This document shows positions 1 through 64,000 of a DNA stretch of 64,000 nucleotides, piece after piece (position 1 is the first letter of the stretch; every line of letters begins with the position of its first letter). Made by a program: the position numbers and the translations under genes. The stretch covers positions 2,512-66,511 of the forward strand of contig JBBCAW010000052.1 of assembly GCA_051382295.1 (NCBI GenBank). The letters are read 5' to 3'. Origin of the DNA: Bdellovibrionota bacterium FG-1. Its GTDB lineage: Bacteria; Bdellovibrionota; UBA1018. The notes under the pieces were generated by a model. That model was not told the origin of the DNA. It was given only the letters and a program-made list of their open reading frames with translations, and did no database searches.

Positions 1-107
1 ATGAGCAGCACCAAGAAGATATCAGTCAGCGGCGTAATATTAATCTCAGCGACAATCCCCGCGTCCGTTTCGGCCCCATCCCCACTTCCCATGGTTTTAA
101 GGGCCAT
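1..107 (-). CDS. exbD: ExbD/TolR biopolymer transport protein (3' part outside window)
   Basis: Manual translation from ATG at 107: MALKTMGSGDGAETDAGIVAEINITPLTDIFLVLL, with the INITPLxD(I/V)xLVLL signature; overlaps the end of the ExbB-like gene. Confidence 0.85.
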   Translation of the reverse strand, partial: MALKTMGSGDGAETDAGIVAEINITPLTDIFLVLL

Positions 108-732
108 CGAAGGAGGCCTCCAACATCTCGGCAAATTCTTCAGTCTGCAGCTTGATCATCAGCGTCAGACCACTCCAGCGAGTCTGAAACGCATTATAAG
201 CCATCACGGAAACCACCGCGACCACAATCCCTGCCGCCGTGGCAATCAAGGACTCTGAAATCCCTGACGCAACCACCGCAAATCCACCCGAACCCGTGCG
301 AGCCATTTCTTGAAAGGAACGTAAAATCCCCACTACCGTTCCAAAAAGACCGATAAAAGGCGACGCACTTCCGATAGTCCCAAGAATCCAGAGGTATTGT
401 CTCAACTCCTGATTGACCATCAAGCGCCGTCGTTCCATCGTTTCATGCCAACGCGCTTGAAGGCGCACATCTTTTGAGCCCATTCGCTCAAGGCCGGCCA
501 TCAACAATCTTGAAGTCGGGAGATAAGGCTTGCGATGACACAGTCCATAGAGTTCGGCACGATCCCCGCGCAAAAGAATATTGATCGCCTCGAGGTGAAA
601 CCCTCGCAGCTCGCTATTCAGTCGCCGATAAGTCCAAAGACGTTCAAAAATCACGCCCCAGGCCGCTAAAGAACACAGCAGAAGGGGGTACATCGCAAAA
701 CCGCCAGTGGTGATCATGTGCCAAATGCTCAT
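97..732 (-). CDS. exbB: MotA/TolQ/ExbB proton channel protein
   Basis: LGTIGSASPFIGLFGTVVGI and GISESLIATAAG motifs; upstream of exbD. Confidence 0.88.
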   Translation of the reverse strand: MSIWHMITTGGFAMYPLLLCSLAAWGVIFERLWTYRRLNSELRGFHLEAINILLRGDRAELYGLCHRKPYLPTSRLLMAGLERMGSKDVRLQARWHETMERRRLMVNQELRQYLWILGTIGSASPFIGLFGTVVGILRSFQEMARTGSGGFAVVASGISESLIATAAGIVVAVVSVMAYNAFQTRWSGLTLMIKLQTEEFAEMLEASFDGP

Positions 733-1746
733 CGTGCTTGCAACCGTAACGAGGCCTTCCTAGTATGTCAATCCATGCAGAGCTTATATCCAAGATCTTC
801 CATGATAGTGCCAGGGGTCGTGATTTGCGCAGCGTTATTAAGTGGCTGTAGCCACTCGGGGCCCGACTCCTCGACTCCCGCCAGAGAACTCAAGGAAGGA
901 GCAACGCTTTACTCCTTTGAACCCGAAAAAGTCATTGATCTTCTCATCACGAAGGCCGATCCATCGACGGGCGATCAATGGACCGCCCGAGTTCACCGTC
1001 CAGATTCGAAAAGCTCCGAGTGGGAAATCCTCACTGAAGGGGCGGGAGGCCCACTCTTGGACCGCAAAGCCGACGGGCTGTTAATCGCTCATCTTTTAGA
1101 CTCTCTTCATACCACCCCGATCGTCCATGCCTTTGCTGGAGGACCGCCTGAATCTTTGGGTCTCGCCCATCCCCGCTTTGCGCTAAAATGGCGGATCGAG
1201 CCAACCACTGAATTTGAGCTTAAAATTGGAAATCCCGCCGACCCAGACACCGCGTTTGCCATGATCCCGGGCCAAAGCCCTTTCGTGGTAGGGGGTGCGA
1301 CCCTCAAGATACTCGATTATCTAACGCATCTGGAGTCCCTCCGACTCAAAACCTGGGCCGGCTTCAACTCAGATGACATGGACGAAATTGAAATTTTTCA
1401 TGGCAAAAAAACCGAATTTTATGCCCAAAGGGAAGGAACCGATTGGACGAATCGAAATCACAAAAAAACAAGAGCCGACCTCAGCCCCTGGCTCGAGAAA
1501 CTCACCCATGCTAGAGTACTTGAGTTTATCGATGACCCCCTTTTGGCTAAAAACATTCGAACCGCCATTCAGGCACACCCCGATCGACAGGCTCTCTTTA
1601 AAGACCGTCATGGCCTTGCCACTCGGCTTTTGATCGGTAAAGGTGTTCGAGAGAGGGCCCACCATTTCTATGCCCTCAGTTCAAAAAGGCCAGAAGGCGT
1701 TTTTCAAATCTATCCCACATCAGCGAAGTCGCTAGACCCGCCCTAA
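718..1746 (+). CDS. Putative lipoprotein, DUF4340-like (true start probably 775 or 802)
   Basis: Lipobox LLSGC; GL-x-x-P and LKIG-x-x-x-P pattern resembling DUF4340. Confidence 0.55.
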   Translation: MPNAHRACNRNEAFLVCQSMQSLYPRSSMIVPGVVICAALLSGCSHSGPDSSTPARELKEGATLYSFEPEKVIDLLITKADPSTGDQWTARVHRPDSKSSEWEILTEGAGGPLLDRKADGLLIAHLLDSLHTTPIVHAFAGGPPESLGLAHPRFALKWRIEPTTEFELKIGNPADPDTAFAMIPGQSPFVVGGATLKILDYLTHLESLRLKTWAGFNSDDMDEIEIFHGKKTEFYAQREGTDWTNRNHKKTRADLSPWLEKLTHARVLEFIDDPLLAKNIRTAIQAHPDRQALFKDRHGLATRLLIGKGVRERAHHFYALSSKRPEGVFQIYPTSAKSLDPP

Positions 1747-1769
1747 CCCAATGCCTTATACTGAAGGCT

Positions 1770-2489
1770 GTGTTTATCAAGGGACATCTCAACTTCACCT
1801 TAGACCAACAGGCTTTTGAATTTATCCACCAAAACATTTCTCTTTTTGGTGTCACGGGCCTTCCATGGGGGAGTTTGAATCCCAAGACTGACTTTGGCCG
1901 GGAAATCAGCGTCGCCTTGCGAATCCCTTCCACTGAAAATATTCACCTCGTCACGCGTGGATATCTCATGAGAGAATCCACGACCGTGGCCCAACGTATG
2001 GGCATCAAGTTTTGCTTAGAGCCGGATATTCAAACCAAACTCAGTCAACTCATCCAGGTCTCCGGATTTTACCCCACGGATTATCTCCGTAAATACCCCA
2101 GAATTCCGACGGATACCCGAATTCAGACTTTTCCCGTACATGTCTTGGCAAGCCTTGAAGGACAACCAGCCGCAACACCCCCCATCGTTTTAAGCATCAG
2201 CAACCTCAGCCCCAATGGCCTTTTACTGTATACCGAAAATCAGCAGGCGCTCACGCTCAACCCTGGGCAAAAAATCCGGCTGACGATTGAACCACGCGGG
2301 TGGTTTCCGATGCCAGTCCAGCTTCAAGGTCTGATTTGCCGGATAGTCGACGAACTCGAACCCAAAAATGGCAATATCATCCGATATCTCGGGATCAAGT
2401 TTCTATCGGTGGACGACATCAATCGAACGGCCTTCTTGGATCTTCTCAAGGATATCCTCGGGCAAATCAAAAAGGCCCCCCCTGTTTAA
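1770..2489 (+). CDS. PilZ-domain protein
   Basis: RKYPR (RxxxR) and NLSPNG (D/NxSxxG) c-di-GMP-binding motifs; GIKF ends in two domains. Confidence 0.8.
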   Translation: MFIKGHLNFTLDQQAFEFIHQNISLFGVTGLPWGSLNPKTDFGREISVALRIPSTENIHLVTRGYLMRESTTVAQRMGIKFCLEPDIQTKLSQLIQVSGFYPTDYLRKYPRIPTDTRIQTFPVHVLASLEGQPAATPPIVLSISNLSPNGLLLYTENQQALTLNPGQKIRLTIEPRGWFPMPVQLQGLICRIVDELEPKNGNIIRYLGIKFLSVDDINRTAFLDLLKDILGQIKKAPPV

Positions 2490-2914
2490 GCGGCCTGCCG
2501 ATCAAGCGCGGTCGTTGTTTCACTGATGAGGTAAAATTCCTTAGCCAAAACACCGATCAAATCACCAAAAGAGACGACACCGATGGCGGCAGCATGCTGA
2601 TCGACGACCACGATCCGACGTACACCGGCATTTTGCATTTTCTTGATGCAATCAAAAAAACCATCGGTGTCACGACAGGTCACCAGGGGATCCGTCGACA
2701 CATCTTTAGCTAACGTACGAGCCATATCCAGATTTTTAGCAAAACAACGCACCACGATATCTCGGTCGGTAATAACGCCCCGTGGTTTTTTACCATCCAA
2801 GACTACGACGCATCCCACATTTTTAGCCGCCATTAACTCGGCCACTTTTTGAACCTTGGTATTAGGCTCCACGCTCACCAACTCGCCGCTCAGAATATCT
2901 TTGATCATGATCAA
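2486..2914 (-). CDS. CBS-domain protein
   Basis: GCVVV...GVITDRDIV and RRIVVVD...GVVSFGDL CBS pair. Confidence 0.88.
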   Translation of the reverse strand: MIMIKDILSGELVSVEPNTKVQKVAELMAAKNVGCVVVLDGKKPRGVITDRDIVVRCFAKNLDMARTLAKDVSTDPLVTCRDTDGFFDCIKKMQNAGVRRIVVVDQHAAAIGVVSFGDLIGVLAKEFYLISETTTALDRQAA

Positions 2915-3051
2915 TAGTCCTTTCGATATGAGTTTTTGCGAAAGATGAATTGCAATAACGAGTCCTGACCACTAGCCGTCAGTCCAGATCGAATATTTAA
3001 TCTCAATATAAAGTTCCCACCCAAGTAGTCTGTTCAACCCAAAGCCGTAAC

Positions 3052-3477
3052 TTGCCATTTAGCCTCTCTGCATATGACGTCAATACCGTATCGAACCAAA
3101 CAGTTGCGATGTGTCAGGCCAACCGTTACACCAGCAACCTCGAATGCACTTCAAACCTTTCCTGTCGTTACCAAGACGCTTATAACCCAGCCCCACAGCC
3201 TCCGGTCTACGTACCAGGCCCGGGCCCAGGTTACCCAGGTCATCATGGCCCAGCCCACCCCCCAGTCTATGTACCAGGCCCAGCGCCTCAGCCTCCGGGT
3301 TTTGGCGGCCAACCGGTTTTTGTGTGCACCATTGCCACACGAATGGGCACCATCACTGGCCCAGAAGCCATGGGTCAAGAAGGCGCAGCGCTCGCAGCAC
3401 GTGAACGCTGCCGTGAAGTCACCGGAAACCCAGCCGCTTGCGCCGGTGGCGGTGTGAGCTGCCGACGCGTTCGTTAA
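3052..3477 (+). CDS. Cys-rich/Pro-rich hypothetical protein, possibly 5'-truncated
   Basis: Two Cys-spaced modules joined by a duplicated PVYVPGP linker; the first module extends upstream of the only available start to an in-frame stop at 2998-3000. Confidence 0.5.
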   Translation: MPFSLSAYDVNTVSNQTVAMCQANRYTSNLECTSNLSCRYQDAYNPAPQPPVYVPGPGPGYPGHHGPAHPPVYVPGPAPQPPGFGGQPVFVCTIATRMGTITGPEAMGQEGAALAARERCREVTGNPAACAGGGVSCRRVR

Positions 3478-3632
3478 GAGAGCTCTTTCGCGCAATCTCA
3501 AACGACGACCAAAATCAGAAGATCCGGGGGGCCTCACTCTCCGGATCTTCTTCATTTTTGGTTCATTTCTGGTTCATTTCTGGCAAAATATTGACAGTGA
3601 ACGAGTTCTTTCCAGAAAGGTCTTTTGCGACC

Positions 3633-3660
3633 TCAAGCCCCCGGCCCATTATTCCGAAAT
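3633..3660 (+). promoter_or_regulatory. Putative sigma-28 (FliA) promoter
   Basis: TCAAG-N15-TCCGAAAT just upstream of the 3667 ORF. Confidence 0.45.
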
Positions 3661-3666
3661 AAATAA

Positions 3667-5505
3667 GTGATATGTAAGCGCTATCATTTAAATCTCCTGT
3701 GCGCGAGCCTGGCCACTTTCGCCATCGCGCTCCTCTGTTCTTGCAGTGACGATCCGATCGATATTCATCCTCTCGAAACGACCCTGAGCAATGCCGCAAA
3801 CGGGATGACCTGGCATGCCCCGCACGCGATGGACTTAGGAGACCTCCTCGATTCAACCAACCTGTCACAGTTTTATGCCGCGAACTCACTGTCACCTTTG
3901 GTAAAAACCCAATCCACGACCATCACGGCGAATCTCGACCCCGTGAAACAAAGTTTCGGAGATTTTCATCTTGCCGGATCCACTCAAAGTGCGGTCCTGA
4001 TCTCAAGCCTTTTTGATGGCAGCCATTTTCGGGCCGCCCAGCGCCTCTACTCGCCTTACACTTTCGGGGGTACCGGGTGGGCGCAGCCCGCAACGGCTGG
4101 AGGTTATTTGGACGACAATCCATCACTCGATTATTTGAACCTCGCCGCGAGCTTCAGCCCCGGAAACACTCTCCTCACCATTTTCAACTCCTCCCGGACT
4201 TCCCTTGGTTCAGCTGATCTCGGTCAAAACACCCTCAGTTCGATGGGCACCTGGAGTGATCTCTCGCACGCCCTGAGTTCGGCACTCGTCGACAAACCGA
4301 TCGGTTCGCAGCCCCTCTACGGTGCCACCTCAAGTATCGCGTGGGATCCACTGGGCCACGCCTATTACGGATTTATCGACACCTCAAATAACGCCCATAT
4401 TCAGCGTTATACCGGATCGAGCTGGTATCTGCCAGGCGGCGTGGCGACCGATGATATCACTGCAGTACTCGGAACCTCCGTCTCCCAAATCCAACTTTTA
4501 AACGACGGCCTCGGGGTCACCGCGCTTTGGGTGCCCGACACAACCACCAACCCCTCCCTACAAAGTGCATGGTCACTCGACAACGACTCAGGAACCACCA
4601 ACGGTTTTAGCACTACCAATATTTTAAGTTCTGGACTCATTCGCTCGATGGCCGCAGCGGCTGACGATCAGGGAAACGTCGTGAGCGTATTTATACAACA
4701 ATACCCCAGCCTCGCTCTTCCGCCGGTAGATACGATCACCACCACACCGCCTACGCGCTACTACGATTATCGCGTCTATGGCTCCGCGCGGGGCGCGTCG
4801 GGATTATGGATTGGCCCAACGCAACTCGATGACCCCTCCAAGTTTGATATCTACACCACGACACACTATCAAGATTCGTTGGGAGTTAAAGGTAATGTCG
4901 AAGCCGTCGGCGGGATCGAATGGTACTCTCCCGCGATCGCCTATGTCGGGAGCGGCCGGTTTATGGCGGCCTTTGCGATCACTGACTTGGTAGCATTAAA
5001 AAGCAGTATTGTCGTCCGAGGGTATACCGTTGGAACAGGCTGGGATCCGATCGATCAAATCGTCGAACTGGACTCACTCTCCATGAATTCTGTCACTGAA
5101 GCTTATCGCTACGCTAACGATCTGAAACTAGTAGGGGATGGCCAAGGAAACGCCACCTTGATCGCGCACGTCGTCGTACCGAGCGGCACCGGCTCGACAC
5201 ACACTCTTCGTAATTATGGATTTAAGGCCTACCCCTACTCGTATTCGGATTCGGGCAAAACCGGCAGCTGGGGATCAGGCCAACTTTTAGCCAACTCGAT
5301 TTGCCGCGCCAGCACTGCGCAGTTCACGCTCCCGATCGCCATAAGTGCAACCACCGGGGCCGAACGCTATTTTTGTTGGGCACTCAAAGCCGAGGCCGTG
5401 ATGTTTGCCGGCGGTGAAACGGTCATCGTCTATCCCGCGCCCGCTGCGGGCAGTGGTACCCTTTCAACCTATTTACGGCTCTATTCGACGGAGCTTCGAA
5501 AATGA
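3667..5505 (+). CDS. Large Ser/Thr/Gly-rich lipoprotein, probable beta-propeller
   Basis: Signal peptide with lipobox LCSC; repeated A-x-D-x-x-GN and G-x-x-W blade-like motifs. Confidence 0.65.
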   Translation: MICKRYHLNLLCASLATFAIALLCSCSDDPIDIHPLETTLSNAANGMTWHAPHAMDLGDLLDSTNLSQFYAANSLSPLVKTQSTTITANLDPVKQSFGDFHLAGSTQSAVLISSLFDGSHFRAAQRLYSPYTFGGTGWAQPATAGGYLDDNPSLDYLNLAASFSPGNTLLTIFNSSRTSLGSADLGQNTLSSMGTWSDLSHALSSALVDKPIGSQPLYGATSSIAWDPLGHAYYGFIDTSNNAHIQRYTGSSWYLPGGVATDDITAVLGTSVSQIQLLNDGLGVTALWVPDTTTNPSLQSAWSLDNDSGTTNGFSTTNILSSGLIRSMAAAADDQGNVVSVFIQQYPSLALPPVDTITTTPPTRYYDYRVYGSARGASGLWIGPTQLDDPSKFDIYTTTHYQDSLGVKGNVEAVGGIEWYSPAIAYVGSGRFMAAFAITDLVALKSSIVVRGYTVGTGWDPIDQIVELDSLSMNSVTEAYRYANDLKLVGDGQGNATLIAHVVVPSGTGSTHTLRNYGFKAYPYSYSDSGKTGSWGSGQLLANSICRASTAQFTLPIAISATTGAERYFCWALKAEAVMFAGGETVIVYPAPAAGSGTLSTYLRLYSTELRK

Positions 5506-7130
5506 GCAAAAAACGTTCAAACTTAAATAGGTTTGCCCTACTCGCGCTCCCTCTTTTTTTGAGCTGTGCATCCAACGTCGATTTTACAAGCCCCACCCCC
5601 ATTCCCAGCGGAATCGTCGGAAAATCCTGGCAAACACCCTATTTTGTGGATGACGGCCTTTACACGCCCTTGGTGCTCACCCCTTCCGCCGCCCTTTGGT
5701 CTTTTGATGCCGCACTTTCGGACAACACCCTTCAAGTGGCAGCGACCTGGCACGACGCCAACGAAACCGTGTATCGAGGGTATGGACGACTCTATGCTGA
5801 GTCCACCGGTTGGAGCACCGCTGCCAGCGCTCATTTTACGCAAATCGCGACAGACGGAAGCACTGACCTGCGAGCCGTCACCCTGGCCTCAGCAGCGGGA
5901 GGCATTTTTGCCGCTCAATTTTTTGGCGGGACCAACACCGATGGAGTGAGCGCTCTTTACAATACAACTTACTGGCATACGTACAGTGCCGTCAGTCTAT
6001 CCACCATTCCGACCATCACAGCCGCCTCTAACCTCATCCAAGGTCCGCGAGCGGTGAGTACCTTAGACGCACAAAAACGCGGCTATGTGTTTTTTATCGG
6101 CGGGGATAATTCGGGCGATGTCTACGGCACCACTTGGCAATCCACCAACGACCAGGGCATCGCGACCTCATTGCAGAATATTTCAAACGGAGCGGCGGCT
6201 CCTGCATCCGGAGTCACCACCCTGTTTGACGGAAGCACCCGGGTCTGTGTGACCTATGAGCTTTCGAGCACCTCCCTGCTTTATGCCAAGTGCTTCGACG
6301 CATCCCAAGCAACCCTCCCGAATTTGGGCGCGACTAGCGCTGCTCAAATCAGCGCGGCCCGTGTCGCGGGACACGAAACGGCGACTGATGAGGCCGGAAA
6401 TATCATGGCGGTCTTCTACCAACTGGTGGGGAATGAATATCATTTGTTCTCCAATCTGGCCTCCAGCGGAACATGGGCCGCAAGTACTACGCAGGTCGAT
6501 AGCGGGATGGATGCCGGGTATTCAGCCCCCTCACCTTCAACCAGTGGTACCGCCATTGCAGGAGCCCGCCCGGGCGTTGCGCATGTGGGGGCCGGCCGCT
6601 TCTTGGCCGTGTGGGTCGGAATCAATACGACCGCCTCGCCCATGCTGACCCAGCTTTACTCTTCGCTTTATACACCGGGATCCGGATGGAGCACGGCGAG
6701 CGCCATCAGCGGAACCCAAGAACCCTACGCCAGTACGCCCCACCCTCAAGGTCTTCATGTTTTTGGAAACGGCCATGACAATGCTGGTTTTGCGCTCAAC
6801 AAAATTTACACCAGTCAAGCGATCGGGAGCGTGGCCGCAAGCACGCCCGATATCTACCCTGAATCCGCTCAAGTCCGCGTCACTCAAATCGGACGATGGC
6901 AAACACTACAAGGCTGGTTGCCAGTCACCACCGTGGGTAATTATTGCTACACCACTGGATCGGGCTCCTTTCCAACAAATATCGCCCAAACCGATGCCAG
7001 CTGCAATCAACGCCCCAAGGGTCTGATGTTTACGGATGGCAACAGCTTGGTTTTTTACCCCGATCGCGATAATAATACCTCTGCAACAAGCAATGGCAAC
7101 CGCCGGCTTGCTGTGATTGAGTTTAAATAA
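5502..7130 (+). CDS. Lipoprotein paralogous to the upstream gene, probable beta-propeller
   Basis: Lipobox FLSC; ATGA overlap; shared motifs (TDEAGNIMAVF vs DDQGNVVSVF; VAHVGAGRFLAVW vs IAYVGSGRFMAAF). Confidence 0.65.
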   Translation: MSKKRSNLNRFALLALPLFLSCASNVDFTSPTPIPSGIVGKSWQTPYFVDDGLYTPLVLTPSAALWSFDAALSDNTLQVAATWHDANETVYRGYGRLYAESTGWSTAASAHFTQIATDGSTDLRAVTLASAAGGIFAAQFFGGTNTDGVSALYNTTYWHTYSAVSLSTIPTITAASNLIQGPRAVSTLDAQKRGYVFFIGGDNSGDVYGTTWQSTNDQGIATSLQNISNGAAAPASGVTTLFDGSTRVCVTYELSSTSLLYAKCFDASQATLPNLGATSAAQISAARVAGHETATDEAGNIMAVFYQLVGNEYHLFSNLASSGTWAASTTQVDSGMDAGYSAPSPSTSGTAIAGARPGVAHVGAGRFLAVWVGINTTASPMLTQLYSSLYTPGSGWSTASAISGTQEPYASTPHPQGLHVFGNGHDNAGFALNKIYTSQAIGSVAASTPDIYPESAQVRVTQIGRWQTLQGWLPVTTVGNYCYTTGSGSFPTNIAQTDASCNQRPKGLMFTDGNSLVFYPDRDNNTSATSNGNRRLAVIEFK

Positions 7131-7148
7131 ACAGGGGAGTCCGAGAAA

Positions 7149-7820
7149 TTGACCGAAATCGACACTATTATTTTTGACCTCGACGGTACGTTAGTCGATA
7201 CCGAACGCACTGCCGCGCATGCGATCAGCACCTGTTTTGAGTCTTGGGGAATCCACATCGAAGCATCCGACTCGGCTCTCATCGCAGGCCGCACATGGGA
7301 AAGGACCTTCGAGTTTCTTTTTCAGAAATATTCTCTTCCCATCTCCCAGGATGAGGCGGCTCGAAAAATGATTGAAGCTTATCGGCACAGCCTCCAAAAC
7401 CATCTTCAATGCGTGCCAGGCAGCGTCACGGCAGTCCAAACTCTTGCGCAACACTATCCCTTAGGCCTGGTTTCGGGGTCTCATCGCAGGGAGATTTTCT
7501 TTGCTCTGGATCAGCTCAAAATTCGGGAACATTTCCAAGTAGTTTTGGGGGCCGAGGATTATCCCAACAGTAAACCTGCGCCCGATGGCTATATTAAGGC
7601 CCTTGGAATGATGAACAAACAAGCGCACCGCACCCTGATCTTTGAAGACTCTGCTCCGGGTATCTCGTCGGGCCGCGCCGCCGGCGCATGGGTGGTCGCC
7701 ATTACGGGCACCAATCACTTCCAACAAGATACCTCACACGCTCACCACCACATCGCTGACTTGACGGGGGTAGACAAAAGCTGGATTCAACGTGTTGCAT
7801 TAAAATTAAAACAGCTCTAG
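7149..7820 (+). CDS. HAD-superfamily phosphatase (beta-PGM/CbbY-like)
   Basis: [15 protein letters not shown] and FEDS motifs. Confidence 0.9.
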
Positions 7821-7866
7821 AGAAACTCACAAAGCTATGTCATGTTCAAAACCTCAGGAGACCTTC

Positions 7867-8361
7867 ATGACTTTTACAACTCAGGCCCTTTCTCGTACTC
7901 TTCCTTCTTTTTTTGCAATTGCCCTCATAGCTATGGGCGGCTGCACCAAAAAGGAAAACACTGAAGCTACTGCACCCGCAGGAAACACCCCTCCTGCCGC
8001 AGTGGTTGCCCAACCTGCAGCGCCGGTTCAGGCCACAACGACCCTCAAAATCGAAGACCTCAAAGTTGGAACTGGCGCCGAAGCAGTAGCCGGAAAAACC
8101 GTCACTGTGCACTACACAGGATGGCTCACGGATGGCAAAAAATTTGACTCCTCGCTCGACCGCAATGAACCTTTCAAATTTCCTCTGGCAGGCGGTCAAG
8201 TGATTCAAGGCTGGGACCAAGGCGTGGCCGGAATGAAAGTGGGCGGTAAACGCAAACTCACCATTCCTCCTCAACTCGGCTATGGTGAACGCGGTGCCGG
8301 CGGAGTGATCCCTCCGAATGCCACGCTGATCTTTGAAGTCGAACTCTTAGGCGTCAACTAA
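7867..8361 (+). CDS. FKBP-type peptidyl-prolyl isomerase lipoprotein
   Basis: [24 protein letters not shown] and GYGERG motifs; lipobox MGGC; AGGAG RBS before ATG 7867. Confidence 0.93.
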
Positions 8362-8388
8362 AAACCTAAACACCCAAGGACTAACATT

Positions 8389-8613
8389 ATGGATACTCAA
8401 GATAACGCCACCGCGAATAACGAAGCTCCGGGCGGAGAAGTTTTGGTGGTCGCTTCCAAGATCAAAAATTATATCCGGGCACAAGCGGGCATGAACACCT
8501 CGGCCGCGGTGATGGAAGCCCTTTCGAATAAGATCCGACAACTCTGCGACCAAGCCATCGAGACTGCTAAAACGGATGGCCGCAAAACCGTCATGGATCG
8601 TGACTTCGGATAG
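8389..8613 (+). CDS. Bacterial histone-fold protein (Bd0055/HBb-like)
   Basis: EVLVVASKIKNYI...MNTS...LS...QLC...AKTDGRKTVMDRDF closely matches the recalled Bdellovibrio histone Bd0055, including the RKTV-x-x-RD histone L2 motif; AAGGA RBS. Confidence 0.9.
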   Translation: MDTQDNATANNEAPGGEVLVVASKIKNYIRAQAGMNTSAAVMEALSNKIRQLCDQAIETAKTDGRKTVMDRDFG

Positions 8614-8992
8614 GCCCCCTCTTTCACGCGCCCAACTCACGCTGCTTTACTCGCACATCGGAGGCGAAGCGGGTCTTCGTGCAATTTTGCGTGATTTTTA
8701 TCAGCAACTCTCGAAAGACATTTTGGTAGGTTTTTTCTTCGATGGAAAAGACCTCAATCAGATCGCTGACACTCAGGCTAATTTCCTCATGCGCGCAATG
8801 GGGGCCATCCCCTCCTATTCCGGAAAAGCTCCCGCGCAAGCGCATGAACATTTGGCACCGATATTAGGCGGCCATTTTGACCGAAGATTGCGGGTGCTCG
8901 AACAACTGCTTCGTGCCCACGGCCTCAGTGATGAGGCTATCCAAATATGGGTTCAATTCGAAAATGCGTTTCGTGAGGCCATTGTCAAATAA
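8576..8992 (+). CDS. Group 1 truncated hemoglobin (start uncertain, possibly GTG near 8600)
   Basis: LY-x-x-IGG, DFY, FF, Q-x-x-F, YSGK...AH, HFD motifs of 2/2 globins. Confidence 0.82.
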   Translation: MAAKPSWIVTSDRPPLSRAQLTLLYSHIGGEAGLRAILRDFYQQLSKDILVGFFFDGKDLNQIADTQANFLMRAMGAIPSYSGKAPAQAHEHLAPILGGHFDRRLRVLEQLLRAHGLSDEAIQIWVQFENAFREAIVK

Positions 8993-9005
8993 TCAAAGCT
9001 GGGCA

Positions 9006-10172
9006 TCAGACAAAATTGCCCCGCTTGATCTTTTCGATAATGATCTTCTCAGGCATCGTAGGATCTTTGGGGTCGACTGAAAAATAGGCTTGCTGCTCGC
9101 AACGCCGTTTATTCTCGAGCAACCATCTCAAAATATTGGCCAGCCCCTTATTGCGCTTATCATGAAAGAAGGGGTCATTCTTGAGCGCATCGGCGGCCTT
9201 TTTTAAAGCTCGCACTTCCTGCGCATCGTTTTCCTTCACTCCATAATCGTTCAGGTCATACTTTTTAATGTCTTCGGGCAAGACGCCCAAAAACTTAACA
9301 TCGGGTGCCGAGTAATCCGAGTTGCGAATCAGTGAGGCCGCCGAGCCGGCCTTGAGCGTACGAAAAATATTTTGCATCGTGTACGCGTCGAGATCTCCAA
9401 AGAAAAAAAGCGGCACTTTCAACTGATCTTGAATCAGCTTACACCAACCCCGCACGGCATTTGAGGGTACGCCTTGCGCACCCATAATGATCGCATTATT
9501 TCGCTTGGTAAACCCGTTGGCCACCAGCGTGTTAGCCGTACCTTCAGACTCGACCACCAGACAGAAATCGACTTTCTTCCTAACCGAAAGTTTAAGATTT
9601 TGAGGCCGGTTTTTGGGCTGAAACGGTGACGTCCCCAACTGGGACAAATCAATCGTCGCCTTAGTGCCGTCGGTCATCGTTTCAACCACGACTAACTGCT
9701 GAGAGTAGGTCTGACCACCGCGGTCATTGGCGTAGCAATTGACTTCCTCCCGATAACATTCCAGCAACTCGCAGATAAAATCGATAATCTCGTCGCTCTC
9801 GCCCTGCTCCGTAAAATCCAGGGGTTTCAGCATGGGATCATGCTTGACCTCGCCTTTACTGATGTAATAAAGTTCGCGCTTAGTATTGACCGCCCCGGTA
9901 TCAATATTGCGCAACAACACTTCGAGTAAAAAAATCGTGCGCGACATCTTTTTAACCGAACTCACATTGAGCTCGGTAGCCACTTTTTTGTTCCCTGGAG
10001 TGAGATAGCCCAATTTGTGATTATAAATGGAGTTATCCAACGAACACTTGGTTGCATATAGAACCGGCCGCCTGGCGTTTTCAAGATCCAGAAGCAAACG
10101 GGAGCACAGCTCCTTGCTCATCTTGGGAATATCTTCGCCACTGCCTTTTCGGGACATCGAAATCACCGACAT
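9006..10172 (-). CDS. top6A: DNA topoisomerase VI subunit A (Spo11-like)
   Basis: TKRELYY catalytic Tyr motif; Toprim VVESEG and GDLD; downstream of top6B. Confidence 0.9.
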   Translation of the reverse strand: MSVISMSRKGSGEDIPKMSKELCSRLLLDLENARRPVLYATKCSLDNSIYNHKLGYLTPGNKKVATELNVSSVKKMSRTIFLLEVLLRNIDTGAVNTKRELYYISKGEVKHDPMLKPLDFTEQGESDEIIDFICELLECYREEVNCYANDRGGQTYSQQLVVVETMTDGTKATIDLSQLGTSPFQPKNRPQNLKLSVRKKVDFCLVVESEGTANTLVANGFTKRNNAIIMGAQGVPSNAVRGWCKLIQDQLKVPLFFFGDLDAYTMQNIFRTLKAGSAASLIRNSDYSAPDVKFLGVLPEDIKKYDLNDYGVKENDAQEVRALKKAADALKNDPFFHDKRNKGLANILRWLLENKRRCEQQAYFSVDPKDPTMPEKIIIEKIKRGNFV

Positions 10173-10174
10173 GA

Positions 10175-11884
10175 TCAGAGTCTCCTCGCCTGAATTTCTT
10201 CCTCGGACAATGCGCCTTTTTCGCCCACTTGGCCATCGCCTAATGCGGCGGCTTCCCTCGCATTTTGGGCCTCAAGCAAAGCATGAGCCTGATCCAGTTC
10301 CTGCTGGGTTGCATTGGCATCACGTCCGAGTAACTTGAGCAAACCTTCTTGCGCTTTTTTCTTGCGCGATTCGGGGGCCTTACTAATGCGACAGAGCCCT
10401 TCGACTAAAATCGGACCGAACTGCTCGATGTGACGAATTTTCTCTTCAAGCTCGTTGGCCTTATCTTCACGTCGAATATGCTTAGCAAGTTTTTGCCCCG
10501 CTTGAATCAGAGCTAAGCGGAGTTCCTCAACCAGCTCATCGGACGCATCGACCGTTTCTTTGGAGGCATTTTTGAACTTAATAAACGGCGAAACAATCGA
10601 AACCGCGATAATATAGGGGCCCTGCGGTAAACCGCCTTTGGGCTGAGCCAAACCATAAGTGCGCCAGTTAACCGACTCAATCGCGTGAACAATCGCACAT
10701 GCCGATTTATCAAATTGGAGCGGAACTCGATTAGCAAAACGTAAAACCTGAACCGCCGAATCAGCTTCGGCTTGCCGTTCCTCCAGCCGCGCCACCGCAA
10801 CTTCGACTTGCACCGGTTTAAAATCGCAAATGGCAGGCTTTCGCGACACAACCGCAAAAAAGTCGACCACCCCCAAGCGTTTAATGCTCTTAGACAGAGC
10901 CTCTTCGCCAATCGAGAGAACAGACTTCGTGGAAGGCGCCATCATCTTCATATTTTGAATGGCGATAAAAAGCGCCTTAAAGTCGGCGTCCCCACTTGAA
11001 TCGACCGATTTTTCAAGAATCGACCGTTTCAAGCCACCTTTAACCAAATCATTCAAAACGCCTTCATGGATCCGAGAAAAACCGCGTTTCAACCATTCGC
11101 CCACTTTGACACGACCAAAGAGGTGCGAATGAGCCATAAACTCACCCAACTTCATCGTATGAGGATGGGGTTCCGTCGCCTCTGGAATTTCTGGAATCGT
11201 CTGAGTCACCCGCTCAGCTGTATGCGACTCCAACTCGGGAAGCTTCCAATGCATCGTGACGTGAGGATTCACCAGGGTGCTGCCGTTGAGATAACTTAAA
11301 AGCCCGGCATCCCCATTGAGTTGAATACGACCATCAATGGAAAACTCCACCGACGTCCCATGAGGCCGATCCCAATCCAGGGTCTGACGGTTTTTGAGCA
11401 CACCCCTATTATTCTTGATATCGACTTCGACAGTGCAACTCACCGCTTTACGCATCGTCTTCGTTTTGGAAATCACGCGCGCTCCCGTGGCCGTCGTCAG
11501 CTGAGCCCAGGTAGTGGCAGCGGAAATCCCGATCCCCTGCTGACCCCGCGAACATCGCCCGCGACCAAACTTGGAACTGGCGAGATATTCGCCAAAAACC
11601 TTGGGAAGGTCTTCCTCTGAAATCCCCGGGCCGTTATCTTCCACCCGAATCATGACTTGATCCGAATTTTTCAAAGATCCAACGCCTATTTTTTCAACCG
11701 TAATCCAAATTTCCGGAAGAATGCCGTGCTCTTCGCACGCATCCAATGAGTTATCAACCGCCTCTTTGAGCGTTGTCAGAACGGCCTTAGTTTGTGAAGA
11801 GAATCCAACCTGTTGAAGGTTCTTAGAAAAATATTCCGCCGTGCTACTCGTCGTAATCTTATTGCTGCCTGCCGCTTTCGCCAT
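10175..11884 (-). CDS. top6B: DNA topoisomerase VI subunit B
   Basis: GHKL motifs KEAVDNSLDAC, DNGPGI, SRGQQGIGISAA; transducer RFANRVPL and PF-x-x-x-SKE. Confidence 0.93.
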   Translation of the reverse strand: MAKAAGSNKITTSSTAEYFSKNLQQVGFSSQTKAVLTTLKEAVDNSLDACEEHGILPEIWITVEKIGVGSLKNSDQVMIRVEDNGPGISEEDLPKVFGEYLASSKFGRGRCSRGQQGIGISAATTWAQLTTATGARVISKTKTMRKAVSCTVEVDIKNNRGVLKNRQTLDWDRPHGTSVEFSIDGRIQLNGDAGLLSYLNGSTLVNPHVTMHWKLPELESHTAERVTQTIPEIPEATEPHPHTMKLGEFMAHSHLFGRVKVGEWLKRGFSRIHEGVLNDLVKGGLKRSILEKSVDSSGDADFKALFIAIQNMKMMAPSTKSVLSIGEEALSKSIKRLGVVDFFAVVSRKPAICDFKPVQVEVAVARLEERQAEADSAVQVLRFANRVPLQFDKSACAIVHAIESVNWRTYGLAQPKGGLPQGPYIIAVSIVSPFIKFKNASKETVDASDELVEELRLALIQAGQKLAKHIRREDKANELEEKIRHIEQFGPILVEGLCRISKAPESRKKKAQEGLLKLLGRDANATQQELDQAHALLEAQNAREAAALGDGQVGEKGALSEEEIQARRL

Positions 11885-11929
11885 GGCGACGATTCAATCA
11901 AACCTGAGTCGCTCATGTCAATTACCGAA

Positions 11930-12991
11930 TCAAAGAACTGGCCGTTCGGCTTTGGGGGGATGATCCGCCTTGACTAATATCTGAACCGTAGCGACAAAAA
12001 CGGACGCAATGATGGGACCCAGAAAAACCCCAGAAAAACCCAGAGTCTGAAGCCCTCCAAAAGCCGCAACAAACGCCATCAAGGGATGCAAGTTAGCCGA
12101 GCCCTTGAGAAAGAGCGGACGGATCAAATTATCCAAAACCGAAATCAAGACGGCCGCACAGAGAAGAACCACGCCTACCGTATTACGATCAATAAAAAAC
12201 TGATAAAATGCCACACCGAAAGTGATGGGAGCGGCTCCGATCACCGGCACAAAAGACGCCAAAAACACCAATAAAGCAATCAACATCGTATTGGGCACGC
12301 CAGTCGGCAAACAAAACAAAAACTCCACCGACGCCTGAACCACCCCAGAAACCACGGACGCCAAAATCACCGAACGACACGTCCCGGCGAGCGCCACCAT
12401 CAACTGATCGGTTTGCTGCGCGGTAAATACCGAGTTGCGCCGAAAAAAATGCACCAATTTTCGCCCATCTACCAAGAAAAAATACACGCTCACCACGATC
12501 ACACCCAAACCTACCGCAATCCCTGGCAGGCGGGTAACCACCCCTCCTAACAGCTCCGCTAACTTGGCGGCCCCGGCCCGAACCAAATCCTGAAGAGTCT
12601 CCGTCAGAATTCCCAAATCCACCGGAATCCAATGAGTAATCCGAATTAAAAAATGATGAACCCCAGGAATGGAAGCCAAGGCATCCGCCCAACCCACACC
12701 CGCTTCCAAGGGATGTGCCGTCTGAGCGCCTCGAAGCGCCTCGATCTGTTGAAATGCTTCGCGAACCCCCACGATCAACAGAATCGAAGACGGAAGCATA
12801 ACAAAGAACGTAATCACGAGTGTCAAAAGTGCCGACGAAGCCTTGGGCGAGTATTTACGCTTTTCGAGCACATCCAACCCAGGATTAAACAAAGTAGCGA
12901 TCACCGCCCCCATTGCCACGGGAAAAATGAGCGGCGAGGCCACGTAGAAAAACATCACAGCCACAATGGAAGCAAAAATCTTTCGGCCCAT
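11930..12991 (-). CDS. AI-2E family transporter
   Basis: Multiple TM helices; FFLVDG, DNLIRP, LHPL and GVFLGP motifs. Confidence 0.88.
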   Translation of the reverse strand: MGRKIFASIVAVMFFYVASPLIFPVAMGAVIATLFNPGLDVLEKRKYSPKASSALLTLVITFFVMLPSSILLIVGVREAFQQIEALRGAQTAHPLEAGVGWADALASIPGVHHFLIRITHWIPVDLGILTETLQDLVRAGAAKLAELLGGVVTRLPGIAVGLGVIVVSVYFFLVDGRKLVHFFRRNSVFTAQQTDQLMVALAGTCRSVILASVVSGVVQASVEFLFCLPTGVPNTMLIALLVFLASFVPVIGAAPITFGVAFYQFFIDRNTVGVVLLCAAVLISVLDNLIRPLFLKGSANLHPLMAFVAAFGGLQTLGFSGVFLGPIIASVFVATVQILVKADHPPKAERPVL

Positions 12992-13133
12992 GAAAGGAAT
13001 CTTACGACTGACGGCAGAGCTGGTCCAGCTAGACTTGAACTGAAGAGTTTTTAATTACGAATCTCATCACGCAGTGCGTCAATATTCTCTTTGCAATCTT
13101 CACGTTCGAGGTTTTTCCTGCCATGCTAGGAGC

Positions 13134-14129
13134 ATGCAACTTCTGATGCTGTCAGGGCTCATCTTGATTTCGTTGATCATCATGGCTGTCATTTTTGGGT
13201 TTTGGATGCGCAACGAGTTAGCTGAACGACTCAGTCAGAACCGTCAAGATCTTCACGACGGCCTCCAACGTACCACCGCCACGCTGGAAACAAAGCTTCA
13301 TTCACTTGAAATCCAGGTCGAAACCCGCCTTCAGGAAAATATAAAGGCGGGCTACATCCATTTTGAGAAGGTCCAAACGCATTTGATGACAGCCGAACTC
13401 AGACTCGCCTCGCTCCAATCCGTCGGGCAGTCGATTACGGATCTCAACCAGCTCCTGAAACTCCCTCACTTACGCGGTGGCTTTGGCGAAGCCACGCTGG
13501 AACGCCTCTTGGCCGACTATATGCCACGAGGTTCCTATGAAATGCAGTACGCCATCACACCTGACTCGACCGAACGTGTCGACGCCATCGTGCGCTTTGC
13601 CCGTTTGATTCTTCCCATCGATAGCAAATTCCCTCGCGAACAGGTCCTTCCTCTTTTTGAGTCCGACGACCCTGCGCAGCTCCGAAAGGCGCGCGCCACC
13701 CTCTCCGAGGTGATTCGGGCGCAGGCCCGCTCGATTGCCACCAAATATATTCGTCCCGAACACGGAACGACCGACATGGCACTCTTGTTTTTACCGAGTG
13801 AAACTCTTTATTTTGAAGTCATCCGCGATGGCGCCCTTTTTGAAGCGCTCGCTAAGCTTAAAGTTTTTCCGGTTTCTCCGAATACCTTGGCGATTTCATT
13901 GCATTCAGTTTCTATGGCACAGGAGTATTATGAAATGTCCCGTGGCGTAGAGAAAACCATTGAGGAAGTCCGCAAAGCTCGACGCCACTTTGAACACTTT
14001 GAACGCAAATTTGAGGAAGTAGGCACCGGACTTCGCAAAGCACAAGAGGCCTTTGAAACCGCAAACACGCATTTGGGACATTACGAAAACTCAGTTTTTC
14101 GCCTCATGGGAGAACCATCCGAAGAATGA
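13134..14129 (+). CDS. rmuC: DNA recombination protein RmuC
   Basis: RGGFGEATLE, IDSKFP, KYI-x-P and LFLPSE motifs; N-terminal TM plus coiled coil; AGGAG RBS before ATG 13134. Confidence 0.9.
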   Translation: MQLLMLSGLILISLIIMAVIFGFWMRNELAERLSQNRQDLHDGLQRTTATLETKLHSLEIQVETRLQENIKAGYIHFEKVQTHLMTAELRLASLQSVGQSITDLNQLLKLPHLRGGFGEATLERLLADYMPRGSYEMQYAITPDSTERVDAIVRFARLILPIDSKFPREQVLPLFESDDPAQLRKARATLSEVIRAQARSIATKYIRPEHGTTDMALLFLPSETLYFEVIRDGALFEALAKLKVFPVSPNTLAISLHSVSMAQEYYEMSRGVEKTIEEVRKARRHFEHFERKFEEVGTGLRKAQEAFETANTHLGHYENSVFRLMGEPSEE

Positions 14130-14962
14130 TGCAGCCTATCGCGCCCCACCTTTACTCTGCCCGAACTCGAATAAGTAACGTTTGGCTACTAAAAGATAAC
14201 GCGGGCAATCGATTTTTAGTGGATACCGGGCACGCGATCGAGCGTCTTTTTTTGCTAGGCCAACTGTGGACCCACGGCGTTCGGGCACACGGCGATCTTA
14301 CGGCAATTTTACTCACCCACCGGCACAGCGACCATGCCGGTAACGCGGCATTTTTGCGCAAACAATTTGGCGCGCGCGTCATTTGCCATGAAAACGACGC
14401 CAGCGCGCTAACTGGGCGAGTCACCCCGCCGCCCTTGGCGCGCACCGAGCACGTCGCGCGCGAACAGGGCAAACAACGCTTCTACGAACGCTGGCTTTGC
14501 GCTTATGAAGATCGCGCTCCCGCGTTTACCCAAATTGATGACACGTATCAGGAAGGTCCATGGCGATGGGGCTTTCATGTCATTCCGGTCCCCGGACACA
14601 CCGAGGGATCCGTCATGCTTTATCACGAACCCTCTCAAACTTTATTGAGTGGCGACGCGATCCTTGTCGGCTCACCATTTTCGCGGCATTCCCGAGAGCT
14701 GCGGCTTGCCGAGCCTGCGTTCAGCCAGGATGCGAACAGTTGTCATCTCGCCGTCCAAAGATATCTTCGCAACCTTCCCCCCACTGAAATTCTGTGCTCA
14801 GGTCACGGCCCCGCCCTAGACGAAAACACGCATCATGCTCTGCTGAAGCTCAAAAAAATTAAAACGGAATCTGAAGCTGCGCCTCTATTGGGGGCAAAAG
14901 CGACACGTCTTTATTCTGCGCTCTTTCGAAAAGCCAAAACAACTAAGTGGCCAGCAATTTAG
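14126..14962 (+). CDS. Metallo-beta-lactamase-fold hydrolase
   Basis: LVDTG, THRHSDHAG, PGHT, SGDA and SGHG motifs. Confidence 0.88.
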   Translation: MMQPIAPHLYSARTRISNVWLLKDNAGNRFLVDTGHAIERLFLLGQLWTHGVRAHGDLTAILLTHRHSDHAGNAAFLRKQFGARVICHENDASALTGRVTPPPLARTEHVAREQGKQRFYERWLCAYEDRAPAFTQIDDTYQEGPWRWGFHVIPVPGHTEGSVMLYHEPSQTLLSGDAILVGSPFSRHSRELRLAEPAFSQDANSCHLAVQRYLRNLPPTEILCSGHGPALDENTHHALLKLKKIKTESEAAPLLGAKATRLYSALFRKAKTTKWPAI

Positions 14963-15740
14963 AGAAAAAGATATTTCGGATTTTGCCCTTGGGAAGCCAG
15001 GTATTGAGCTGATCCAAGAGCCGTCCTTTAAGACGCTGTTTGCCCTCACGAGTCAGTAACTCATCCCTTTCGATCATCAGAAAAACATCAGTGAGCTGAT
15101 TCCTTATTTGGGGCACCCGCTGTTCCAAATAGACGTAGGTCGTATTAGAGTCACACTCCAATACGATCCCCACATCGGCTAAGTTCGCCTGAAGGGTTTT
15201 GACCCTTCGTCCCTGAAGCGGCTTGAGCTCGACGGTAAAATCCCCAAGAGGCAACATCGTCAGCAGGGGTTTATCGTTATCCCCACTATTTCCAACGCCT
15301 CCATGCGCGTCCTTTCGTCCTTTTCCTTCAGCTTTGCCATGAGTCGTTTTCTTGGGTTTTTCCAAAACCTCGACCTGCGCCACTCTGTCCTGGGAATTGT
15401 TAGCCTGCGAAAGCCAGCCCCGATGAACCGTCAAAATACTGACAACCACCAACCCGCCCAGGCTTGCAAGAAAGAGGTAAGACATTTTTCGGGTCGGTCG
15501 ATCAGCCGATCGGATACCCCTAAAGACCTCTTTGGTTTGAGCGACAAAGAGGGTCAGCCCAGCTTGAATCCGGTCTCCGAGTGGCGCTTTTTTGATCTTC
15601 TTTTTCTTCTTTTGCGCTACTTTTCCAGCCGATTTTGCGGATTTAGCCGTTTTAGACCTGGGCTTCTCAGCAGCATTTTGAGGCGTTGAAGTGTCCGACA
15701 TGCTTATCATTAGAGTACCGTTGTGCGGGTCGGCACTCAA
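14943..15740 (-). CDS. FliL-family protein with long N-terminal extension
   Basis: TM helix, then C-terminal PQIRN...[12 protein letters not shown]...IRNIFF FliL-like domain. Confidence 0.72.
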
Positions 15741-15749
15741 GTTTAAGCT

Positions 15750-15776
15750 TAACTTTTTTATCAGACCTACCGAACG
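15750..15776 (+). promoter_or_regulatory. Putative sigma-28 promoter of the MCP gene
   Basis: TAAC-N15-ACCGAACG upstream of a chemoreceptor gene. Confidence 0.4.
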
Positions 15777-15808
15777 AACTCAGAGACCAGCCTCTCAGGA
15801 GAAAACCC

Positions 15809-17467
15809 ATGCTTCAAACCATTCTGACCAGAATCAACCAGTTGAGTATCAAGGCAAAGTTATTATTGATCTGCTCCTTCCTTTCCACTTTTGTGGTGGG
15901 AACGGGCTTAATCGCCTTTAGCTCCAGTTATCAGGTCCTCATCAAGTATGACCGCGTGGCCATGGTTAATATCCCCAGCAGCAAAAACCTAGCCGAAATG
16001 CGGATTGCCTTTAGGTCGCTTCAAGCCCACCTCGGCCAATTGAGATCGCTCGGTGCAACCCCCAAGTGGGTCGAAGACGCCAGCAAAGGAATCCACGAAT
16101 CCATTACCAAATACGAACAGGCTGCAAAACCTTTCCGCGAAATTGAGTTTCACCCCCAACAAAAAGAACTTTATCAAAGCGTCGACGCTGAATGGAACCA
16201 GTACAAAGATCTTGCGTTAAGGATCGTTGATTTGGCGAAGTCCAAAAGCCATGAGGATGAAGTCAAACTCACCACCCTCTATTTTAGCGATAGTCCCGAA
16301 TCAGAGGGTCGTTTTACCCAAGCCATGAACCGCCTGATCACCCTGGAGGAGCAAGATTCACAGGCCTGGATTCAAAAAGCAAAAGACGCCGTTAAATTAG
16401 GCATCCTCCTTTTGAGCTTGGGCGTGATTTCTGGATTTTTCATCGCAATGACCAGTGGTTATTTTATGTCCTCCTCGATTACTCGGGCCATTCAGATCAC
16501 CGTTGAGCAACTTTCCTCCAGTGCCACCCAAGTCGCCGGCACCTCAACCCGCATTTCGTCATCCAGCGAGCAGCTTTCTTCTCGCGCCAATGAACAAGCT
16601 GCCGCACTCCAGCGAACCGCATCGTCTGTCGAAGAAATGAACGCCATGGTCAAAAAGACGGCTGAAAACTCGGCTCGTTCCCGAACGGTGGCCAGCGACA
16701 GTGAAAATACGGCCCATGAAGGCAAAAAAGTCGTTGATGAAATGATCATCGCCATCAATGAAATCAACCAGTCCAATGCGGAGATCATGGGCCAGATTGA
16801 AGCCAGTAATAACGAAATTTCGGGAATTATTCGAGTGATCGGCGAAATCGCGACCAAAACCAAAGTGATTCATGACATCGTTTTTCAAACTAAACTTCTC
16901 TCTTTTAATGCCTCGGTCGAAGCGGCCCGTGCAGGAGAACATGGCAAAGGATTTGCGGTCGTCGCCGAAGAAGTGGGCAATCTCGCGCAGGTCAGTGGAA
17001 ATGCCGCCCGAGAAATCGAGGAAATGCTCACCAACAGCATTAAAAAGGTCGAAGGCATTGTTGCCAACACCAAAACCAAGGTTGAAAGTCTCGTAGCCGT
17101 CGGTAAAACTAAGGTCAATACTGGCACAGCCATCGCCAACCGCTGTGGCGAGGTCCTCACCAAGCTCGTCGACGATGTTTCGGATGTGAACCGAATGGTT
17201 GGCGAAATTTCGGTGGCCTCGGATGAGCAATCCAAAGGCATCCAAGAAATCACTCAGGTCATGCACCAGCTCGATGAAGTCACGCGCCATAATGCCACGG
17301 CTTCACAGGAAGCCGCCAAATTCTCGGAAAATCTCGCCCATCAGGCCGATATCTTGGAAGGCTCCGTCAATCAACTTCGACGCACTCTCGATGGCGGGAC
17401 GGCTGGCGAATCGCAGACCCAAAATGTCGACGAAACGCCGAGTTCGGATATGGCAAGAGCGGCTTGA
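15809..17467 (+). CDS. Methyl-accepting chemotaxis protein with 4HB sensor
   Basis: [30 protein letters not shown] signalling hairpin; two TMs; AGGAG RBS before ATG 15809. Confidence 0.93.
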
Positions 17468-17471
17468 AAAA

Positions 17472-17546
17472 TGGTGGTCCCACCAAGAATCGAACTTGGA
17501 ACTGATCTTTAGGAAAGATCCGTTATATCCATTTAACTATGGGACC
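17472..17546 (-). tRNA. tRNA-Arg(CCU)
   Basis: GGTCCCA/TGGGACC acceptor stem, GATCT-TTCCTAA-AGATC anticodon arm, TTCGATT T-loop, encoded CCA. Confidence 0.95.
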
Positions 17547-17576
17547 CCTGCCTCTGAACACAGCACCCCACCTATA

Positions 17577-18257
17577 CTACCGCCGCGCACCCGATGCAAG
17601 CATGTGATTTTTACGGGGTTTAGTCATGGCTTTCGCGACCGCGGCCTTAGCCAAGAACCGCATCGGATCCAGCGCCGCTAATCGACTACGAACCTCAAAA
17701 TGGAGATGAGGCCCACTCGAGTGCCCTGAATTGCCCGAAACCGCGATCTGTTGCCCAACATGAATGAACTGCCCGGCCTTCACCAATAATCGCGAATTAT
17801 GCGCATAAACAGTGGACACTTCCTGCTGATGTCTCAAAACCACCAGGCGCCCATAACCCCGAATTTTACTCCCCGCGTAGATCACAGTGCCGTCTTGAGC
17901 CGCGTACACCGGCGTTCCACTCGGTGCCCGCAAATCAATTCCTTCGTGAAACTCGCTCCCGCGACGCCCATAGACCGAAGTCACCTGAACCGATTTGAGC
18001 GGCCAATGAAATATCCCCGTCGAAACCTCCACCGCACCCGGGCCGGACCGCGCCAGTCCAGCAGAACGACGAACAGGAGCAGTACTGTTTTTGGGCGAGG
18101 ACGAAGCCAGCGCTCGCTGACGAGTCGGCGCCCCCATTCGATCCAAAAAACCCTTTCGCTGTGAATGCAAAGGTTGGACGGTCGAACACCCGACCAAGCC
18201 CATGAGAAATATCGCGCCTAAATAAACCCTGATCCAATGCGCGCGCACGAGTTTCAT
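17577..18257 (-). CDS. M23 family peptidase lipoprotein (NlpD-like)
   Basis: HEGID, YAH and GPHLHFE motifs; lipobox LVGC; follows surE. Confidence 0.9.
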   Translation of the reverse strand: MKLVRAHWIRVYLGAIFLMGLVGCSTVQPLHSQRKGFLDRMGAPTRQRALASSSPKNSTAPVRRSAGLARSGPGAVEVSTGIFHWPLKSVQVTSVYGRRGSEFHEGIDLRAPSGTPVYAAQDGTVIYAGSKIRGYGRLVVLRHQQEVSTVYAHNSRLLVKAGQFIHVGQQIAVSGNSGHSSGPHLHFEVRSRLAALDPMRFLAKAAVAKAMTKPRKNHMLASGARR

Positions 18258-19051
18258 CGAGTCCCTCGACGGGTAGGCCCCAGAAAATCACCTGACTTTG
18301 GATCACTTAAATTCGAAAGACAGGTCAGATCCGTCGAGTCGAGTTTCAGCGGTGTCAGTGAAGCGTACCCCTGTGCCACGGCTTGGCAATCGGTCCCATC
18401 CTCATTTTTAAAGCCCTGATACTGCCCCCCCACCCAAAAATAATCTTTGCCCCGGTGATCTTTGCGGCGCAAGACGCTACCACTATAAAATCTAAAACCT
18501 TGCTTGGTCATTTTAAGACCCTTGATCTTAGAAATCGGAACATCAGGAACGTTCAGGTTCAGCAAAGTATGCTTTGGAATTTCACGACCATTCATCGCTC
18601 GAATAATCTTCAAAGCCATGCGCGCCGCAGACGCGTAATGGAGTTCTTTTTCAGCCCGCGGCTTTGCAAAATCGATTGCCAAACTCACCCCTAAAGCAGG
18701 TATCCCTAAAATACAGGCCTCGCGCGCCGCCGATACCGTGCCCGAATAATAAACATCCTGCCCAAGATTGGCCCCCCGATTCGGCCCCGAAACCACCAGA
18801 TCTGGCATCTGACCAATCACTTGCCGGATACCCAAATAGACACAATCCGCGGGTGAGCCGCTCACGCCAAAAAAACGAGGCCCCATCTCAATGAGCCGCA
18901 GAGGCTTATGAATCGTCAGCGAATGCCCCGTCGTACTCTTTTCTTCGAGAGGTGCGACCACCCAAACATCGCCGAGCTTTTTAAGTTCCTTTTGAAGAAT
19001 CTTAAGGCCTATCGCGTGAACGCCGTCGTCATTCGAAATCAAGATGCGCAT
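18254..19051 (-). CDS. surE: 5'/3'-nucleotidase SurE
   Basis: MRILISNDDG start; GSPADCV, SGPNRGANLG and YSGTV motifs. Confidence 0.95.
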   Translation of the reverse strand: MRILISNDDGVHAIGLKILQKELKKLGDVWVVAPLEEKSTTGHSLTIHKPLRLIEMGPRFFGVSGSPADCVYLGIRQVIGQMPDLVVSGPNRGANLGQDVYYSGTVSAAREACILGIPALGVSLAIDFAKPRAEKELHYASAARMALKIIRAMNGREIPKHTLLNLNVPDVPISKIKGLKMTKQGFRFYSGSVLRRKDHRGKDYFWVGGQYQGFKNEDGTDCQAVAQGYASLTPLKLDSTDLTCLSNLSDPKSGDFLGPTRRGTR

Positions 19052-19198
19052 AGTAGAGTTTATTGTAACAGACGCGCGGCCGAGCGCATCTATTGAGAGC
19101 ACGCTCCACCACCCGACAGCGCTTTTTGTGCAAAAATCGGGCAAGTGCCCGTCACAACTCTGACAAAACTGAGACTATTTTGACGACTCAGGCACGCA

Positions 19199-19939
19199 TT
19201 AACGCAAAAGAGGATCCCGACGCGAAGCAATCAGCTCCATCGATCGGTTGCGCGCCTCACCTTCCGGAGTATTGACACTGGTATACACGCAACGCACTCC
19301 GCTTTTTTCAAGCTGCGCCATTGCCGCCACTAAAATCGAATGAGCTAAAAAAATCGCACTGAGTGACGAAAGCGGCCCCGCCGAAACATCCGAACCAATG
19401 GGTACCGCGGCATCTCCCCTCACCCCCGCAAGATCTACCGTTTCTGCACAAACTTGAAAGAGACGCTGACCCGAAGGATGACGCGAGCTCACTGCGCCAC
19501 TATGAGCCACACTGGTAAACGCAACCGTCGTCATGCCGCGACGATTGGCCTCCAGCGCCAAATCAACCACTGCGGCGTTAATCCCTGATTGAGAACAAAG
19601 CCAAAGCATCTCGCCCTCACGTGGCTCCGCGCGATTCAAGAGCGGCGTAGCTACCCCAGGCGTACGTTCCAGAAGACGAACCACCGGAGGCCCGGCCGTG
19701 GGCAAAAGATAATCAGCCACCAAAGGGAGGACAAAAGAGGGACCGCCGGCGCGGTGATAAATTTCCATCGGAAACATCGCCGAGTGCCCACTGCCAAAAA
19801 CCAATAAAGACTTGCCCTGAGGAATATCCAGCACAAGACGCCCCACCAAGCGTTCGAGAACTTCGCGGTTGTTCCCAACCAGGGCACCTAAATGAGGAAG
19901 CGCCACCGCACCAAAAGCATCTACTCCGAGCATACTCAT
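19199..19939 (-). CDS. SIS (sugar isomerase) domain protein
   Basis: FGSGHS, RAGG, SQSGIN, SRHPSG-x-RL and SVN motifs of UPF0309-like SIS proteins. Confidence 0.82.
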   Translation of the reverse strand: MSMLGVDAFGAVALPHLGALVGNNREVLERLVGRLVLDIPQGKSLLVFGSGHSAMFPMEIYHRAGGPSFVLPLVADYLLPTAGPPVVRLLERTPGVATPLLNRAEPREGEMLWLCSQSGINAAVVDLALEANRRGMTTVAFTSVAHSGAVSSRHPSGQRLFQVCAETVDLAGVRGDAAVPIGSDVSAGPLSSLSAIFLAHSILVAAMAQLEKSGVRCVYTSVNTPEGEARNRSMELIASRRDPLLR

Positions 19940-22467
19940 TTTAGCACTCCCGTCTGTGCGGCCATTTCAGTGACTCCGCCATAACCGCTGCCCGTGATGT
20001 TCAAGGCCATATCGACGTTCCAGTGTAAACCCGTGGCCAAATCATAGGGCATACTGAGCGTAAACTTCCAGCACCGCGAAGGACTTTGAATCTGGATATC
20101 CAGCTCACCGGCTTGAAATTTCTGGGTCAAAAAATTTCGAGTCAAACTCAAAGTAGGCAGCAAATAATCCGAAACTGAATAATTTAAAACCAAGGCTGCC
20201 ACACTCGTGCCCCCGCTAGGATCCGTATTTCCTACCTGATCCCAGGTGTAATTCAAAGTCAGCGACCGATTATAACTAAAAATCCCCCTATGCACCGTGG
20301 GATAGGTCAGCCAATAAGTCAGGGCTCCTGTGTAATATTGATTATAAACCCTGTCCCCCATGTAAGGATAATAATAATAGGTGTGCGTATAACGCAGTGT
20401 CGGTAAATTGAGTTCCATGGTCGTAAAAAGACGTGAAAAAGGATGCGGTGTGTGCGGCTGATACCCTAACTCAGGATGATTCGGATCTATAAGAATCGGG
20501 TCTCCGATCGCATTTTCTTCATACGGATGGTATTCTCTGAAATTGATTGCTTCACCCGCCGTTACCTCCAGAAATTTTAAATAGTATGTATTTAAGGATT
20601 CAAAAGCCCCCAAGCGTCGAATCAACTGACTGGTCAAACCTAAAGCCAATGAATTTCCAAGCGGAATATAATAATTGGTCGAACCAGCACTCGCGTCCCG
20701 CTGCACAACATCGTAATTATCAAAATAGTAACCAGGGGTGCCATTTTTTCCGGCGTTACGGATTTGCTGTAAAAAAGGGTGCTCCGCCCAACTTTCACGA
20801 ATCAAGGGTGAAGGAATATAAGAATAAGTCAGCACCGGTCGAATCAAATGCTTCAAACGAGGCGCATCTTTTTCAGATGGAATGTCGTAAACTCTTTCCA
20901 ACTGAGTACTCAAATCCAGCTGCGTTAACACATAATACCGCGCGAGATCAGGCACCTTGAAACGATCGGTACTTGGAAACGAATAGAAATATCCGAATCC
21001 TTTCACCGAGGGTACGAGCGAAAACAAATCAAAAGGCCGAATCGTCGTATACAATGAAGGCGTCAATGAAAGTCGGGTCGCCTTTCGAATAGGATCCACG
21101 CCCGGATTGTAAGCGGGTGGATTGTCTGGAGTCAGCACCCCAAAAGGCACGCTTGTCTTATCGTAATCAAAGGCATCCCGCGAACGCGTAAAGTTGACCA
21201 GACCCAGGCTGAGGCCTGCAACCAAAGGGGATCCAAATAGAGGCCACTCACGCGTGGTCAGTGCCGCCTTGGGAACAACTTGCACGGTTCTCGGATCAGC
21301 TTGAGTGACCTGAAGGATAGGCTCAGGCACCGTATTAATTAAGGTCCGGTACCACCGCGCCCCCACGTAAGCGCTCAACTCCGGATTTGCGTAGCTAAAA
21401 TTAAGACTCGACTCCAGACTGAGTTCATTGTTAGCCACGACATCGTTATTGCGCATGGCCTCACCCAGCTTCCAAGGGTAGAGATTATCACTCACTTCTT
21501 GAATTCGTAGTTTTTCTTCAATCCCCCACGGCAAGGCGTGCGACTGCGTCACATTCAAGGACCACCGATCGGGCGAGGGCATACCCCGGCCCCACATGTC
21601 ATTAAACTGGGAATCTCGAACAAAATTAAAATCAACCGTGGCCGCGCCGCCATCCAGGGCATAGCGCCCCTCCCACTCCACTCGCGGACCTCGCTTGGTG
21701 TAATCGCCCACCGCAAGGGACATATCTAAGCTGCGGTTGATCGCCCAGAAAAACGGCACCATAAAAACCACACCGTTATTGGTCGCTAACGAAAAATTCG
21801 GAAACAAAAACCCGGTTTGTCGTCGGGTTTTCATCGGCATGATCAAATAGGGCAACCAAAAAGCCGGCGTATCCGTAATTTTTCCGGTAACCCCATCCAT
21901 ATAGGCATAGCCTTCGATCTGCATATCCACATCGTCAGCAAGCAAGCTCCAAGATCCCGGACAATCTTGACAGGTCGTATACTCCCCTCGATGGGTTTGG
22001 AAATGCCCTGCCCCGAGCTTGTTAATTCGCTCCCCCGAAAGTGAAAACTGATCATTAGAAACACGCCCGCCCACGACCGTACCGGTTCGGGTGTCCAAAT
22101 TAAAATGCATTTCCTCACCACGAATCACCGACCCTGGCGCAACATAGACACAGTGGCCCCTAGCATCGAGCAGCCGGGTATTCATATCCATGGTGATATA
22201 ATCGGCAGTCAAGGTCTCGCCCGGCTGAGAAACTACGGCATGCCCAAACAACTCAACTCGATTTTCTTTGCGATGCCACAACTGACGATCTGCCGATGAA
22301 TGAATGGGTTGACCTTCAGTGATGGCGTCAGCATCCCGCACTTGGGTCCATGGACACATCAGCAAAAAACTCAGCAACGTGAGTGCTCGTCTCAGACGAA
22401 CGTTACTAGCTAGCCTCAAAGGTCTTCCGGAAAAAGACACGTTTGCCGTCCTAACCGCCACATCCAT
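19936..22467 (-). CDS. lptD: LPS-assembly protein LptD
   Basis: N-terminal OstA-like jellyroll, YTTC...PGSW, RQTGFLFP, long beta-barrel. Confidence 0.87.
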   Translation of the reverse strand: MDVAVRTANVSFSGRPLRLASNVRLRRALTLLSFLLMCPWTQVRDADAITEGQPIHSSADRQLWHRKENRVELFGHAVVSQPGETLTADYITMDMNTRLLDARGHCVYVAPGSVIRGEEMHFNLDTRTGTVVGGRVSNDQFSLSGERINKLGAGHFQTHRGEYTTCQDCPGSWSLLADDVDMQIEGYAYMDGVTGKITDTPAFWLPYLIMPMKTRRQTGFLFPNFSLATNNGVVFMVPFFWAINRSLDMSLAVGDYTKRGPRVEWEGRYALDGGAATVDFNFVRDSQFNDMWGRGMPSPDRWSLNVTQSHALPWGIEEKLRIQEVSDNLYPWKLGEAMRNNDVVANNELSLESSLNFSYANPELSAYVGARWYRTLINTVPEPILQVTQADPRTVQVVPKAALTTREWPLFGSPLVAGLSLGLVNFTRSRDAFDYDKTSVPFGVLTPDNPPAYNPGVDPIRKATRLSLTPSLYTTIRPFDLFSLVPSVKGFGYFYSFPSTDRFKVPDLARYYVLTQLDLSTQLERVYDIPSEKDAPRLKHLIRPVLTYSYIPSPLIRESWAEHPFLQQIRNAGKNGTPGYYFDNYDVVQRDASAGSTNYYIPLGNSLALGLTSQLIRRLGAFESLNTYYLKFLEVTAGEAINFREYHPYEENAIGDPILIDPNHPELGYQPHTPHPFSRLFTTMELNLPTLRYTHTYYYYPYMGDRVYNQYYTGALTYWLTYPTVHRGIFSYNRSLTLNYTWDQVGNTDPSGGTSVAALVLNYSVSDYLLPTLSLTRNFLTQKFQAGELDIQIQSPSRCWKFTLSMPYDLATGLHWNVDMALNITGSGYGGVTEMAAQTGVLK

Positions 22468-23294
22468 TGCCGCAATTCACCCGCCAAATCCTTGCGCGCC
22501 ACGATGCGATCCACAAAACCATGTTTTAATAAAAATTCGCTCCGCTGAAACCCTTTGGGCAACGCTTGTCGAATGGTCTGCGCAATCACCCGCGGTCCCG
22601 CAAAGCCAATCAAAGCTTGCGGCTCAACCAAAATCAAATCTCCCAGCATCGCGAACGAAGCCGCGACGCCCCCCGTTGTTGGGTCAGTCAGCACCGAAAT
22701 AAACGGAATCCCCTCAGATCGAAGATGGTGAACCATGGCCGATGTTTTAGCCATTTGCATGAGAGAAAGAATCCCCTCCTGCATTCGAGCGCCGCCCGAG
22801 GCCGATACCACAACTGCGGGAAGGCGATCGATCAAAGCACTTTCCAAAAGGCGAGTGACCTTTTCGCCGACCACGACACCCATGCTGCCGCCCATGAACC
22901 TGAATTCAAAGACGCCCAGATGAAAGGGCAGCCCGTGCAGTTTAGCCTTACCCACCACAAAGGCATCCCGAAGCCCCGTACTCCCTGCTGACGACCGAAG
23001 ACGCTCTTTGTAAGACTTGATGTCATCAAACTCCAGCGGATCAGTCGAAACCAAATCCTCAGCATACTCATCAAAACTTCCTTCGTCCGTCAGCATGGCG
23101 ATTCGATCTGCTGCAGTCATCCGAAAGTGAAAAGAACATTCCGGGCACACTTGCAGGGATTCCTTCAAAACCTTCGACTGGAGGATTTCGCTGCATTGGG
23201 TACACCTCACCCATAGACCTTCGGGAACTTTGGAAGTTCGCTGCGAAACCTGAGTTTTAATGCGGGGTGTCTTAAGATCATCAAACCAAGGCAT
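22416..23294 (-). CDS. accD: Acetyl-CoA carboxylase carboxyltransferase beta subunit
   Basis: LWVRC..C zinc finger, FMGGSMG, SGGARMQEG, PTTGGV and GFAGPRVI motifs. Confidence 0.96.
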   Translation of the reverse strand: MPWFDDLKTPRIKTQVSQRTSKVPEGLWVRCTQCSEILQSKVLKESLQVCPECSFHFRMTAADRIAMLTDEGSFDEYAEDLVSTDPLEFDDIKSYKERLRSSAGSTGLRDAFVVGKAKLHGLPFHLGVFEFRFMGGSMGVVVGEKVTRLLESALIDRLPAVVVSASGGARMQEGILSLMQMAKTSAMVHHLRSEGIPFISVLTDPTTGGVAASFAMLGDLILVEPQALIGFAGPRVIAQTIRQALPKGFQRSEFLLKHGFVDRIVARKDLAGELRQWMWRLGRQTCLFPEDL

Positions 23295-23327
23295 AGAAGA
23301 TGCCGGGAAAGTAACAGGCATCTTGCC

Positions 23328-23918
23328 CTAGGGCAAACAGGAATTCTTGACTGCGCGCGAAAACCCGTCGATCACCCCGGGGTCAAATTGAGTGCCCGAG
23401 TGAACCACCACTTCCCGATAGGCTTTATCCGCCGAAATTCCGCGCCGATAAGGCCTGTGGCTTCTCAAAGCATCGTAGGCATCCGCCACTGCCACCACTC
23501 GCGCCATCCACGGAATCTGCTCTCCCTGCAAGCCCTGAGGATACCCGCGCCCGTCCCACCGCTCATGATGAAACCGTATTCCGTCAACCCATCGATCATA
23601 TCCTTCAACCGTCTGTTCGGAACTCGCAAGAATTTCAAGACCCAAATCGGGATGCTTTCGCATGATCTTTTGCTCAGTTTCGTCCAGGGCTGAGCACTTT
23701 TTTAAAATCGGATCTTCAATCCCAATCTTGCCGACGTCGTGCAAAAGCGCCGCCAGACGAAGCCACTCCAGTTCAAAGTCCGAAAAAGAGGTCGTCATGT
23801 GGCGCGCAATCATCACCGCGTAATGAGCGACACGTTTTCCATGCCCCCAGGTCACACGATCTTTTTGTTCAATGGCGTGCACGAAGGTTTCGGCGAACTG
23901 CTCCGAAAATGAGGACAT
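23328..23918 (-). CDS. HD-GYP domain c-di-GMP phosphodiesterase
   Basis: LLHDVGKIG, HHERWDGRGYP, VADAYDAL and RPYR motifs. Confidence 0.9.
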   Translation of the reverse strand: MSSFSEQFAETFVHAIEQKDRVTWGHGKRVAHYAVMIARHMTTSFSDFELEWLRLAALLHDVGKIGIEDPILKKCSALDETEQKIMRKHPDLGLEILASSEQTVEGYDRWVDGIRFHHERWDGRGYPQGLQGEQIPWMARVVAVADAYDALRSHRPYRRGISADKAYREVVVHSGTQFDPGVIDGFSRAVKNSCLP

Positions 23919-23919
23919 G

Positions 23920-23934
23920 AAGACATCCTGTCTT
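23920..23934 (-). promoter_or_regulatory. GGA-loop hairpin over the RBS (candidate CsrA site)
   Basis: AAGACA-GGA-TGTCTT perfect hairpin containing CAGGATG immediately before ATG 23918. Confidence 0.45.
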
Positions 23935-23992
23935 GAAAGAAGGGCGAACTTCCTGTCCACCCAGAGTGTGATTTTGGTTCTTGATTGAGTTT

Positions 23993-24094
23993 AAAAAAAT
24001 GCCTCAGTGAACGATCATCCTAATCCCACCGAGGCCCACGAGAGCGTTATCTTATCTCCCAAGAATCCTTCCATGGATTCATTCCACAACCACA
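23993..24094 (-). ncRNA. Candidate ~100-nt GGA-rich small RNA or attenuated leader
   Basis: Upstream promoter, hairpins, six GGA triplets, and terminator GCCTCGGTG...CACTGAGGC-ATTTTTTT. Confidence 0.4.
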
Positions 24095-24100
24095 TCTTTT

Positions 24101-24128
24101 AGTCTACGGGGGTTCCACCAGGGGTCAA
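24101..24128 (-). promoter_or_regulatory. Sigma-70-type promoter
   Basis: TTGACC-N16-TAGACT on the minus strand. Confidence 0.55.
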
Positions 24129-25054
24129 CCCCCCTGACTCACTTTTTTTCCAGAAAGCTTGAGTGCGGCCTCGTAAACTTGCTTTTTAGGGATGCCAAAC
24201 TGTTGGCTCACCTCTCTAGCCGCTTCTGAGGCCGAAACCCGGACATTCAGAAGACATTTTAAAGATTTAACCCATTCTGAACTATTCGAAATATTCTCTC
24301 GTTCATTTTCCATTTGAGCTAAACCCGAACGGGATAAAAGCAGCGCAAAACACCACTCGCCTCGCGCCCCCTCCCGTAACACCTCGTCCGCAACGGCTTT
24401 TTGGACTTCCGAGGCCTCTCCAGCAAAAAGCCGTTCATGGAACTTCGTGAGTTCCTTGCCGACCACCAATTTTGAGGAGGGTTCCTGTTGAGCCAAAAAA
24501 TCAAGGGCGTCGACAATTCGCTCGGGACTCTCAAACCACACAAAAACACGAGAAATTTGCAAATCTACACACCGACGAACGGCTTCCAGCTCATGGAGCC
24601 TTTCCTTGGCCTTGCGGTGAAAAAATCCCCGAAAAACAAAAGCCGTCTCGGAAAATCCAGAAACTGACAAAAGCGTCAACACCGCCGAAGGCCCCGGAAT
24701 CGGCGTCACGGTGACCTGTTTTTTGAGCGCCAAAGCCACCAGTTCTGCCCCTGGATCACTCACCGCAGGTGTCCCCGCATCACTGACCAGCGCGAAAGTT
24801 TCGCCCGCCACGAGCCGTTCACTGAAAAATTCCAACCGCGACACCGGCGCGTGCGCATCCAATCGCTCCAAGCGCTTTCCACTCATCCCCAAGGCACTCA
24901 ACAACTGCAACGTCCGGCGCGTGTCTTCACATAAAATAACAGGTGCATCTTCCAGCGCTTGGCGGGTCCGCGCGGACAAATCCCCTAAATTGCCTATTGG
25001 GGTCGCAACCACCCAAAGCCCACTCGGTAAAACTTGCCTCTTTATCGATTCCAT
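24125..25054 (-). CDS. rsmI: 16S rRNA C1402 2'-O-methyltransferase RsmI
   Basis: VVATPIGNLGD, CEDTR, SDAGTPAVSDPG, FESP and KELTK motifs. Confidence 0.95.
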   Translation of the reverse strand: MESIKRQVLPSGLWVVATPIGNLGDLSARTRQALEDAPVILCEDTRRTLQLLSALGMSGKRLERLDAHAPVSRLEFFSERLVAGETFALVSDAGTPAVSDPGAELVALALKKQVTVTPIPGPSAVLTLLSVSGFSETAFVFRGFFHRKAKERLHELEAVRRCVDLQISRVFVWFESPERIVDALDFLAQQEPSSKLVVGKELTKFHERLFAGEASEVQKAVADEVLREGARGEWCFALLLSRSGLAQMENERENISNSSEWVKSLKCLLNVRVSASEAAREVSQQFGIPKKQVYEAALKLSGKKVSQGG

Positions 25055-25094
25055 CTGACATCAGATAATAGAGAAAGAACTGGAGATCGGAAAG

Positions 25095-25451
25095 ATGAAA
25101 ACCCAAATCAAAAAAAATGGCGACACCATCGTGGTGTCTATGGACGGGAAACTCGACTTTGAGACCAATGTCCCCTTGCGCGAAGAGCTCTCCAAGCTCA
25201 TCAAGCCCCATAAGACGGATTCAACGCCGAAAAAAATCATTTTCAATCTCGAAAATCTTGAATTCGTCGGTTCCAGCGGAATCTCCTCGTTTGTGCAAAC
25301 ACTCAAGGAGTTCAATGCGGTTGCCCAAGAAAAGCCACGGTACTGTCACGTTAAAAGTGAATTTCGACGAGTGATGAAAGCTTTTGACGAAACCGAAGTT
25401 TTTGAGTTTTACGACACTGAAGAGCGCGCAAAAAAAAGTTTCGACCAATAA
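25095..25451 (+). CDS. STAS-domain anti-sigma-factor antagonist
   Basis: GKLD...LEFVGSSGI STAS motif; GGAG RBS. Confidence 0.85.
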   Translation: MKTQIKKNGDTIVVSMDGKLDFETNVPLREELSKLIKPHKTDSTPKKIIFNLENLEFVGSSGISSFVQTLKEFNAVAQEKPRYCHVKSEFRRVMKAFDETEVFEFYDTEERAKKSFDQ

Positions 25452-25461
25452 ACGAAGCGAT

Positions 25462-25911
25462 TTAAAAGCGCAAAACAGTCCAGTGAGCATTCCACCCATC
25501 TCGGGCCCAATCATGCTCTCTTGGAGCCGGAGTGCGCACAGATGCGAGTCGACGAAATTCTATTTGCGGATCACCGCTTCGAGCGTTGTTTAAATAAGAA
25601 GTCCGAAACCGATCTTCGGGCGGTTCTGCGCTAAAAACAAAATAGAGCCCCACCGCTATACCCAAATAAAGGCCCACAGAGCTTCCTATAAAAATCGTCC
25701 GCACATCGCGGCTCATCGGAAGAGACGCAACCCCCAAAATCGTGCCCCCCGCCAATCCATACTCGCCCGCTAAAAGTACAGTCTGAACATCCGGATCCAT
25801 GGCGCGCGCTAGCGGAGCAACCGTCACGCCAGCCGCAAAAATTCCAACCACCATCCACGCGGTGACCAACAACGACTTCTTTTTTGGGCTATTACCTCGA
25901 AAATCCAGCAT
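25462..25911 (-). CDS. Hypothetical exported or membrane protein
   Basis: Signal-like N-terminus, Gly-rich hydrophobic segments, C-terminal Phe; co-oriented with the operon. Confidence 0.6.
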   Translation of the reverse strand: MLDFRGNSPKKKSLLVTAWMVVGIFAAGVTVAPLARAMDPDVQTVLLAGEYGLAGGTILGVASLPMSRDVRTIFIGSSVGLYLGIAVGLYFVFSAEPPEDRFRTSYLNNARSGDPQIEFRRLASVRTPAPREHDWARDGWNAHWTVLRF

Positions 25912-25944
25912 TCTCCTCTAAGCTCTCAGGGCAAAGACTGTTGG

Positions 25945-26355
25945 TCAAGCCTGCGTCCAAAGATTCTGAAAATACTGCCACTGTCGACCATCCCAACCCA
26001 GGACATCCAGGCGGGCAGTCTCTGCTTGACCCCGGTACCCCGAAAGATACCATGAAATCGCCCGCCTCAGCCGCCGCTGTTTAGATAGTCCGACACTTTC
26101 AAGGGGCGTTTGCCACCCCCCGGGTAAACGTGCCCTCACCTCAATAAAAACCAACTCAGTGGCGCCTTCTCCTGACCCCTCTAGCTCCGCCGGGGGTTCT
26201 TCAAAAATCAGATCGATCTCGCCGACCTTACAACGAAAACCCCGCTCCAAAAACCGAGCCTGCGGAAACTTCTGACGATACCAAGTTTCGGCATCGCGCT
26301 CCACGCGCCAACCCCAATGGAGTGCTGACTCATCTTCAATTCGATCCAAGCTCAT
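25945..26355 (-). CDS. yraN: YraN (UPF0102) family protein
   Basis: GEIDLI...LVFIEVRAR...KQRRL...RLDV; follows rnhB. Confidence 0.88.
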   Translation of the reverse strand: MSLDRIEDESALHWGWRVERDAETWYRQKFPQARFLERGFRCKVGEIDLIFEEPPAELEGSGEGATELVFIEVRARLPGGWQTPLESVGLSKQRRLRRAISWYLSGYRGQAETARLDVLGWDGRQWQYFQNLWTQA

Positions 26356-27106
26356 TTGACGGCAAGTCTGCACAAAGTGCACCATTCGCTATCAATCGGG
26401 CCACGGGAGCAAAACTTCGCCGATGAATCAAACAAGGACCTAACCGAGCCAAAGCAGCCTGGTGTGCTGGAGTGCCATATCCCTTGTGAATTCCGAATCC
26501 ATAACCCGGCCACTGATCGTCCAACTTTGCCATCTGACGATCACGCCAAACCTTGGCCAGGATCGATGACGCAGCGACACTCAAGCATTTTAAATCGCCC
26601 TTAACCACCGCCGTTGCGGCACATGGAAGCCCCTGCGGAATTCGATTGCCGTCAATAATAGCATGAAAGGCCACCCCACCCCCCCGTTCCAACGCCTGAT
26701 TGACAGCAATCTGTGCAGCTCGAACCATCGCTAAGTGAGAGGCATGATAAATATTGAGGCGATCGACTTCCTCGACCGAAGCGACACCAATACCATAGGA
26801 AAAAGCCCATTTTTCAAGCAAGGGTGCCAGTTCATCACGCTTTGCCGGGGTCAAACACTTACTATCGGCAACCCGCTTCAACCACGGATCGCGCTCAAAA
26901 TCCACCGCAGGGGGCAGAACCAAGGCCCCTGCTACCACTGGACCCGCCAGACATCCGCGGCCGACCTCGTCTACTCCAATGAGCCAAACATGCGGGTACC
27001 CTAATTTTTGTTCCCATTCAAGATCCGGTGACCGGGTTTTGGACTTGGATCCAGAACGCGCGGCCACCGATTTTCTTGAAATAGTTTTTTTCTCTGAAGG
27101 ACTCAC
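26336..27106 (-). CDS. rnhB: Ribonuclease HII
   Basis: GVDEVGRGCLAGPV, DSK, KGD, AASSILAKV and HKGYGT motifs. Confidence 0.96.
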   Translation of the reverse strand: MSPSEKKTISRKSVAARSGSKSKTRSPDLEWEQKLGYPHVWLIGVDEVGRGCLAGPVVAGALVLPPAVDFERDPWLKRVADSKCLTPAKRDELAPLLEKWAFSYGIGVASVEEVDRLNIYHASHLAMVRAAQIAVNQALERGGGVAFHAIIDGNRIPQGLPCAATAVVKGDLKCLSVAASSILAKVWRDRQMAKLDDQWPGYGFGIHKGYGTPAHQAALARLGPCLIHRRSFAPVARLIANGALCADLPSNELGSN

Positions 27107-27564
27107 TTCTTAGCTGGAGCATCCTTAGCGGCTGCCTTGGCAGCAGCGGAAGCCAAGGTTTCGACCGCGCGCTCGATACGAGCAGCCTTACCTTCGAGAC
27201 CACGCAGGTAATAAAGCTTAGCACGACGAATGCGGCCTTCTTGCACCAACTCGAGCTTGGCAATCTTAGAGGAGGTTTCGACAAAAATACGTTCGACGCC
27301 AACGCCATGAGAAATCTTGCGAACGATGAAACTCTTGCCACCGTCTTTATTACGACGACCAATGACCACCCCTTCGTAGGGCTGAACACGCTCTTTATCG
27401 CCTTCTTTAATGCGAACATGAACCCGAACCGTATCCCCCGCTTTAAACAGAGGAAACTCGGAACGAACGAGCTTCGCTTCTACTGCGGCCACTCGAGCGG
27501 CAAGCCCGGTGATCTTGGCAGTAGCGTTTTTGGAGGTACGACGATATTTCTTTTTAGTTTTCAT
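27103..27564 (-). CDS. rplS: 50S ribosomal protein L19
   Basis: GDTVRVHVRIKEGDKERVQ...GVGVERIF...RRAKLYYLR. Confidence 0.96.
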   Translation of the reverse strand: MKTKKKYRRTSKNATAKITGLAARVAAVEAKLVRSEFPLFKAGDTVRVHVRIKEGDKERVQPYEGVVIGRRNKDGGKSFIVRKISHGVGVERIFVETSSKIAKLELVQEGRIRRAKLYYLRGLEGKAARIERAVETLASAAAKAAAKDAPAKK

Positions 27565-27646
27565 AGGAACTTTCAGTTTTTCATTTGGACGTTTTTGACG
27601 CCTAGCCAGTTGTCATTGTAAAGCTCGGTTTTAGCCTCACAACCGG

Positions 27647-28264
27647 TTACTGCCCGAACAGCCGATCGAGAATAATCGCGACAGCGGAACGAACGGAGAG
27701 GTGATTATACCCCTCTTTACCTTTAGGCCCGTACACCGGAGCCAGGATCCGGTGTACCTCGGGATAAAAGGCATCCGAAATTCCCCAACCGGTTCCAAAG
27801 ACCAGAACAACTGGCCGATTTCCTCGATTCGGATCCGCAAGCTCCTCCCGATATTGGGAGTAACTGACAGAATTCGGAAGCGGTCGCGCATCGGTCAAGA
27901 CCACTTCAGGGTCAATTCCATGCACGGCGCGAATGGCGGTTTTCACTTCATCAAAATTTCTCACCAACCGAACCAGTGAAAGCGCCTCAACGCGATCCGG
28001 GTGATGTTTTTTTGCCGAATCAGACCCCCAATACTGCAAGATCCGTCCAACTACTTCATGCTGGTCCTCAATGGGGGTCACTAGAAAGTACCCCATCGCT
28101 CCATATGTCCGTGCCGACCTCGAAATATCATGGATATCCATGTTTGTAACTGAGGTCGTCACTGCCTCGCCATTTCGATTCACCACAGGGGCATGCAGGA
28201 GAGTGACATAAAGTGGAGCCAACACGTAGGCTAGCGAGATAGCATGATCAGCACCAAGCTTCAA
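27647..28264 (-). CDS. SPOUT RNA methyltransferase (TrmD-associated family)
   Basis: LLHAPVVNR, DIHDISR, FGTGWG and YNHLSVRSAVAIILDRL motifs. Confidence 0.88.
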   Translation of the reverse strand: MKLGADHAISLAYVLAPLYVTLLHAPVVNRNGEAVTTSVTNMDIHDISRSARTYGAMGYFLVTPIEDQHEVVGRILQYWGSDSAKKHHPDRVEALSLVRLVRNFDEVKTAIRAVHGIDPEVVLTDARPLPNSVSYSQYREELADPNRGNRPVVLVFGTGWGISDAFYPEVHRILAPVYGPKGKEGYNHLSVRSAVAIILDRLFGQ

Positions 28265-28282
28265 TCAATTTGGTGACTTTTG

Positions 28283-29056
28283 TCACTTTTCGACGAGCAA
28301 ATCGGGGCGCTTTTGTGCCGTTCTTTGTTCCATTTGGCGCCTGCGCCACTCAGTAATCGCACCATGATCCCCGGTCATTAAAATGTCTGGCACGGCCAAA
28401 CCCTCGTAATCCCGAGGGCGCGTGTACTGTGGGTATTTCACTAGCCCACCTTCCAGACTATCCTGAGTAATCGAACGCTGATTGCCCACAACCCCGGGCA
28501 ATAATCGAGTAATGGCTTCAGCCATAATCAAAGCCGGTAACTCACCGCCGGTCAAAACGTAGTTACCAACCGAAACCTCACGATCCACACAAAGATCAAT
28601 AAATCGCTCGTCGACCCCTTCATAATGGCCGCAGACCAAAATAAGCTGAGAGTAAGTGGCAAGCTCTTTGGCCATTTCCTGATCAAAAAGCTGACCTTGA
28701 GGAGAAAGTAAAATCGTGGCCACTTTTTGGGAGGCTCCGACAGGGGGGAGCACGGACTTCCAGGCGGCGTGAAGCACGTCCACCTTCAGCAACATGCCTT
28801 CCCCACCGCCATAGGGCGTGTCGTCTACGGTATGATGTTTATCCGTAGCGAAACTGCGAATCTGGGTAGTCTGAAAAGAAACAAGTCCCTTTTTTTGGGC
28901 TTTCCCCATCAAACTAAAATCCAACACTGTCGGAAATACTTCCGGAAAAAGTGTCAGAAAATGAAATTCTAACAACGGTCGCCCAGACACCGAAGTCTGA
29001 GGGTTATTCGATGATTTCGAGGACTGTTCTTTTTCGAAGCTTAGTGGATGCGCCAT
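28283..29056 (-). CDS. trmD: tRNA (guanine37-N1)-methyltransferase TrmD
   Basis: [32 protein letters not shown] and YTRP motifs; start uncertain. Confidence 0.95.
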
Positions 29057-29285
29057 TTAAAATCGTACGAATCGAACGGGCTGTACGGCCTTGTTTTCCG
29101 ATAATCTTTCCGAGATCTTCTTTGGCTACCTTAAGCTCAATCACGGTGGTGTTTTCGCCCACGATCTCATAAACCGAGACCTGATCCGAAAGATCAACCA
29201 ACATCCTGGCCATGTACTCGATCATCTTGGCAAGTTCGCTCAGCTGCTTAGCCTCGCTCTTTCCATCAGACGTCTCATTTGACAT
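29004..29285 (-). CDS. khpA: KH-domain RNA-binding protein KhpA
   Basis: [17 protein letters not shown]; located after rpsP. Confidence 0.9.
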
Positions 29286-29427
29286 TGCGCCTCCTCAGGT
29301 CGAGATCTCGATTAAGCCTCATCGCGGCTAAGGTTTACCAGGATTTCACCTAGATAAACCCCAACAGCTGACGGCCTAAATGGAGCGCCCCAAGAGGTCA
29401 AACTGAACCGAAGGTGACCGCTCAGTC

Positions 29428-29673
29428 TTATTTTGCAAGGCCTTTGAGCAGTTGTCCAACAGTTTTCGTCACTTGAGCACCCTTAGCCTGCCATGCCTTC
29501 ACTTGCTCAAAGTTCACCTTGAGCTTTTCAGCATCCGTTTTGGCCTTAGGGTAATAGTGGCCGAGCTTATCGAGATAGGCCCCATCGCGCTTCTTAGCTG
29601 AATCCACTGCAACCACGAGGTATTGCGGGTTTTTCTTGGCGCCCTGACGGGACAGACGAATCATCACGCCCAT
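29428..29673 (-). CDS. rpsP: 30S ribosomal protein S16
   Basis: IRLSRQGAKKNPQY...RDG...LGHYYP...W...GAQ. Confidence 0.95.
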   Translation of the reverse strand: MGVMIRLSRQGAKKNPQYLVVAVDSAKKRDGAYLDKLGHYYPKAKTDAEKLKVNFEQVKAWQAKGAQVTKTVGQLLKGLAK

Positions 29674-29762
29674 TTGAATTATTTCCTTTCAAATCAATAA
29701 GTAACAAAAACCTTGTCATTCGAGTTGTTTTCGAAGAGCTAGGTCATTAACAATTTGTAAGC

Positions 29763-30149
29763 CTAACAACAAGGAGAATCTTTCTTCCAATAGTGTCGAA
29801 GGGCCGTTCCAAAGACCCCACCCTGGATCTTCAAGTCATCCCAAGTAGGTTTGACAAGCCTCCCAATAGCCCCTGACGGGATGGAATGATCTGGTTTTTC
29901 AATCCCAGTCAAAAGTAAAACTGGAATTTGCTGCGCTTCCAGCTCTTTTAAAAGATCCAGACTCGATTCGCCTGGTAAAACCTCATCCAACAGGACCCAA
30001 TCTGGCCTTCGACGGGTTAACTCCCGCCTCGCCTCCCATCCATTTCGAGCGGTACCCGAAACCCGGACCCCCTCCAAGCCGCCCACCACCTGCTCAAGCA
30101 AACTCCGCATCGTATCGACGTCCTCAACGATCAAAATAGCCAAACTCAC
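29763..30149 (-). CDS. Single-domain response regulator
   Basis: ILIVED, LLD, LLT and KP receiver motifs; GTG start overlapping the hemH stop. Confidence 0.8.
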   Translation of the reverse strand: MSLAILIVEDVDTMRSLLEQVVGGLEGVRVSGTARNGWEARRELTRRRPDWVLLDEVLPGESSLDLLKELEAQQIPVLLLTGIEKPDHSIPSGAIGRLVKPTWDDLKIQGGVFGTALRHYWKKDSPCC

Positions 30150-31240
30150 GCCCCGCCTCCGTCTCGATCCTTTAAAACCATTTGAGTTAAGGCATCCGCC
30201 CAAAGATCGGAGGAATTCAACGACGGAATCAAATGCAACTGCTCACCGCCCGCCCTGCGAAACATGTCCTCGCCGCGAATTTTGATTTCTTCAAGCGTTT
30301 CCAAACAATCCGCAACAAAAGCAGGACACATCACCGCCAGGCGCTTCACTCCGCGCGCCGCAAGCTGAGAATACATTTGCTCCGTATAGGGTTGAATCCA
30401 AGGCGTCCGACCCAGTCGAGATTGAAAGCCGATGGAGTACTGATCAGGCGCAAGCTCCAACCTCGAGGCCAAAGCCCTCGCAGTAGCAAAACATTGAGCG
30501 CGATAACAATTTCGATTCGACTCAATTATTTTTTCACAACATGCTTGCCCCACCAGACAATGAGCGCCACTCGAATCCGTCTTTTTGACCTGCCGTTCGG
30601 GCAATCCGTGAAAACTCATCAATAAATGATCGAAATTAAATGAGCGGCGATCCTGACGAGCCACCGCCGCGAAAGCATCCAAAAACAGAGCATCGTCGTA
30701 AAATTCTCGCCGAAAACTCAGTTCTAAACCAGGAGCTACACGACGGGCGATTTGCCGTACCGCTTCACACGAGGACTCAGTGGCCGCCAAAGAGTACTGG
30801 GGATAGAGAGGCCACACCGAAACCTGCCTGATCCCTTCACTTTGAATCCTGAGAAGAGCCCGCTCAATCGAGGGCTGACCATAGCGCATGGCAGAGACCA
30901 CCTTCCAACCACCGGTCGCCCCAAGATCCAATCGCTCTTGAACCTTATCCACCAAGGCATAAAGATGCAAAAGAAGCGGAGATCCCGCATCGGTCCATAT
31001 TTTCTGATAGAGCCGAGCTGATTTTTTTGGACGAGTCCGCAAAATAATTCCATGCACCAACAACCACCGAAGAGGGGCGGAAATATCGATCACATAAGGG
31101 TCCATCAAAAATTCGGCCAGATACTTTTTGACCTTCTCAGGCGTCGGAGCATCGGGCGTGCCCAAATTAATCAAAAGCAAAGCTTTTTTTAAAGATGCAT
31201 CCATGCGGAAAGGCATAACCCACTGCCACTTCCCCCGCAA
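30146..31240 (-). CDS. hemH: Ferrochelatase
   Basis: NLGTP, MRYG, PLYPQY, SFHGLP, FQSR and DCLETLEEI motifs. Confidence 0.96.
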   Translation of the reverse strand: MRGKWQWVMPFRMDASLKKALLLINLGTPDAPTPEKVKKYLAEFLMDPYVIDISAPLRWLLVHGIILRTRPKKSARLYQKIWTDAGSPLLLHLYALVDKVQERLDLGATGGWKVVSAMRYGQPSIERALLRIQSEGIRQVSVWPLYPQYSLAATESSCEAVRQIARRVAPGLELSFRREFYDDALFLDAFAAVARQDRRSFNFDHLLMSFHGLPERQVKKTDSSGAHCLVGQACCEKIIESNRNCYRAQCFATARALASRLELAPDQYSIGFQSRLGRTPWIQPYTEQMYSQLAARGVKRLAVMCPAFVADCLETLEEIKIRGEDMFRRAGGEQLHLIPSLNSSDLWADALTQMVLKDRDGGGA

Positions 31241-31242
31241 CC

Positions 31243-31812
31243 CTAGGTGCGGGGATATTCGATTTCCACAATCTCCAAATCCTCGTCGCCGCGAGGAGTC
31301 CTGAGCGTGACTACTTCACCCACCCGGTGATTCAAAAGCGCTCGAGCCATGGGAGAAATCCAGCTAATTTCGCCCATGCCGGCGTTCGCCTCATCGATGC
31401 CGACAATCCGAAAAACCCGGATTTTTTCAGAATCCTCATCGCGAACAGTGACCCGCGCCCCAAATAAAACCAATTCAGAATTTTGGGTGCTGGAATCGAT
31501 AATCTCAATCGCTTCGAGTCTTTTGGACAAAAATCGAATTCGCCGGTCAATCTCCCGGAGTCGTTTTTTGCCGTAAATATAGTCTCCGTTTTCGGAGCGA
31601 TCCCCATTCGAGGCCGCCCAAGTCACCGTCCGCACCAAACTAGGCCGCTCCTCATAGAGCAATTGATGTAACTCCGCCTTCAGACGCGCAGCCCCCGCCG
31701 GGGTAATGTAGTTTTTGCTCCCTGGAGGGATCGCGGTGCCCGCCGCCTGCTCGTCAGCTAGATCGGCCGCATCATCTTGTTCGTCGTTTTCTTTAGTAAA
31801 GGCTTTGGACAT
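31243..31812 (-). CDS. greB: Transcription elongation factor GreB
   Basis: WAASNGDRSENGDYIYGKKRLREIDRRIRFL. Confidence 0.95.
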   Translation of the reverse strand: MSKAFTKENDEQDDAADLADEQAAGTAIPPGSKNYITPAGAARLKAELHQLLYEERPSLVRTVTWAASNGDRSENGDYIYGKKRLREIDRRIRFLSKRLEAIEIIDSSTQNSELVLFGARVTVRDEDSEKIRVFRIVGIDEANAGMGEISWISPMARALLNHRVGEVVTLRTPRGDEDLEIVEIEYPRT

Positions 31813-33164
31813 CAGGCGGTCTCCTGACCAATATCGAGGTAGACTTCTTTGGTATCGTCGTTGTAGCCAAAATACTCGGCAAAGCGACCCCAGGAAACCA
31901 GCGCCTCAACGATCTCATGGGGGTTTTCATTGGGCAACCACTCCCCTACTCGATCCGTGAGAGCCTCAATAGGAACACGCAGGTTGTCTTCCTTTCGTAA
32001 AAAATTAGTGGTCATCTGCACGACCCGTAAAGCACCAAACAACTCATGAAGCATTCGTTTACGAACATTGATGTCTCCATCCACGAAATGCTTTCCCAGC
32101 TGAGTCAAAAGGACCCTTTGCTTGGGGGTTTCAACCAGTTCAAGCAGCTCCGCGCCTTTGACCAAATAGAGGGTTCGGCCAAACTCTTTACCCGTCGAAT
32201 GAGCCAACTCAAAAATATCAGCCTGCCCACCTTGGTCAGAAATCGCCTCCAAAAGTCCAATCATCTCAGTAATCTGAACATTGGGGAGCGACTCAATGGG
32301 AGGTTCCTTATAAGGGACCGCAAAGGTCCCCGCCGGCTGCTGTCGAGAGGCCGCCGCTGCGGCCAATTCTTGAGGCGTAGGGACGTCCGGCATAATCGCT
32401 TCGGTGATGAGCGCGTGAATCTGCTGAACCATTCGCCGAAAGGGGGCAGATTGATCATCGCGAGGATAAGGCAGATCGTTTAAGATTTCTCTTCGAATAT
32501 GGCCAGGGTTCACCCCCATAATTAAAATTCGACGCGCCATAAATACGGCTTCCTGAATATTATGAGTCACCAAAACCATCGAGCGCGTGGCCGTCTTGTT
32601 ATCCAAAAAGATCTTAACCATTTCGGCACGGAGGGTGTCCGCGGTCAAAACATCCAGCGCACTGAAGGGTTCATCCAAAAAAAGCACCGGCCGTTCCATA
32701 ACCAGAGCCCGCGCGATCCCCACCCGCTGCTTCATCCCCCCCGAAAGCTCTCGGGGATAAGCCTCTTCAAAACCCTCCAATCCAACGAGATCAATAGCCT
32801 TTTTAACTCGAGAACGCGCATCCGCTGGGGTTAAATGGAAAGGTTTGAGCGCTAATTCAATATTGGTGTAAACGGTTTCCCACGGAAAAAGTGCGAACGA
32901 CTGAAAGACCAACGACACATTCAGATTAATCCCAGTCAGAGGACGTCCCCGTGAACTCACCTCGCCCCCCGTGGCTTCGGTCAAACCGCTCATGATCCGC
33001 AAACAAGTGGACTTTCCTGAGCCTGAAGGCCCGAGGAGCGCCACCACTTCACTTTCGCCCACCGCGACATTCACATCCCGCAAAACCCGAAGCTCGTTTC
33101 CACTTTCAAGCGTGTAAACTTTGTCCACATGCTTGAGCTCGATCAGCGGATCATTTTCACTCAT
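31812..33164 (-). CDS. NitT/TauT-family ABC transporter ATP-binding protein with C-terminal AAA-associated domain
   Basis: GPSGSGKST, LSGGMKQRV, LDEPF, and C-terminal WGRFAE. Confidence 0.9.
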   Translation of the reverse strand: MSENDPLIELKHVDKVYTLESGNELRVLRDVNVAVGESEVVALLGPSGSGKSTCLRIMSGLTEATGGEVSSRGRPLTGINLNVSLVFQSFALFPWETVYTNIELALKPFHLTPADARSRVKKAIDLVGLEGFEEAYPRELSGGMKQRVGIARALVMERPVLFLDEPFSALDVLTADTLRAEMVKIFLDNKTATRSMVLVTHNIQEAVFMARRILIMGVNPGHIRREILNDLPYPRDDQSAPFRRMVQQIHALITEAIMPDVPTPQELAAAAASRQQPAGTFAVPYKEPPIESLPNVQITEMIGLLEAISDQGGQADIFELAHSTGKEFGRTLYLVKGAELLELVETPKQRVLLTQLGKHFVDGDINVRKRMLHELFGALRVVQMTTNFLRKEDNLRVPIEALTDRVGEWLPNENPHEIVEALVSWGRFAEYFGYNDDTKEVYLDIGQETA

Positions 33165-34990
33165 GACAAATCCATTCTGAAGCGAGTTTGAGCCAGCCGA
33201 TAAACGGGAGCCCAAAGCACGCGATTGAAAAAGATCACCACAAAAACCATCAAAGTAAGACTGGCGGCCAGGGTTCTGAAGTCGCCACTCGCCGTGGCCG
33301 TGCTAATGCTCGCACCTAAGCCGCTGGTCCGCAGCGCATGCCCCCGAAAAGGAACTATTTCCGCCACCATGCTCGCGTTCCACGCCCCCCCTGCCGCGGT
33401 CACCCAACCCGTCACCAAAGCCGGAAACACACTGGGCAGATAAAGCATGCGCCATTGCAACCACCGAGGAGTTTCCATCAATTCGAGCGCATATTTAAGT
33501 TCGCGCGGCACCCGCATGGCCCCCGCCAAAACATTGAAAAGAATGTACCACTGGACCCCCAACATCATGAGAAACATGGACCCCCAGTCAAAATTGATTC
33601 CTAGCAGAAAAAAAATTCCTAGGGCTAACGGATAGAGCATGGGCGCCGGAAAGGAGGCCAGAACCTGAATCAAAGGTTGCGCCAACCGCATGCGCCGCGC
33701 ATTGATTCCTAACCAAATCCCCACAGGAACCGCCCAAAGGGTGCTCAAACCCAGGGCAATCATCACCCGCATCAAGGTCCAAAAGGTATTTCTGATCAAG
33801 ACCACCCAGGTTGCCACGGACACGGTCAGGAGCACCTTTAATAACGACCAGGCGCCATACAGGAGCGCACACAACACGAGCAAGCCCAATAAACGTTCTA
33901 ACCCTCGCATCAGCCAAGGGTCATGACGGGTCCTGGCAATTTTTTTGAGCAATAAGCGCATCCGCGCCGAGTCCAGAGGGCCCAGCTCGGGATCAAACAC
34001 ATCGATTGACGCAATCGTTGACGTTTCCAGGGAGATTTTCGCCTTGGCTGATGAATCTAAAAGCCCTACGCGCGCTGCCAACGCCCGTCGCGCGCCTCGC
34101 CACCTCCGCCACTCGATTTCTAACCATCGAATGATTTTGGATTCTCTCAGCATGATCGACATCAGCGGCGGATCTCCTAACCCGCCCTGCACCTCTTCGA
34201 GCCTAAATCGTTGCACCCAAGAAAGAACGGGGCGCCAAAAGAAAAAATCCATGGAGATGATCAGCCCCATCATGGCCAAAACCCCCAACACCATGGCCCG
34301 GCGATTGTCCTGCGAAATAGCCACCGCCATATACGCCCCCACTCCGGGCAGGCGGTATTCTCGGTCGCCAAACTTAGAGGCCTCACAGACATTCAAAAAG
34401 AACCACCCCCCCGCCATGGACATTAAACTATTCCAGGCCAAGTTGACCGCCGAATAGGGAAGTTCGACCTTAACGAGACGTTGCCACCAGCTCAAGCCGA
34501 TCACGGTCGCGGCTTCGGTCAAATCCGTCGGAACCGACTTCAGCGAGGCGTAATAGCTGAAGGTCATATTCCAGACCTGACCAGTAAAAATCATCAAAAT
34601 GGCGGCAAGCTCAATTCCAGTATTACTATGGGGGAACAAAGCGATCAACGCGAGTAACAGGCCCGGTAAAAAGCCCAAGACCGGAATACTCTGCAAAATA
34701 TCTAGCATCGGTATAATAAAACGTTCAGCCTGCCGGTTCTTTGCCGCAATAAAACCGACCACCAGCGTAAAGGCCAATGAAATTAAATAGGCAACCGTGC
34801 CCCGAATGCCGGAAAGCAAGGTGTAATACAGTAATGAGCCCACCGACAAACTAATATTCGTCACCGGGTTGTATTCGGCCCGCCACTCTCGCCCAATAGA
34901 CACCAAGCCATAAATCGCCGTACCGACCAAAAAACAAATGATCAGATCCGGAATCGAAAAATATTTCTTAGCGAATACTGTGCGTTGCAT
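33161..34990 (-). CDS. NitT/TauT-family ABC transporter permease (duplicated)
   Basis: DILQSIPVLGF, WNSLMSMAGGWFF and GGAWNAS motifs. Confidence 0.9.
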   Translation of the reverse strand: MQRTVFAKKYFSIPDLIICFLVGTAIYGLVSIGREWRAEYNPVTNISLSVGSLLYYTLLSGIRGTVAYLISLAFTLVVGFIAAKNRQAERFIIPMLDILQSIPVLGFLPGLLLALIALFPHSNTGIELAAILMIFTGQVWNMTFSYYASLKSVPTDLTEAATVIGLSWWQRLVKVELPYSAVNLAWNSLMSMAGGWFFLNVCEASKFGDREYRLPGVGAYMAVAISQDNRRAMVLGVLAMMGLIISMDFFFWRPVLSWVQRFRLEEVQGGLGDPPLMSIMLRESKIIRWLEIEWRRWRGARRALAARVGLLDSSAKAKISLETSTIASIDVFDPELGPLDSARMRLLLKKIARTRHDPWLMRGLERLLGLLVLCALLYGAWSLLKVLLTVSVATWVVLIRNTFWTLMRVMIALGLSTLWAVPVGIWLGINARRMRLAQPLIQVLASFPAPMLYPLALGIFFLLGINFDWGSMFLMMLGVQWYILFNVLAGAMRVPRELKYALELMETPRWLQWRMLYLPSVFPALVTGWVTAAGGAWNASMVAEIVPFRGHALRTSGLGASISTATASGDFRTLAASLTLMVFVVIFFNRVLWAPVYRLAQTRFRMDLS

Positions 34991-35003
34991 GAATCAATAT
35001 CAA

Positions 35004-35477
35004 TCACTGCTTTTCGAGCACATCTAACATCGCGTTGATCGCCTGTCCCACCTCTTGAAAATCATCATGGGGGCGCAAATGAACTCGTGCTCTCACATCC
35101 CCCCCCCGAACAGCATCACAGACCCGCCGAATATGAAACATCGGCCCCGCCGCGCGATGCGAAAAGACCAGACCGACCACGCTGGTCACCAGCAAAAATG
35201 AGGCACTCCCCCCCAATAAAAAACCCACGATTTGATGAAGCTCATGATAAAGCTGCCCCTTGGCTTCGTCCGTCATCGGACTAAGCTCCACCAAGAGCGC
35301 ATAGTTTTCGCGGGTAAAAAGGTAAAATATCGTTGCATTAATGGCGACCAATGCCAACCCAGTCAGCGTCACCCAAAAAATATACCGCCCCTGAAACTGG
35401 GGATTGATCCAATAATTACGAAGATGCCTGCGATTTCTTATTTTGCCGTGAGAGTTGATTTCGGACATTGTGGACAC
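35004..35477 (-). CDS. Two-TM membrane protein with HAMP-like C-terminus
   Basis: FQ-x-R-Y, SHR-x-AGP and LR-x-x-D-x-F-x-E motifs. Confidence 0.65.
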   Translation of the reverse strand: MSTMSEINSHGKIRNRRHLRNYWINPQFQGRYIFWVTLTGLALVAINATIFYLFTRENYALLVELSPMTDEAKGQLYHELHQIVGFLLGGSASFLLVTSVVGLVFSHRAAGPMFHIRRVCDAVRGGDVRARVHLRPHDDFQEVGQAINAMLDVLEKQ

Positions 35478-35794
35478 CCCGCTTTTTTAAATTCATCGAG
35501 CTTGGAAGACCGATTATTGCTCGCGGCCTCAACCCGAGCTGACAGCACCACTAAATTCGAGGAAATCTTGATTCTTTGGGAGGCCGCCTCGGTCGAAATT
35601 TTTTGAAACAGCTCTTTATTCATACTCAAGAGTTGACTCAATTTTTCATGCTGTTTATTCAAAGCAATCCATTCACCCGCATATTTTCGACACATATCAC
35701 AATCAGGAGAAGCCTGTGCAGAAGAATTGCGCACTAAAAATGCAAACGCCATTAACCCGAACAGCCGATAGCCTCTCAAAAAATTCAATTTCAT
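35438..35794 (-). CDS. Small secreted helical protein with two CxxC motifs
   Basis: Signal peptide; CDMC and CPQC. Confidence 0.55.
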   Translation of the reverse strand: MKLNFLRGYRLFGLMAFAFLVRNSSAQASPDCDMCRKYAGEWIALNKQHEKLSQLLSMNKELFQKISTEAASQRIKISSNLVVLSARVEAASNNRSSKLDEFKKAGCPQCPKSTLTAK

Positions 35795-35971
35795 AACACT
35801 CCCAAGGGTGACCTGATTTTTCTAGTTTGCCCGAGACCAATCCTCCCGTCCAGTCCCTTAAATAACCTGTTTTGACCGGGAAATTTATGCCTATCCTTTA
35901 TTTAAAAAATAGAGTTTTTCCGTTTCTGTCCGGATTTTTTCATCCTACACTGAAGACTAAGGACTCCTGAC

Positions 35972-37384
35972 TTGATGAACTGGCCCTATCGCTCCCTCAT
36001 CAGCGCCCTGATGGTTTTCGCGCTCACCGCCCAGGCGCAACCACGGGCGCCGTTACCCACGCCGCAACCTGCGCAAAAACTAGGCGCTGAACCCCTGACC
36101 CTTGAAAAAGCGATCAAACGGGCCGTCGCCAATAACCGCCCCATGCAGGCCCAACGCTTAAGTCTCAGATCCTCAGAGATCGGCTATGATAACGCCTGGG
36201 ATCAGATGTTTATGCCAGGGATCGCCCTCAGATTAAATTCGACCTCGACTTATACGGTAGGCCATCTTCCCGGAGACCTGCACACTGCCCAGGGCAACGC
36301 CACTGACCTGCATGGCTACCCTGCCTCATCCGCAGGATTGACTTTGGGCAGTTACACGCTTTTCAATTTTTGGCGCGACTGGAATGCCTACGAACAGGCC
36401 CGCCTAGATTGGACGCGCACTAAAGAAATGTTTAGCGAAAGCGTGAGACAGTTGCGCTTTCAGGTCACCACCCAGTTTTTTACCCTCAAAATCGAGCAGG
36501 AAAAAGTCGATGCGGGAAAGCGCTCCGTCGATATTGCCGAGGCCATTGTAGAACTCGTCAAATCCCGCGTTAAAAAGGGGAGCGCGACGGAATCCGATGT
36601 CTCCTCGGCGACCGTTGATCTACTCAACTCCCAAAACGACCTTGGGTCTCGCATGACCGCCGCGAAAATGGCACTTTGGACTTTAAATCAGACCTTAGGA
36701 GACCCCATCGATACGCTCTATGCCGTGCAAGGCGCTATTCAATTCGTCCCGCTCAAACTCACGCCTGATCAAGCCCTTAAGATCTATATGGATCAATCGC
36801 CCAGCATGAAGAATGCAAAAAAAGACCTCAAAAAGGCCGACCTTTCCGTCGAAGTCGCTGAAAAAAGCCAACTCCCCCTTCCGACGATTTCCTTTAGTGG
36901 CATCACCGTCGGATACACCAATGGTTATTATGGAAGTGGTCATGAATACACCTCGGGCAGCGGCGTCAACCTCGACGTTTCGGCCGGAATCAGTCTTTCC
37001 ATCCCTATCCTAGGACCCGGGGGATTCTTAGGCTCCCGCAATGTCGAATCGGCCCGCATCAGCCGCACTCAAACCGAACTCAACTATCAAGAAACCGGAA
37101 ATCGTGACGCCGTCAATATCTATAACGCCATTTACCGAATTCAACGAACGGAAGAGGCCATTGCGAATAATAAACAAACCTTTGAGCGAAGTACGGCCCT
37201 TTTGGATAGTCTAGTGGGTAAACTTTCTTCTGAAACCACTTCCCGGCTTGAGATCCGCGATGCGATCAACCAGGCCCGCTCCAGTGAAATTCAGCTACTG
37301 GATACCAACCTAGGCCACCTCAACGACAAACTGGGACTCGCGGCCTTGATCGGTCTTGACCACCTCCCGGGAGACCCTTACTGA
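35972..37384 (+). CDS. TolC-family outer membrane protein
   Basis: Signal peptide, LTLEKAI start, two OEP-like helical repeats. Confidence 0.82.
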   Translation: MMNWPYRSLISALMVFALTAQAQPRAPLPTPQPAQKLGAEPLTLEKAIKRAVANNRPMQAQRLSLRSSEIGYDNAWDQMFMPGIALRLNSTSTYTVGHLPGDLHTAQGNATDLHGYPASSAGLTLGSYTLFNFWRDWNAYEQARLDWTRTKEMFSESVRQLRFQVTTQFFTLKIEQEKVDAGKRSVDIAEAIVELVKSRVKKGSATESDVSSATVDLLNSQNDLGSRMTAAKMALWTLNQTLGDPIDTLYAVQGAIQFVPLKLTPDQALKIYMDQSPSMKNAKKDLKKADLSVEVAEKSQLPLPTISFSGITVGYTNGYYGSGHEYTSGSGVNLDVSAGISLSIPILGPGGFLGSRNVESARISRTQTELNYQETGNRDAVNIYNAIYRIQRTEEAIANNKQTFERSTALLDSLVGKLSSETTSRLEIRDAINQARSSEIQLLDTNLGHLNDKLGLAALIGLDHLPGDPY

Positions 37385-38100
37385 TGATGTCACTCAAAGG
37401 GCACAAGATCCGCTGCAGGGTAGGCCTGGTGCTTTGCGCATTCCTTGTTTTTCAAACTTCCCCCGTCTGGGCAATCGGAAAAAATACCAGTTTCACTCCC
37501 CCGCAAGGCATTTATAGCATCCCCGTCCAACGAGGTTGGATGACGTCGCTGGAGGTGAATGGCCTTTTAGGTGCGCACCCCGGGGGGCACCAAGGCTTTG
37601 CGACCGCTGTTCGGCTTCAAAGGGAATTTGTGGGACTCAGCTTGAGTTTGAACTATGGAAAAGCTATTTATGGCGACATTTCGGCGATGCCCGACCCTTC
37701 AGACTTCAACGGCACAGCCTCCTCGTCTAACTTTGATGCCGAAATCAATCGCGCCAGGAGTGGCAGCGACAAATGGAATTATTGGATCATCGAACCGGAG
37801 ATTTTCATTTCCGGCAGGCTTTCCCCTGATTTGCTTCCACTTCTTTGTGAACGCGGCCGTTTTGGCTTAGGTTTTGGGCATTTTAACGACACGATCAACA
37901 GCCTGACCTTTTCGGGCACGACGTTTTCGTACCACTTTGAGCTCGGATTGCGCTTAGGCATTCATAGCCGCTGGATTCTCTGGGCCGGCCTAGGCCACGA
38001 AGCCGGAAGCCTACTGGCCAGCAACGGTCATGGCGAATCCACCGATCGGCTCCCCATTTCGTGGCTATCCGAGACTTTAGCCCTCGGCTTTTCGTTCTAA
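37384..38100 (+). CDS. Hypothetical outer-membrane beta-barrel-like protein
   Basis: Signal peptide, amphipathic strands, C-terminal LGFSF. Confidence 0.55.
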   Translation: MMSLKGHKIRCRVGLVLCAFLVFQTSPVWAIGKNTSFTPPQGIYSIPVQRGWMTSLEVNGLLGAHPGGHQGFATAVRLQREFVGLSLSLNYGKAIYGDISAMPDPSDFNGTASSSNFDAEINRARSGSDKWNYWIIEPEIFISGRLSPDLLPLLCERGRFGLGFGHFNDTINSLTFSGTTFSYHFELGLRLGIHSRWILWAGLGHEAGSLLASNGHGESTDRLPISWLSETLALGFSF

Positions 38101-38119
38101 ACCGGCTAAAAAGGGCCTT

Positions 38120-39109
38120 ATGTCTCAGACGAAACCCCTCTTTCCTATGCTTGTGACCGGAGCGGCCGGTTTTATTGGCAGTACCTTTGTACGATCTTGT
38201 GCCGATCAAGGACGCGCTGTCATTTCAGTCGATCGACGTTCTCATTTTGCGGACCGCCCTGAGCACCAGGACATCGACTTTGGCACCATCATTGATCGGG
38301 ACGAACTGTTCAGCTGGCTAGACAACGCACAGCCTCGGCTCTCGGCCATTGTGCACATCGGCGCCTGCTCCAACACGACCGAAACGGATGAGGCCTTTTT
38401 ACGGAGAAACAATGTCGAATATTCGCAAAGGCTTTGGGAGTATGCGAGAATCCACAAACTTCCCTTCGTTTATGCCAGTAGCGCAGCGACTTATGGGGAT
38501 GGAAGCCTCGGTTACGACGATGACGAATCCCGCCTCCCTGCGCTTCAACCGCTGAATCTTTATGGCTGCTCCAAACATCTCTTTGATATCTGGGCACTGG
38601 AGCAAGAGCAAAAGGGCCAACACCCTCCGATTTGGTCGGGCTTCAAATTTTTCAATGTTTATGGATTTGGCGAGCGCCACAAAAAAGCCATGGCCAGCGT
38701 GATTCTTCACGCGTTTGATCAGCTTCAAGCCACCGGCAAACTCAAGCTTTTCAGGAGTCATCGCACCGACATTCTGGACGGCCACCAAAGTCGCGACTTT
38801 GTTCATGTCGATGATGTCGTGAAAGTACTCCATTTCGCTCTAGAAAAACCCATCCTCCGGGGAATTTACAACCTCGGGACCGGACAGGCGCGCACGTTTT
38901 TGGACCTAGGGCGCGCTGTTTTTTCTGCCTTGGAAATACCTGAGCAAATTGAATTCATCGATACTCCCCTCCAACTCCGAGATAAATATCAATACTTTAC
39001 TGAGGCCCGGATGAACCGTCTCAGGGCACAGGGCTATGCGCAGCCCTTTATTCCTTTCGAAAAAGGAACTCAGGAATATATCGGGAGACTGAAAAAACAG
39101 TTGCACTAA
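38120..39109 (+). CDS. hldD: ADP-L-glycero-D-manno-heptose 6-epimerase
   Basis: VTGAAGFIGS, GACS-x-TTE, YASSAATYG, PLNLYG-x-SK and YQYFTEA motifs. Confidence 0.93.
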   Translation: MSQTKPLFPMLVTGAAGFIGSTFVRSCADQGRAVISVDRRSHFADRPEHQDIDFGTIIDRDELFSWLDNAQPRLSAIVHIGACSNTTETDEAFLRRNNVEYSQRLWEYARIHKLPFVYASSAATYGDGSLGYDDDESRLPALQPLNLYGCSKHLFDIWALEQEQKGQHPPIWSGFKFFNVYGFGERHKKAMASVILHAFDQLQATGKLKLFRSHRTDILDGHQSRDFVHVDDVVKVLHFALEKPILRGIYNLGTGQARTFLDLGRAVFSALEIPEQIEFIDTPLQLRDKYQYFTEARMNRLRAQGYAQPFIPFEKGTQEYIGRLKKQLH

Positions 39110-39154
39110 ATGACGCCTTGCATTATCTCCTTTTCTATTCAGGAGAATCGTCCC

Positions 39155-39982
39155 ATGCAAAGAACTGTTTTAAACCTATCGTTAGCGTTTGGCCTCATGG
39201 TTTTAAGCCCCCTTCATGCTCAGGCTGATTGCCGTGCCAATCCCTGCGGCGAAAACGTTGCGGGACGTCGACACACCAATGGAGGGGGCTTCGTGGCTGA
39301 CACCGCTCGGGTTGATGCGACCGCTTTTGTGGGTCCGACGGCCAACGTCTGCGCCCGCGCTCGAGTCTTAGAGAATGCCGCGGTCAAAGATTGCGCAATT
39401 ATCGACGACGACGCCGTTGTCTATGGTCATGCCGTGGTCGACGACTTTGCGGTGATCCAGGGACAGGCGAGGGTTGCTGATTATGCTGGGGTCCATGGCA
39501 CTTCCTTTGTTCAGGATAATGCCAAACTTTGGAACAAAGCCGCCCTTTTTGGGGGAGCCTTGGTCGGTGGCAATGCCCAAGTCTATGGTCTAGCTCAGAT
39601 CTCCGGAACTGCCCATATCATTGAAAACGCATCGGTTTTTGGCCAAGCTGCCGTTTCGGACTCGGCCCTCGTCTTTGGCTCCGCGACGATTGCTGACACC
39701 CGCCCCTCGATCGCCCTTTATCACAATACAAAAGTGACGGGTGATTCGCAGATCTCTGGAACGGCTAAGATTCTCGATGGTGCAAGCACGTGGAACTATG
39801 CTCGAGTCTTTGAAAATGCCACTATTACGGGCGAATCAACGATTGGCTGCAATGCCTGGGCGTATGGCAATGCTTACATCGACAATAAGAGCAACATTAG
39901 CGGAGATGCCCGAGTCGGAGGGGGTTTTCACACCTCGCACGACGTGGTCGAACGCGACATTCACACCATCAGTTTGCAGTGA
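39155..39982 (+). CDS. Secreted left-handed beta-helix (hexapeptide repeat) protein
   Basis: Signal peptide (AQA), RHTNGGGFVA cap, many A-x-V-x-G/D-N hexapeptides; AGGAG RBS. Confidence 0.75.
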   Translation: MQRTVLNLSLAFGLMVLSPLHAQADCRANPCGENVAGRRHTNGGGFVADTARVDATAFVGPTANVCARARVLENAAVKDCAIIDDDAVVYGHAVVDDFAVIQGQARVADYAGVHGTSFVQDNAKLWNKAALFGGALVGGNAQVYGLAQISGTAHIIENASVFGQAAVSDSALVFGSATIADTRPSIALYHNTKVTGDSQISGTAKILDGASTWNYARVFENATITGESTIGCNAWAYGNAYIDNKSNISGDARVGGGFHTSHDVVERDIHTISLQ

Positions 39983-40099
39983 GCTGCATAACGTACTTGT
40001 CATTTCGCCGGCTTTTTTGTATGCCCACTAGCGAACCGGCCCTGGCTCAAAGCCAGAATCCTTGAATTAAACAATGGTCGGTGATTGAAAGGAAGCCAC

Positions 40100-40381
40100 A
40101 TGGCAAATACTAGACAGTCGACAAAACGTGCCGCTCAAGGCGTAAAACGCCAAACCCGCAACGTCACCATTCGCAGTATTACGCGTACCGCTCTCCGCAA
40201 CGCTCTCACTGCGATCCAAGAAAAAGACGTAGCCAAAGCGCAAGCCGCTTATAAAACGGCAGTAAAAGCCCTCAGCAAAGCTGCCTCCAAAGGTGGAATT
40301 CCACAGGGCCGCGCTGCTCGCAAGATCAGCCGCTTGACCCACTTTGCGAAAAAAGCTCTCCCATCCATTCTCGGAAAGTAA
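40100..40381 (+). CDS. rpsT: 30S ribosomal protein S20
   Basis: MAN-x-x-x-x-x-KR...RN...S-x-x-RT...KAASKG...AARKISRL. Confidence 0.93.
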   Translation: MANTRQSTKRAAQGVKRQTRNVTIRSITRTALRNALTAIQEKDVAKAQAAYKTAVKALSKAASKGGIPQGRAARKISRLTHFAKKALPSILGK

Positions 40382-40386
40382 TTAGC

Positions 40387-40543
40387 AGCTAGTCAGTCAT
40401 CAGCGAACAGCCATCAGCTTTTTAAAAGAATTCAAAGACGTGCATTGCTGCTAGAGGGATGTAATTTTTTTGAATTTGTCTCAAACGGCTTTATAAATTC
40501 TTGTATTTATTCGCCTTAGCTGACGTCTGATGGCTGACTAGCT
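40387..40543. repeat. 17-bp terminal inverted repeats with heptamer periodicity enclosing ~120 bp of AT-rich DNA
   Basis: AGCTAGTCAGTCATCAG (40387-40403) vs CTGATGGCTGACTAGCT (40527-40543), 16/17 complementary. Confidence 0.7.
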
Positions 40544-40557
40544 ACAGTAATGAAGAA

Positions 40558-40606
40558 GCGGCGGCCTGGGATCTGTGAAAGGATCTCGGGTCGTCGCTCT
40601 TTTTTT
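40558..40606 (+). terminator. Intrinsic terminator after rpsT
   Basis: GCGGCGGCCTGGGATC...GATCTCGGGTCGTCGC followed by a T tract. Confidence 0.8.
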
Positions 40607-40645
40607 GCCTTGGATGTCGAATTCGAAATAACCGCAGCATCATCA

Positions 40646-41299
40646 TTATTTTTGTGAATTAGGCACACCCCCACTAGAACCAGTCATCTGCCCCGACGAC
40701 CCCTGGTCTGAACAACTCTTAGGGCTGCTAATGCCGCACATTTTTACAAGATCCACTTTTCCGAGTCCACCCGCGTTCGGCTTCATCGCAATCTGCCAAG
40801 AAGTAATCTCACTCTTATTCTGGTGAATCACGCCTCCCGCATAATCAGAACAATTCTTGGCTCTCATGGTGAAAAGACAAGCATCAATGTTGTTTTGTCG
40901 ATCTTCAGCGGCCTTTTTTTGACATTTGACCTTAGCCAAACACATTGCATATTTCGCTGCATAGTTCGCAAACTTCTCTAACTCAGCTTTTGACGGTTTC
41001 GATGACGGTTTCGATGACGGTTTCGATGACGGTTGCGGTGACGGTTGCGGTGACGGTGACGAGCACAAATCTATTACCCCGTAAGGGATAGATTTGGCTG
41101 AATCATCGACCCAACCCCTACATTTATTTAACTGCTCAACGAATAGTTTGGCATTCAGCTCATCCGCCTGCTTTTTTGTCATTGCCTCGGTCGCCGCAGG
41201 TTTCAAAGGCCCAGCCGGGGCTTTCAGACTAGGCCCCGCATAAGAAACGCTGGATAAAACGATCCCCAAAGAAACCAATCCCGCCTTTAAGCTTTTCAT
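40646..41299 (-). CDS. Secreted Cys-containing hypothetical protein
   Basis: Signal peptide MKSLKAGLVSLG...SYA; PSPQ/PSSK linker. Confidence 0.65.
   Translation of the reverse strand: MKSLKAGLVSLGIVLSSVSYAGPSLKAPAGPLKPAATEAMTKKQADELNAKLFVEQLNKCRGWVDDSAKSIPYGVIDLCSSPSPQPSPQPSSKPSSKPSSKPSKAELEKFANYAAKYAMCLAKVKCQKKAAEDRQNNIDACLFTMRAKNCSDYAGGVIHQNKSEITSWQIAMKPNAGGLGKVDLVKMCGISSPKSCSDQGSSGQMTGSSGGVPNSQK
40991..41061. repeat. 12-bp tandem repeat encoding a PSSK/PSPQ linker
   Basis: TGACGGTTTCGA x3 then TGACGGTTGCGG x2. Confidence 0.85.
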
Positions 41300-41454
41300 T
41301 GCTCTATTTCCCCTTTTAAGTTCCTCCAATTTTACCCCCCCCCATTTTTTTTACAACTGTGTCAATGCTGATTTGGCATATTTTCCCCACGTCTTGGGAT
41401 ATGCTAGGGTAAGCTATGAGCGTTTCGAGATAACTGAACTAAGGAGCAATAAAC

Positions 41455-42027
41455 ATGAGTTCAGAAGCCAAAAAGTTGGCGACTTACACCGATCTATTCA
41501 CTTTACCAGCACATCTTGTGGGGGAGATCATCGCCGGAGAACTGATCACCTCTCCACGACCAGGCCCCAGGCACGCGCGGGCCTCCTCCGTGCTTGGTAG
41601 TAAGATCATGAGTCCCTTTGACGAAGGGACAGGCGGCCCGGGTGGTTGGTGGATCTTGGATGAGCCTGAGCTTCACTTGGGTGGCGATATCGTTGTCCCT
41701 GACCTTGCTGGATGGAAAAAAGAGAAATTGCCCGCACTTCCCTTGGATAAATCCTACTTTGAAATAGCCCCAGACTGGGTTTGTGAAGTTCTTTCCGACA
41801 GCACCGCACGTCTGGATCGAGTGAAAAAACTCCCTATTTACGTGCGCGAGAAGGTGAGCTTTGCTTGGCTGATCGATCCAAAGGCGAAGACCTTGGAAAT
41901 TTATCAGCAAGAAAATACACGATGGTTCTTACTTAAAACCTTCGCAGGGGATGAGCGGGTTCGTGCGGTCCCTTTTGATGCGATAGAAATCGACATGAGT
42001 GTGCTTTGGCTCCCGGATGAACCATGA
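41455..42027 (+). CDS. Uma2-family (PD-(D/E)XK) endonuclease
   Basis: GEII-x-GEL, PRP...H, VPDLAGW, APDWVCEVLS and WLIDP motifs. Confidence 0.9.
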   Translation: MSSEAKKLATYTDLFTLPAHLVGEIIAGELITSPRPGPRHARASSVLGSKIMSPFDEGTGGPGGWWILDEPELHLGGDIVVPDLAGWKKEKLPALPLDKSYFEIAPDWVCEVLSDSTARLDRVKKLPIYVREKVSFAWLIDPKAKTLEIYQQENTRWFLLKTFAGDERVRAVPFDAIEIDMSVLWLPDEP

Positions 42028-42066
42028 GATTCGAATAAGAAAGAAGCTTTACTCAGCCTACTTGCC

Positions 42067-42112
42067 CCCAAGCGATTGCTAGCCCAAAATCGATCCAGGT
42101 AACGACTTTCTT
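42067..42112. repeat. 46-bp direct repeat, copy 1
   Basis: CCCAAGCGATTGCTAGCCCAAAATCGATCCAGGTAACGACTTTCTT; 43/46 identical to 44075-44120. Confidence 0.9.
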
Positions 42113-42121
42113 GCTGTCCAT

Positions 42122-42571
42122 TTAAGCCGCCAACTTCTCCAAATCCAAATCCAGGGGCTTTTGCTCATCGACGGCCACCGTTTCTAGCTGCGCGTAGAGT
42201 GCAACAATGATGACTGCTTTTACATTCAGCTTGGACAAAATAAACAGTCTAATATCTTTTTCAGTCGTCCACCCCATGACAGTAGGTTGTTCATCAAATC
42301 TTTCCCACTTCATCACGGCAACATGGGTCACGCAAAACCGCTTGGCAAAATTTTGAAGAGTCATTGCAAAATGAGTCCTAATAAACCTAACTTCAGCCCC
42401 CGTCAAACGAGAAGGCTTGAATGCCAATGAATTGAGAACTGCCACTGCAAGATGATTATAGTTAATCTTGGGTGTCCACACTCCACGAACTTTGATCATG
42501 GGGACGTTCTTGAGTCGGATAGGAAATCCGCATCCCCGGTCTACAAATTCTTTTTGAATTTTCGTTTCCAT
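42122..42571 (-). CDS. MqsA/HigA-like XRE-HTH antitoxin
   Basis: I-x-L-x-NVP beta region plus LTGAEVRFIR...FAKRF-x-V...V-x-KWE HTH; downstream of the DUF4258-like gene. Confidence 0.72.
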   Translation of the reverse strand: METKIQKEFVDRGCGFPIRLKNVPMIKVRGVWTPKINYNHLAVAVLNSLAFKPSRLTGAEVRFIRTHFAMTLQNFAKRFCVTHVAVMKWERFDEQPTVMGWTTEKDIRLFILSKLNVKAVIIVALYAQLETVAVDEQKPLDLDLEKLAA

Positions 42572-42577
42572 AAAATC

Positions 42578-42880
42578 CTACCTCAGCTCAATAGCAGTAA
42601 TGATCAGCATTCTATTTTCATCAAAGGACACAATGACCCTGAGTTCCCTTTTATCCACAGGTTTACCCCTGATCGAATAATTCCAAGACTGATACCGCTC
42701 CTCCAATTTGTCCTTTTTCTTCTCATGATGTCCGTGACCAAGAACAAAGAGTACTTCGGGACGAGTGATCAGTCTCTCTTTTTGTCGTTCTTCGGCATGA
42801 CGGGTATCCAAGTACTGTCCCGACTCCAAACTGGTCTTGATGACGATCATGAGGGATTGAATTTTTAGGGGTCGGGTCAC
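42578..42880 (-). CDS. DUF4258 (RelE/BrnT-like) putative toxin
   Basis: TRHAEERQKERLI...YSIRG...RELRVIV...IITAI pattern. Confidence 0.72.
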   Translation of the reverse strand: MTRPLKIQSLMIVIKTSLESGQYLDTRHAEERQKERLITRPEVLFVLGHGHHEKKKDKLEERYQSWNYSIRGKPVDKRELRVIVSFDENRMLIITAIELR

Positions 42881-42936
42881 TTCTATTCTGTAACTCAGTT
42901 ACAACTTCATGTCCAGCTATTTCGTCAGTAATTCTC

Positions 42937-43016
42937 GGCGAGGGTGTCAGGGACGGCCATCCAGGCCTCGGCCGCTCTTGTCGCATCCATGCGACGCGGA
43001 CGCCCCTCACCTCGCC
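42937..43016. repeat. GC-rich nested palindromic element (REP/MITE-like)
   Basis: Outer GGCGAGG/CCTCGCC stem with inner GTCGCATCCATGCGAC and GGCCATCCAGGCC hairpins. Confidence 0.55.
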
Positions 43017-43177
43017 ACAGGATTCCTTGTGCCCGCCTGCGGCGAAGGAAGGACGAGTTCTTTTCGATGAAAAAGCCGCTTGAGCAGTCCAAAAGATTTC
43101 TGCACAAGGCTGCCGAGGATGAAGCTTGACTCGACGTTAGCCATGCTCAAAATTGTAGTTGGAGTTTTTCGGATTAA

Positions 43178-43510
43178 TTAATGATTCCTCAGTTTCCGAA
43201 TTCGCTTCCACAAAAGCGCTTTGGGAATTCTATCCATTTTCAAAGAGGTCATGCATTCGTCCAGACGACCGGTCCGTTTTTCTAGCCGTTGTATGGCTCT
43301 ATCAAGATCGCGCTTGATGCTTTCACCATAAGCAATGGCTGCCTTTGCAATCGCCCGCGCCAACATCGCCCGAGACGGCTCGAGCATCGCAAGATCGATG
43401 AGATCGCGACTGAATACTGCATCATCTGCCCAGCAGTCCGAATTGGCGAGAAGCTTATTCGCAGCCCTATCCAGAGAAGTGATCCGAACATGCTGATCTC
43501 GCTCAAACAA
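43178..43510 (-). pseudogene. AbiEii-like nucleotidyltransferase toxin with large in-frame internal deletion
   Basis: N-terminus (M)FERDQHVRI joined directly to C-terminal KLLANSD-x-WAD...SRDLIDLAM; central GGT/DxD catalytic region absent. Confidence 0.7.
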
Positions 43511-43985
43511 GCAGACGCTCCCTTCCGAATGCGGCGAGCAGCGTCTCAATGAATTCGCGCTCATGCGAATCCATTTTCGCCAAGTCAACGTGCCGCCAAT
43601 TCCGTTCGTAAAGATCAAGAGCTTCCTTTGGGCTGATCTCTTGAGTGTCTTTCATTTGCCACGCCAAGCGCTTGAGTTGCGGAAAATCGGTTAGCCGGAC
43701 TTTCGAAGGCAGCTTCGGAGCCGATGACCTTGAGGTTCGTTTTTGCTGAGGATCGAACAACTCCAGCTCAAGTCCGAGCGCAGAAATCACGCTAAGATAG
43801 GCACCCATCGTAACCGAAGGCTCGCCTCGCTCAATTCGATGCAGCGTTACTCGCGACATCCCAGCAGACTCCGCGGTTACAGTAGCGTTCACACCCAACC
43901 GCTTTCGGTGAGCACGCAACCGCTGCCCAAAGTAGCGCAATAGTTTTTTTAGAGCAGCCCCAACTGGGGGTGATGAAGCAGGCAT
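43503..43985 (-). CDS. XRE-family HTH antitoxin partner of AbiEii
   Basis: AESAGMSRVTLHRIERGEPSV HTH plus PQLKRLAW...ALDLYERNWRHVD; overlaps the toxin start. Confidence 0.8.
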   Translation of the reverse strand: MPASSPPVGAALKKLLRYFGQRLRAHRKRLGVNATVTAESAGMSRVTLHRIERGEPSVTMGAYLSVISALGLELELFDPQQKRTSRSSAPKLPSKVRLTDFPQLKRLAWQMKDTQEISPKEALDLYERNWRHVDLAKMDSHEREFIETLLAAFGRERLLV

Positions 43986-43997
43986 ATGCTTCTCATT

Positions 43998-44026
43998 TAT
44001 ACTATTTAAATATATACTATTTAAAT
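43998..44026. promoter_or_regulatory. Candidate operator (14-bp direct repeat) upstream of the antitoxin
   Basis: TATACTATTTAAAT twice with a 15-bp period. Confidence 0.45.
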
Positions 44027-44074
44027 GAATTGTCTAGAATGAGACTCACTTTACAGCAATTCCCGGTGAGATAA

Positions 44075-44120
44075 CCCAAGCGATTACTAGCCCCAAATCG
44101 ATCCAAGTAACGACTTTCTT
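44075..44120. repeat. 46-bp direct repeat, copy 2
   Basis: CCCAAGCGATTACTAGCCCCAAATCGATCCAAGTAACGACTTTCTT. Confidence 0.9.
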
Positions 44121-44179
44121 AAGGATCGGCATGAGCAGGTCCTGCTTTTCCCTGCATTCATACATACTTACAACGCTAC

Positions 44180-44208
44180 TCAAGCAACCCCCCCTAAAAT
44201 GCCGATAG
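44180..44208 (+). promoter_or_regulatory. Putative sigma-28 promoter
   Basis: TCAAG-N16-GCCGATAG just before ATG 44217. Confidence 0.5.
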
Positions 44209-44216
44209 GTCTCGTG

Positions 44217-44678
44217 ATGAAGCCTTTTCTCCAATTAGAATCCACATTTGTCCTTTTGGCATTCACCCTACTGGGCTCGACCCTTCCGGGTTGTGCCAAA
44301 AGCAGCCAGGACCTTTTCGTGCCCGGCAAAGCCACGGTGGGTGAAATCAAAGCCCAACTCGGTGAACCGGAACGGACCACCGTCCCCAACGTTCGCCCCC
44401 AAGCGAAGCTCATGGACTACCCGGACGGCACCAGTTTTCAGATCGAAAAAAACGTCATGATCGGAGTTTCTTTTCCACCAACAGAGGAACAACTCACCCT
44501 GCAATACTGGCGGCATAAATGGGAGGGGCACCCTCAAAGGTTCGAAGAAATCCCAGGCTCTCGTAATGTACACGGTCAAAAGAGTTATCAGCTTTTTTCT
44601 CTGAAAGAAAACCAGGCCGTTATCTACGAAGAACAATCGGATCGCATCACTCGCGTGGTTAAATATGAAACACGCTAA
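44217..44678 (+). CDS. Hypothetical lipoprotein (SmpA/BamE-like motif)
   Basis: Lipobox LPGC; GKATVGEIKAQLGEP motif. Confidence 0.6.
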   Translation: MKPFLQLESTFVLLAFTLLGSTLPGCAKSSQDLFVPGKATVGEIKAQLGEPERTTVPNVRPQAKLMDYPDGTSFQIEKNVMIGVSFPPTEEQLTLQYWRHKWEGHPQRFEEIPGSRNVHGQKSYQLFSLKENQAVIYEEQSDRITRVVKYETR

Positions 44679-47376
44679 AAACATCCTTTGCCTCGCGCTG
44701 GGTTTAATCAGCTTAGCAGGGAACACCGGCTGCTCACGCACCAAAAGTGCACGCCCCGCCACAACCGCTCGATGGGAAAAACAACTTCAACTTGCTGTGC
44801 CCACAGTGGATCGGCACGTCGCTGAAAACGCCCCCAAATGCCTCAAGGACCGAATCAACTCTGATTTTTTACACCAAGAAGTCGCGCGCCTAGAACGTGA
44901 ACGAAGCACCGGAATCAAGAACGTGCCGAAAGGAACCTGGCAGAACAAAGATCTGGCGTCTTTTCCGGCACCCCAGGCTCAGTTTTTGTCCTCCCAAGCA
45001 AGTTGGATCGCAACTGCGGGATTGGACTTCTCTTCCTGCAACAGTCTTCCCTGTATTCTGAATCAAGTGTACGGAGATCCCTCCGGCGAATTTGGATGGA
45101 AAATTTACTACTTTTATCTCGCCACGGGCTATCCGTTGTCCTGCATCGACTTAGTGCCAGATACCAATATATCCTATCTCAGTGGCCGGCCAGGCCAGAT
45201 CACCTTTCCGCTGCCTCTGCGCGACCACCTTTTCACCGATGACGAACTCAGGGGGTTTTGGAAACTTTCCTATCTGCTTCCCCAAAATTTCAAATTTATG
45301 TCAGCCATTCAGCGGTTCCATCGGGTACCCAACAAGCCAGACGCCGAGGGCCGCCGTTACAACATTCCGGACTGGAATGCGAACACTTGTGCGGACTCCT
45401 GGGGCACCTCCACACAGGGGTTTATCCGACTCGGTCGCTGTCTCGAAGAAACCGTCGAGGCCCTCGGTGTCATTCGCTATCAATCGGATCTGGAACCGCC
45501 CTTAAACGGAATAGGTGGCGAGTTTTATCTCGTCGTTTCTCATGAAATGACTCATAACTTGGATCGCTTTATGGGCGGAACCAACACCCTCACACAAAAA
45601 ATTTCTGATCGCGCCGACTGGCTCGCGCTCAGCGGCTGGCATCGCCAAACAGTAGTGACCTCAGAAGGCACCCCCGTGCTCAGCGATACTTGGGTCCCCA
45701 CTCCCGAAACCGATGGGTTCGTCAATAGTTATGCCGCCACCCATCCGACCGAGGATTTCGCCGAAACTGCCGCCTGGACTCGGTTTCGTCCCGATCTTGC
45801 CAAACAAAAAAGTCCGCGTAAATCCGCCTTTTTATCCAAAAAGATTTTTGGCGACCGCAGCTATGATCCGGCCGGCCTCGCCCAGTACTATGAGGACTGG
45901 AGTGTTCAAACGCTGAAACCTCAGCTGCTGGAATTAGTCAATACTTGCCTCGGCGACCATCCCTCCCTCAACGACCTCACTGAACCACACCTCACTTTAG
46001 AGGGCGCCATTCCGAAGCCACTGATTTCTTGCCTAGAACACAACCTTAACGAAGCGGTGACGCAAGCCTTCGACCAGCTTCGCGGCGTCGAATGGGAAGC
46101 CTGTGAGCAAATGGCCGCCCACGAGAGTGCCATGCGAACCCATATTTTTGAACAACTCGGTCCCGATCTTTCACGGTTAATGGCCGAAAACGCCGACCGG
46201 GCCCCTTTTCTTCAGGCCATCAAAAATCTTCGCCGCACGCTCAAAGAGAACATCGACCCTCGCGAGGGCTATATTCACTGTTTTCAGCAAGCACAGCCCG
46301 AGCTTTGCTTTTCTCGCGCCCTAGGCGAAGCCTTTGACCGTGAAGCCACTCCCTTTGTGGGCATTTTAGGCTCTCAAATCGCCGCAGAGCGCGCGGATTT
46401 TTTAGGCCAAGCGTCGTTTAGCACTACCCAGACCACGACTCGCCAGTTCTACACTCGCTTCTTTGCAGGCACTGAGGGATTACTACGCACCTCTGCGGAG
46501 CTCCGTTGGAAGGGATGCCTGGATTTAGCACCCCCCACGAGCCCATTGCCCTCTTTGTTGGTGCAGCCCTTTTCAGGCGGCGGTCATTTTGTCGCGGCCG
46601 AGCTACTCAATTGCATCAACGGTGCAGTGTCAAATGATGTCACGGCTGTTTACCAGCGCCAGACTTCTCGCTTAGGCCTAACCCTATCCGATCCGGATGT
46701 TCAGGCCCTGGTCTCGGAACTCTTGCTTCCTGCGTATTTAGGCCGGCTCAAAGAACTGGAACTCATGGCCGCCACAACCGAAGACGCCACTCGCGATCAG
46801 CAGAAAACGCAAGTCATTGAGGTTCTCGTCTCAGCGCTCTCCAAAGATGCCAGCTGGCTCGGAGACTCCCTAGGGCCAGAAATCGCTCAAGCTCGGTGCG
46901 AACCCTTAGCACAAGCCGCCTTTGATGCCTATTTTACGAAAAACAGCGACTCCCAAAAGCTCTCTGTCCATTTTGCCTCTTTAACCTCCCTCCGCACTGA
47001 ATGGAGTCAAAAGGCCTGCGCCCAAGCCGTCCTCTCCCCTCCTATTGCCCAGGTTTTAAATGAGCGCACGAGCCGCGCTTGGACTCTAGCCCAGCAAAGC
47101 CTTGAACAGAACATTGTCGCAGGCGCGCGGGATCAAGCCACGGAGTGTATCAATCGCAATCGTGGAAATGCTCGTACCTCGATTTCGATTCGCAATCGAC
47201 GTCGCAAATGTTTGGGCGCATCATGGAGCGAGATCGAGGCCCGAGCCCTTGCCACTTGGAAAAACACGCAGGAGGGGCGTGTTTTTGCTGCACGCAACAA
47301 TGATGTGAATACCTATCTTTCAGCACAACGTTCGCGCCTCCAAATCAACGCGATCAAAGCCATGGAGGCGCGCTAG
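44665..47376 (+). CDS. Large lipoprotein with zincin metallopeptidase domain
   Basis: Signal peptide with lipid-anchor Cys; HEMTH plus YAATHPTEDFAET third-ligand motif; Cys-rich helical C-terminus. Confidence 0.72.
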   Translation: MKHAKNILCLALGLISLAGNTGCSRTKSARPATTARWEKQLQLAVPTVDRHVAENAPKCLKDRINSDFLHQEVARLERERSTGIKNVPKGTWQNKDLASFPAPQAQFLSSQASWIATAGLDFSSCNSLPCILNQVYGDPSGEFGWKIYYFYLATGYPLSCIDLVPDTNISYLSGRPGQITFPLPLRDHLFTDDELRGFWKLSYLLPQNFKFMSAIQRFHRVPNKPDAEGRRYNIPDWNANTCADSWGTSTQGFIRLGRCLEETVEALGVIRYQSDLEPPLNGIGGEFYLVVSHEMTHNLDRFMGGTNTLTQKISDRADWLALSGWHRQTVVTSEGTPVLSDTWVPTPETDGFVNSYAATHPTEDFAETAAWTRFRPDLAKQKSPRKSAFLSKKIFGDRSYDPAGLAQYYEDWSVQTLKPQLLELVNTCLGDHPSLNDLTEPHLTLEGAIPKPLISCLEHNLNEAVTQAFDQLRGVEWEACEQMAAHESAMRTHIFEQLGPDLSRLMAENADRAPFLQAIKNLRRTLKENIDPREGYIHCFQQAQPELCFSRALGEAFDREATPFVGILGSQIAAERADFLGQASFSTTQTTTRQFYTRFFAGTEGLLRTSAELRWKGCLDLAPPTSPLPSLLVQPFSGGGHFVAAELLNCINGAVSNDVTAVYQRQTSRLGLTLSDPDVQALVSELLLPAYLGRLKELELMAATTEDATRDQQKTQVIEVLVSALSKDASWLGDSLGPEIAQARCEPLAQAAFDAYFTKNSDSQKLSVHFASLTSLRTEWSQKACAQAVLSPPIAQVLNERTSRAWTLAQQSLEQNIVAGARDQATECINRNRGNARTSISIRNRRRKCLGASWSEIEARALATWKNTQEGRVFAARNNDVNTYLSAQRSRLQINAIKAMEAR

Positions 47377-47377
47377 G

Positions 47378-48433
47378 ATGAGTGAAACTAAAAAAGATCT
47401 GACAGGCCTCCTGGACTACGCAAAAACCCTCCATAAAACGGAACAAACCCTCCCGCTCCCCGAAAGTTCCATCGCAGAAGATCAGCCGATTGATCCCGTT
47501 GAGCACTTTGAAAGCCTAGAGGACTATGGCCGCACGGCGCCTTCCGCAACCTCGGACTCAACATCCAACTCCGACCCCAATTCGGGCTCCGATCTTTTTC
47601 CGACCACTCCGGCGGACGCCCTCCCCGTTCCATCCGACACATTTTCAGGCATGGGGGAAGAGCATTTGGTTCAAGAAGAACCCTTGACCGAAGAACCTCT
47701 CCTAGAAGAATCCTTGGACGAACCCCTTCGTCCTGCCCTCGCCGTGGAGCATGCGACCGATGCGCTTCAAAATGTAAAAGAATATTCGGAGACGATTTCT
47801 TCGCCCAAATCCGCCAGACCTGCGGCCTTTCCCTTCAGTTTATTAATTACAGGAAGACTTGCCCCCCATGAACGGGAACGCTTGACCGACCTCATTTCGC
47901 GCGAAAACATCGGCATTCGTGAAATAGACCTTGAACCCCAATTTGAGGCCGGAAAAATCCTGATTCCCCGAATCAGCGAATACGCGGGTGTTATGATTGT
48001 CGGAGCGCTTCGCTCGACCCAAGCCCGCATGCGCCTTGGACCGTCAGACACCATTTATGCGACCGAAGATACCCAAGACGCCTCGCCGGAACCCCGGGAT
48101 TACACCGAGCTTGAAACTCAAAGCAACTCCAGCGACTCCCAACACCCCGCCGAAAATATCGCGATCACCACGGCTTCGCAACTCAGCGGCTTTGAACAGC
48201 ATCGGACGATCGACTTGGTCCTTGCCAGCGCGGTACTCAAAAGCCACGCGGTCGAAGCGCTCAACAGCCCCGAGTACACAACCCTCCTGGAGGCTCTGAC
48301 TCGTGAACTCAAATACAAAGCCTATCGACGTGGCGCGGATGCGATTGTGGCCTTCAATATCCAGCTCACGCAGCTCCAATCCCCAAGCGACTACCGGGTA
48401 GTCGCGGCGGGTACTTTAATCAAAAAACAATAA
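47378..48433 (+). CDS. Hypothetical protein, acidic N-terminus and YbjQ-like C-terminus
   Basis: ITT...ELKYKAYRRGADAIVAF...AAGT resembles the YbjQ fold. Confidence 0.6.
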   Translation: MSETKKDLTGLLDYAKTLHKTEQTLPLPESSIAEDQPIDPVEHFESLEDYGRTAPSATSDSTSNSDPNSGSDLFPTTPADALPVPSDTFSGMGEEHLVQEEPLTEEPLLEESLDEPLRPALAVEHATDALQNVKEYSETISSPKSARPAAFPFSLLITGRLAPHERERLTDLISRENIGIREIDLEPQFEAGKILIPRISEYAGVMIVGALRSTQARMRLGPSDTIYATEDTQDASPEPRDYTELETQSNSSDSQHPAENIAITTASQLSGFEQHRTIDLVLASAVLKSHAVEALNSPEYTTLLEALTRELKYKAYRRGADAIVAFNIQLTQLQSPSDYRVVAAGTLIKKQ

Positions 48434-48434
48434 A

Positions 48435-50474
48435 TCAAAATTTCTGCGCAGCCACATCAAAAAGACGAGTCATCATCGTGCCCGGATCAAAAACCCGGAC
48501 TTTGCGACGGATACTGCCGCCGGAGGTTGGAGAATCAACCTCAAGCTCGCGCTCCTCGGAGGCCGCAACCACGACTTCCTTAATTTGTTCTGGACTCGCT
48601 TCTGGATAGCGGGCCGCCAAAGCCGCAGCCGCGCCTGAAATTGCAGGCGTCGCGCAAGAAGTTCCGCTCGGACAAAGATCGATATACGACTCATAGGCAT
48701 AAACATCCACCCGTTCACCGTAGTTAGAATACGCTGCGATCCGGTCATCTAAAATCCCCTGCTTGAGCGCGCCCACGCAAAGAATTCGCGAGTCGACTCG
48801 TTTAGCAGGAGGCACATCACTCAGGCAAGCTGAAACCGAAGATTGCTCGACTGCCACTGCGCCATTTCCGGCTGCCATGACCCAAAGCCAAGGGGCACGA
48901 AGCACGGCGTCTTCGTGGTGAGAACTCACCAAAAAGGGTTGAAGTGGAAAAATGGCAGAAATCGAAACAATTTTGGGCCGAACCGCGGTAGCGGGCGCAA
49001 GGGCCTGGGAGATCAAAGCATCTTGAAAGGAAAGCGGACTTTGCCAATTACTAAAAGCCTCCCAAGGTGCGGCAAGATAATTGCGGATACTATTGGTTTT
49101 CCAAACCGCCAAATCGAGCTTCCGGTCCTTCAACACATCAGGTGCAAAATGAGCGAGCGTTGTCAAAATCGTCGCGGTCGTTCCTGAACCATGGCCATCC
49201 ATCCCTCGAGCGGGGAGATAAGGATTCAAATCATCGTCACCATAATCATAGGAGGCGATGGATCCGTTTTGCCCATTTCCCAAAAACAAACCCAGCTCAG
49301 GATACCGCACAAAATCTAGGCCAGTGTCCAACACCGCCACTCGAACCGCATCGACAGAGGGAGGCGCATGAACTGGGGCTTCTGGATTGTCCTTATCCAG
49401 CCACTGTTGATAAAATTTACGCTGTTGCGAAACCAATCCTACGCCACCGCCCATTTCCGCTAAAGTTTGTTGGAGAATATCGAAAGGGTTTTCGCGAACC
49501 CCAAGGGGCACAGTTTCTCGTCCTTGATCTGGCGAAACCGCAATGAGCGCCAAGGGATGGAGCATCGAAAGGGGAAGATTCTTCAAGTTGTTGGGCACTT
49601 GTAACCCCGCAGCGAGGAGAACTTCAACCACGCGTGCTCCCGTCTCTTCGCCGGTCAAATCCTCCGAGGTATCCCGAAGACGCAACAAGAGCTGCCAACG
49701 AGAGTTTTTGCTGGCAAAATGCTCAAGCACGGACCGATGAGCATCTACTGCCAAAAATACCCGAGCTTCAGCCTCTTTGAGGGCATGGTAGCGTCGATGA
49801 GCAAGCCTGACTACCTCGTCGAGTTCGAAGTCACGATAGCTTTGTCGAACGTTAAAGGGCGACGGGGCCTGCCCCAATCTCACTTGGATAAGCCGTTCAA
49901 GAGGCATAAAATGGCTATTCAAAAAAACTTCAAGATCCCCATCACTCAACTCCGACAACGCGGCTTGGGCGGAGGTCATGGCAAAAGTTTTATAATAGAT
50001 GAACGCGTCGAATGCCAGATCGGCGGATTTCATTTGGGCACGAACGCATTTGCCAAACTCGATCAGAGCAGCCGTCCAAACCGCTTCGGAAGCACCTGCC
50101 GCCACGACTGAAACGAAACCACAGGGATCGGTCGCGACGTCCGCCTTGATTGAAGTGACGGCGCTCGAAGCGCTGGACGGTCCTATGGCTTGGGTCACAT
50201 CTAGCGGGTCTTTAAAAATGTCTTTTTCGATTTGCCCCTCGATTTGCCGAATGAGCAGCCCGGAACGCAAATTTTGAATCGTGTGATCCATGAGAACCGC
50301 ATCATGCGCGGCATCAGAAACGGACGTCGTCGAAGGCGTCTGTGAGCTACAGGCTGCCAAAGTGCTCACACTGGCAAACCCAAGAGCCCAAACCCAGTCA
50401 CCTAATTTGAGCGTTTCATTTGTTTGTAACAAGTAGACCTCACTTCTAGTCTGGCTTTGTACTAAAAAACTCAA
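48435..50474 (-). CDS. S8 subtilisin-like serine protease, probable lipoprotein (start uncertain)
   Basis: VAVLDTG (Asp), GHGS (His), AAGN, YSNYG and SGTSCATP (Ser); LAAC lipobox. Confidence 0.85.
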   Translation of the reverse strand: MSFLVQSQTRSEVYLLQTNETLKLGDWVWALGFASVSTLAACSSQTPSTTSVSDAAHDAVLMDHTIQNLRSGLLIRQIEGQIEKDIFKDPLDVTQAIGPSSASSAVTSIKADVATDPCGFVSVVAAGASEAVWTAALIEFGKCVRAQMKSADLAFDAFIYYKTFAMTSAQAALSELSDGDLEVFLNSHFMPLERLIQVRLGQAPSPFNVRQSYRDFELDEVVRLAHRRYHALKEAEARVFLAVDAHRSVLEHFASKNSRWQLLLRLRDTSEDLTGEETGARVVEVLLAAGLQVPNNLKNLPLSMLHPLALIAVSPDQGRETVPLGVRENPFDILQQTLAEMGGGVGLVSQQRKFYQQWLDKDNPEAPVHAPPSVDAVRVAVLDTGLDFVRYPELGLFLGNGQNGSIASYDYGDDDLNPYLPARGMDGHGSGTTATILTTLAHFAPDVLKDRKLDLAVWKTNSIRNYLAAPWEAFSNWQSPLSFQDALISQALAPATAVRPKIVSISAIFPLQPFLVSSHHEDAVLRAPWLWVMAAGNGAVAVEQSSVSACLSDVPPAKRVDSRILCVGALKQGILDDRIAAYSNYGERVDVYAYESYIDLCPSGTSCATPAISGAAAALAARYPEASPEQIKEVVVAASEERELEVDSPTSGGSIRRKVRVFDPGTMMTRLFDVAAQKF

Positions 50475-50596
50475 CTTTGCGCAAACTAATTAAATCAGGT
50501 ATTTACCGCATCAATCTCCTCGATTTTAATAACAATTTCATCGACTTATTATTACTCATCGAGTCAGCGGCTTTTTTGTGTTACGATGGCGCCAAT

Positions 50597-50956
50597 GGGC
50601 CCGTTCTGGTTTCGACGGGAGTATCGAAGTCCCAGATGCGTGTCGAGGTGACGCAGGCCTCGTAAAAAAGCGTCAAAATGTAATTGGCACTGCTGATTAC
50701 GCAATGGCCGCTTAATCGCTAGTCGATTCAAGCACCACGTTTTACCTGAGTTCTCCCATGACCCAGGCTAAAACGACATTCAGTGGGATAGTCCTTGGTT
50801 TCTCGCAGATGGACCAGGGGCGAAACTAAAGTCTGCGGAGATGAAGTGAACTTTGCCGGTGGAGGTCACGTCATTTATCTAAAACACTTGCTACACACGT
50901 AGATTCTGGCGATGGAGTGCCTCCGGACGAGAGTTCGATTCTCTCCGGGTCCACCA
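50597..50956 (+). ncRNA. ssrA: tmRNA; tag peptide (A)GTADYAMAA encoded at 50686-50715
   Basis: GGGCCCG...GGTTTCGAC 5' end; GAGAGTTCGATTCTCTC T-arm; CGGGTCCACCA 3' end with G3:U pair; tag ends in AA-stop. Confidence 0.95.
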
Positions 50957-50966
50957 ATCTTGGAAC

Positions 50967-50998
50967 GGCTCTCACAGAGGAATCTGTGGGAGTCTTTT
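50967..50998 (+). terminator. Intrinsic terminator after ssrA
   Basis: GGCTCTCACAGA-GGAA-TCTGTGGGAGTC-TTTT. Confidence 0.75.
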
Positions 50999-51185
50999 CA
51001 TTTCGGGTTGTTAGGATTCAAGCAGTTACGAGTTCATAGCAGCTTCGACATTTCCCGGTCAGTCGCGAGATTTCGGGAATCTCCTATTTCTTTCCTACAT
51101 TCTTCCTACTTTTCGGCCCGCTTCAAGCCGTGCGCAGCACGGAGAAAAGGCGGGAATATGTAGCGCAAATCAAATCGTAGAAATG

Positions 51186-51312
51186 AAAAAGCCCAGGGTT
51201 GCCGCCCCAGGCTTTTCAAACTTTACCGTCATCAGCTCCTACTCTTAGCAGATCGGGAAGCTGAATCTTTGAACTAACCGAAGTCGCATTGATGCGGCTT
51301 CTGGCCGGTACA
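51186..51312 (-). ncRNA. Candidate counter-transcribed RNA (ctRNA) antisense to the parA-rep leader
   Basis: Minus-strand promoter at 51319-51347 and minus-strand terminator GCCTGGGG-CGGCAA-CCCTGGGC-TTTTT. Confidence 0.5.
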
Positions 51313-51318
51313 TCTCCA

Positions 51319-51347
51319 TTCTTAATGAGACGTGCCGCCACTGTCAA
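51319..51347 (-). promoter_or_regulatory. Sigma-70-type antisense promoter
   Basis: TTGACA-N17-TAAGAA on the minus strand. Confidence 0.5.
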
Positions 51348-51364
51348 CACGAATGGAGATCAAC

Positions 51365-52207
51365 ATGAATCAATCACCGTGCCCAATAATTGCCGTCACG
51401 AATCAGAAGGGCGGAGTCGGAAAAACGACCACCGCCATCAACCTCGCACAAGCACTGGCGCTGCAAGACTTGCGCGTGCTGCTCGTCGACCTTGACCCCC
51501 AAGGCAACGCCACTCAGGGCGTTGGCATTCGCCTGGAGACGATACAGGGCTCGATCTCGGAGATGATCCGCGACCGCGCGCTCCCTACCGACCGCGTGAT
51601 CTACAAGGGTGACGGTCTCGACCTGATCCCTGCGACACCCCTGCTCTCGCGTGTTGAACGCGAAATGACCTCGCTGACCAACTCCGAGCTGCGCCTAGCG
51701 CAACGTCTTCAGCCGCTTCGCACGCAATACTCGGTGATCGTGATTGATACCCCGCCAACATTCGGACCGCTCATGAATTCGGCCTTGAATGCAGCAAGTC
51801 AGCTTATCGTGCCGGTGGATTCAAGCTACTTCGCGCTTATGGGCATTAAGGAGCTGCTGACCGAAGTTGAAGAGATCCAGCGTGGCACCAATCCTCGGCT
51901 CACAGTGCTGGGCTACCTCCTGACGCTTGTCGACCCAACGAACATCGCGAATCAAACCTGGGACACGCTGGTTGGTAACTTCGGCCCGGCGGTTTTTGAA
52001 ACCAAGATCAAGCGGTCGGTGAAACTTCGTGAAGCGCCCGCGTTAGGCAAGACGATCTTCCACCATGCTCCTGAGAGCACGGGCGCGAAGGACTACCTCG
52101 GCCTCGCCAACGAGGTGATGACGCGCCTCGGGATTGGTGAGGTCTCTTCTGATTCGAACTACCCCCGCCCTGCCCTTGCAGTGATCCAAGGAGCGGCACA
52201 TGAGTAA
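51365..52207 (+). CDS. parA: ParA/Soj-family ATPase
   Basis: NQKGGVGKTTT deviant Walker A, DLDPQGN, IDTPP, EAPALG; GGAGA RBS before ATG 51365. Confidence 0.93.
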   Translation: MNQSPCPIIAVTNQKGGVGKTTTAINLAQALALQDLRVLLVDLDPQGNATQGVGIRLETIQGSISEMIRDRALPTDRVIYKGDGLDLIPATPLLSRVEREMTSLTNSELRLAQRLQPLRTQYSVIVIDTPPTFGPLMNSALNAASQLIVPVDSSYFALMGIKELLTEVEEIQRGTNPRLTVLGYLLTLVDPTNIANQTWDTLVGNFGPAVFETKIKRSVKLREAPALGKTIFHHAPESTGAKDYLGLANEVMTRLGIGEVSSDSNYPRPALAVIQGAAHE

Positions 52208-53714
52208 AGCTGATCTAAAAGCCGCGATGGAGTCCCTACAAGTCAAGAAGCCGCTCAAGCTCCAGGACAAGCACCCGCAGTTCAAGGTTCCTGCCACTAT
52301 TTCGGACCCCACCTGGGTTGCTGGGGAAACCCAGGTTGATCCAAGACCCCAGGTTGCTGTGGCAACCGAGGTTCCTCTACAAACCAAGGTTCCCGTAGCA
52401 ACCCCGGTTGCTGCACCGACCGAGGTTGCTGGAACAACCCAGGTTCCCGTGAGAACCCCGGTCGCTGTACAAACCCGGGTTGCGCCACCAACCCAGGTTC
52501 CTACAGAAACCCAGGTTGCTGAGCAAACCCCGGTCGCCATGGAAACCCTGGTTTCCGTACCGACCCCGGTTCCCACACCAACCCAGGTCGGCACACAAAC
52601 CCCGGTTCCTGGAGCAACCCAGGTGATCACCGAAGGGGACGGCACGCGAAGCGCTAGCGACCAGGACAGCTCGGTCACGCTCGAAGCCCAGACGGCGCCG
52701 AAGCTCCACCAGGGCTACACGCGGCTCCCCAACAGCATTCTCATGCGTATGGCCGCCGGTGATCTGATCCGAAGCGAGATGCAGATCCTGCTTTTGATCG
52801 CCCGATTCACGATCTCGTTTCAAAAGCGCTACGCGCCGTTGTCAAAGACGGTGCTGGAGCGTCAGAGCGGCCTGCGTGGACCCGCCATTCTCCAGGCCAT
52901 CTCTGATCTCCAGGCGAAGGGGCTCATCGAAAAGATCCCCGGTGACCAACACCGGCCAAATCAACTTGGCTTGGTCTTCGAGGACGAATGGGAGTTTTTT
53001 TCAAAATCCAAGGCCGCAACCACCTCGGTTCCTGCACAAACCCAGGTTGCTCCAGCAACCCAGGTTCCTGTGGCAACCCCGGTCGCTGCGGGAACCCCCG
53101 CCCCGGTTGCTGTACCGACCCCGGCGGGGGTTGCTCCAGCAACCCCCTTTAAAGATATTCTAAAATATAAAAACAACTCTCTCTCTGAACTTCCGGCGCA
53201 ATTGCAGAAATACTTCGGTGAACTCAAGCCCGCGAAAAAGAGAGATGGCGAGTGGCAGGCTTTTCAAAGCCTTCAGGGGGACTATCAGGCCGAAGACATT
53301 TCGGAGTGCCTGGAGCTGTTGCAGGAGCGAGGAATCAAGCGCCGAGGGCCAAACGGCGAAGAATCGCAGCCGTGCCATTCGCCAATGGCTTACCTCTCGA
53401 AGGCGATGAGCGATATCTTCGGCGAAGTCGAATTACGCAGGCAGAAGGTTCGCGAGCGCATCGAGCGGGAGCAGCGGGACACCGAGGCCGCTCGGGAGCT
53501 GCAGGAAAACGACGAACGCGAAGCCGCTGAGTGGGCGGTGAAAGAGCGGGCCTTTGCCGAAGCTCTACCCGAGGAGGATCGGCAGCACGAAGTGATTGCC
53601 GGATTGCTTGGAAATATGCCGTTTCGACCGAACAGTCAGGTTGGGCGGCGAATGGGCGTAGGCCTTTGGTGGGACGGTCTCTCGGAAAACGAGCGTCTGG
53701 AAGTCTTGGGGTAG
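52200..53714 (+). CDS. Putative replication initiator, lambda-O-like winged HTH, with repeat-encoded linkers
   Basis: GYTRLPNSIL...EMQILLLIARFTISFQKR...LS...SGL...QAISDLQAKGLIE resembles the phage replication protein O N-domain; internal repeats plus AT-rich tract; overlaps the parA stop. Confidence 0.7.
   Translation: MSKADLKAAMESLQVKKPLKLQDKHPQFKVPATISDPTWVAGETQVDPRPQVAVATEVPLQTKVPVATPVAAPTEVAGTTQVPVRTPVAVQTRVAPPTQVPTETQVAEQTPVAMETLVSVPTPVPTPTQVGTQTPVPGATQVITEGDGTRSASDQDSSVTLEAQTAPKLHQGYTRLPNSILMRMAAGDLIRSEMQILLLIARFTISFQKRYAPLSKTVLERQSGLRGPAILQAISDLQAKGLIEKIPGDQHRPNQLGLVFEDEWEFFSKSKAATTSVPAQTQVAPATQVPVATPVAAGTPAPVAVPTPAGVAPATPFKDILKYKNNSLSELPAQLQKYFGELKPAKKRDGEWQAFQSLQGDYQAEDISECLELLQERGIKRRGPNGEESQPCHSPMAYLSKAMSDIFGEVELRRQKVRERIEREQRDTEAARELQENDEREAAEWAVKERAFAEALPEEDRQHEVIAGLLGNMPFRPNSQVGRRMGVGLWWDGLSENERLEVLG
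52310..52625. repeat. Array of 18 palindromic units with an 18-bp period (AACCNNGGTT core) inside rep
   Basis: Cores at 52310, 52328, 52346 ... 52616, counted by hand. Confidence 0.9.
53021..53186. repeat. Second palindrome array plus AT-rich tract (candidate replication origin)
   Basis: Cores at 53021, 53039, 53057, 53075; perfect GGGGGTTGC-TCCA-GCAACCCCC at 53126-53147; AT-rich 53148-53186. Confidence 0.75.
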
Positions 53715-53880
53715 CAGCAGAAACGATCAATCAGCCACGGTGTCGGGCGGATTATTAAGCGACTCGCGCAGCAAATCCCGCATGCATCAAACGAGATCGA
53801 TTTGGAAACCAGTTTCTGCCCGTAGAATATCTGCGACGCAGAAGGTCAGCCACCTCACTGAAATAACTATGGAATATTGT

Positions 53881-53908
53881 TTGACGGCCTGTCAGTCATT
53901 GCTATAAA
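53881..53908 (+). promoter_or_regulatory. Sigma-70-type promoter of the HTH-BREX operon
   Basis: TTGACG-N16-TATAAA; GACGGC/GCCGTC inverted repeat overlapping it. Confidence 0.5.
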
Positions 53909-53957
53909 TTGCCGTCTGCTGGCAAAGTTTGTCCAAGATTTCATCTCAGGGGGATGA

Positions 53958-54218
53958 GTGACGATGACTCATGACGAGATCCTTACGTTACCGGAGGTCG
54001 CCGAATTACTGCGCATCGCGGAGAAGACTGTCTACTCCCTTGCGCAGAAAGCCGAGCTGCCGGCGTTCAAGGTGGGCGGGCAATGGCGCTTCAGTCGAGC
54101 GGCAATTGACTCCTGGATACAGGGACGGACATTGCCGCAGACGTTTGTGCCTAGAACTACGGGCAAAGATGTGCTGGCACCGGAACGCGCCAACGCTAAG
54201 CCACGGAGCAGGCAATGA
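53958..54218 (+). CDS. Excisionase-family (MerR-like HTH_17) DNA-binding protein
   Basis: ILTLPEVAELLRI...TVY...LPAFKVGGQWRF...IDSW. Confidence 0.88.
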   Translation: MTMTHDEILTLPEVAELLRIAEKTVYSLAQKAELPAFKVGGQWRFSRAAIDSWIQGRTLPQTFVPRTTGKDVLAPERANAKPRSRQ

Positions 54219-55084
54219 CTGTCATGAACGACGAGGCTGCATCATTTCATGCGGGATCGGAGAAGACGGATATAGGAGCCCACGGCATGGAAAAAGATGC
54301 ACAATCCACCCGGCATTTAGGTCGCGACATCGACATCTACAGCGCCCGTAACAGTTCAAAAGGTGCGCTAATCGTTGAGACCCGGGCGGTTTTCCATGCG
54401 CTTGCAAACGGCAGATCGCTCTCTCAAGTTCGAGACGCTTGCCACTCAGGAAAATTATTACGCCAATCGGCGCGAGAAACGAGGGGTCGCATCTGGGAGG
54501 CGATCCACTGGAGATTTTTTGCATGGAATCCACCAGCGTGGGTGATCGCCGATCTTTGTCATGCGTCAAGCAGTGACGCCACGTCGTCAGCTTTTGTTGG
54601 CCTTGTATATCTTCATAATGCCCGACGTGACCGCCTCACGTTCGACTTCGTGACGAACGAACTCTATGCTCTCCGCGCGAGTAACAAGAGTGAAGTACGT
54701 CGAGACCGTGTTATCGACTTCCTTGCTAATGCTTCCGACTCTCCAACTACACGCTGGCGCGAGAGCACACGGATAAAGCTTGCCGGCAATGTCCTGACCG
54801 CCCTGCGGGACTTTGGGCTCCTCACAGGCGTACAACGAAAGCTATTAAATCGTCCGGTCATCCCAATTGAAGTCGCGCTTCATTTGTGTCGGCTTCTCTC
54901 CGCTGAGGGATTAAGGGGTCGCGCACTTCTGGAAGCTCGGGACTGGCACCTCTTTTTCTGGGAACCACACGACATATCACTTGCTCTAGCGCAGCTCGCC
55001 CAGCGTGGCGATATCCGCTTTGAACGATCGGGACGTACAGTCATGCTAGATATTCCCGAGCATCCGCAGGGAGCGACCCCATGA
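54215..55084 (+). CDS. brxA: BREX protein BrxA (DUF1819-like)
   Basis: YSARN, W-x-EST-x-x-K...L...LRDFGLL motifs; first gene of the BREX order. Confidence 0.75.
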   Translation: MTVMNDEAASFHAGSEKTDIGAHGMEKDAQSTRHLGRDIDIYSARNSSKGALIVETRAVFHALANGRSLSQVRDACHSGKLLRQSARETRGRIWEAIHWRFFAWNPPAWVIADLCHASSSDATSSAFVGLVYLHNARRDRLTFDFVTNELYALRASNKSEVRRDRVIDFLANASDSPTTRWRESTRIKLAGNVLTALRDFGLLTGVQRKLLNRPVIPIEVALHLCRLLSAEGLRGRALLEARDWHLFFWEPHDISLALAQLAQRGDIRFERSGRTVMLDIPEHPQGATP

Positions 55085-55653
55085 GTGTCGCGGGAGATTG
55101 GGAATGGAAGCTACGCGAAGCAGTAGAGAGATTGCGCACTCGCTACGAACACATCGGTCGCAAAACCGGCGCCCCCTTTCTCGCGGTCGTCTATCCGCCA
55201 GAAGTTGAGAAAGCGCTATTCAAGGAATGGCGAACTCTAGCTGCGACGCTTGAGCCGGAGTTATCAATCCGAACAGTAGATGTCCTCGACGTCACATCAA
55301 GTATAGTCCGACAGTTCGGCGTGGACGCCCTCGTTGATTCGATGAAGGAACCGATGCCTGGTTCAGATCCAACATCGGAACTCGGATCGATGTGGACCAA
55401 CGCCGTAGCAACAAGTGTCCGCGAAGCAGCTCGAAAGTCAGGAAGCGCCCGTCCGGTGGTAGTGCTGGAGAGGCTTGCAGCCCTATATCCCGCGTCAGGT
55501 CCACGCGCGCTCATGCAAACACTTTGGGATAGCGACCATGCCGCACTAGATGGGCCGGTTGTCCTATTCATTCCGGGATTACTCTTGGAAGCCCGTGTGT
55601 ATCGTTTTGTCGGACAAATTGAGGAATTCATGTATCGAGGCGACATCCTATGA
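55081..55653 (+). CDS. brxB: BREX protein BrxB (DUF1788-like)
   Basis: VYPPEVE, ALYP, VVLFIPG and YRG motifs; position between brxA and brxC. Confidence 0.78.
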   Translation: MSVAGDWEWKLREAVERLRTRYEHIGRKTGAPFLAVVYPPEVEKALFKEWRTLAATLEPELSIRTVDVLDVTSSIVRQFGVDALVDSMKEPMPGSDPTSELGSMWTNAVATSVREAARKSGSARPVVVLERLAALYPASGPRALMQTLWDSDHAALDGPVVLFIPGLLLEARVYRFVGQIEEFMYRGDIL

Positions 55654-55681
55654 TGTCCGGCAAGGAACGAGGAGAAAAGCT

Positions 55682-58600
55682 ATGAAACTCGCAGAAATTT
55701 TTGAAACAAAAATCGAAGAAAAAATCGACCCGGTCATTAAGGTAGGCGAGGTACAGGATGAAGCTAAACTCGCGTCGGAGATCGGCGCTTATGTCGTCAC
55801 ACCCACTATCGAAAAATATATTGACGAGTTTCTTGAGCATTTCACGGACACCTTCCTAAGCAGGACCACCGAGATTGGCTCGTGGATCTCGGGCTACTTC
55901 GGATCGGGAAAGTCGCATCTCGCCAAGATTTTGTCCTTGCTGGTTGAGAATCGAACGCTCACTGGTCATGCGGCCACCAAACGTTTCGAGGGAAGAGTTC
56001 CGCATGCAGCGCTCCACCGTAGCTCAATTTTGCGCAGTCTCGGACGCATGGATCAGTGTGGAACACAGGTCCTTGCCTTTAATTTGAATACGCTTGTGGA
56101 CAGTAAAACCACGCCATTACCTCGCCTTCTTCTCTCTCAGTATTATCAGTCGCGCGGGTACAGCTCTAACCTCTTATACGCAAGGGTGATCGAGCAGGAA
56201 ATCGATCGACGCGGAAAACTCGAAGCTCTCCACAATGAAGTGGCTGCACTCGCAGATCGCCCCTGGGTCGACATTCAAAAGAACCCAGGTTTTTACGCAA
56301 AACATCTCTATAAAGCGGCATGTAAGGTCGCTCCAGACGCGTTCTCCAGCCCCGAGGAAGTCGCTCAAGCGCTCAAAAACGCCGAAAAGGGCGACCTCTA
56401 TAATGCGCAGTTCCTTGTTCAAACGATGTTGGACGATCTCGAAATACGTAAGCAGGAAACTAAAAAACCGGCCCGCTTTCTCTTCGTGCTCGACGAGTCC
56501 GGCCAGTGGATCGAAGACGATGCGGGACGCCTCGCACAGCTCCAGGCACTTGTTGAAGAGGCATCCATCAAGGGCCAGGGGCGGATCTGGATATTTGTCA
56601 CCACCCACGAAGACATGGGCGCAATTTTCCAAAACGCACGGGCACTTCAAGCAGACATGAAGAAGATCGAACCCCGCTTCATTTACAAGTGGTCCCTTAC
56701 CACTGAGAATATCGAACTGGTCCTGGAGGACCGTATCTTCAAAAAGAAAATTGCGGGTAAGGACGCAGTTGTGAAAGCGTATGAAGCAGCACCGGGCGTG
56801 CTGCGTGGGCTTGGTGAGTTAGCCAACACTAGCCAGAAGCTCCCTAGCTGTGAGCGCGAACGGTTCGTCACCTTTTATCCATTTTTCCCCTATCAGATTC
56901 ACCTTATCCCAGAGATCGTGAAGAGCCTGCGTTCCAGGGGTGGTCGCGGAGAACAGCTCTCGGGGTCCACCCGCACGTTGCTTGCAATTACGCAGGACAT
57001 CCTTCGTGCCGGACGCAGACCCTACTTAAAACTGGAAGTCGGCGAAATCGTCCCATTCGACGAAGTCTACGGCAACCTTTCCGGAGAAGGGGAAGTGAGC
57101 CCCGATGTGCGGCGCGAGTTGTCGCGCATCGAGGAAATTGTCCCGGCGGCTTGCGCGCTCACTCGCCGCATCGCAGAGGTACTGTTCCTGATCCGCGAGA
57201 TATCCTATATACCACGGACAATTGACAACATTGCACGCCTCTTAGTCGAGTCAACAAGCGATGATCTGCCCACACTGGTGGCGCGCCTCCAGCCAGAACT
57301 TGACAAGCTCATCGCCGCCAAGATGCTCACTCGGATTGGGGATGAGTACGAATTTCTCACAGGTGAGCGACGCACATTCGAGGACGAGGTCGCGACAGTG
57401 GCTGCGCAAATCAAACAGCAGGACCGCGAGGCAGGGCTTGCAAAGCACTTCGTCTACGACTCCGACAAGAAGGTCAACCACCTCCGATCGCTCGTTGGAT
57501 TTGAAACTGTGCAATTTAAAGACGCTGAATTTGAAGTGCGCATCAACATGGATGGGACCGTTGCACTGCGGAACGGGCACATCGAAGTACGCATGTTCTC
57601 GCCGTTGGCTGCCCTCAGCGGAACAAAGGTTCCCGAGCTGGAGGACCAGAGCCTGCGTGCGGATGAACAACATACTATTTTCGTACTCTGCGATCGCGTT
57701 TTAGGTTTCGACCAGGACCTCAGCCGCTTTCTCGCTATGCGCGAAGTCGTAAGTGCATGGAAGGGCGACCCGCATAAATCAGAGGAGGCACGCAAGCTGG
57801 CCTCAGAGCGCGAAACCAACGACCTCGACAAGCTGGAGCGTCGGGTCCGGGACGGGATCAAAGTTGGCATCAAACAGGCTCACGTCATTTTCCGGGGCTC
57901 AAGTCGTGCCCTCTCACCGCGTTCCGGACAGACGCCAGGCGAAACCCTTCGCGCAGAACTCTCGACGTTTTGGCCAACCCTTTATCCTAAGTTCGAAAAG
58001 GTGCCAGTACGAATTGCGCAGGAGCAGAAGGCGATCCTTGACGTTCTCAGCGGAGAAAAGAACCTCGCTCCAGATGTCAAAGCGCTGCGGCTTTTCGATC
58101 AAGCCGGCGCCCTCGACCCAAATTCCCCCTTGCTCGACGCCACGCGAATATTCTTGGCGAGCCGCCAGAACAAAAAGGAGCGGACCCTGGGAAAAGACAT
58201 CCTTGAGGAATTTGGCATCCCACCATACGGATGGGATCGGAACGCGGTCCGGGTCGGGGTGGCGGCGTGTGTGAGAGCTGGAACGATCAAGGTCCTGATC
58301 GGCAAGATGCCGCATACGAACCCCTCCGACCAGGCATTGCAGAAAGCTCTTCGTGACAGCCGCGAGTTTGAGAGAGTCGAGCTAGTGCTCGAAGATTCGG
58401 ATGTTAGCCCGGACGAATTAGAAGGGGCGCGCACGCTATTAATGAAACTCACTGGCAAGCGAAAGATCGACGAGACACCTGCGGCCTTGCACGAGGCAAT
58501 GGATGCTTTCGGCAAAGAAAAGCTTGGGCGCGCAGAAAAGTTGATTGACTGGGCTGATGCGGCCGGGCTCCCCCGTCCCAAGGTTTTCGACGAAGGAAAG

Positions 58601-59350
58601 GAAGCACTGGAAAGTGTCCTTGCCCTCTCAAACCCGGTACACCGAGTTAAAGAGATTTACACCCGCGCAGAGGACCTCAAACGTGGGGTCGAGTCCATTG
58701 ATCAGCTCGTTACATTTCGGGAGAAGTGGGGCCTTGCGTTCACCGAACTCAAGAGCTTCGCGACACAGCTCAGTGGTATTGACCATTTGCTTCCGTCGGG
58801 AGGCACCATTCATGGTTTTATCGGCGAGTACGAAGCAGCACGAGCTAGCGCTCGGTTTGCCGAACCAGAGATTTGGAAGGTGATCCAGGGAGCCAAGGCG
58901 AGTGCGGCGCTTGAACTCCAAACGATGCTCAGCGGCTGGCGTGACGAAGCAAGGCAGATCATCAGGGAGACACTTGATCGGCTCCCCGAAGATCTCAAGC
59001 AACAGAAGCTGGAGCAGGAACTTATTAAAGAAATGACTGTTCCTCTCGACGGATTTCTTGCAGCACTTGATACCGAGAGCGATCCGGTCCGAGTTGCGGC
59101 GCTATCTGTGCGCGCAAGACGCCTTGTAGACGAACTGGCTGCTGCCCTCCGCAAAGAGGCAGAGAAGCGAGCACCGAAGCCGCCGGCAAATGAGCCGGCC
59201 AAGCCTGCTCGGGAGACGCGCCGAGTGCGATTCTCTGACGTGTCCACCGTTCGACACGTTCGTTCAGAAACTGAATGGGAGGAGTTAAAGAAAAAGCTGG
59301 ATGAGCGGGTGCGGACTCTGTTGCGCGACTTCGAAGTGGAGTTCGACTGA
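55682..59350 (+). CDS. brxC: BREX P-loop ATPase BrxC
   Basis: IDPVIKV, WISGYFGSGKSH Walker A, LDESGQ Walker B, YPFFPYQ, PPYGW; GAGGAG RBS before ATG 55682. Confidence 0.92.
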   Translation: MKLAEIFETKIEEKIDPVIKVGEVQDEAKLASEIGAYVVTPTIEKYIDEFLEHFTDTFLSRTTEIGSWISGYFGSGKSHLAKILSLLVENRTLTGHAATKRFEGRVPHAALHRSSILRSLGRMDQCGTQVLAFNLNTLVDSKTTPLPRLLLSQYYQSRGYSSNLLYARVIEQEIDRRGKLEALHNEVAALADRPWVDIQKNPGFYAKHLYKAACKVAPDAFSSPEEVAQALKNAEKGDLYNAQFLVQTMLDDLEIRKQETKKPARFLFVLDESGQWIEDDAGRLAQLQALVEEASIKGQGRIWIFVTTHEDMGAIFQNARALQADMKKIEPRFIYKWSLTTENIELVLEDRIFKKKIAGKDAVVKAYEAAPGVLRGLGELANTSQKLPSCERERFVTFYPFFPYQIHLIPEIVKSLRSRGGRGEQLSGSTRTLLAITQDILRAGRRPYLKLEVGEIVPFDEVYGNLSGEGEVSPDVRRELSRIEEIVPAACALTRRIAEVLFLIREISYIPRTIDNIARLLVESTSDDLPTLVARLQPELDKLIAAKMLTRIGDEYEFLTGERRTFEDEVATVAAQIKQQDREAGLAKHFVYDSDKKVNHLRSLVGFETVQFKDAEFEVRINMDGTVALRNGHIEVRMFSPLAALSGTKVPELEDQSLRADEQHTIFVLCDRVLGFDQDLSRFLAMREVVSAWKGDPHKSEEARKLASERETNDLDKLERRVRDGIKVGIKQAHVIFRGSSRALSPRSGQTPGETLRAELSTFWPTLYPKFEKVPVRIAQEQKAILDVLSGEKNLAPDVKALRLFDQAGALDPNSPLLDATRIFLASRQNKKERTLGKDILEEFGIPPYGWDRNAVRVGVAACVRAGTIKVLIGKMPHTNPSDQALQKALRDSREFERVELVLEDSDVSPDELEGARTLLMKLTGKRKIDETPAALHEAMDAFGKEKLGRAEKLIDWADAAGLPRPKVFDEGKEALESVLALSNPVHRVKEIYTRAEDLKRGVESIDQLVTFREKWGLAFTELKSFATQLSGIDHLLPSGGTIHGFIGEYEAARASARFAEPEIWKVIQGAKASAALELQTMLSGWRDEARQIIRETLDRLPEDLKQQKLEQELIKEMTVPLDGFLAALDTESDPVRVAALSVRARRLVDELAAALRKEAEKRAPKPPANEPAKPARETRRVRFSDVSTVRHVRSETEWEELKKKLDERVRTLLRDFEVEFD

Positions 59351-62300
59351 TGGATTTCAAGAGTACACTTCGGGCAATCACGCTCGAACTTCGACACGAG
59401 CTTGAAGGCAAGTACGACCCCGAAGGGGGGTGGCATCCGGGTGACTTAGAACGGCGCCTCGCAGCCATAGGTGTCCGTCGGGATCGCTCCTCCGTCCCTG
59501 TCGATGAGCTACCACACCTGTCTGTGGAGGACCGTGAAGCGCGGAGAGTCGTGGATGCATTCCTCACGAGCCGTACTGAAGCAGATCAAAGCCGCGAGGC
59601 CGCTATTGCCGATTTTGTCCGCGAAGCGGCCTACGGATGGGCGAATCGCCTATTAGCTCTACGCTGTATGGAAGCGCGCGGACTAATAGACGAAGTGATC
59701 CTCCTGAAGGAAACATACGGGGGCCGCTCGCTTCAACATCAGCGTCTAGCAAAGAAGGAACCGGAGCGATGCGCGGGCGAAGACGAAGGTCTGCTTGCGG
59801 CATTATTCGATGAGTTCACTCGACGCGCAAAAGAGCTTCCACTTCTCTTTGACCCAAAAGCGTCCGAGGTAGCTCTTCGTCCCGCGGTCGCCGCGCTCAA
59901 ACGTTGTATAGGTCTTCTGTCGGGAACCATCGCCGTAAAGGGGCAGGAGGCGGCGACTGACGAAGTGTTTACGGCACCGGACGCCCTGGGATGGACCTAT
60001 CAGTACTGGAATACGGAGGAGAAGGCCCGAGTATTCGAGAAAGTGCGTACCGACCAAGCCAAGATCCAAGGAACGGAGATAATTCCAGCAACTTGTATTT
60101 ACACCGACCCCTATATAGTGAAATTTCTCGTTCAAAATTCTCTAGGAGCGATGTGGATGGGCATGAACCCCGGTTCACATCTCTGCGAAACGTGGGATTA
60201 CTATGTTCGTGGCGCAGATCGAGCGCCCGCAACAAAGAAGGCTGTTTCGGAGATCACGTTCCTTGATCCCGCCTGCGGAAGCGGCCACTTTCTCATTGAG
60301 GCATTTGAAGTCTTCTATTCACTGTACATCGAGGAAGCAAAGATCACCGAGCCGGCCAAAATCTGTGCCTCTATTCTCGAACGCAATCTTTACGGAATTG
60401 ACATCGATGAGCGAGCAGTACAGATCGCGGCACTCGCATTGGTGATGAAGGCCAAGGAAAAAGCCCCGGACTTCGTTCCCCGTCAGGTAAACATCGTGGC
60501 AACCAATATTCGGCTGCCCAACAGCAAAGAGCATCTAGAGACATTTCTACACAAGCACCCAGAGGACGCCCCGCTAAAACCTGCGCTTCTCGCGATATTT
60601 GAGGGTCTATCCCATGCGGACGAGCTTGGGTCTCTCCTTCAGATTGAGGAACCGGTAGAGCGAGAACTCCAAGTCCTCAAAGCAAAATACGAAACTGCGG
60701 GCGTGCCAATGGAACAGCAGGGCCTTTGGAAGGAGTATGCAGTTCCAATCCAGGGCAAGCTTCCGCTTGGAATTGCGAGTTATTCTCTTTGGAAGCAGAA
60801 TGTCGTAAATCGTCTGCACCAGCACTTCAGCGCGGAGGCTCAAGAAATAGATCTCGCAACAGCTTTTTTCGGTGAGGCTGTCAGCAAAGGCCTTTCCCTC
60901 ACGGACATGCTCACGCGGCGCTATGATGTTATTGCCGCGAACCCACCCTACATGGGCTCAAAGAACATGGGTCCTGTGTTGAAGGGCTATATACAGCGAC
61001 ACTTTCCTGCGGGAAAGCGAGATATTTACGCAGCATTCATTATGCGATCCATTAACCTAGCTAATATCGGCGGTCGGGTCGCGGTAGTTAGTCAGCAATC
61101 GTGGATGTTCAACAAGTACTTTCAGAAACTGAGATCGGGGAACCCGAACTCCAGTGTCCTAGATGCAACATCTGTTGAATGCTTAGCTCATCTCGGACCG
61201 AATGCGTTTGCAGATCTATCAGGGGAAGTTGTCTCGGCGGCAGCAATTGTATTATCGATCCACGTTGACCGACGCCACCATATATTAGCGTTTCGCATGA
61301 CAGATCTGGATGGACCCGCTCTCAAAGCACAATCTCTCGCAGACACGGTGAGGGTTGATGATTCAAAGCGCCGATTTCGGGTCGCACAAGTTGATATAAC
61401 TCGGTTGCCTGGTGCGCCCGTCGTCTACTGGCTCAGAGAATCACTTCTGCAGCTCATTCATCGTTTGAAGCGGCTCTCTTCCACTTCAACTGTATGTGAA
61501 GGTCTTCACCCAACGGATACGCCGAGATTTGTTCGCTATTGGTGGGAGGCAACGAACGAGAAGCGCTGGGCTTGGTATTCGCGTGGTGGTGAATTCCGAC
61601 GCTGGTCAGGCCTGAACCGCACGAAGATCGATTGGAGTGTATCAGGCGACAGACTGCGCTTAACTGGAAAAGCGATCATCCCTTCTGCCGACAGGTATTT
61701 TACCCCTGGTATTACCTATACGGATTTTGCGTCTGGTACAATGGCTGCACGCATTCTAGATGCGAGTCACATTTTCAGTGATGCTGCACCCGCGATCTTC
61801 CCTGAGCGGGCATCCACGCAAGCAGTTCTCGCAACAGTTAATTCCAGATTCTTCACTGTCGTGATGCGAGCGCTCTCACCTAGCCCTTTCCACTTTCGAA
61901 CAGGATATGTTGCTATGGCTCCGTTTCCTGATCTTCCTTTTCCGACCCCAGTCGACCCCATCGTCGACTGTATCTTGCAACTCGCCAGAGTCGAAGCTTC
62001 GCGCGATCCAACCGAAGGGACCTTTCGGCCTTACCGTATCATAGCGGCGAATTCACTCCGTGATGCTTACCGAGCGGATACAGTCGAAGTCGAGGCTTGT
62101 GCAAGCGTACTTCACGCGCTTGAGGGAATTGTGGAGCGAAAAGTTTTCACAGCCTACGGCATTGAAAACGAGGATCTTGCAGCTGTACTTGATGAGACCG
62201 GCACACCTGCTGGCTGGTATCCCACGATTCTGGGTTACGACGCATTTCCACCGCTACCTGATATCATCACGTTGCCACAAGACCTTATCGAACAGATTAT

Positions 62301-63534
62301 TCAGGGAGCACGTCGCACAATGCCACCAGAAGATCTAGCCAATCTCAAACGTCAACTGCGCGAACTCTATGAGGCTGGGCCAAGCAAGAGCATGAGCAAC
62401 GGGACCCAAGAAGGCGCCGACGAAATTGAAGAAGACCTGGACGATGACGTGGACGTTCCGGGCGCTGGCAATCCCATCCCGGCTGAGACATTTATTGACG
62501 AGCTATCTCGTAAGCTTCAGATAAATCCAATTTCGATCTTCTGGCTACTCAAGGAGCTTCGAGACCAGGAGAAAGTCGTTTGTCCATCCGAGCTACGTGG
62601 TTTCAGCGAAAACTACGTATCCTTTATTGTTCTGCACCTCCTCGGCCACCGACAATCGAGCGAACAACCAGACGACAATGCTGAGCCAAACAGAAAAATT
62701 CAAGACCTTATTATTCCCATTAGCGACGGAACTGGCGAAACAAAACTCCTGGCACGAGTTCGTGAAATAATCGCGGAGGATTTTGGTACTAAGAGCGTGC
62801 AGACGTTCGAGCGTGAGTTCCATGAAAGCGTTGGCAAGCATCTTGGGGAGTGGCTAGAAACCGAGTTCTTTAAACGACACATATCTCAGTTTAAAAAACG
62901 GCCCATTGTCTGGCAGCTTGAAAGCACGCCAGGCGGAAGCGGCAAGCGGCAAGGTCGCCGCTCCGTGCGAAAAACATCCGCGTTTTCGTGCCTCGTATAT
63001 TATCAGTTACTGGATTCGGACCTCCTCCCGAAGCTCCGTACACAGTATGTCGGCCCCCTCCGAGTTAGCATTCAAACGGAATTACGAAGTTTGGAGACGA
63101 TGACGAGCAGAACGGCGGAGCAGGACGCTCGCCGTTTGGAGTTGGACAAAACTATGGAAGAACTCAAGGCGTTTGATGCTCGACTCGATCAAGCAGCCTC
63201 AGTAGGATTCGCGTCAGATTCGCTCGATATGCTAGTAACCAGCGAGCCGCTTGATAAGTGGATATCGCAGGGGGAGCAATTCGCCCCACCTGTTTCTAAA
63301 GATGCCTTTCTGGCACAAGAACGGAAATACGACCCGGGCCTTAACGATGGCGTACGCGTAAACATTGCACCCCTCCAGCGTGCAGGGTTGCTCACCACCG
63401 ACATTCTTTCCAAAAAGGACGTTGAAAAGGCCCTCTCTGACCGCGCCGAGTGGCGGGCTGACGAACGACGGTGGTGCAGAGAAGGGAAACTTCCACGGCC
63501 GGGGTGGTGGGATGCGACAGGAGTCGGGCGATGA
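59350..63534 (+). CDS. pglX: BREX adenine DNA methyltransferase PglX
   Basis: NRLLALR-x-ME, GW-x-YQYWN, LVQNSLG, DPACGSGHFL, NPPYMG and DGVRVN motifs. Confidence 0.93.
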   Translation: MDFKSTLRAITLELRHELEGKYDPEGGWHPGDLERRLAAIGVRRDRSSVPVDELPHLSVEDREARRVVDAFLTSRTEADQSREAAIADFVREAAYGWANRLLALRCMEARGLIDEVILLKETYGGRSLQHQRLAKKEPERCAGEDEGLLAALFDEFTRRAKELPLLFDPKASEVALRPAVAALKRCIGLLSGTIAVKGQEAATDEVFTAPDALGWTYQYWNTEEKARVFEKVRTDQAKIQGTEIIPATCIYTDPYIVKFLVQNSLGAMWMGMNPGSHLCETWDYYVRGADRAPATKKAVSEITFLDPACGSGHFLIEAFEVFYSLYIEEAKITEPAKICASILERNLYGIDIDERAVQIAALALVMKAKEKAPDFVPRQVNIVATNIRLPNSKEHLETFLHKHPEDAPLKPALLAIFEGLSHADELGSLLQIEEPVERELQVLKAKYETAGVPMEQQGLWKEYAVPIQGKLPLGIASYSLWKQNVVNRLHQHFSAEAQEIDLATAFFGEAVSKGLSLTDMLTRRYDVIAANPPYMGSKNMGPVLKGYIQRHFPAGKRDIYAAFIMRSINLANIGGRVAVVSQQSWMFNKYFQKLRSGNPNSSVLDATSVECLAHLGPNAFADLSGEVVSAAAIVLSIHVDRRHHILAFRMTDLDGPALKAQSLADTVRVDDSKRRFRVAQVDITRLPGAPVVYWLRESLLQLIHRLKRLSSTSTVCEGLHPTDTPRFVRYWWEATNEKRWAWYSRGGEFRRWSGLNRTKIDWSVSGDRLRLTGKAIIPSADRYFTPGITYTDFASGTMAARILDASHIFSDAAPAIFPERASTQAVLATVNSRFFTVVMRALSPSPFHFRTGYVAMAPFPDLPFPTPVDPIVDCILQLARVEASRDPTEGTFRPYRIIAANSLRDAYRADTVEVEACASVLHALEGIVERKVFTAYGIENEDLAAVLDETGTPAGWYPTILGYDAFPPLPDIITLPQDLIEQIIQGARRTMPPEDLANLKRQLRELYEAGPSKSMSNGTQEGADEIEEDLDDDVDVPGAGNPIPAETFIDELSRKLQINPISIFWLLKELRDQEKVVCPSELRGFSENYVSFIVLHLLGHRQSSEQPDDNAEPNRKIQDLIIPISDGTGETKLLARVREIIAEDFGTKSVQTFEREFHESVGKHLGEWLETEFFKRHISQFKKRPIVWQLESTPGGSGKRQGRRSVRKTSAFSCLVYYQLLDSDLLPKLRTQYVGPLRVSIQTELRSLETMTSRTAEQDARRLELDKTMEELKAFDARLDQAASVGFASDSLDMLVTSEPLDKWISQGEQFAPPVSKDAFLAQERKYDPGLNDGVRVNIAPLQRAGLLTTDILSKKDVEKALSDRAEWRADERRWCREGKLPRPGWWDATGVGR

Positions 63535-64000
63535 CAGAACTCAGTTTTAGGGTGTGGCTTAGAAATGAAGTGACAACAGTCCTTAACCGCAAGACGACGC
63601 CACCCCCGCTCCTGCTTTGGTGCGACCCGGACGACGTATGGCGTGACTTGCTCCGCGCCGCCGCCGAGGACGGAGCCTTTGATCTCTGGGCTGACGGTGA
63701 GCACGAACTCGTACTTCGGGAGCGCCTTCATACCTCGCCCCTGTCTCCACGCGTCGTTTGGCTTCCGTCCGGTGCAGACGAGATCAGCTATCTCAAGGTT
63801 TTCGAGTTTCAAGCTGAACGGGTATGGACGGAGTCCCTCGTGTCCGCACTTGCTCGGTTTGGTGTCGAGCTAGCGCGGGACCACGAGGCAGGGGTCAGAC
63901 AACTCTTACCGGCATATGCGAAAGAGTGCATCGATCAGCCTCGTTCGGCTTGGCGCGAACTCACGCCAGGGACTGCAAAGTCGATGCTGGTGGACGAGGA
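63531..64000 (+). CDS. pglZ: BREX PglZ, N-terminal part (runs off window)
   Basis: Open frame from ATG overlapping the pglX stop: MTELSFRVWL...LLLWCDPDDVW...; position after pglX. Confidence 0.7.
   Translation, partial: MTELSFRVWLRNEVTTVLNRKTTPPPLLLWCDPDDVWRDLLRAAAEDGAFDLWADGEHELVLRERLHTSPLSPRVVWLPSGADEISYLKVFEFQAERVWTESLVSALARFGVELARDHEAGVRQLLPAYAKECIDQPRSAWRELTPGTAKSMLVDE

What the first reader, a model, noticed from the sequence alone, without database searches (positions are those of the whole stretch)
52310..52625. Dual-coding centromere/iteron array: 18 DNA palindromes written into the N-terminus of a replication-initiator gene
Seen: the T-x-V hexapeptide repeat is constrained at DNA level. 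The middle codon ends in G in all 18 units although it encodes seven different amino acids (W,Q,E,K,P,R,L). Thr is always ACC and Val nearly always GTT/GTC, giving AACC-NN-GGTT every 18 bp. Read between cores, the units form a 16-bp palindrome GGTT(G/C)C-N4-G(C/G)AACC (perfect case GGTTGCTGTGGCAACC). Known: chromosomal parS (TGTTTCACGTGAAACA) has the same xGTTxC-N4-GxAACx geometry, and lambda O carries only four iterons inside its gene. Inference: this extra-long array upstream of the wHTH-coding region is a protein-binding site array (centromere or initiator-titration/incompatibility locus) hidden in coding sequence, with the peptide serving as a tolerated linker. I do not recognise this as a described replicon architecture.
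Basis: partly seen in the sequence, partly recalled or inferred. Interest (0 to 1): 0.85.

Follow-up and report, generated by a model that had tools for sequence, protein, structure and literature searches.

The report
Replication gene carrying its own binding-site arrays
A replication-initiator gene of a mobile island in a predatory-bacterium relative contains two in-frame arrays of short DNA palindromes, most likely the binding sites of its own protein, so here the DNA sites dictate a repeated peptide rather than the reverse.

Summary
Gene 52200-53714 encodes a lambda-O-type winged-helix initiator. It overlaps an upstream parA and lies just after a tmRNA gene, at the left end of an about 29-kb island (BREX cargo, two integrases).

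It holds 17 perfect ACCnnGGT cores at an 18-bp period before the winged-helix part and 4 after it. The second array is followed by a 45-bp stretch of 22% GC.

In 12 relatives, Thr in the repeat is ACC in 186 of 190 units, against 106 of 288 elsewhere in the same genes. The variable codon ends in G in 182 of 190. Other clades keep the architecture but change both the winged helix and the palindrome: ATCCnnGGAT read as S-x-D, ACCTnAGGT read in three frames, a 23-bp palindrome, and lambda-type iterons. So the DNA is selected and the peptide is a passenger.

Best reading:
- The arrays are iterons bound by the gene's own protein.
- Array 2 plus the AT tract is an origin homologous to ori-lambda.
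- Array 1, with a conserved N-terminal peptide, serves ParA-driven partition and/or copy control.

No binding was shown. Origins inside initiator genes are known, so this is a new variant of a known kind.

The parts
50597..50956 (+). tmRNA gene (ssrA); left boundary and likely integration site of the island
   Evidence: ARAGORN; Rfam RF00023, 181.9 bits; terminator-like hairpin at 50967-50994. Of 23 parA-bearing relatives with at least 500 nt upstream, 16 have a tRNA or tmRNA gene in the same place and on the same strand.
51186..51347 (-). Candidate antisense (counter-transcript) RNA gene opposite the parA leader: -35 TTGACA at 51347-51342, -10 AAGAAT at 51323-51318, hairpins, terminator stem at 51212-51191 followed by a T run
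   Evidence: Promoter scan, 10 of 12 matches. TTGAC is invariant and the final A near-invariant (21 of 22) in 22 relatives. 12 of 19 predicted pairs show compensatory changes. No Rfam family matches. Coordinates. Expression not shown.
51365..52207 (+). parA (Walker-type partition ATPase, 280 aa); its stop overlaps the start of rep
   Evidence: PF13614 at 1.1e-49; PHROG ParA-like at 4e-59; present upstream of rep in 29 of the 42 genome-collection loci, several of the rest being cut at a contig end; 50-87% identical across repeat classes.
52200..53714 (+). rep: 504-aa initiator with a lambda-O-type winged helix-turn-helix
   Evidence: PF04492, 31.6 bits against a cut-off of 28.7; PHROG 'replication initiation O-like' at 1.3e-9; BLASTP to lambda O residues 25-65, E 2e-6; 53 homologues.
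52200..52289 (+). Conserved N-terminal peptide (residues 1-30; helix 3-12); candidate ParA-contacting tail
   Evidence: Conserved in alignment A1 and across classes with a different winged helix. Helix in the AF2 model. Complex prediction gave weak support only.
52311..52625 (.). Array 1: 18 units of 18 bp, 17 with a perfect ACCnnGGT core; encodes a disordered V-x-x-x-T-x linker
   Evidence: Synonymous-site constraint shown. pLDDT about 30.
52668..53006 (+). Winged helix-turn-helix domain (residues 157-269)
   Evidence: AF2 pLDDT 79-89 over most of the domain, lower at its two ends; Pfam hit at residues 169-245; weak Foldseek hits to MarR, RepA_N initiators and DnaD-N.
53022..53125 (.). Array 2: 4 perfect ACCnnGGT cores at an 18-bp period plus 2 degenerate units; same position as the lambda iterons
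   Evidence: Present in all 12 class-1 relatives examined, with 1-5 cores each. Lambda annotation.
53148..53192 (.). AT-rich tract (GC 0.22 against 0.59 for the gene); candidate DNA-unwinding element; encodes FKDILKYKNNSLSEL
   Evidence: The GC minimum of the ORF falls at this same place in 29 of 32 relatives. The lambda AT tract encodes a similar peptide.
53196..53711 (+). C-terminal helical domain (residues 333-504) with the invariant HSPM motif (CHSPM in nearly all relatives); no known family
   Evidence: AF2 pLDDT 71-95, mostly above 85. No Pfam, NCBIfam or PHROG hit over it. No Foldseek match.
53958..54218 (+). HTH_17 / excisionase-family gene, followed by a BREX system
   Evidence: PF12728 at 2.5e-17; TIGR01764 and the MADS1-like model; BrxA, BrxC and PglX; PglZ, BrxL and two tyrosine recombinases further along the contig.

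Best explanation
The two repeat arrays are iterons, meaning binding sites for the winged helix that this same gene encodes, written in frame into the gene. The gene belongs to the maintenance module (antisense RNA, parA, rep) of an island integrated next to the tmRNA gene.

Shown:
- Selection acts on the DNA core ACCnnGGT at an 18-bp period, not on the peptide.
- The core changes together with the winged helix across the family, while parA and the N-terminal peptide stay conserved.
- The array after the winged helix is always followed by the most AT-rich stretch of the gene.

Inferred:
(a) Rep dimers bind the sites (about 0.8).
(b) Array 2 plus the AT tract is the replication origin of the excised element, homologous to ori-lambda inside gene O. 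Rep would melt the AT tract and its C-terminal domain would recruit the host helicase (about 0.7).
(c) Array 1 loads about 18 Rep dimers. Their N-terminal peptides, held on 120-residue disordered tethers, would engage ParA, making array 1 the centromere and Rep the missing ParB-like adaptor (about 0.45).
(d) Array 1 may also, or instead, titrate or handcuff Rep for copy control.
(e) Rep bound inside its own transcription unit would limit its own synthesis.

Because 18 is a multiple of 3, every site is read in the same frame. That turns the site array into a hexapeptide repeat, T-x-V here.
For: DNA-level constraint. Twelve class-1 genes were analysed, out of 42 genome-collection loci plus 2 copies from the window's own genome (WIN and C143). 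They give 190 T-x-V units. Thr is ACC in 186 of 190, against 106 of 288 Thr codons elsewhere in the same ORFs (Fisher 5e-49). The third base of the x codon is G in 182 of 190, against 1541 of 4480 elsewhere (3e-70). Residues that have no NNG codon occur at x only twice, one Y and one H. The third base of Val and the base before ACC are free.

Second clade. The core is ATCCnnGGAT, read as S-x-D, at the same 18-bp period. Ser is TCC in 38 of 44 units against 14 of 152 elsewhere, and G ends the x codon in 42 of 44.

Frame independence. In L019 the core ACCTnAGGT is read in three frames, as T-L-G, P-P-E-V and D-L-R-S.

Other site types. Another clade has a different helix-turn-helix and a roughly 23-bp palindrome, twice before and twice after the domain. 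In L010 and L024, three iterons differ by one base from lambda iteron 1 as printed in PMC7466680, and an AT tract follows them.

Co-variation. The site type tracks the recognition-helix sequence. ParA stays 50-87% identical across classes.

Confinement. ACCnnGGT is confined to the rep ORF; occurrences in the flanks are at chance level.

AT tract. The GC minimum of the ORF lies just after array 2 in 29 of 32 genes.

Homology to ori-lambda. Lambda O residues 25-65 align to Rep residues 169-209 (E 2e-6). The lambda segment encoded by its iterons and AT tract aligns to the equivalent segment of L010 (E 5e-4). The lambda record annotates four iterons inside gene O. PMC7466680 (passages read) places the origin, iterons plus AT-rich tract, in the middle of O.

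Partition side. parA is translationally coupled to rep. No ParB_N gene lies on C52, C143 or C60. The N-terminal peptide is conserved even where the winged helix is swapped. The two parA-less relatives L027 and L030 lack both the peptide and array 1. In L010 the peptide, arrays and winged helix form a separate ORF beside parA, while a lambda-type Rep carries the origin.

Complex prediction (ParA dimer with ATP, against Rep residues 1-40): weak support. Score 0.60, best control 0.24. The mark was reached by 58 of 80 solved complexes and 2 of 110 mismatched pairs, but at 0.60 or under by only 7 of those 80 and by both passing mismatches. Runs agree in at least 73% of contacts; partner pLDDT is at least 57.

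Disorder. The array-encoded segments have pLDDT below 50 (residues 31-155 and 269-326).
Against: - No binding, replication or partition experiment exists. All relatives come from metagenome-assembled genomes.
- The invariant core has only 3-bp half-sites 2 bp apart. That is short and oddly spaced for a winged-helix dimer. The alternative dimer site, GGT-N10-ACC, has only weakly conserved inner positions.
- L024 keeps 12 perfect cores although its class-1 winged helix is absent in cis. This needs either a recent deletion or a reader supplied in trans.
- There is no DnaA box near the arrays, and no helicase-loader gene follows rep.
- No att repeat was found, so excision, the state in which an origin would matter, is not shown.
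- One copy in the same genome (C60) has an extra 90-aa ORF between parA and rep that could be a separate centromere-binding protein. Its RHH hit is only E 0.2.
- The parA-less comparison rests on 2 clean loci, plus one remnant (L007) that keeps 4 upstream units.
- The ParA-peptide prediction is weak, and such passes are more often wrong than right without a strong prior.
Confidence: 0.7

Rival explanations
1. Array 1 is not a centromere. It is a copy-number control or incompatibility locus that titrates Rep or handcuffs origins, like the auxiliary iteron arrays beside rep in P1 and F (those systems are recalled, not from a call). ParA would then work with another adaptor or non-specifically.
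For: Array 1 has four times as many sites as array 2 and has no AT tract. The two arrays flank the DNA-binding part, as control and origin iterons flank rep in P1 and F (recalled). An element that usually sits integrated needs tight repression of its origin. The ParA-peptide prediction is only weak. Copy C60 has an extra small ORF after parA.
Against: parA is always coupled to rep and no ParB-type gene is present. The conserved N-terminal peptide on a long tether has no obvious role in titration. L027 and L030 lack parA, the peptide and array 1 together. L010 keeps the peptide, arrays and winged helix as a separate gene beside parA. The two roles are not exclusive.
Confidence: 0.3
2. The palindromes are read by something other than Rep, such as a host factor, ParA itself, or a restriction-modification or methylation enzyme. 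CCNNGG-like and CCTNAGG-like cores resemble type II sites (recalled).
For: The core is short and palindromic, like many enzyme sites. L024 keeps 12 perfect cores without the class-1 winged helix in cis.
Against: The site type follows the winged-helix sequence, not the host. Single assemblies hold different classes: L001 (class 1) with L025 (class 3); L009 and L011 with L032; L010 with L014. ParA is conserved while the sites change. The sites are confined to the rep ORF, at a fixed 18-bp period. A lambda-type Rep in the family carries lambda-type iterons.
Confidence: 0.07
3. The repeat is selected as a peptide (a disordered T-x-V linker), and the DNA regularity reflects codon bias or recent tandem duplication with concerted evolution.
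For: The segment is predicted to be disordered. Unit number varies among relatives, and L046 shows a recent five-fold expansion of one unit.
Against: Synonymous positions are fixed against the codon usage of the same genes. The x position takes 13 NNG-codable residues (two exceptions, one Y and one H) but always G as its third base. The inter-core positions carry 0.1-0.6 bits while the core is invariant across genes only 44-88% identical. The peptide changes to S-x-D or is read in other frames while the palindrome stays.
Confidence: 0.03
4. The constraint acts on the mRNA (structure or an RNA-binding factor), or comes from the open antisense frame 52043-52678, which also reads T-x-V.
For: The antisense frame is open for 211 codons. 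GGU and ACC could pair between units.
Against: ACC-NN-GGU cannot form a hairpin with a 2-nt loop. Two-fold symmetry points to double-stranded DNA read by a dimer. Dual protein coding would constrain AC-/GT- but not the third base of Thr on either strand, which is exactly what is fixed (reasoning). The antisense frame is open as a by-product of the palindrome.
Confidence: 0.03

Closest known systems
ori-lambda inside gene O of lambdoid phages (4 iterons in lambda, 6 in Stx phages, then an AT-rich tract)
   Same: - Same winged-helix family: PF04492 and a BLASTP match to lambda O.
- Dyad-symmetric sites inside the initiator's own gene, just after the winged-helix part, followed by an AT-rich tract (PMC7466680, passages read).
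- One clade of this family (L010, L024) even has lambda-type iterons.
   Different: - Lambda iterons start 20, 24 and 23 bp apart and are read in different frames. Here the strict 18-bp period makes a true hexapeptide repeat.
- There is a second, much longer array (8-20 cores) before the winged helix, plus a conserved N-terminal peptide.
- The site sequence differs: ACCnnGGT.
- The gene is coupled to parA.
- No P-like loader gene follows, and the C-terminal domain is unrelated by sequence.
- The element is a tRNA/tmRNA-integrated island of Bdellovibrionota, not a phage.
Plasmids whose oriV lies inside the initiator gene: RepA_N plasmids pAD1, pSK1 and pSK41, and repC of repABC replicons
   Same: - The origin is embedded in the rep coding sequence. 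PMC3155836 (abstract and one Discussion passage read) calls this 'uncommon but not exceptional'.
- In repABC, the partition ATPase gene and rep share one operon, with an antisense RNA and an AT-rich tract inside repC that is needed for replication.
- Foldseek's weak hits include RepA_N initiators 4pt7, 4pql and 5kbj.
   Different: - No sequence membership in those families.
- repABC has a separate ParB (RepB) and no recognisable iterons in repC. Here there is no ParB and there are two iteron arrays.
- No match to this Rep in 72,556 plasmid records.
Type Ib partition loci: small ParA, a centromere-binding protein with a flexible N-terminal tail, and arrays of short repeats (TP228 parFGH, pSM19035 delta-omega, pB171). 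Recalled, not from a call.
   Same: - Small Walker ParA without an N-terminal helix-turn-helix (280 aa).
- The partner gene lies directly downstream.
- Many closely packed short sites.
- A conserved N-terminal peptide ahead of a disordered tail.
   Different: - The partner is a 504-aa winged-helix initiator, not a small ribbon-helix-helix protein.
- The sites lie inside the partner's own coding sequence.
- ParA stimulation is untested; the prediction gave weak support only.
[quoted passage not shown]
   Same: - A tRNA-type gene is followed by parA at one end, with integrases at the far end.
- PMC2704930 (one passage read): soj of PAPI-1 is needed to maintain the element and is expressed from the circular form.
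- PMC4489591 (listing and start of abstract only): ICEs can replicate and partition.
   Different: - No conjugation genes were seen in the stretches scanned.
- The initiator and its cis sites are of a different kind.
- Excision is not shown here.

Membership tests
Lambda-O-type initiator with the origin inside its gene | Phage_rep_O winged-helix domain (PF04492) | tested here: met
   31.6 bits against a cut-off of 28.7, residues 169-245. PHROG O-like at 1.3e-9. TIGR01610 gives only 26.4 bits against a cut-off of 45.5. BLASTP to lambda O, E 2e-6.
Lambda-O-type initiator with the origin inside its gene | Several dyad-symmetric initiator sites inside the gene, downstream of the DNA-binding domain | tested here: met
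   4 perfect and 2 degenerate cores at 53022-53125. 1-5 cores in each of the 12 relatives examined.
Lambda-O-type initiator with the origin inside its gene | AT-rich tract next to the iterons | tested here: met
   53148-53192, GC 0.22. Same position in 29 of 32 relatives. Aligns with the peptide encoded by the lambda AT tract.
Lambda-O-type initiator with the origin inside its gene | Adjacent helicase-loader gene (lambda P) and an O C-terminal domain that binds it | tested here: not met
   The next gene is HTH_17, followed by BREX. The C-terminal halves show no similarity to lambda O.
Lambda-O-type initiator with the origin inside its gene | The initiator binds the iterons and replication starts there | not testable with these tools
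   Needs EMSA or footprinting and a mini-replicon.
Classical iteron plasmids (Rep_3 initiators, such as P1, F, pPS10) | Rep_3-type initiator and DnaA boxes at the origin | tested here: not met
   No Rep_3 hit. The nearest DnaA-box-like match, with one mismatch, is at 49405.
Type Ib ParA partition system | Small Walker ParA with a centromere-binding partner gene directly downstream | tested here: met
   280-aa ParA whose stop overlaps the rep start. Conserved in 29 of the 42 genome-collection loci.
Type Ib ParA partition system | The partner is a small ribbon-helix-helix protein | tested here: not met
   The partner is a 504-aa winged-helix protein.
Type Ib ParA partition system | The partner's N-terminal tail contacts and stimulates ParA | tested here: inconclusive
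   Weak support: score 0.60 against a best control of 0.24. 58 of 80 solved complexes and 2 of 110 mismatched pairs reach the mark, but only 7 of those 80 at 0.60 or under, as did both passing mismatches.
Chromosomal ParABS (parS bound by ParB) | ParB with a ParB_N domain in the locus, and the 16-bp parS consensus | tested here: not met
   5 ParB_N matches in the genome, none on C52, C143 or C60. The conserved core is ACCnnGGT and it varies by clade.

The most novel reading that the evidence does not exclude
One gene holds the whole cis-acting apparatus of a replicon, both origin and centromere, inside its own reading frame. Its product is a fused initiator and ParB-like adaptor. The same winged helix would read both arrays. 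The C-terminal domain would fire the origin at array 2. The N-terminal peptide, on a tether that array 1 itself encodes, would drive ParA. That makes a two-gene maintenance cassette with no intergenic sites, used by a family of tRNA/tmRNA-integrated defence islands in Bdellovibrionota. Protein sequence would here be a by-product of DNA-site selection.
Probability: 0.4. Interest if true: 0.8.

Novelty: new variant of a known kind. Interest (0 to 1): 0.66.

Why it matters
- It is an unusually clean natural case in which selection on DNA sites fixes synonymous positions and dictates a repeated peptide. Motif switches (T-x-V, S-x-D, other frames) prove the direction of causation.
- It extends the lambda 'origin inside gene O' design in three ways: to about 20 sites, to a second array before the DNA-binding domain, and to coupling with ParA without a ParB.
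- It defines a previously unannotated maintenance module: an antisense RNA, parA, and rep with internal sites. This module marks tRNA/tmRNA-integrated islands, here carrying BREX, in Bdellovibrionota. No relative was found among 72,556 plasmid or 50,697 phage records.
- If it is functional, it would be a compact replicon and partition cassette for a group of bacteria with few genetic tools.
- It warns annotators that low-complexity 'linker' repeats in initiator genes can be cis sites.

Tried and rejected
- GC skew. The cumulative minimum lies near 52-57 kb. I do not use it, because the 50 kb to the left is ordinary chromosome and the switch coincides with the island boundary and a change of gene orientation.
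- att sites. k-mers from the last 60 nt of the tmRNA gene were searched genome-wide, and blastn-short was run against the rest of the contig. No convincing direct repeat was found, so the right end of the island is placed only by the two integrase genes.
- DnaA boxes. None lie near the arrays (12 matches in the window against 9.3 expected).
- Rfam. Only the tmRNA passes. Weak microRNA-model hits on the arrays (E 0.4-0.8) are noise.
- Foldseek against the PDB. Nothing at E 0.001 or better. The weak rows are all winged-helix proteins, and nothing matches the C-terminal domain. No other fold library was tried.
- Extended dyad symmetry. Pairwise complementarity beyond the 8-bp core is at shuffle level, except at one position pair. 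The 16-bp palindrome is therefore not a family feature.
- Sequencing runs. Six runs hold at most 0.07 of the sampled words. I did not lay them, so there is no evidence here on expression, depth or circular junctions.
- Metagenome scan. It gave 24 more loci, nearly all with parA or cut at a contig end, so it did not enlarge the parA-less comparison.
- Restriction or methylation sites, mRNA structure and antisense coding were considered and rejected, as set out under the rival explanations.
- Supplementary files of papers were not opened. Figure S1 and later of PMC7466680 might add iteron alignments.
- 'Not in print' rests on searches only. None listed an in-frame hexapeptide-forming iteron array or this family.
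- Genes left out of the counts: L007 (remnant with an in-frame stop), L010, L024 and L015 (split or shifted frames), and every locus of another repeat class or cut by a contig end. The metagenome loci were not added.
Full report
WHAT IS THERE

The window is C52:2512-66511 of a 4.44-Mb, 158-contig assembly of 51% GC. ORF 52200-53714 (504 aa) starts 8 nt before the stop of a 280-aa Walker-type parA (51365-52207).

The protein domains, in order:
- a short N-terminal helix (residues 3-12);
- a segment of pLDDT below 50 (residues 31-155);
- a confident winged helix-turn-helix (residues 157-269), which matches PF04492 Phage_rep_O above its cut-off (31.6 against 28.7 bits), PHROG 'replication initiation O-like', and lambda O residues 25-65 by BLASTP (E 2e-6);
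- a second low-confidence segment (residues 269-326);
- a confident helical C-terminal domain (residues 333-504) with no family or fold match.

The two low-confidence segments are exactly the two repeat arrays. Array 1 is 52311-52625, with 18 units of 18 bp. Array 2 is 53022-53125.

CHECK OF THE OBSERVATION

All 18 codons after the Thr position end in G while encoding W, Q, E, K, P, R and L. Thr is ACC in 17 units and the 18th unit has Pro. Val is GTT 14, GTC 3, GTG 1.

The core ACCnnGGT occurs 17 times in array 1 and 4 times in array 2, always in frame 0. Spacing is 18 bp, apart from one 36-bp step across the Pro unit.

AACCnnGGTT gives 15 window matches against 0.94 expected.

Against the genome's own codon usage, the ACC run has P about 1e-8.6 and the G run about 1e-8.8. 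Units within a gene share ancestry, so I relied on relatives.

RELATIVES

A word-indexed search with residues 150-504 found 53 proteins, all from Bdellovibrionota or Oligoflexia-type metagenome genomes where named. Their sequences show repeats on both sides of the winged helix.

A scan of one genome per species gave 42 loci. A metagenome scan gave 24 more.

Twelve class-1 genes share 44-88% protein identity with the window gene. Their 190 T-x-V units have:
- Thr as ACC in 186, against 106 of 288 Thr codons elsewhere in the same ORFs;
- G at the third position of the variable codon in 182, against 1541 of 4480 elsewhere.

Thirteen different residues with an NNG codon occur at x. Residues without one appear only twice.

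The third base of Val and the base before ACC vary freely. In the family profile only A-C-C-n-n-G-G-T is invariant, and the remaining positions carry 0.1-0.6 bits. Outside the rep ORF the core occurs at chance level.

THE PEPTIDE IS THE PASSENGER

Other clades keep the architecture (conserved N-terminal peptide, array, winged helix, array, AT tract, C-terminal domain) but change both the site and the peptide.
- L014, L016, L017 and L018 have A-TCC-NNG-GAT (ATCCnnGGAT), read as S-x-D at the same 18-bp period. Ser is TCC in 38 of 44 units against 14 of 152 elsewhere, and G is found in 42 of 44.
- L021 mixes A or T at the outer core position.
- L019 has ACCTnAGGT read in three different frames, as T-L-G, P-P-E-V and D-L-R-S.
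- L025, L029, L032, L033, L037 and L038 have a different helix-turn-helix and a roughly 23-bp palindrome, mostly two or three copies before the domain and one to three after it.

The turn and recognition-helix sequence differs between these classes and is uniform within each. ParA stays 50-87% identical across all of them.

This pattern is what iterons co-evolving with their initiator would give. It is hard to reconcile with a host factor, ParA itself or a restriction enzyme as the reader of the sites, because single assemblies carry elements of different classes.

Dual protein coding with the open antisense frame (52043-52678) cannot explain the data. It would leave the third base of Thr free on both strands.

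ORIGIN

The lowest-GC 45-nt window of the ORF lies immediately after array 2 in 29 of 32 genes of all classes. The exceptions are L004, L027 and L037. In the window it is 53148-53192, with GC 0.22 against 0.59 for the gene.

The segment encodes a compositionally conserved but variable K/N/I/Y/D-rich peptide ending in (S/T)LS.

In the lambda record, four 18-bp iterons (starts 20, 24 and 23 bp apart) and the AT-rich tract lie inside gene O, after its winged helix. PMC7466680 (passages read) describes this origin, and describes how two extra iterons in Stx phages add 13 residues to O.

L010 and L024 contain a Rep with three iterons that differ by one base from lambda iteron 1 as printed in that paper's oligonucleotide table, followed by an AT tract. 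The best BLASTP alignment between lambda O and that Rep is exactly the segment encoded by the iterons and the AT tract (E 5e-4).

Array 2 plus the AT tract is therefore best read as an origin homologous to ori-lambda.

The difference from lambda is informative. Lambda's irregular spacing puts its iterons in different frames. The 18-bp period here keeps one frame and creates a hexapeptide repeat.

THE LONG ARRAY BEFORE THE WINGED HELIX

Lambda has nothing comparable. Several observations point to a role with ParA.
- parA is present and translationally coupled in 29 of the 42 genome-collection loci.
- None of the five ParB_N genes of the genome lies on C52, C143 or C60.
- The N-terminal peptide of about 25 residues is conserved even where the winged helix is replaced.
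- The two clean parA-less relatives (L027, L030) lack both the peptide and array 1 but keep the AT tract and the C-terminal domain.
- In L010, the peptide, array 1, class-1 winged helix and array 2 form a separate ORF next to parA, while the lambda-type Rep that follows carries the origin.
- L024 looks like a deletion between the two arrays of such an arrangement. It keeps 12 perfect cores without the class-1 winged helix, and this is also the main observation against my reading.

A complex prediction of a ParA dimer with ATP against Rep residues 1-40 gave weak support. The score was 0.60 against a best control of 0.24. The mark was reached by 58 of 80 solved complexes and 2 of 110 mismatched pairs, but at 0.60 or under by only 7 of those 80 and by both passing mismatches. 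Runs agreed in at least 73% of contacts, and the partner's pLDDT was at least 57.

A copy-control role like the auxiliary iteron arrays of P1 or F (recalled) fits equally well in geometry and is not exclusive. Rep bound inside its own transcription unit would also be expected to limit its own expression (inference).

CONTEXT

The 50 kb to the left is housekeeping chromosome: ferrochelatase, AccD, RsmI, an MCP, transporters and topoisomerase VI.

A tmRNA gene (50597-50956) with its terminator lies just before the module.

To the right come an HTH_17/excisionase-family gene, a full BREX set (BrxA, BrxC, PglX, PglZ, BrxL), DUF2130, an AAA_13 ATPase, a helicase-nuclease, RhuM and two tyrosine recombinases on the opposite strand. 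The island is about 29 kb, and no conjugation genes were seen.

A tRNA or tmRNA gene was found in 17 of the 32 relatives scanned. Among the 23 parA-bearing loci with at least 500 nt upstream, 16 have one just upstream on the same strand, with varied identities: His, Arg, Gln, Cys, Asn, Leu and tmRNA.

The window's own genome has three copies of the module, at tmRNA (C52), tRNA-Gln (C143) and tRNA-Cys (C60). The cargo after rep differs between loci.

So this is the maintenance module of a family of integrative islands. In layout it is comparable to parA/soj next to the tRNA end of PAPI-1 (PMC2704930, one passage read).

The roughly 180 nt before parA are conserved across all classes. On the minus strand they contain a TTGACA (TTGAC invariant, the final A in 21 of 22 relatives), N17-18, a TAAGAAT-like promoter, hairpins with compensatory changes, and a terminator. 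This is a candidate counter-transcript RNA of about 125 nt. It is typical of plasmid replicons but is not shown to be expressed.

COMPARISON WITH KNOWN SYSTEMS, AND VERDICT

Origins inside initiator genes are known in lambdoid phages (PMC7466680), and in RepA_N plasmids and repC (PMC3155836, abstract and one Discussion passage). The kind is therefore known.

What is new:
- the strict codon-phased period and the number of sites;
- the second array ahead of the DNA-binding domain;
- the coupling to ParA without a ParB, together with a conserved N-terminal peptide;
- the demonstration that site specificity switches drag the peptide along;
- the element family itself, which has no relative in 72,556 plasmid or 50,697 phage records.

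Five literature searches listed nothing describing it.

All functional statements are inferences from comparative sequence analysis. No binding, replication, partition or excision has been shown.

Noticed in passing
window 51186-51347 (minus strand): A conserved candidate antisense RNA gene lies opposite the parA leader. It has a -35 TTGACA (TTGAC invariant, the final A in 21 of 22 relatives), a -10 TAAGAAT-like box, hairpins with compensatory changes, and a terminator. No Rfam family matches it.
   Followed up: partly
window 50597-64000 and L043 1-15803: An island of about 29 kb sits next to the tmRNA gene. It carries parA-rep, an excisionase-like HTH, a full BREX system, DUF2130, AAA_13, a helicase-nuclease, RhuM and two tyrosine recombinases. 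No att repeat was found.
   Followed up: partly
L045 (C143) 4503-6814; L044 (C60) 3501-6154: There are two further copies of the module in the same genome, next to tRNA-Gln and tRNA-Cys. The C143 ParA has a deviant Walker A (RGGVEKT instead of KGGVGKT), so it may be inactive. Contig C60 ends inside array 2, so the repeats probably break the assembly.
   Followed up: partly
L044 4914-5186: In the C60 copy an extra 90-aa ORF sits between parA and rep. It has only a very weak ribbon-helix-helix hint (RHH_5, E 0.2). It could be a separate centromere-binding protein or an antitoxin.
   Followed up: partly
L010 3962-5951; L024 4000-5427: This is a split arrangement. A parA-adjacent ORF carries the N-terminal peptide and ACCnnGGT arrays (with the class-1 winged helix only in L010). 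It is followed by a second Rep with three near-lambda iterons and an AT tract. L024 looks like a deletion between the two arrays.
   Followed up: yes
L007 3920-5107: This is a remnant copy directly after tRNA-His. It has no parA, no N-terminal peptide and only 4 upstream units, and an in-frame stop just before the AT tract.
   Followed up: partly
L046 1135-2724: One unit (PVTAPT) has recently expanded in tandem about five times inside array 1, which shows that the arrays grow by unit duplication.
   Followed up: no
window 52043-52678 (minus strand): A 211-codon antisense frame is open across array 1 and also reads T-x-V. This is a by-product of the palindromic cores and is not evidence of a gene.
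   Followed up: partly
window 9006-11884 (minus strand): Adjacent genes for topoisomerase VI subunits A and B (Spo11/Toprim and the Topo-VIb transducer) lie in this bacterial chromosome.
   Followed up: no
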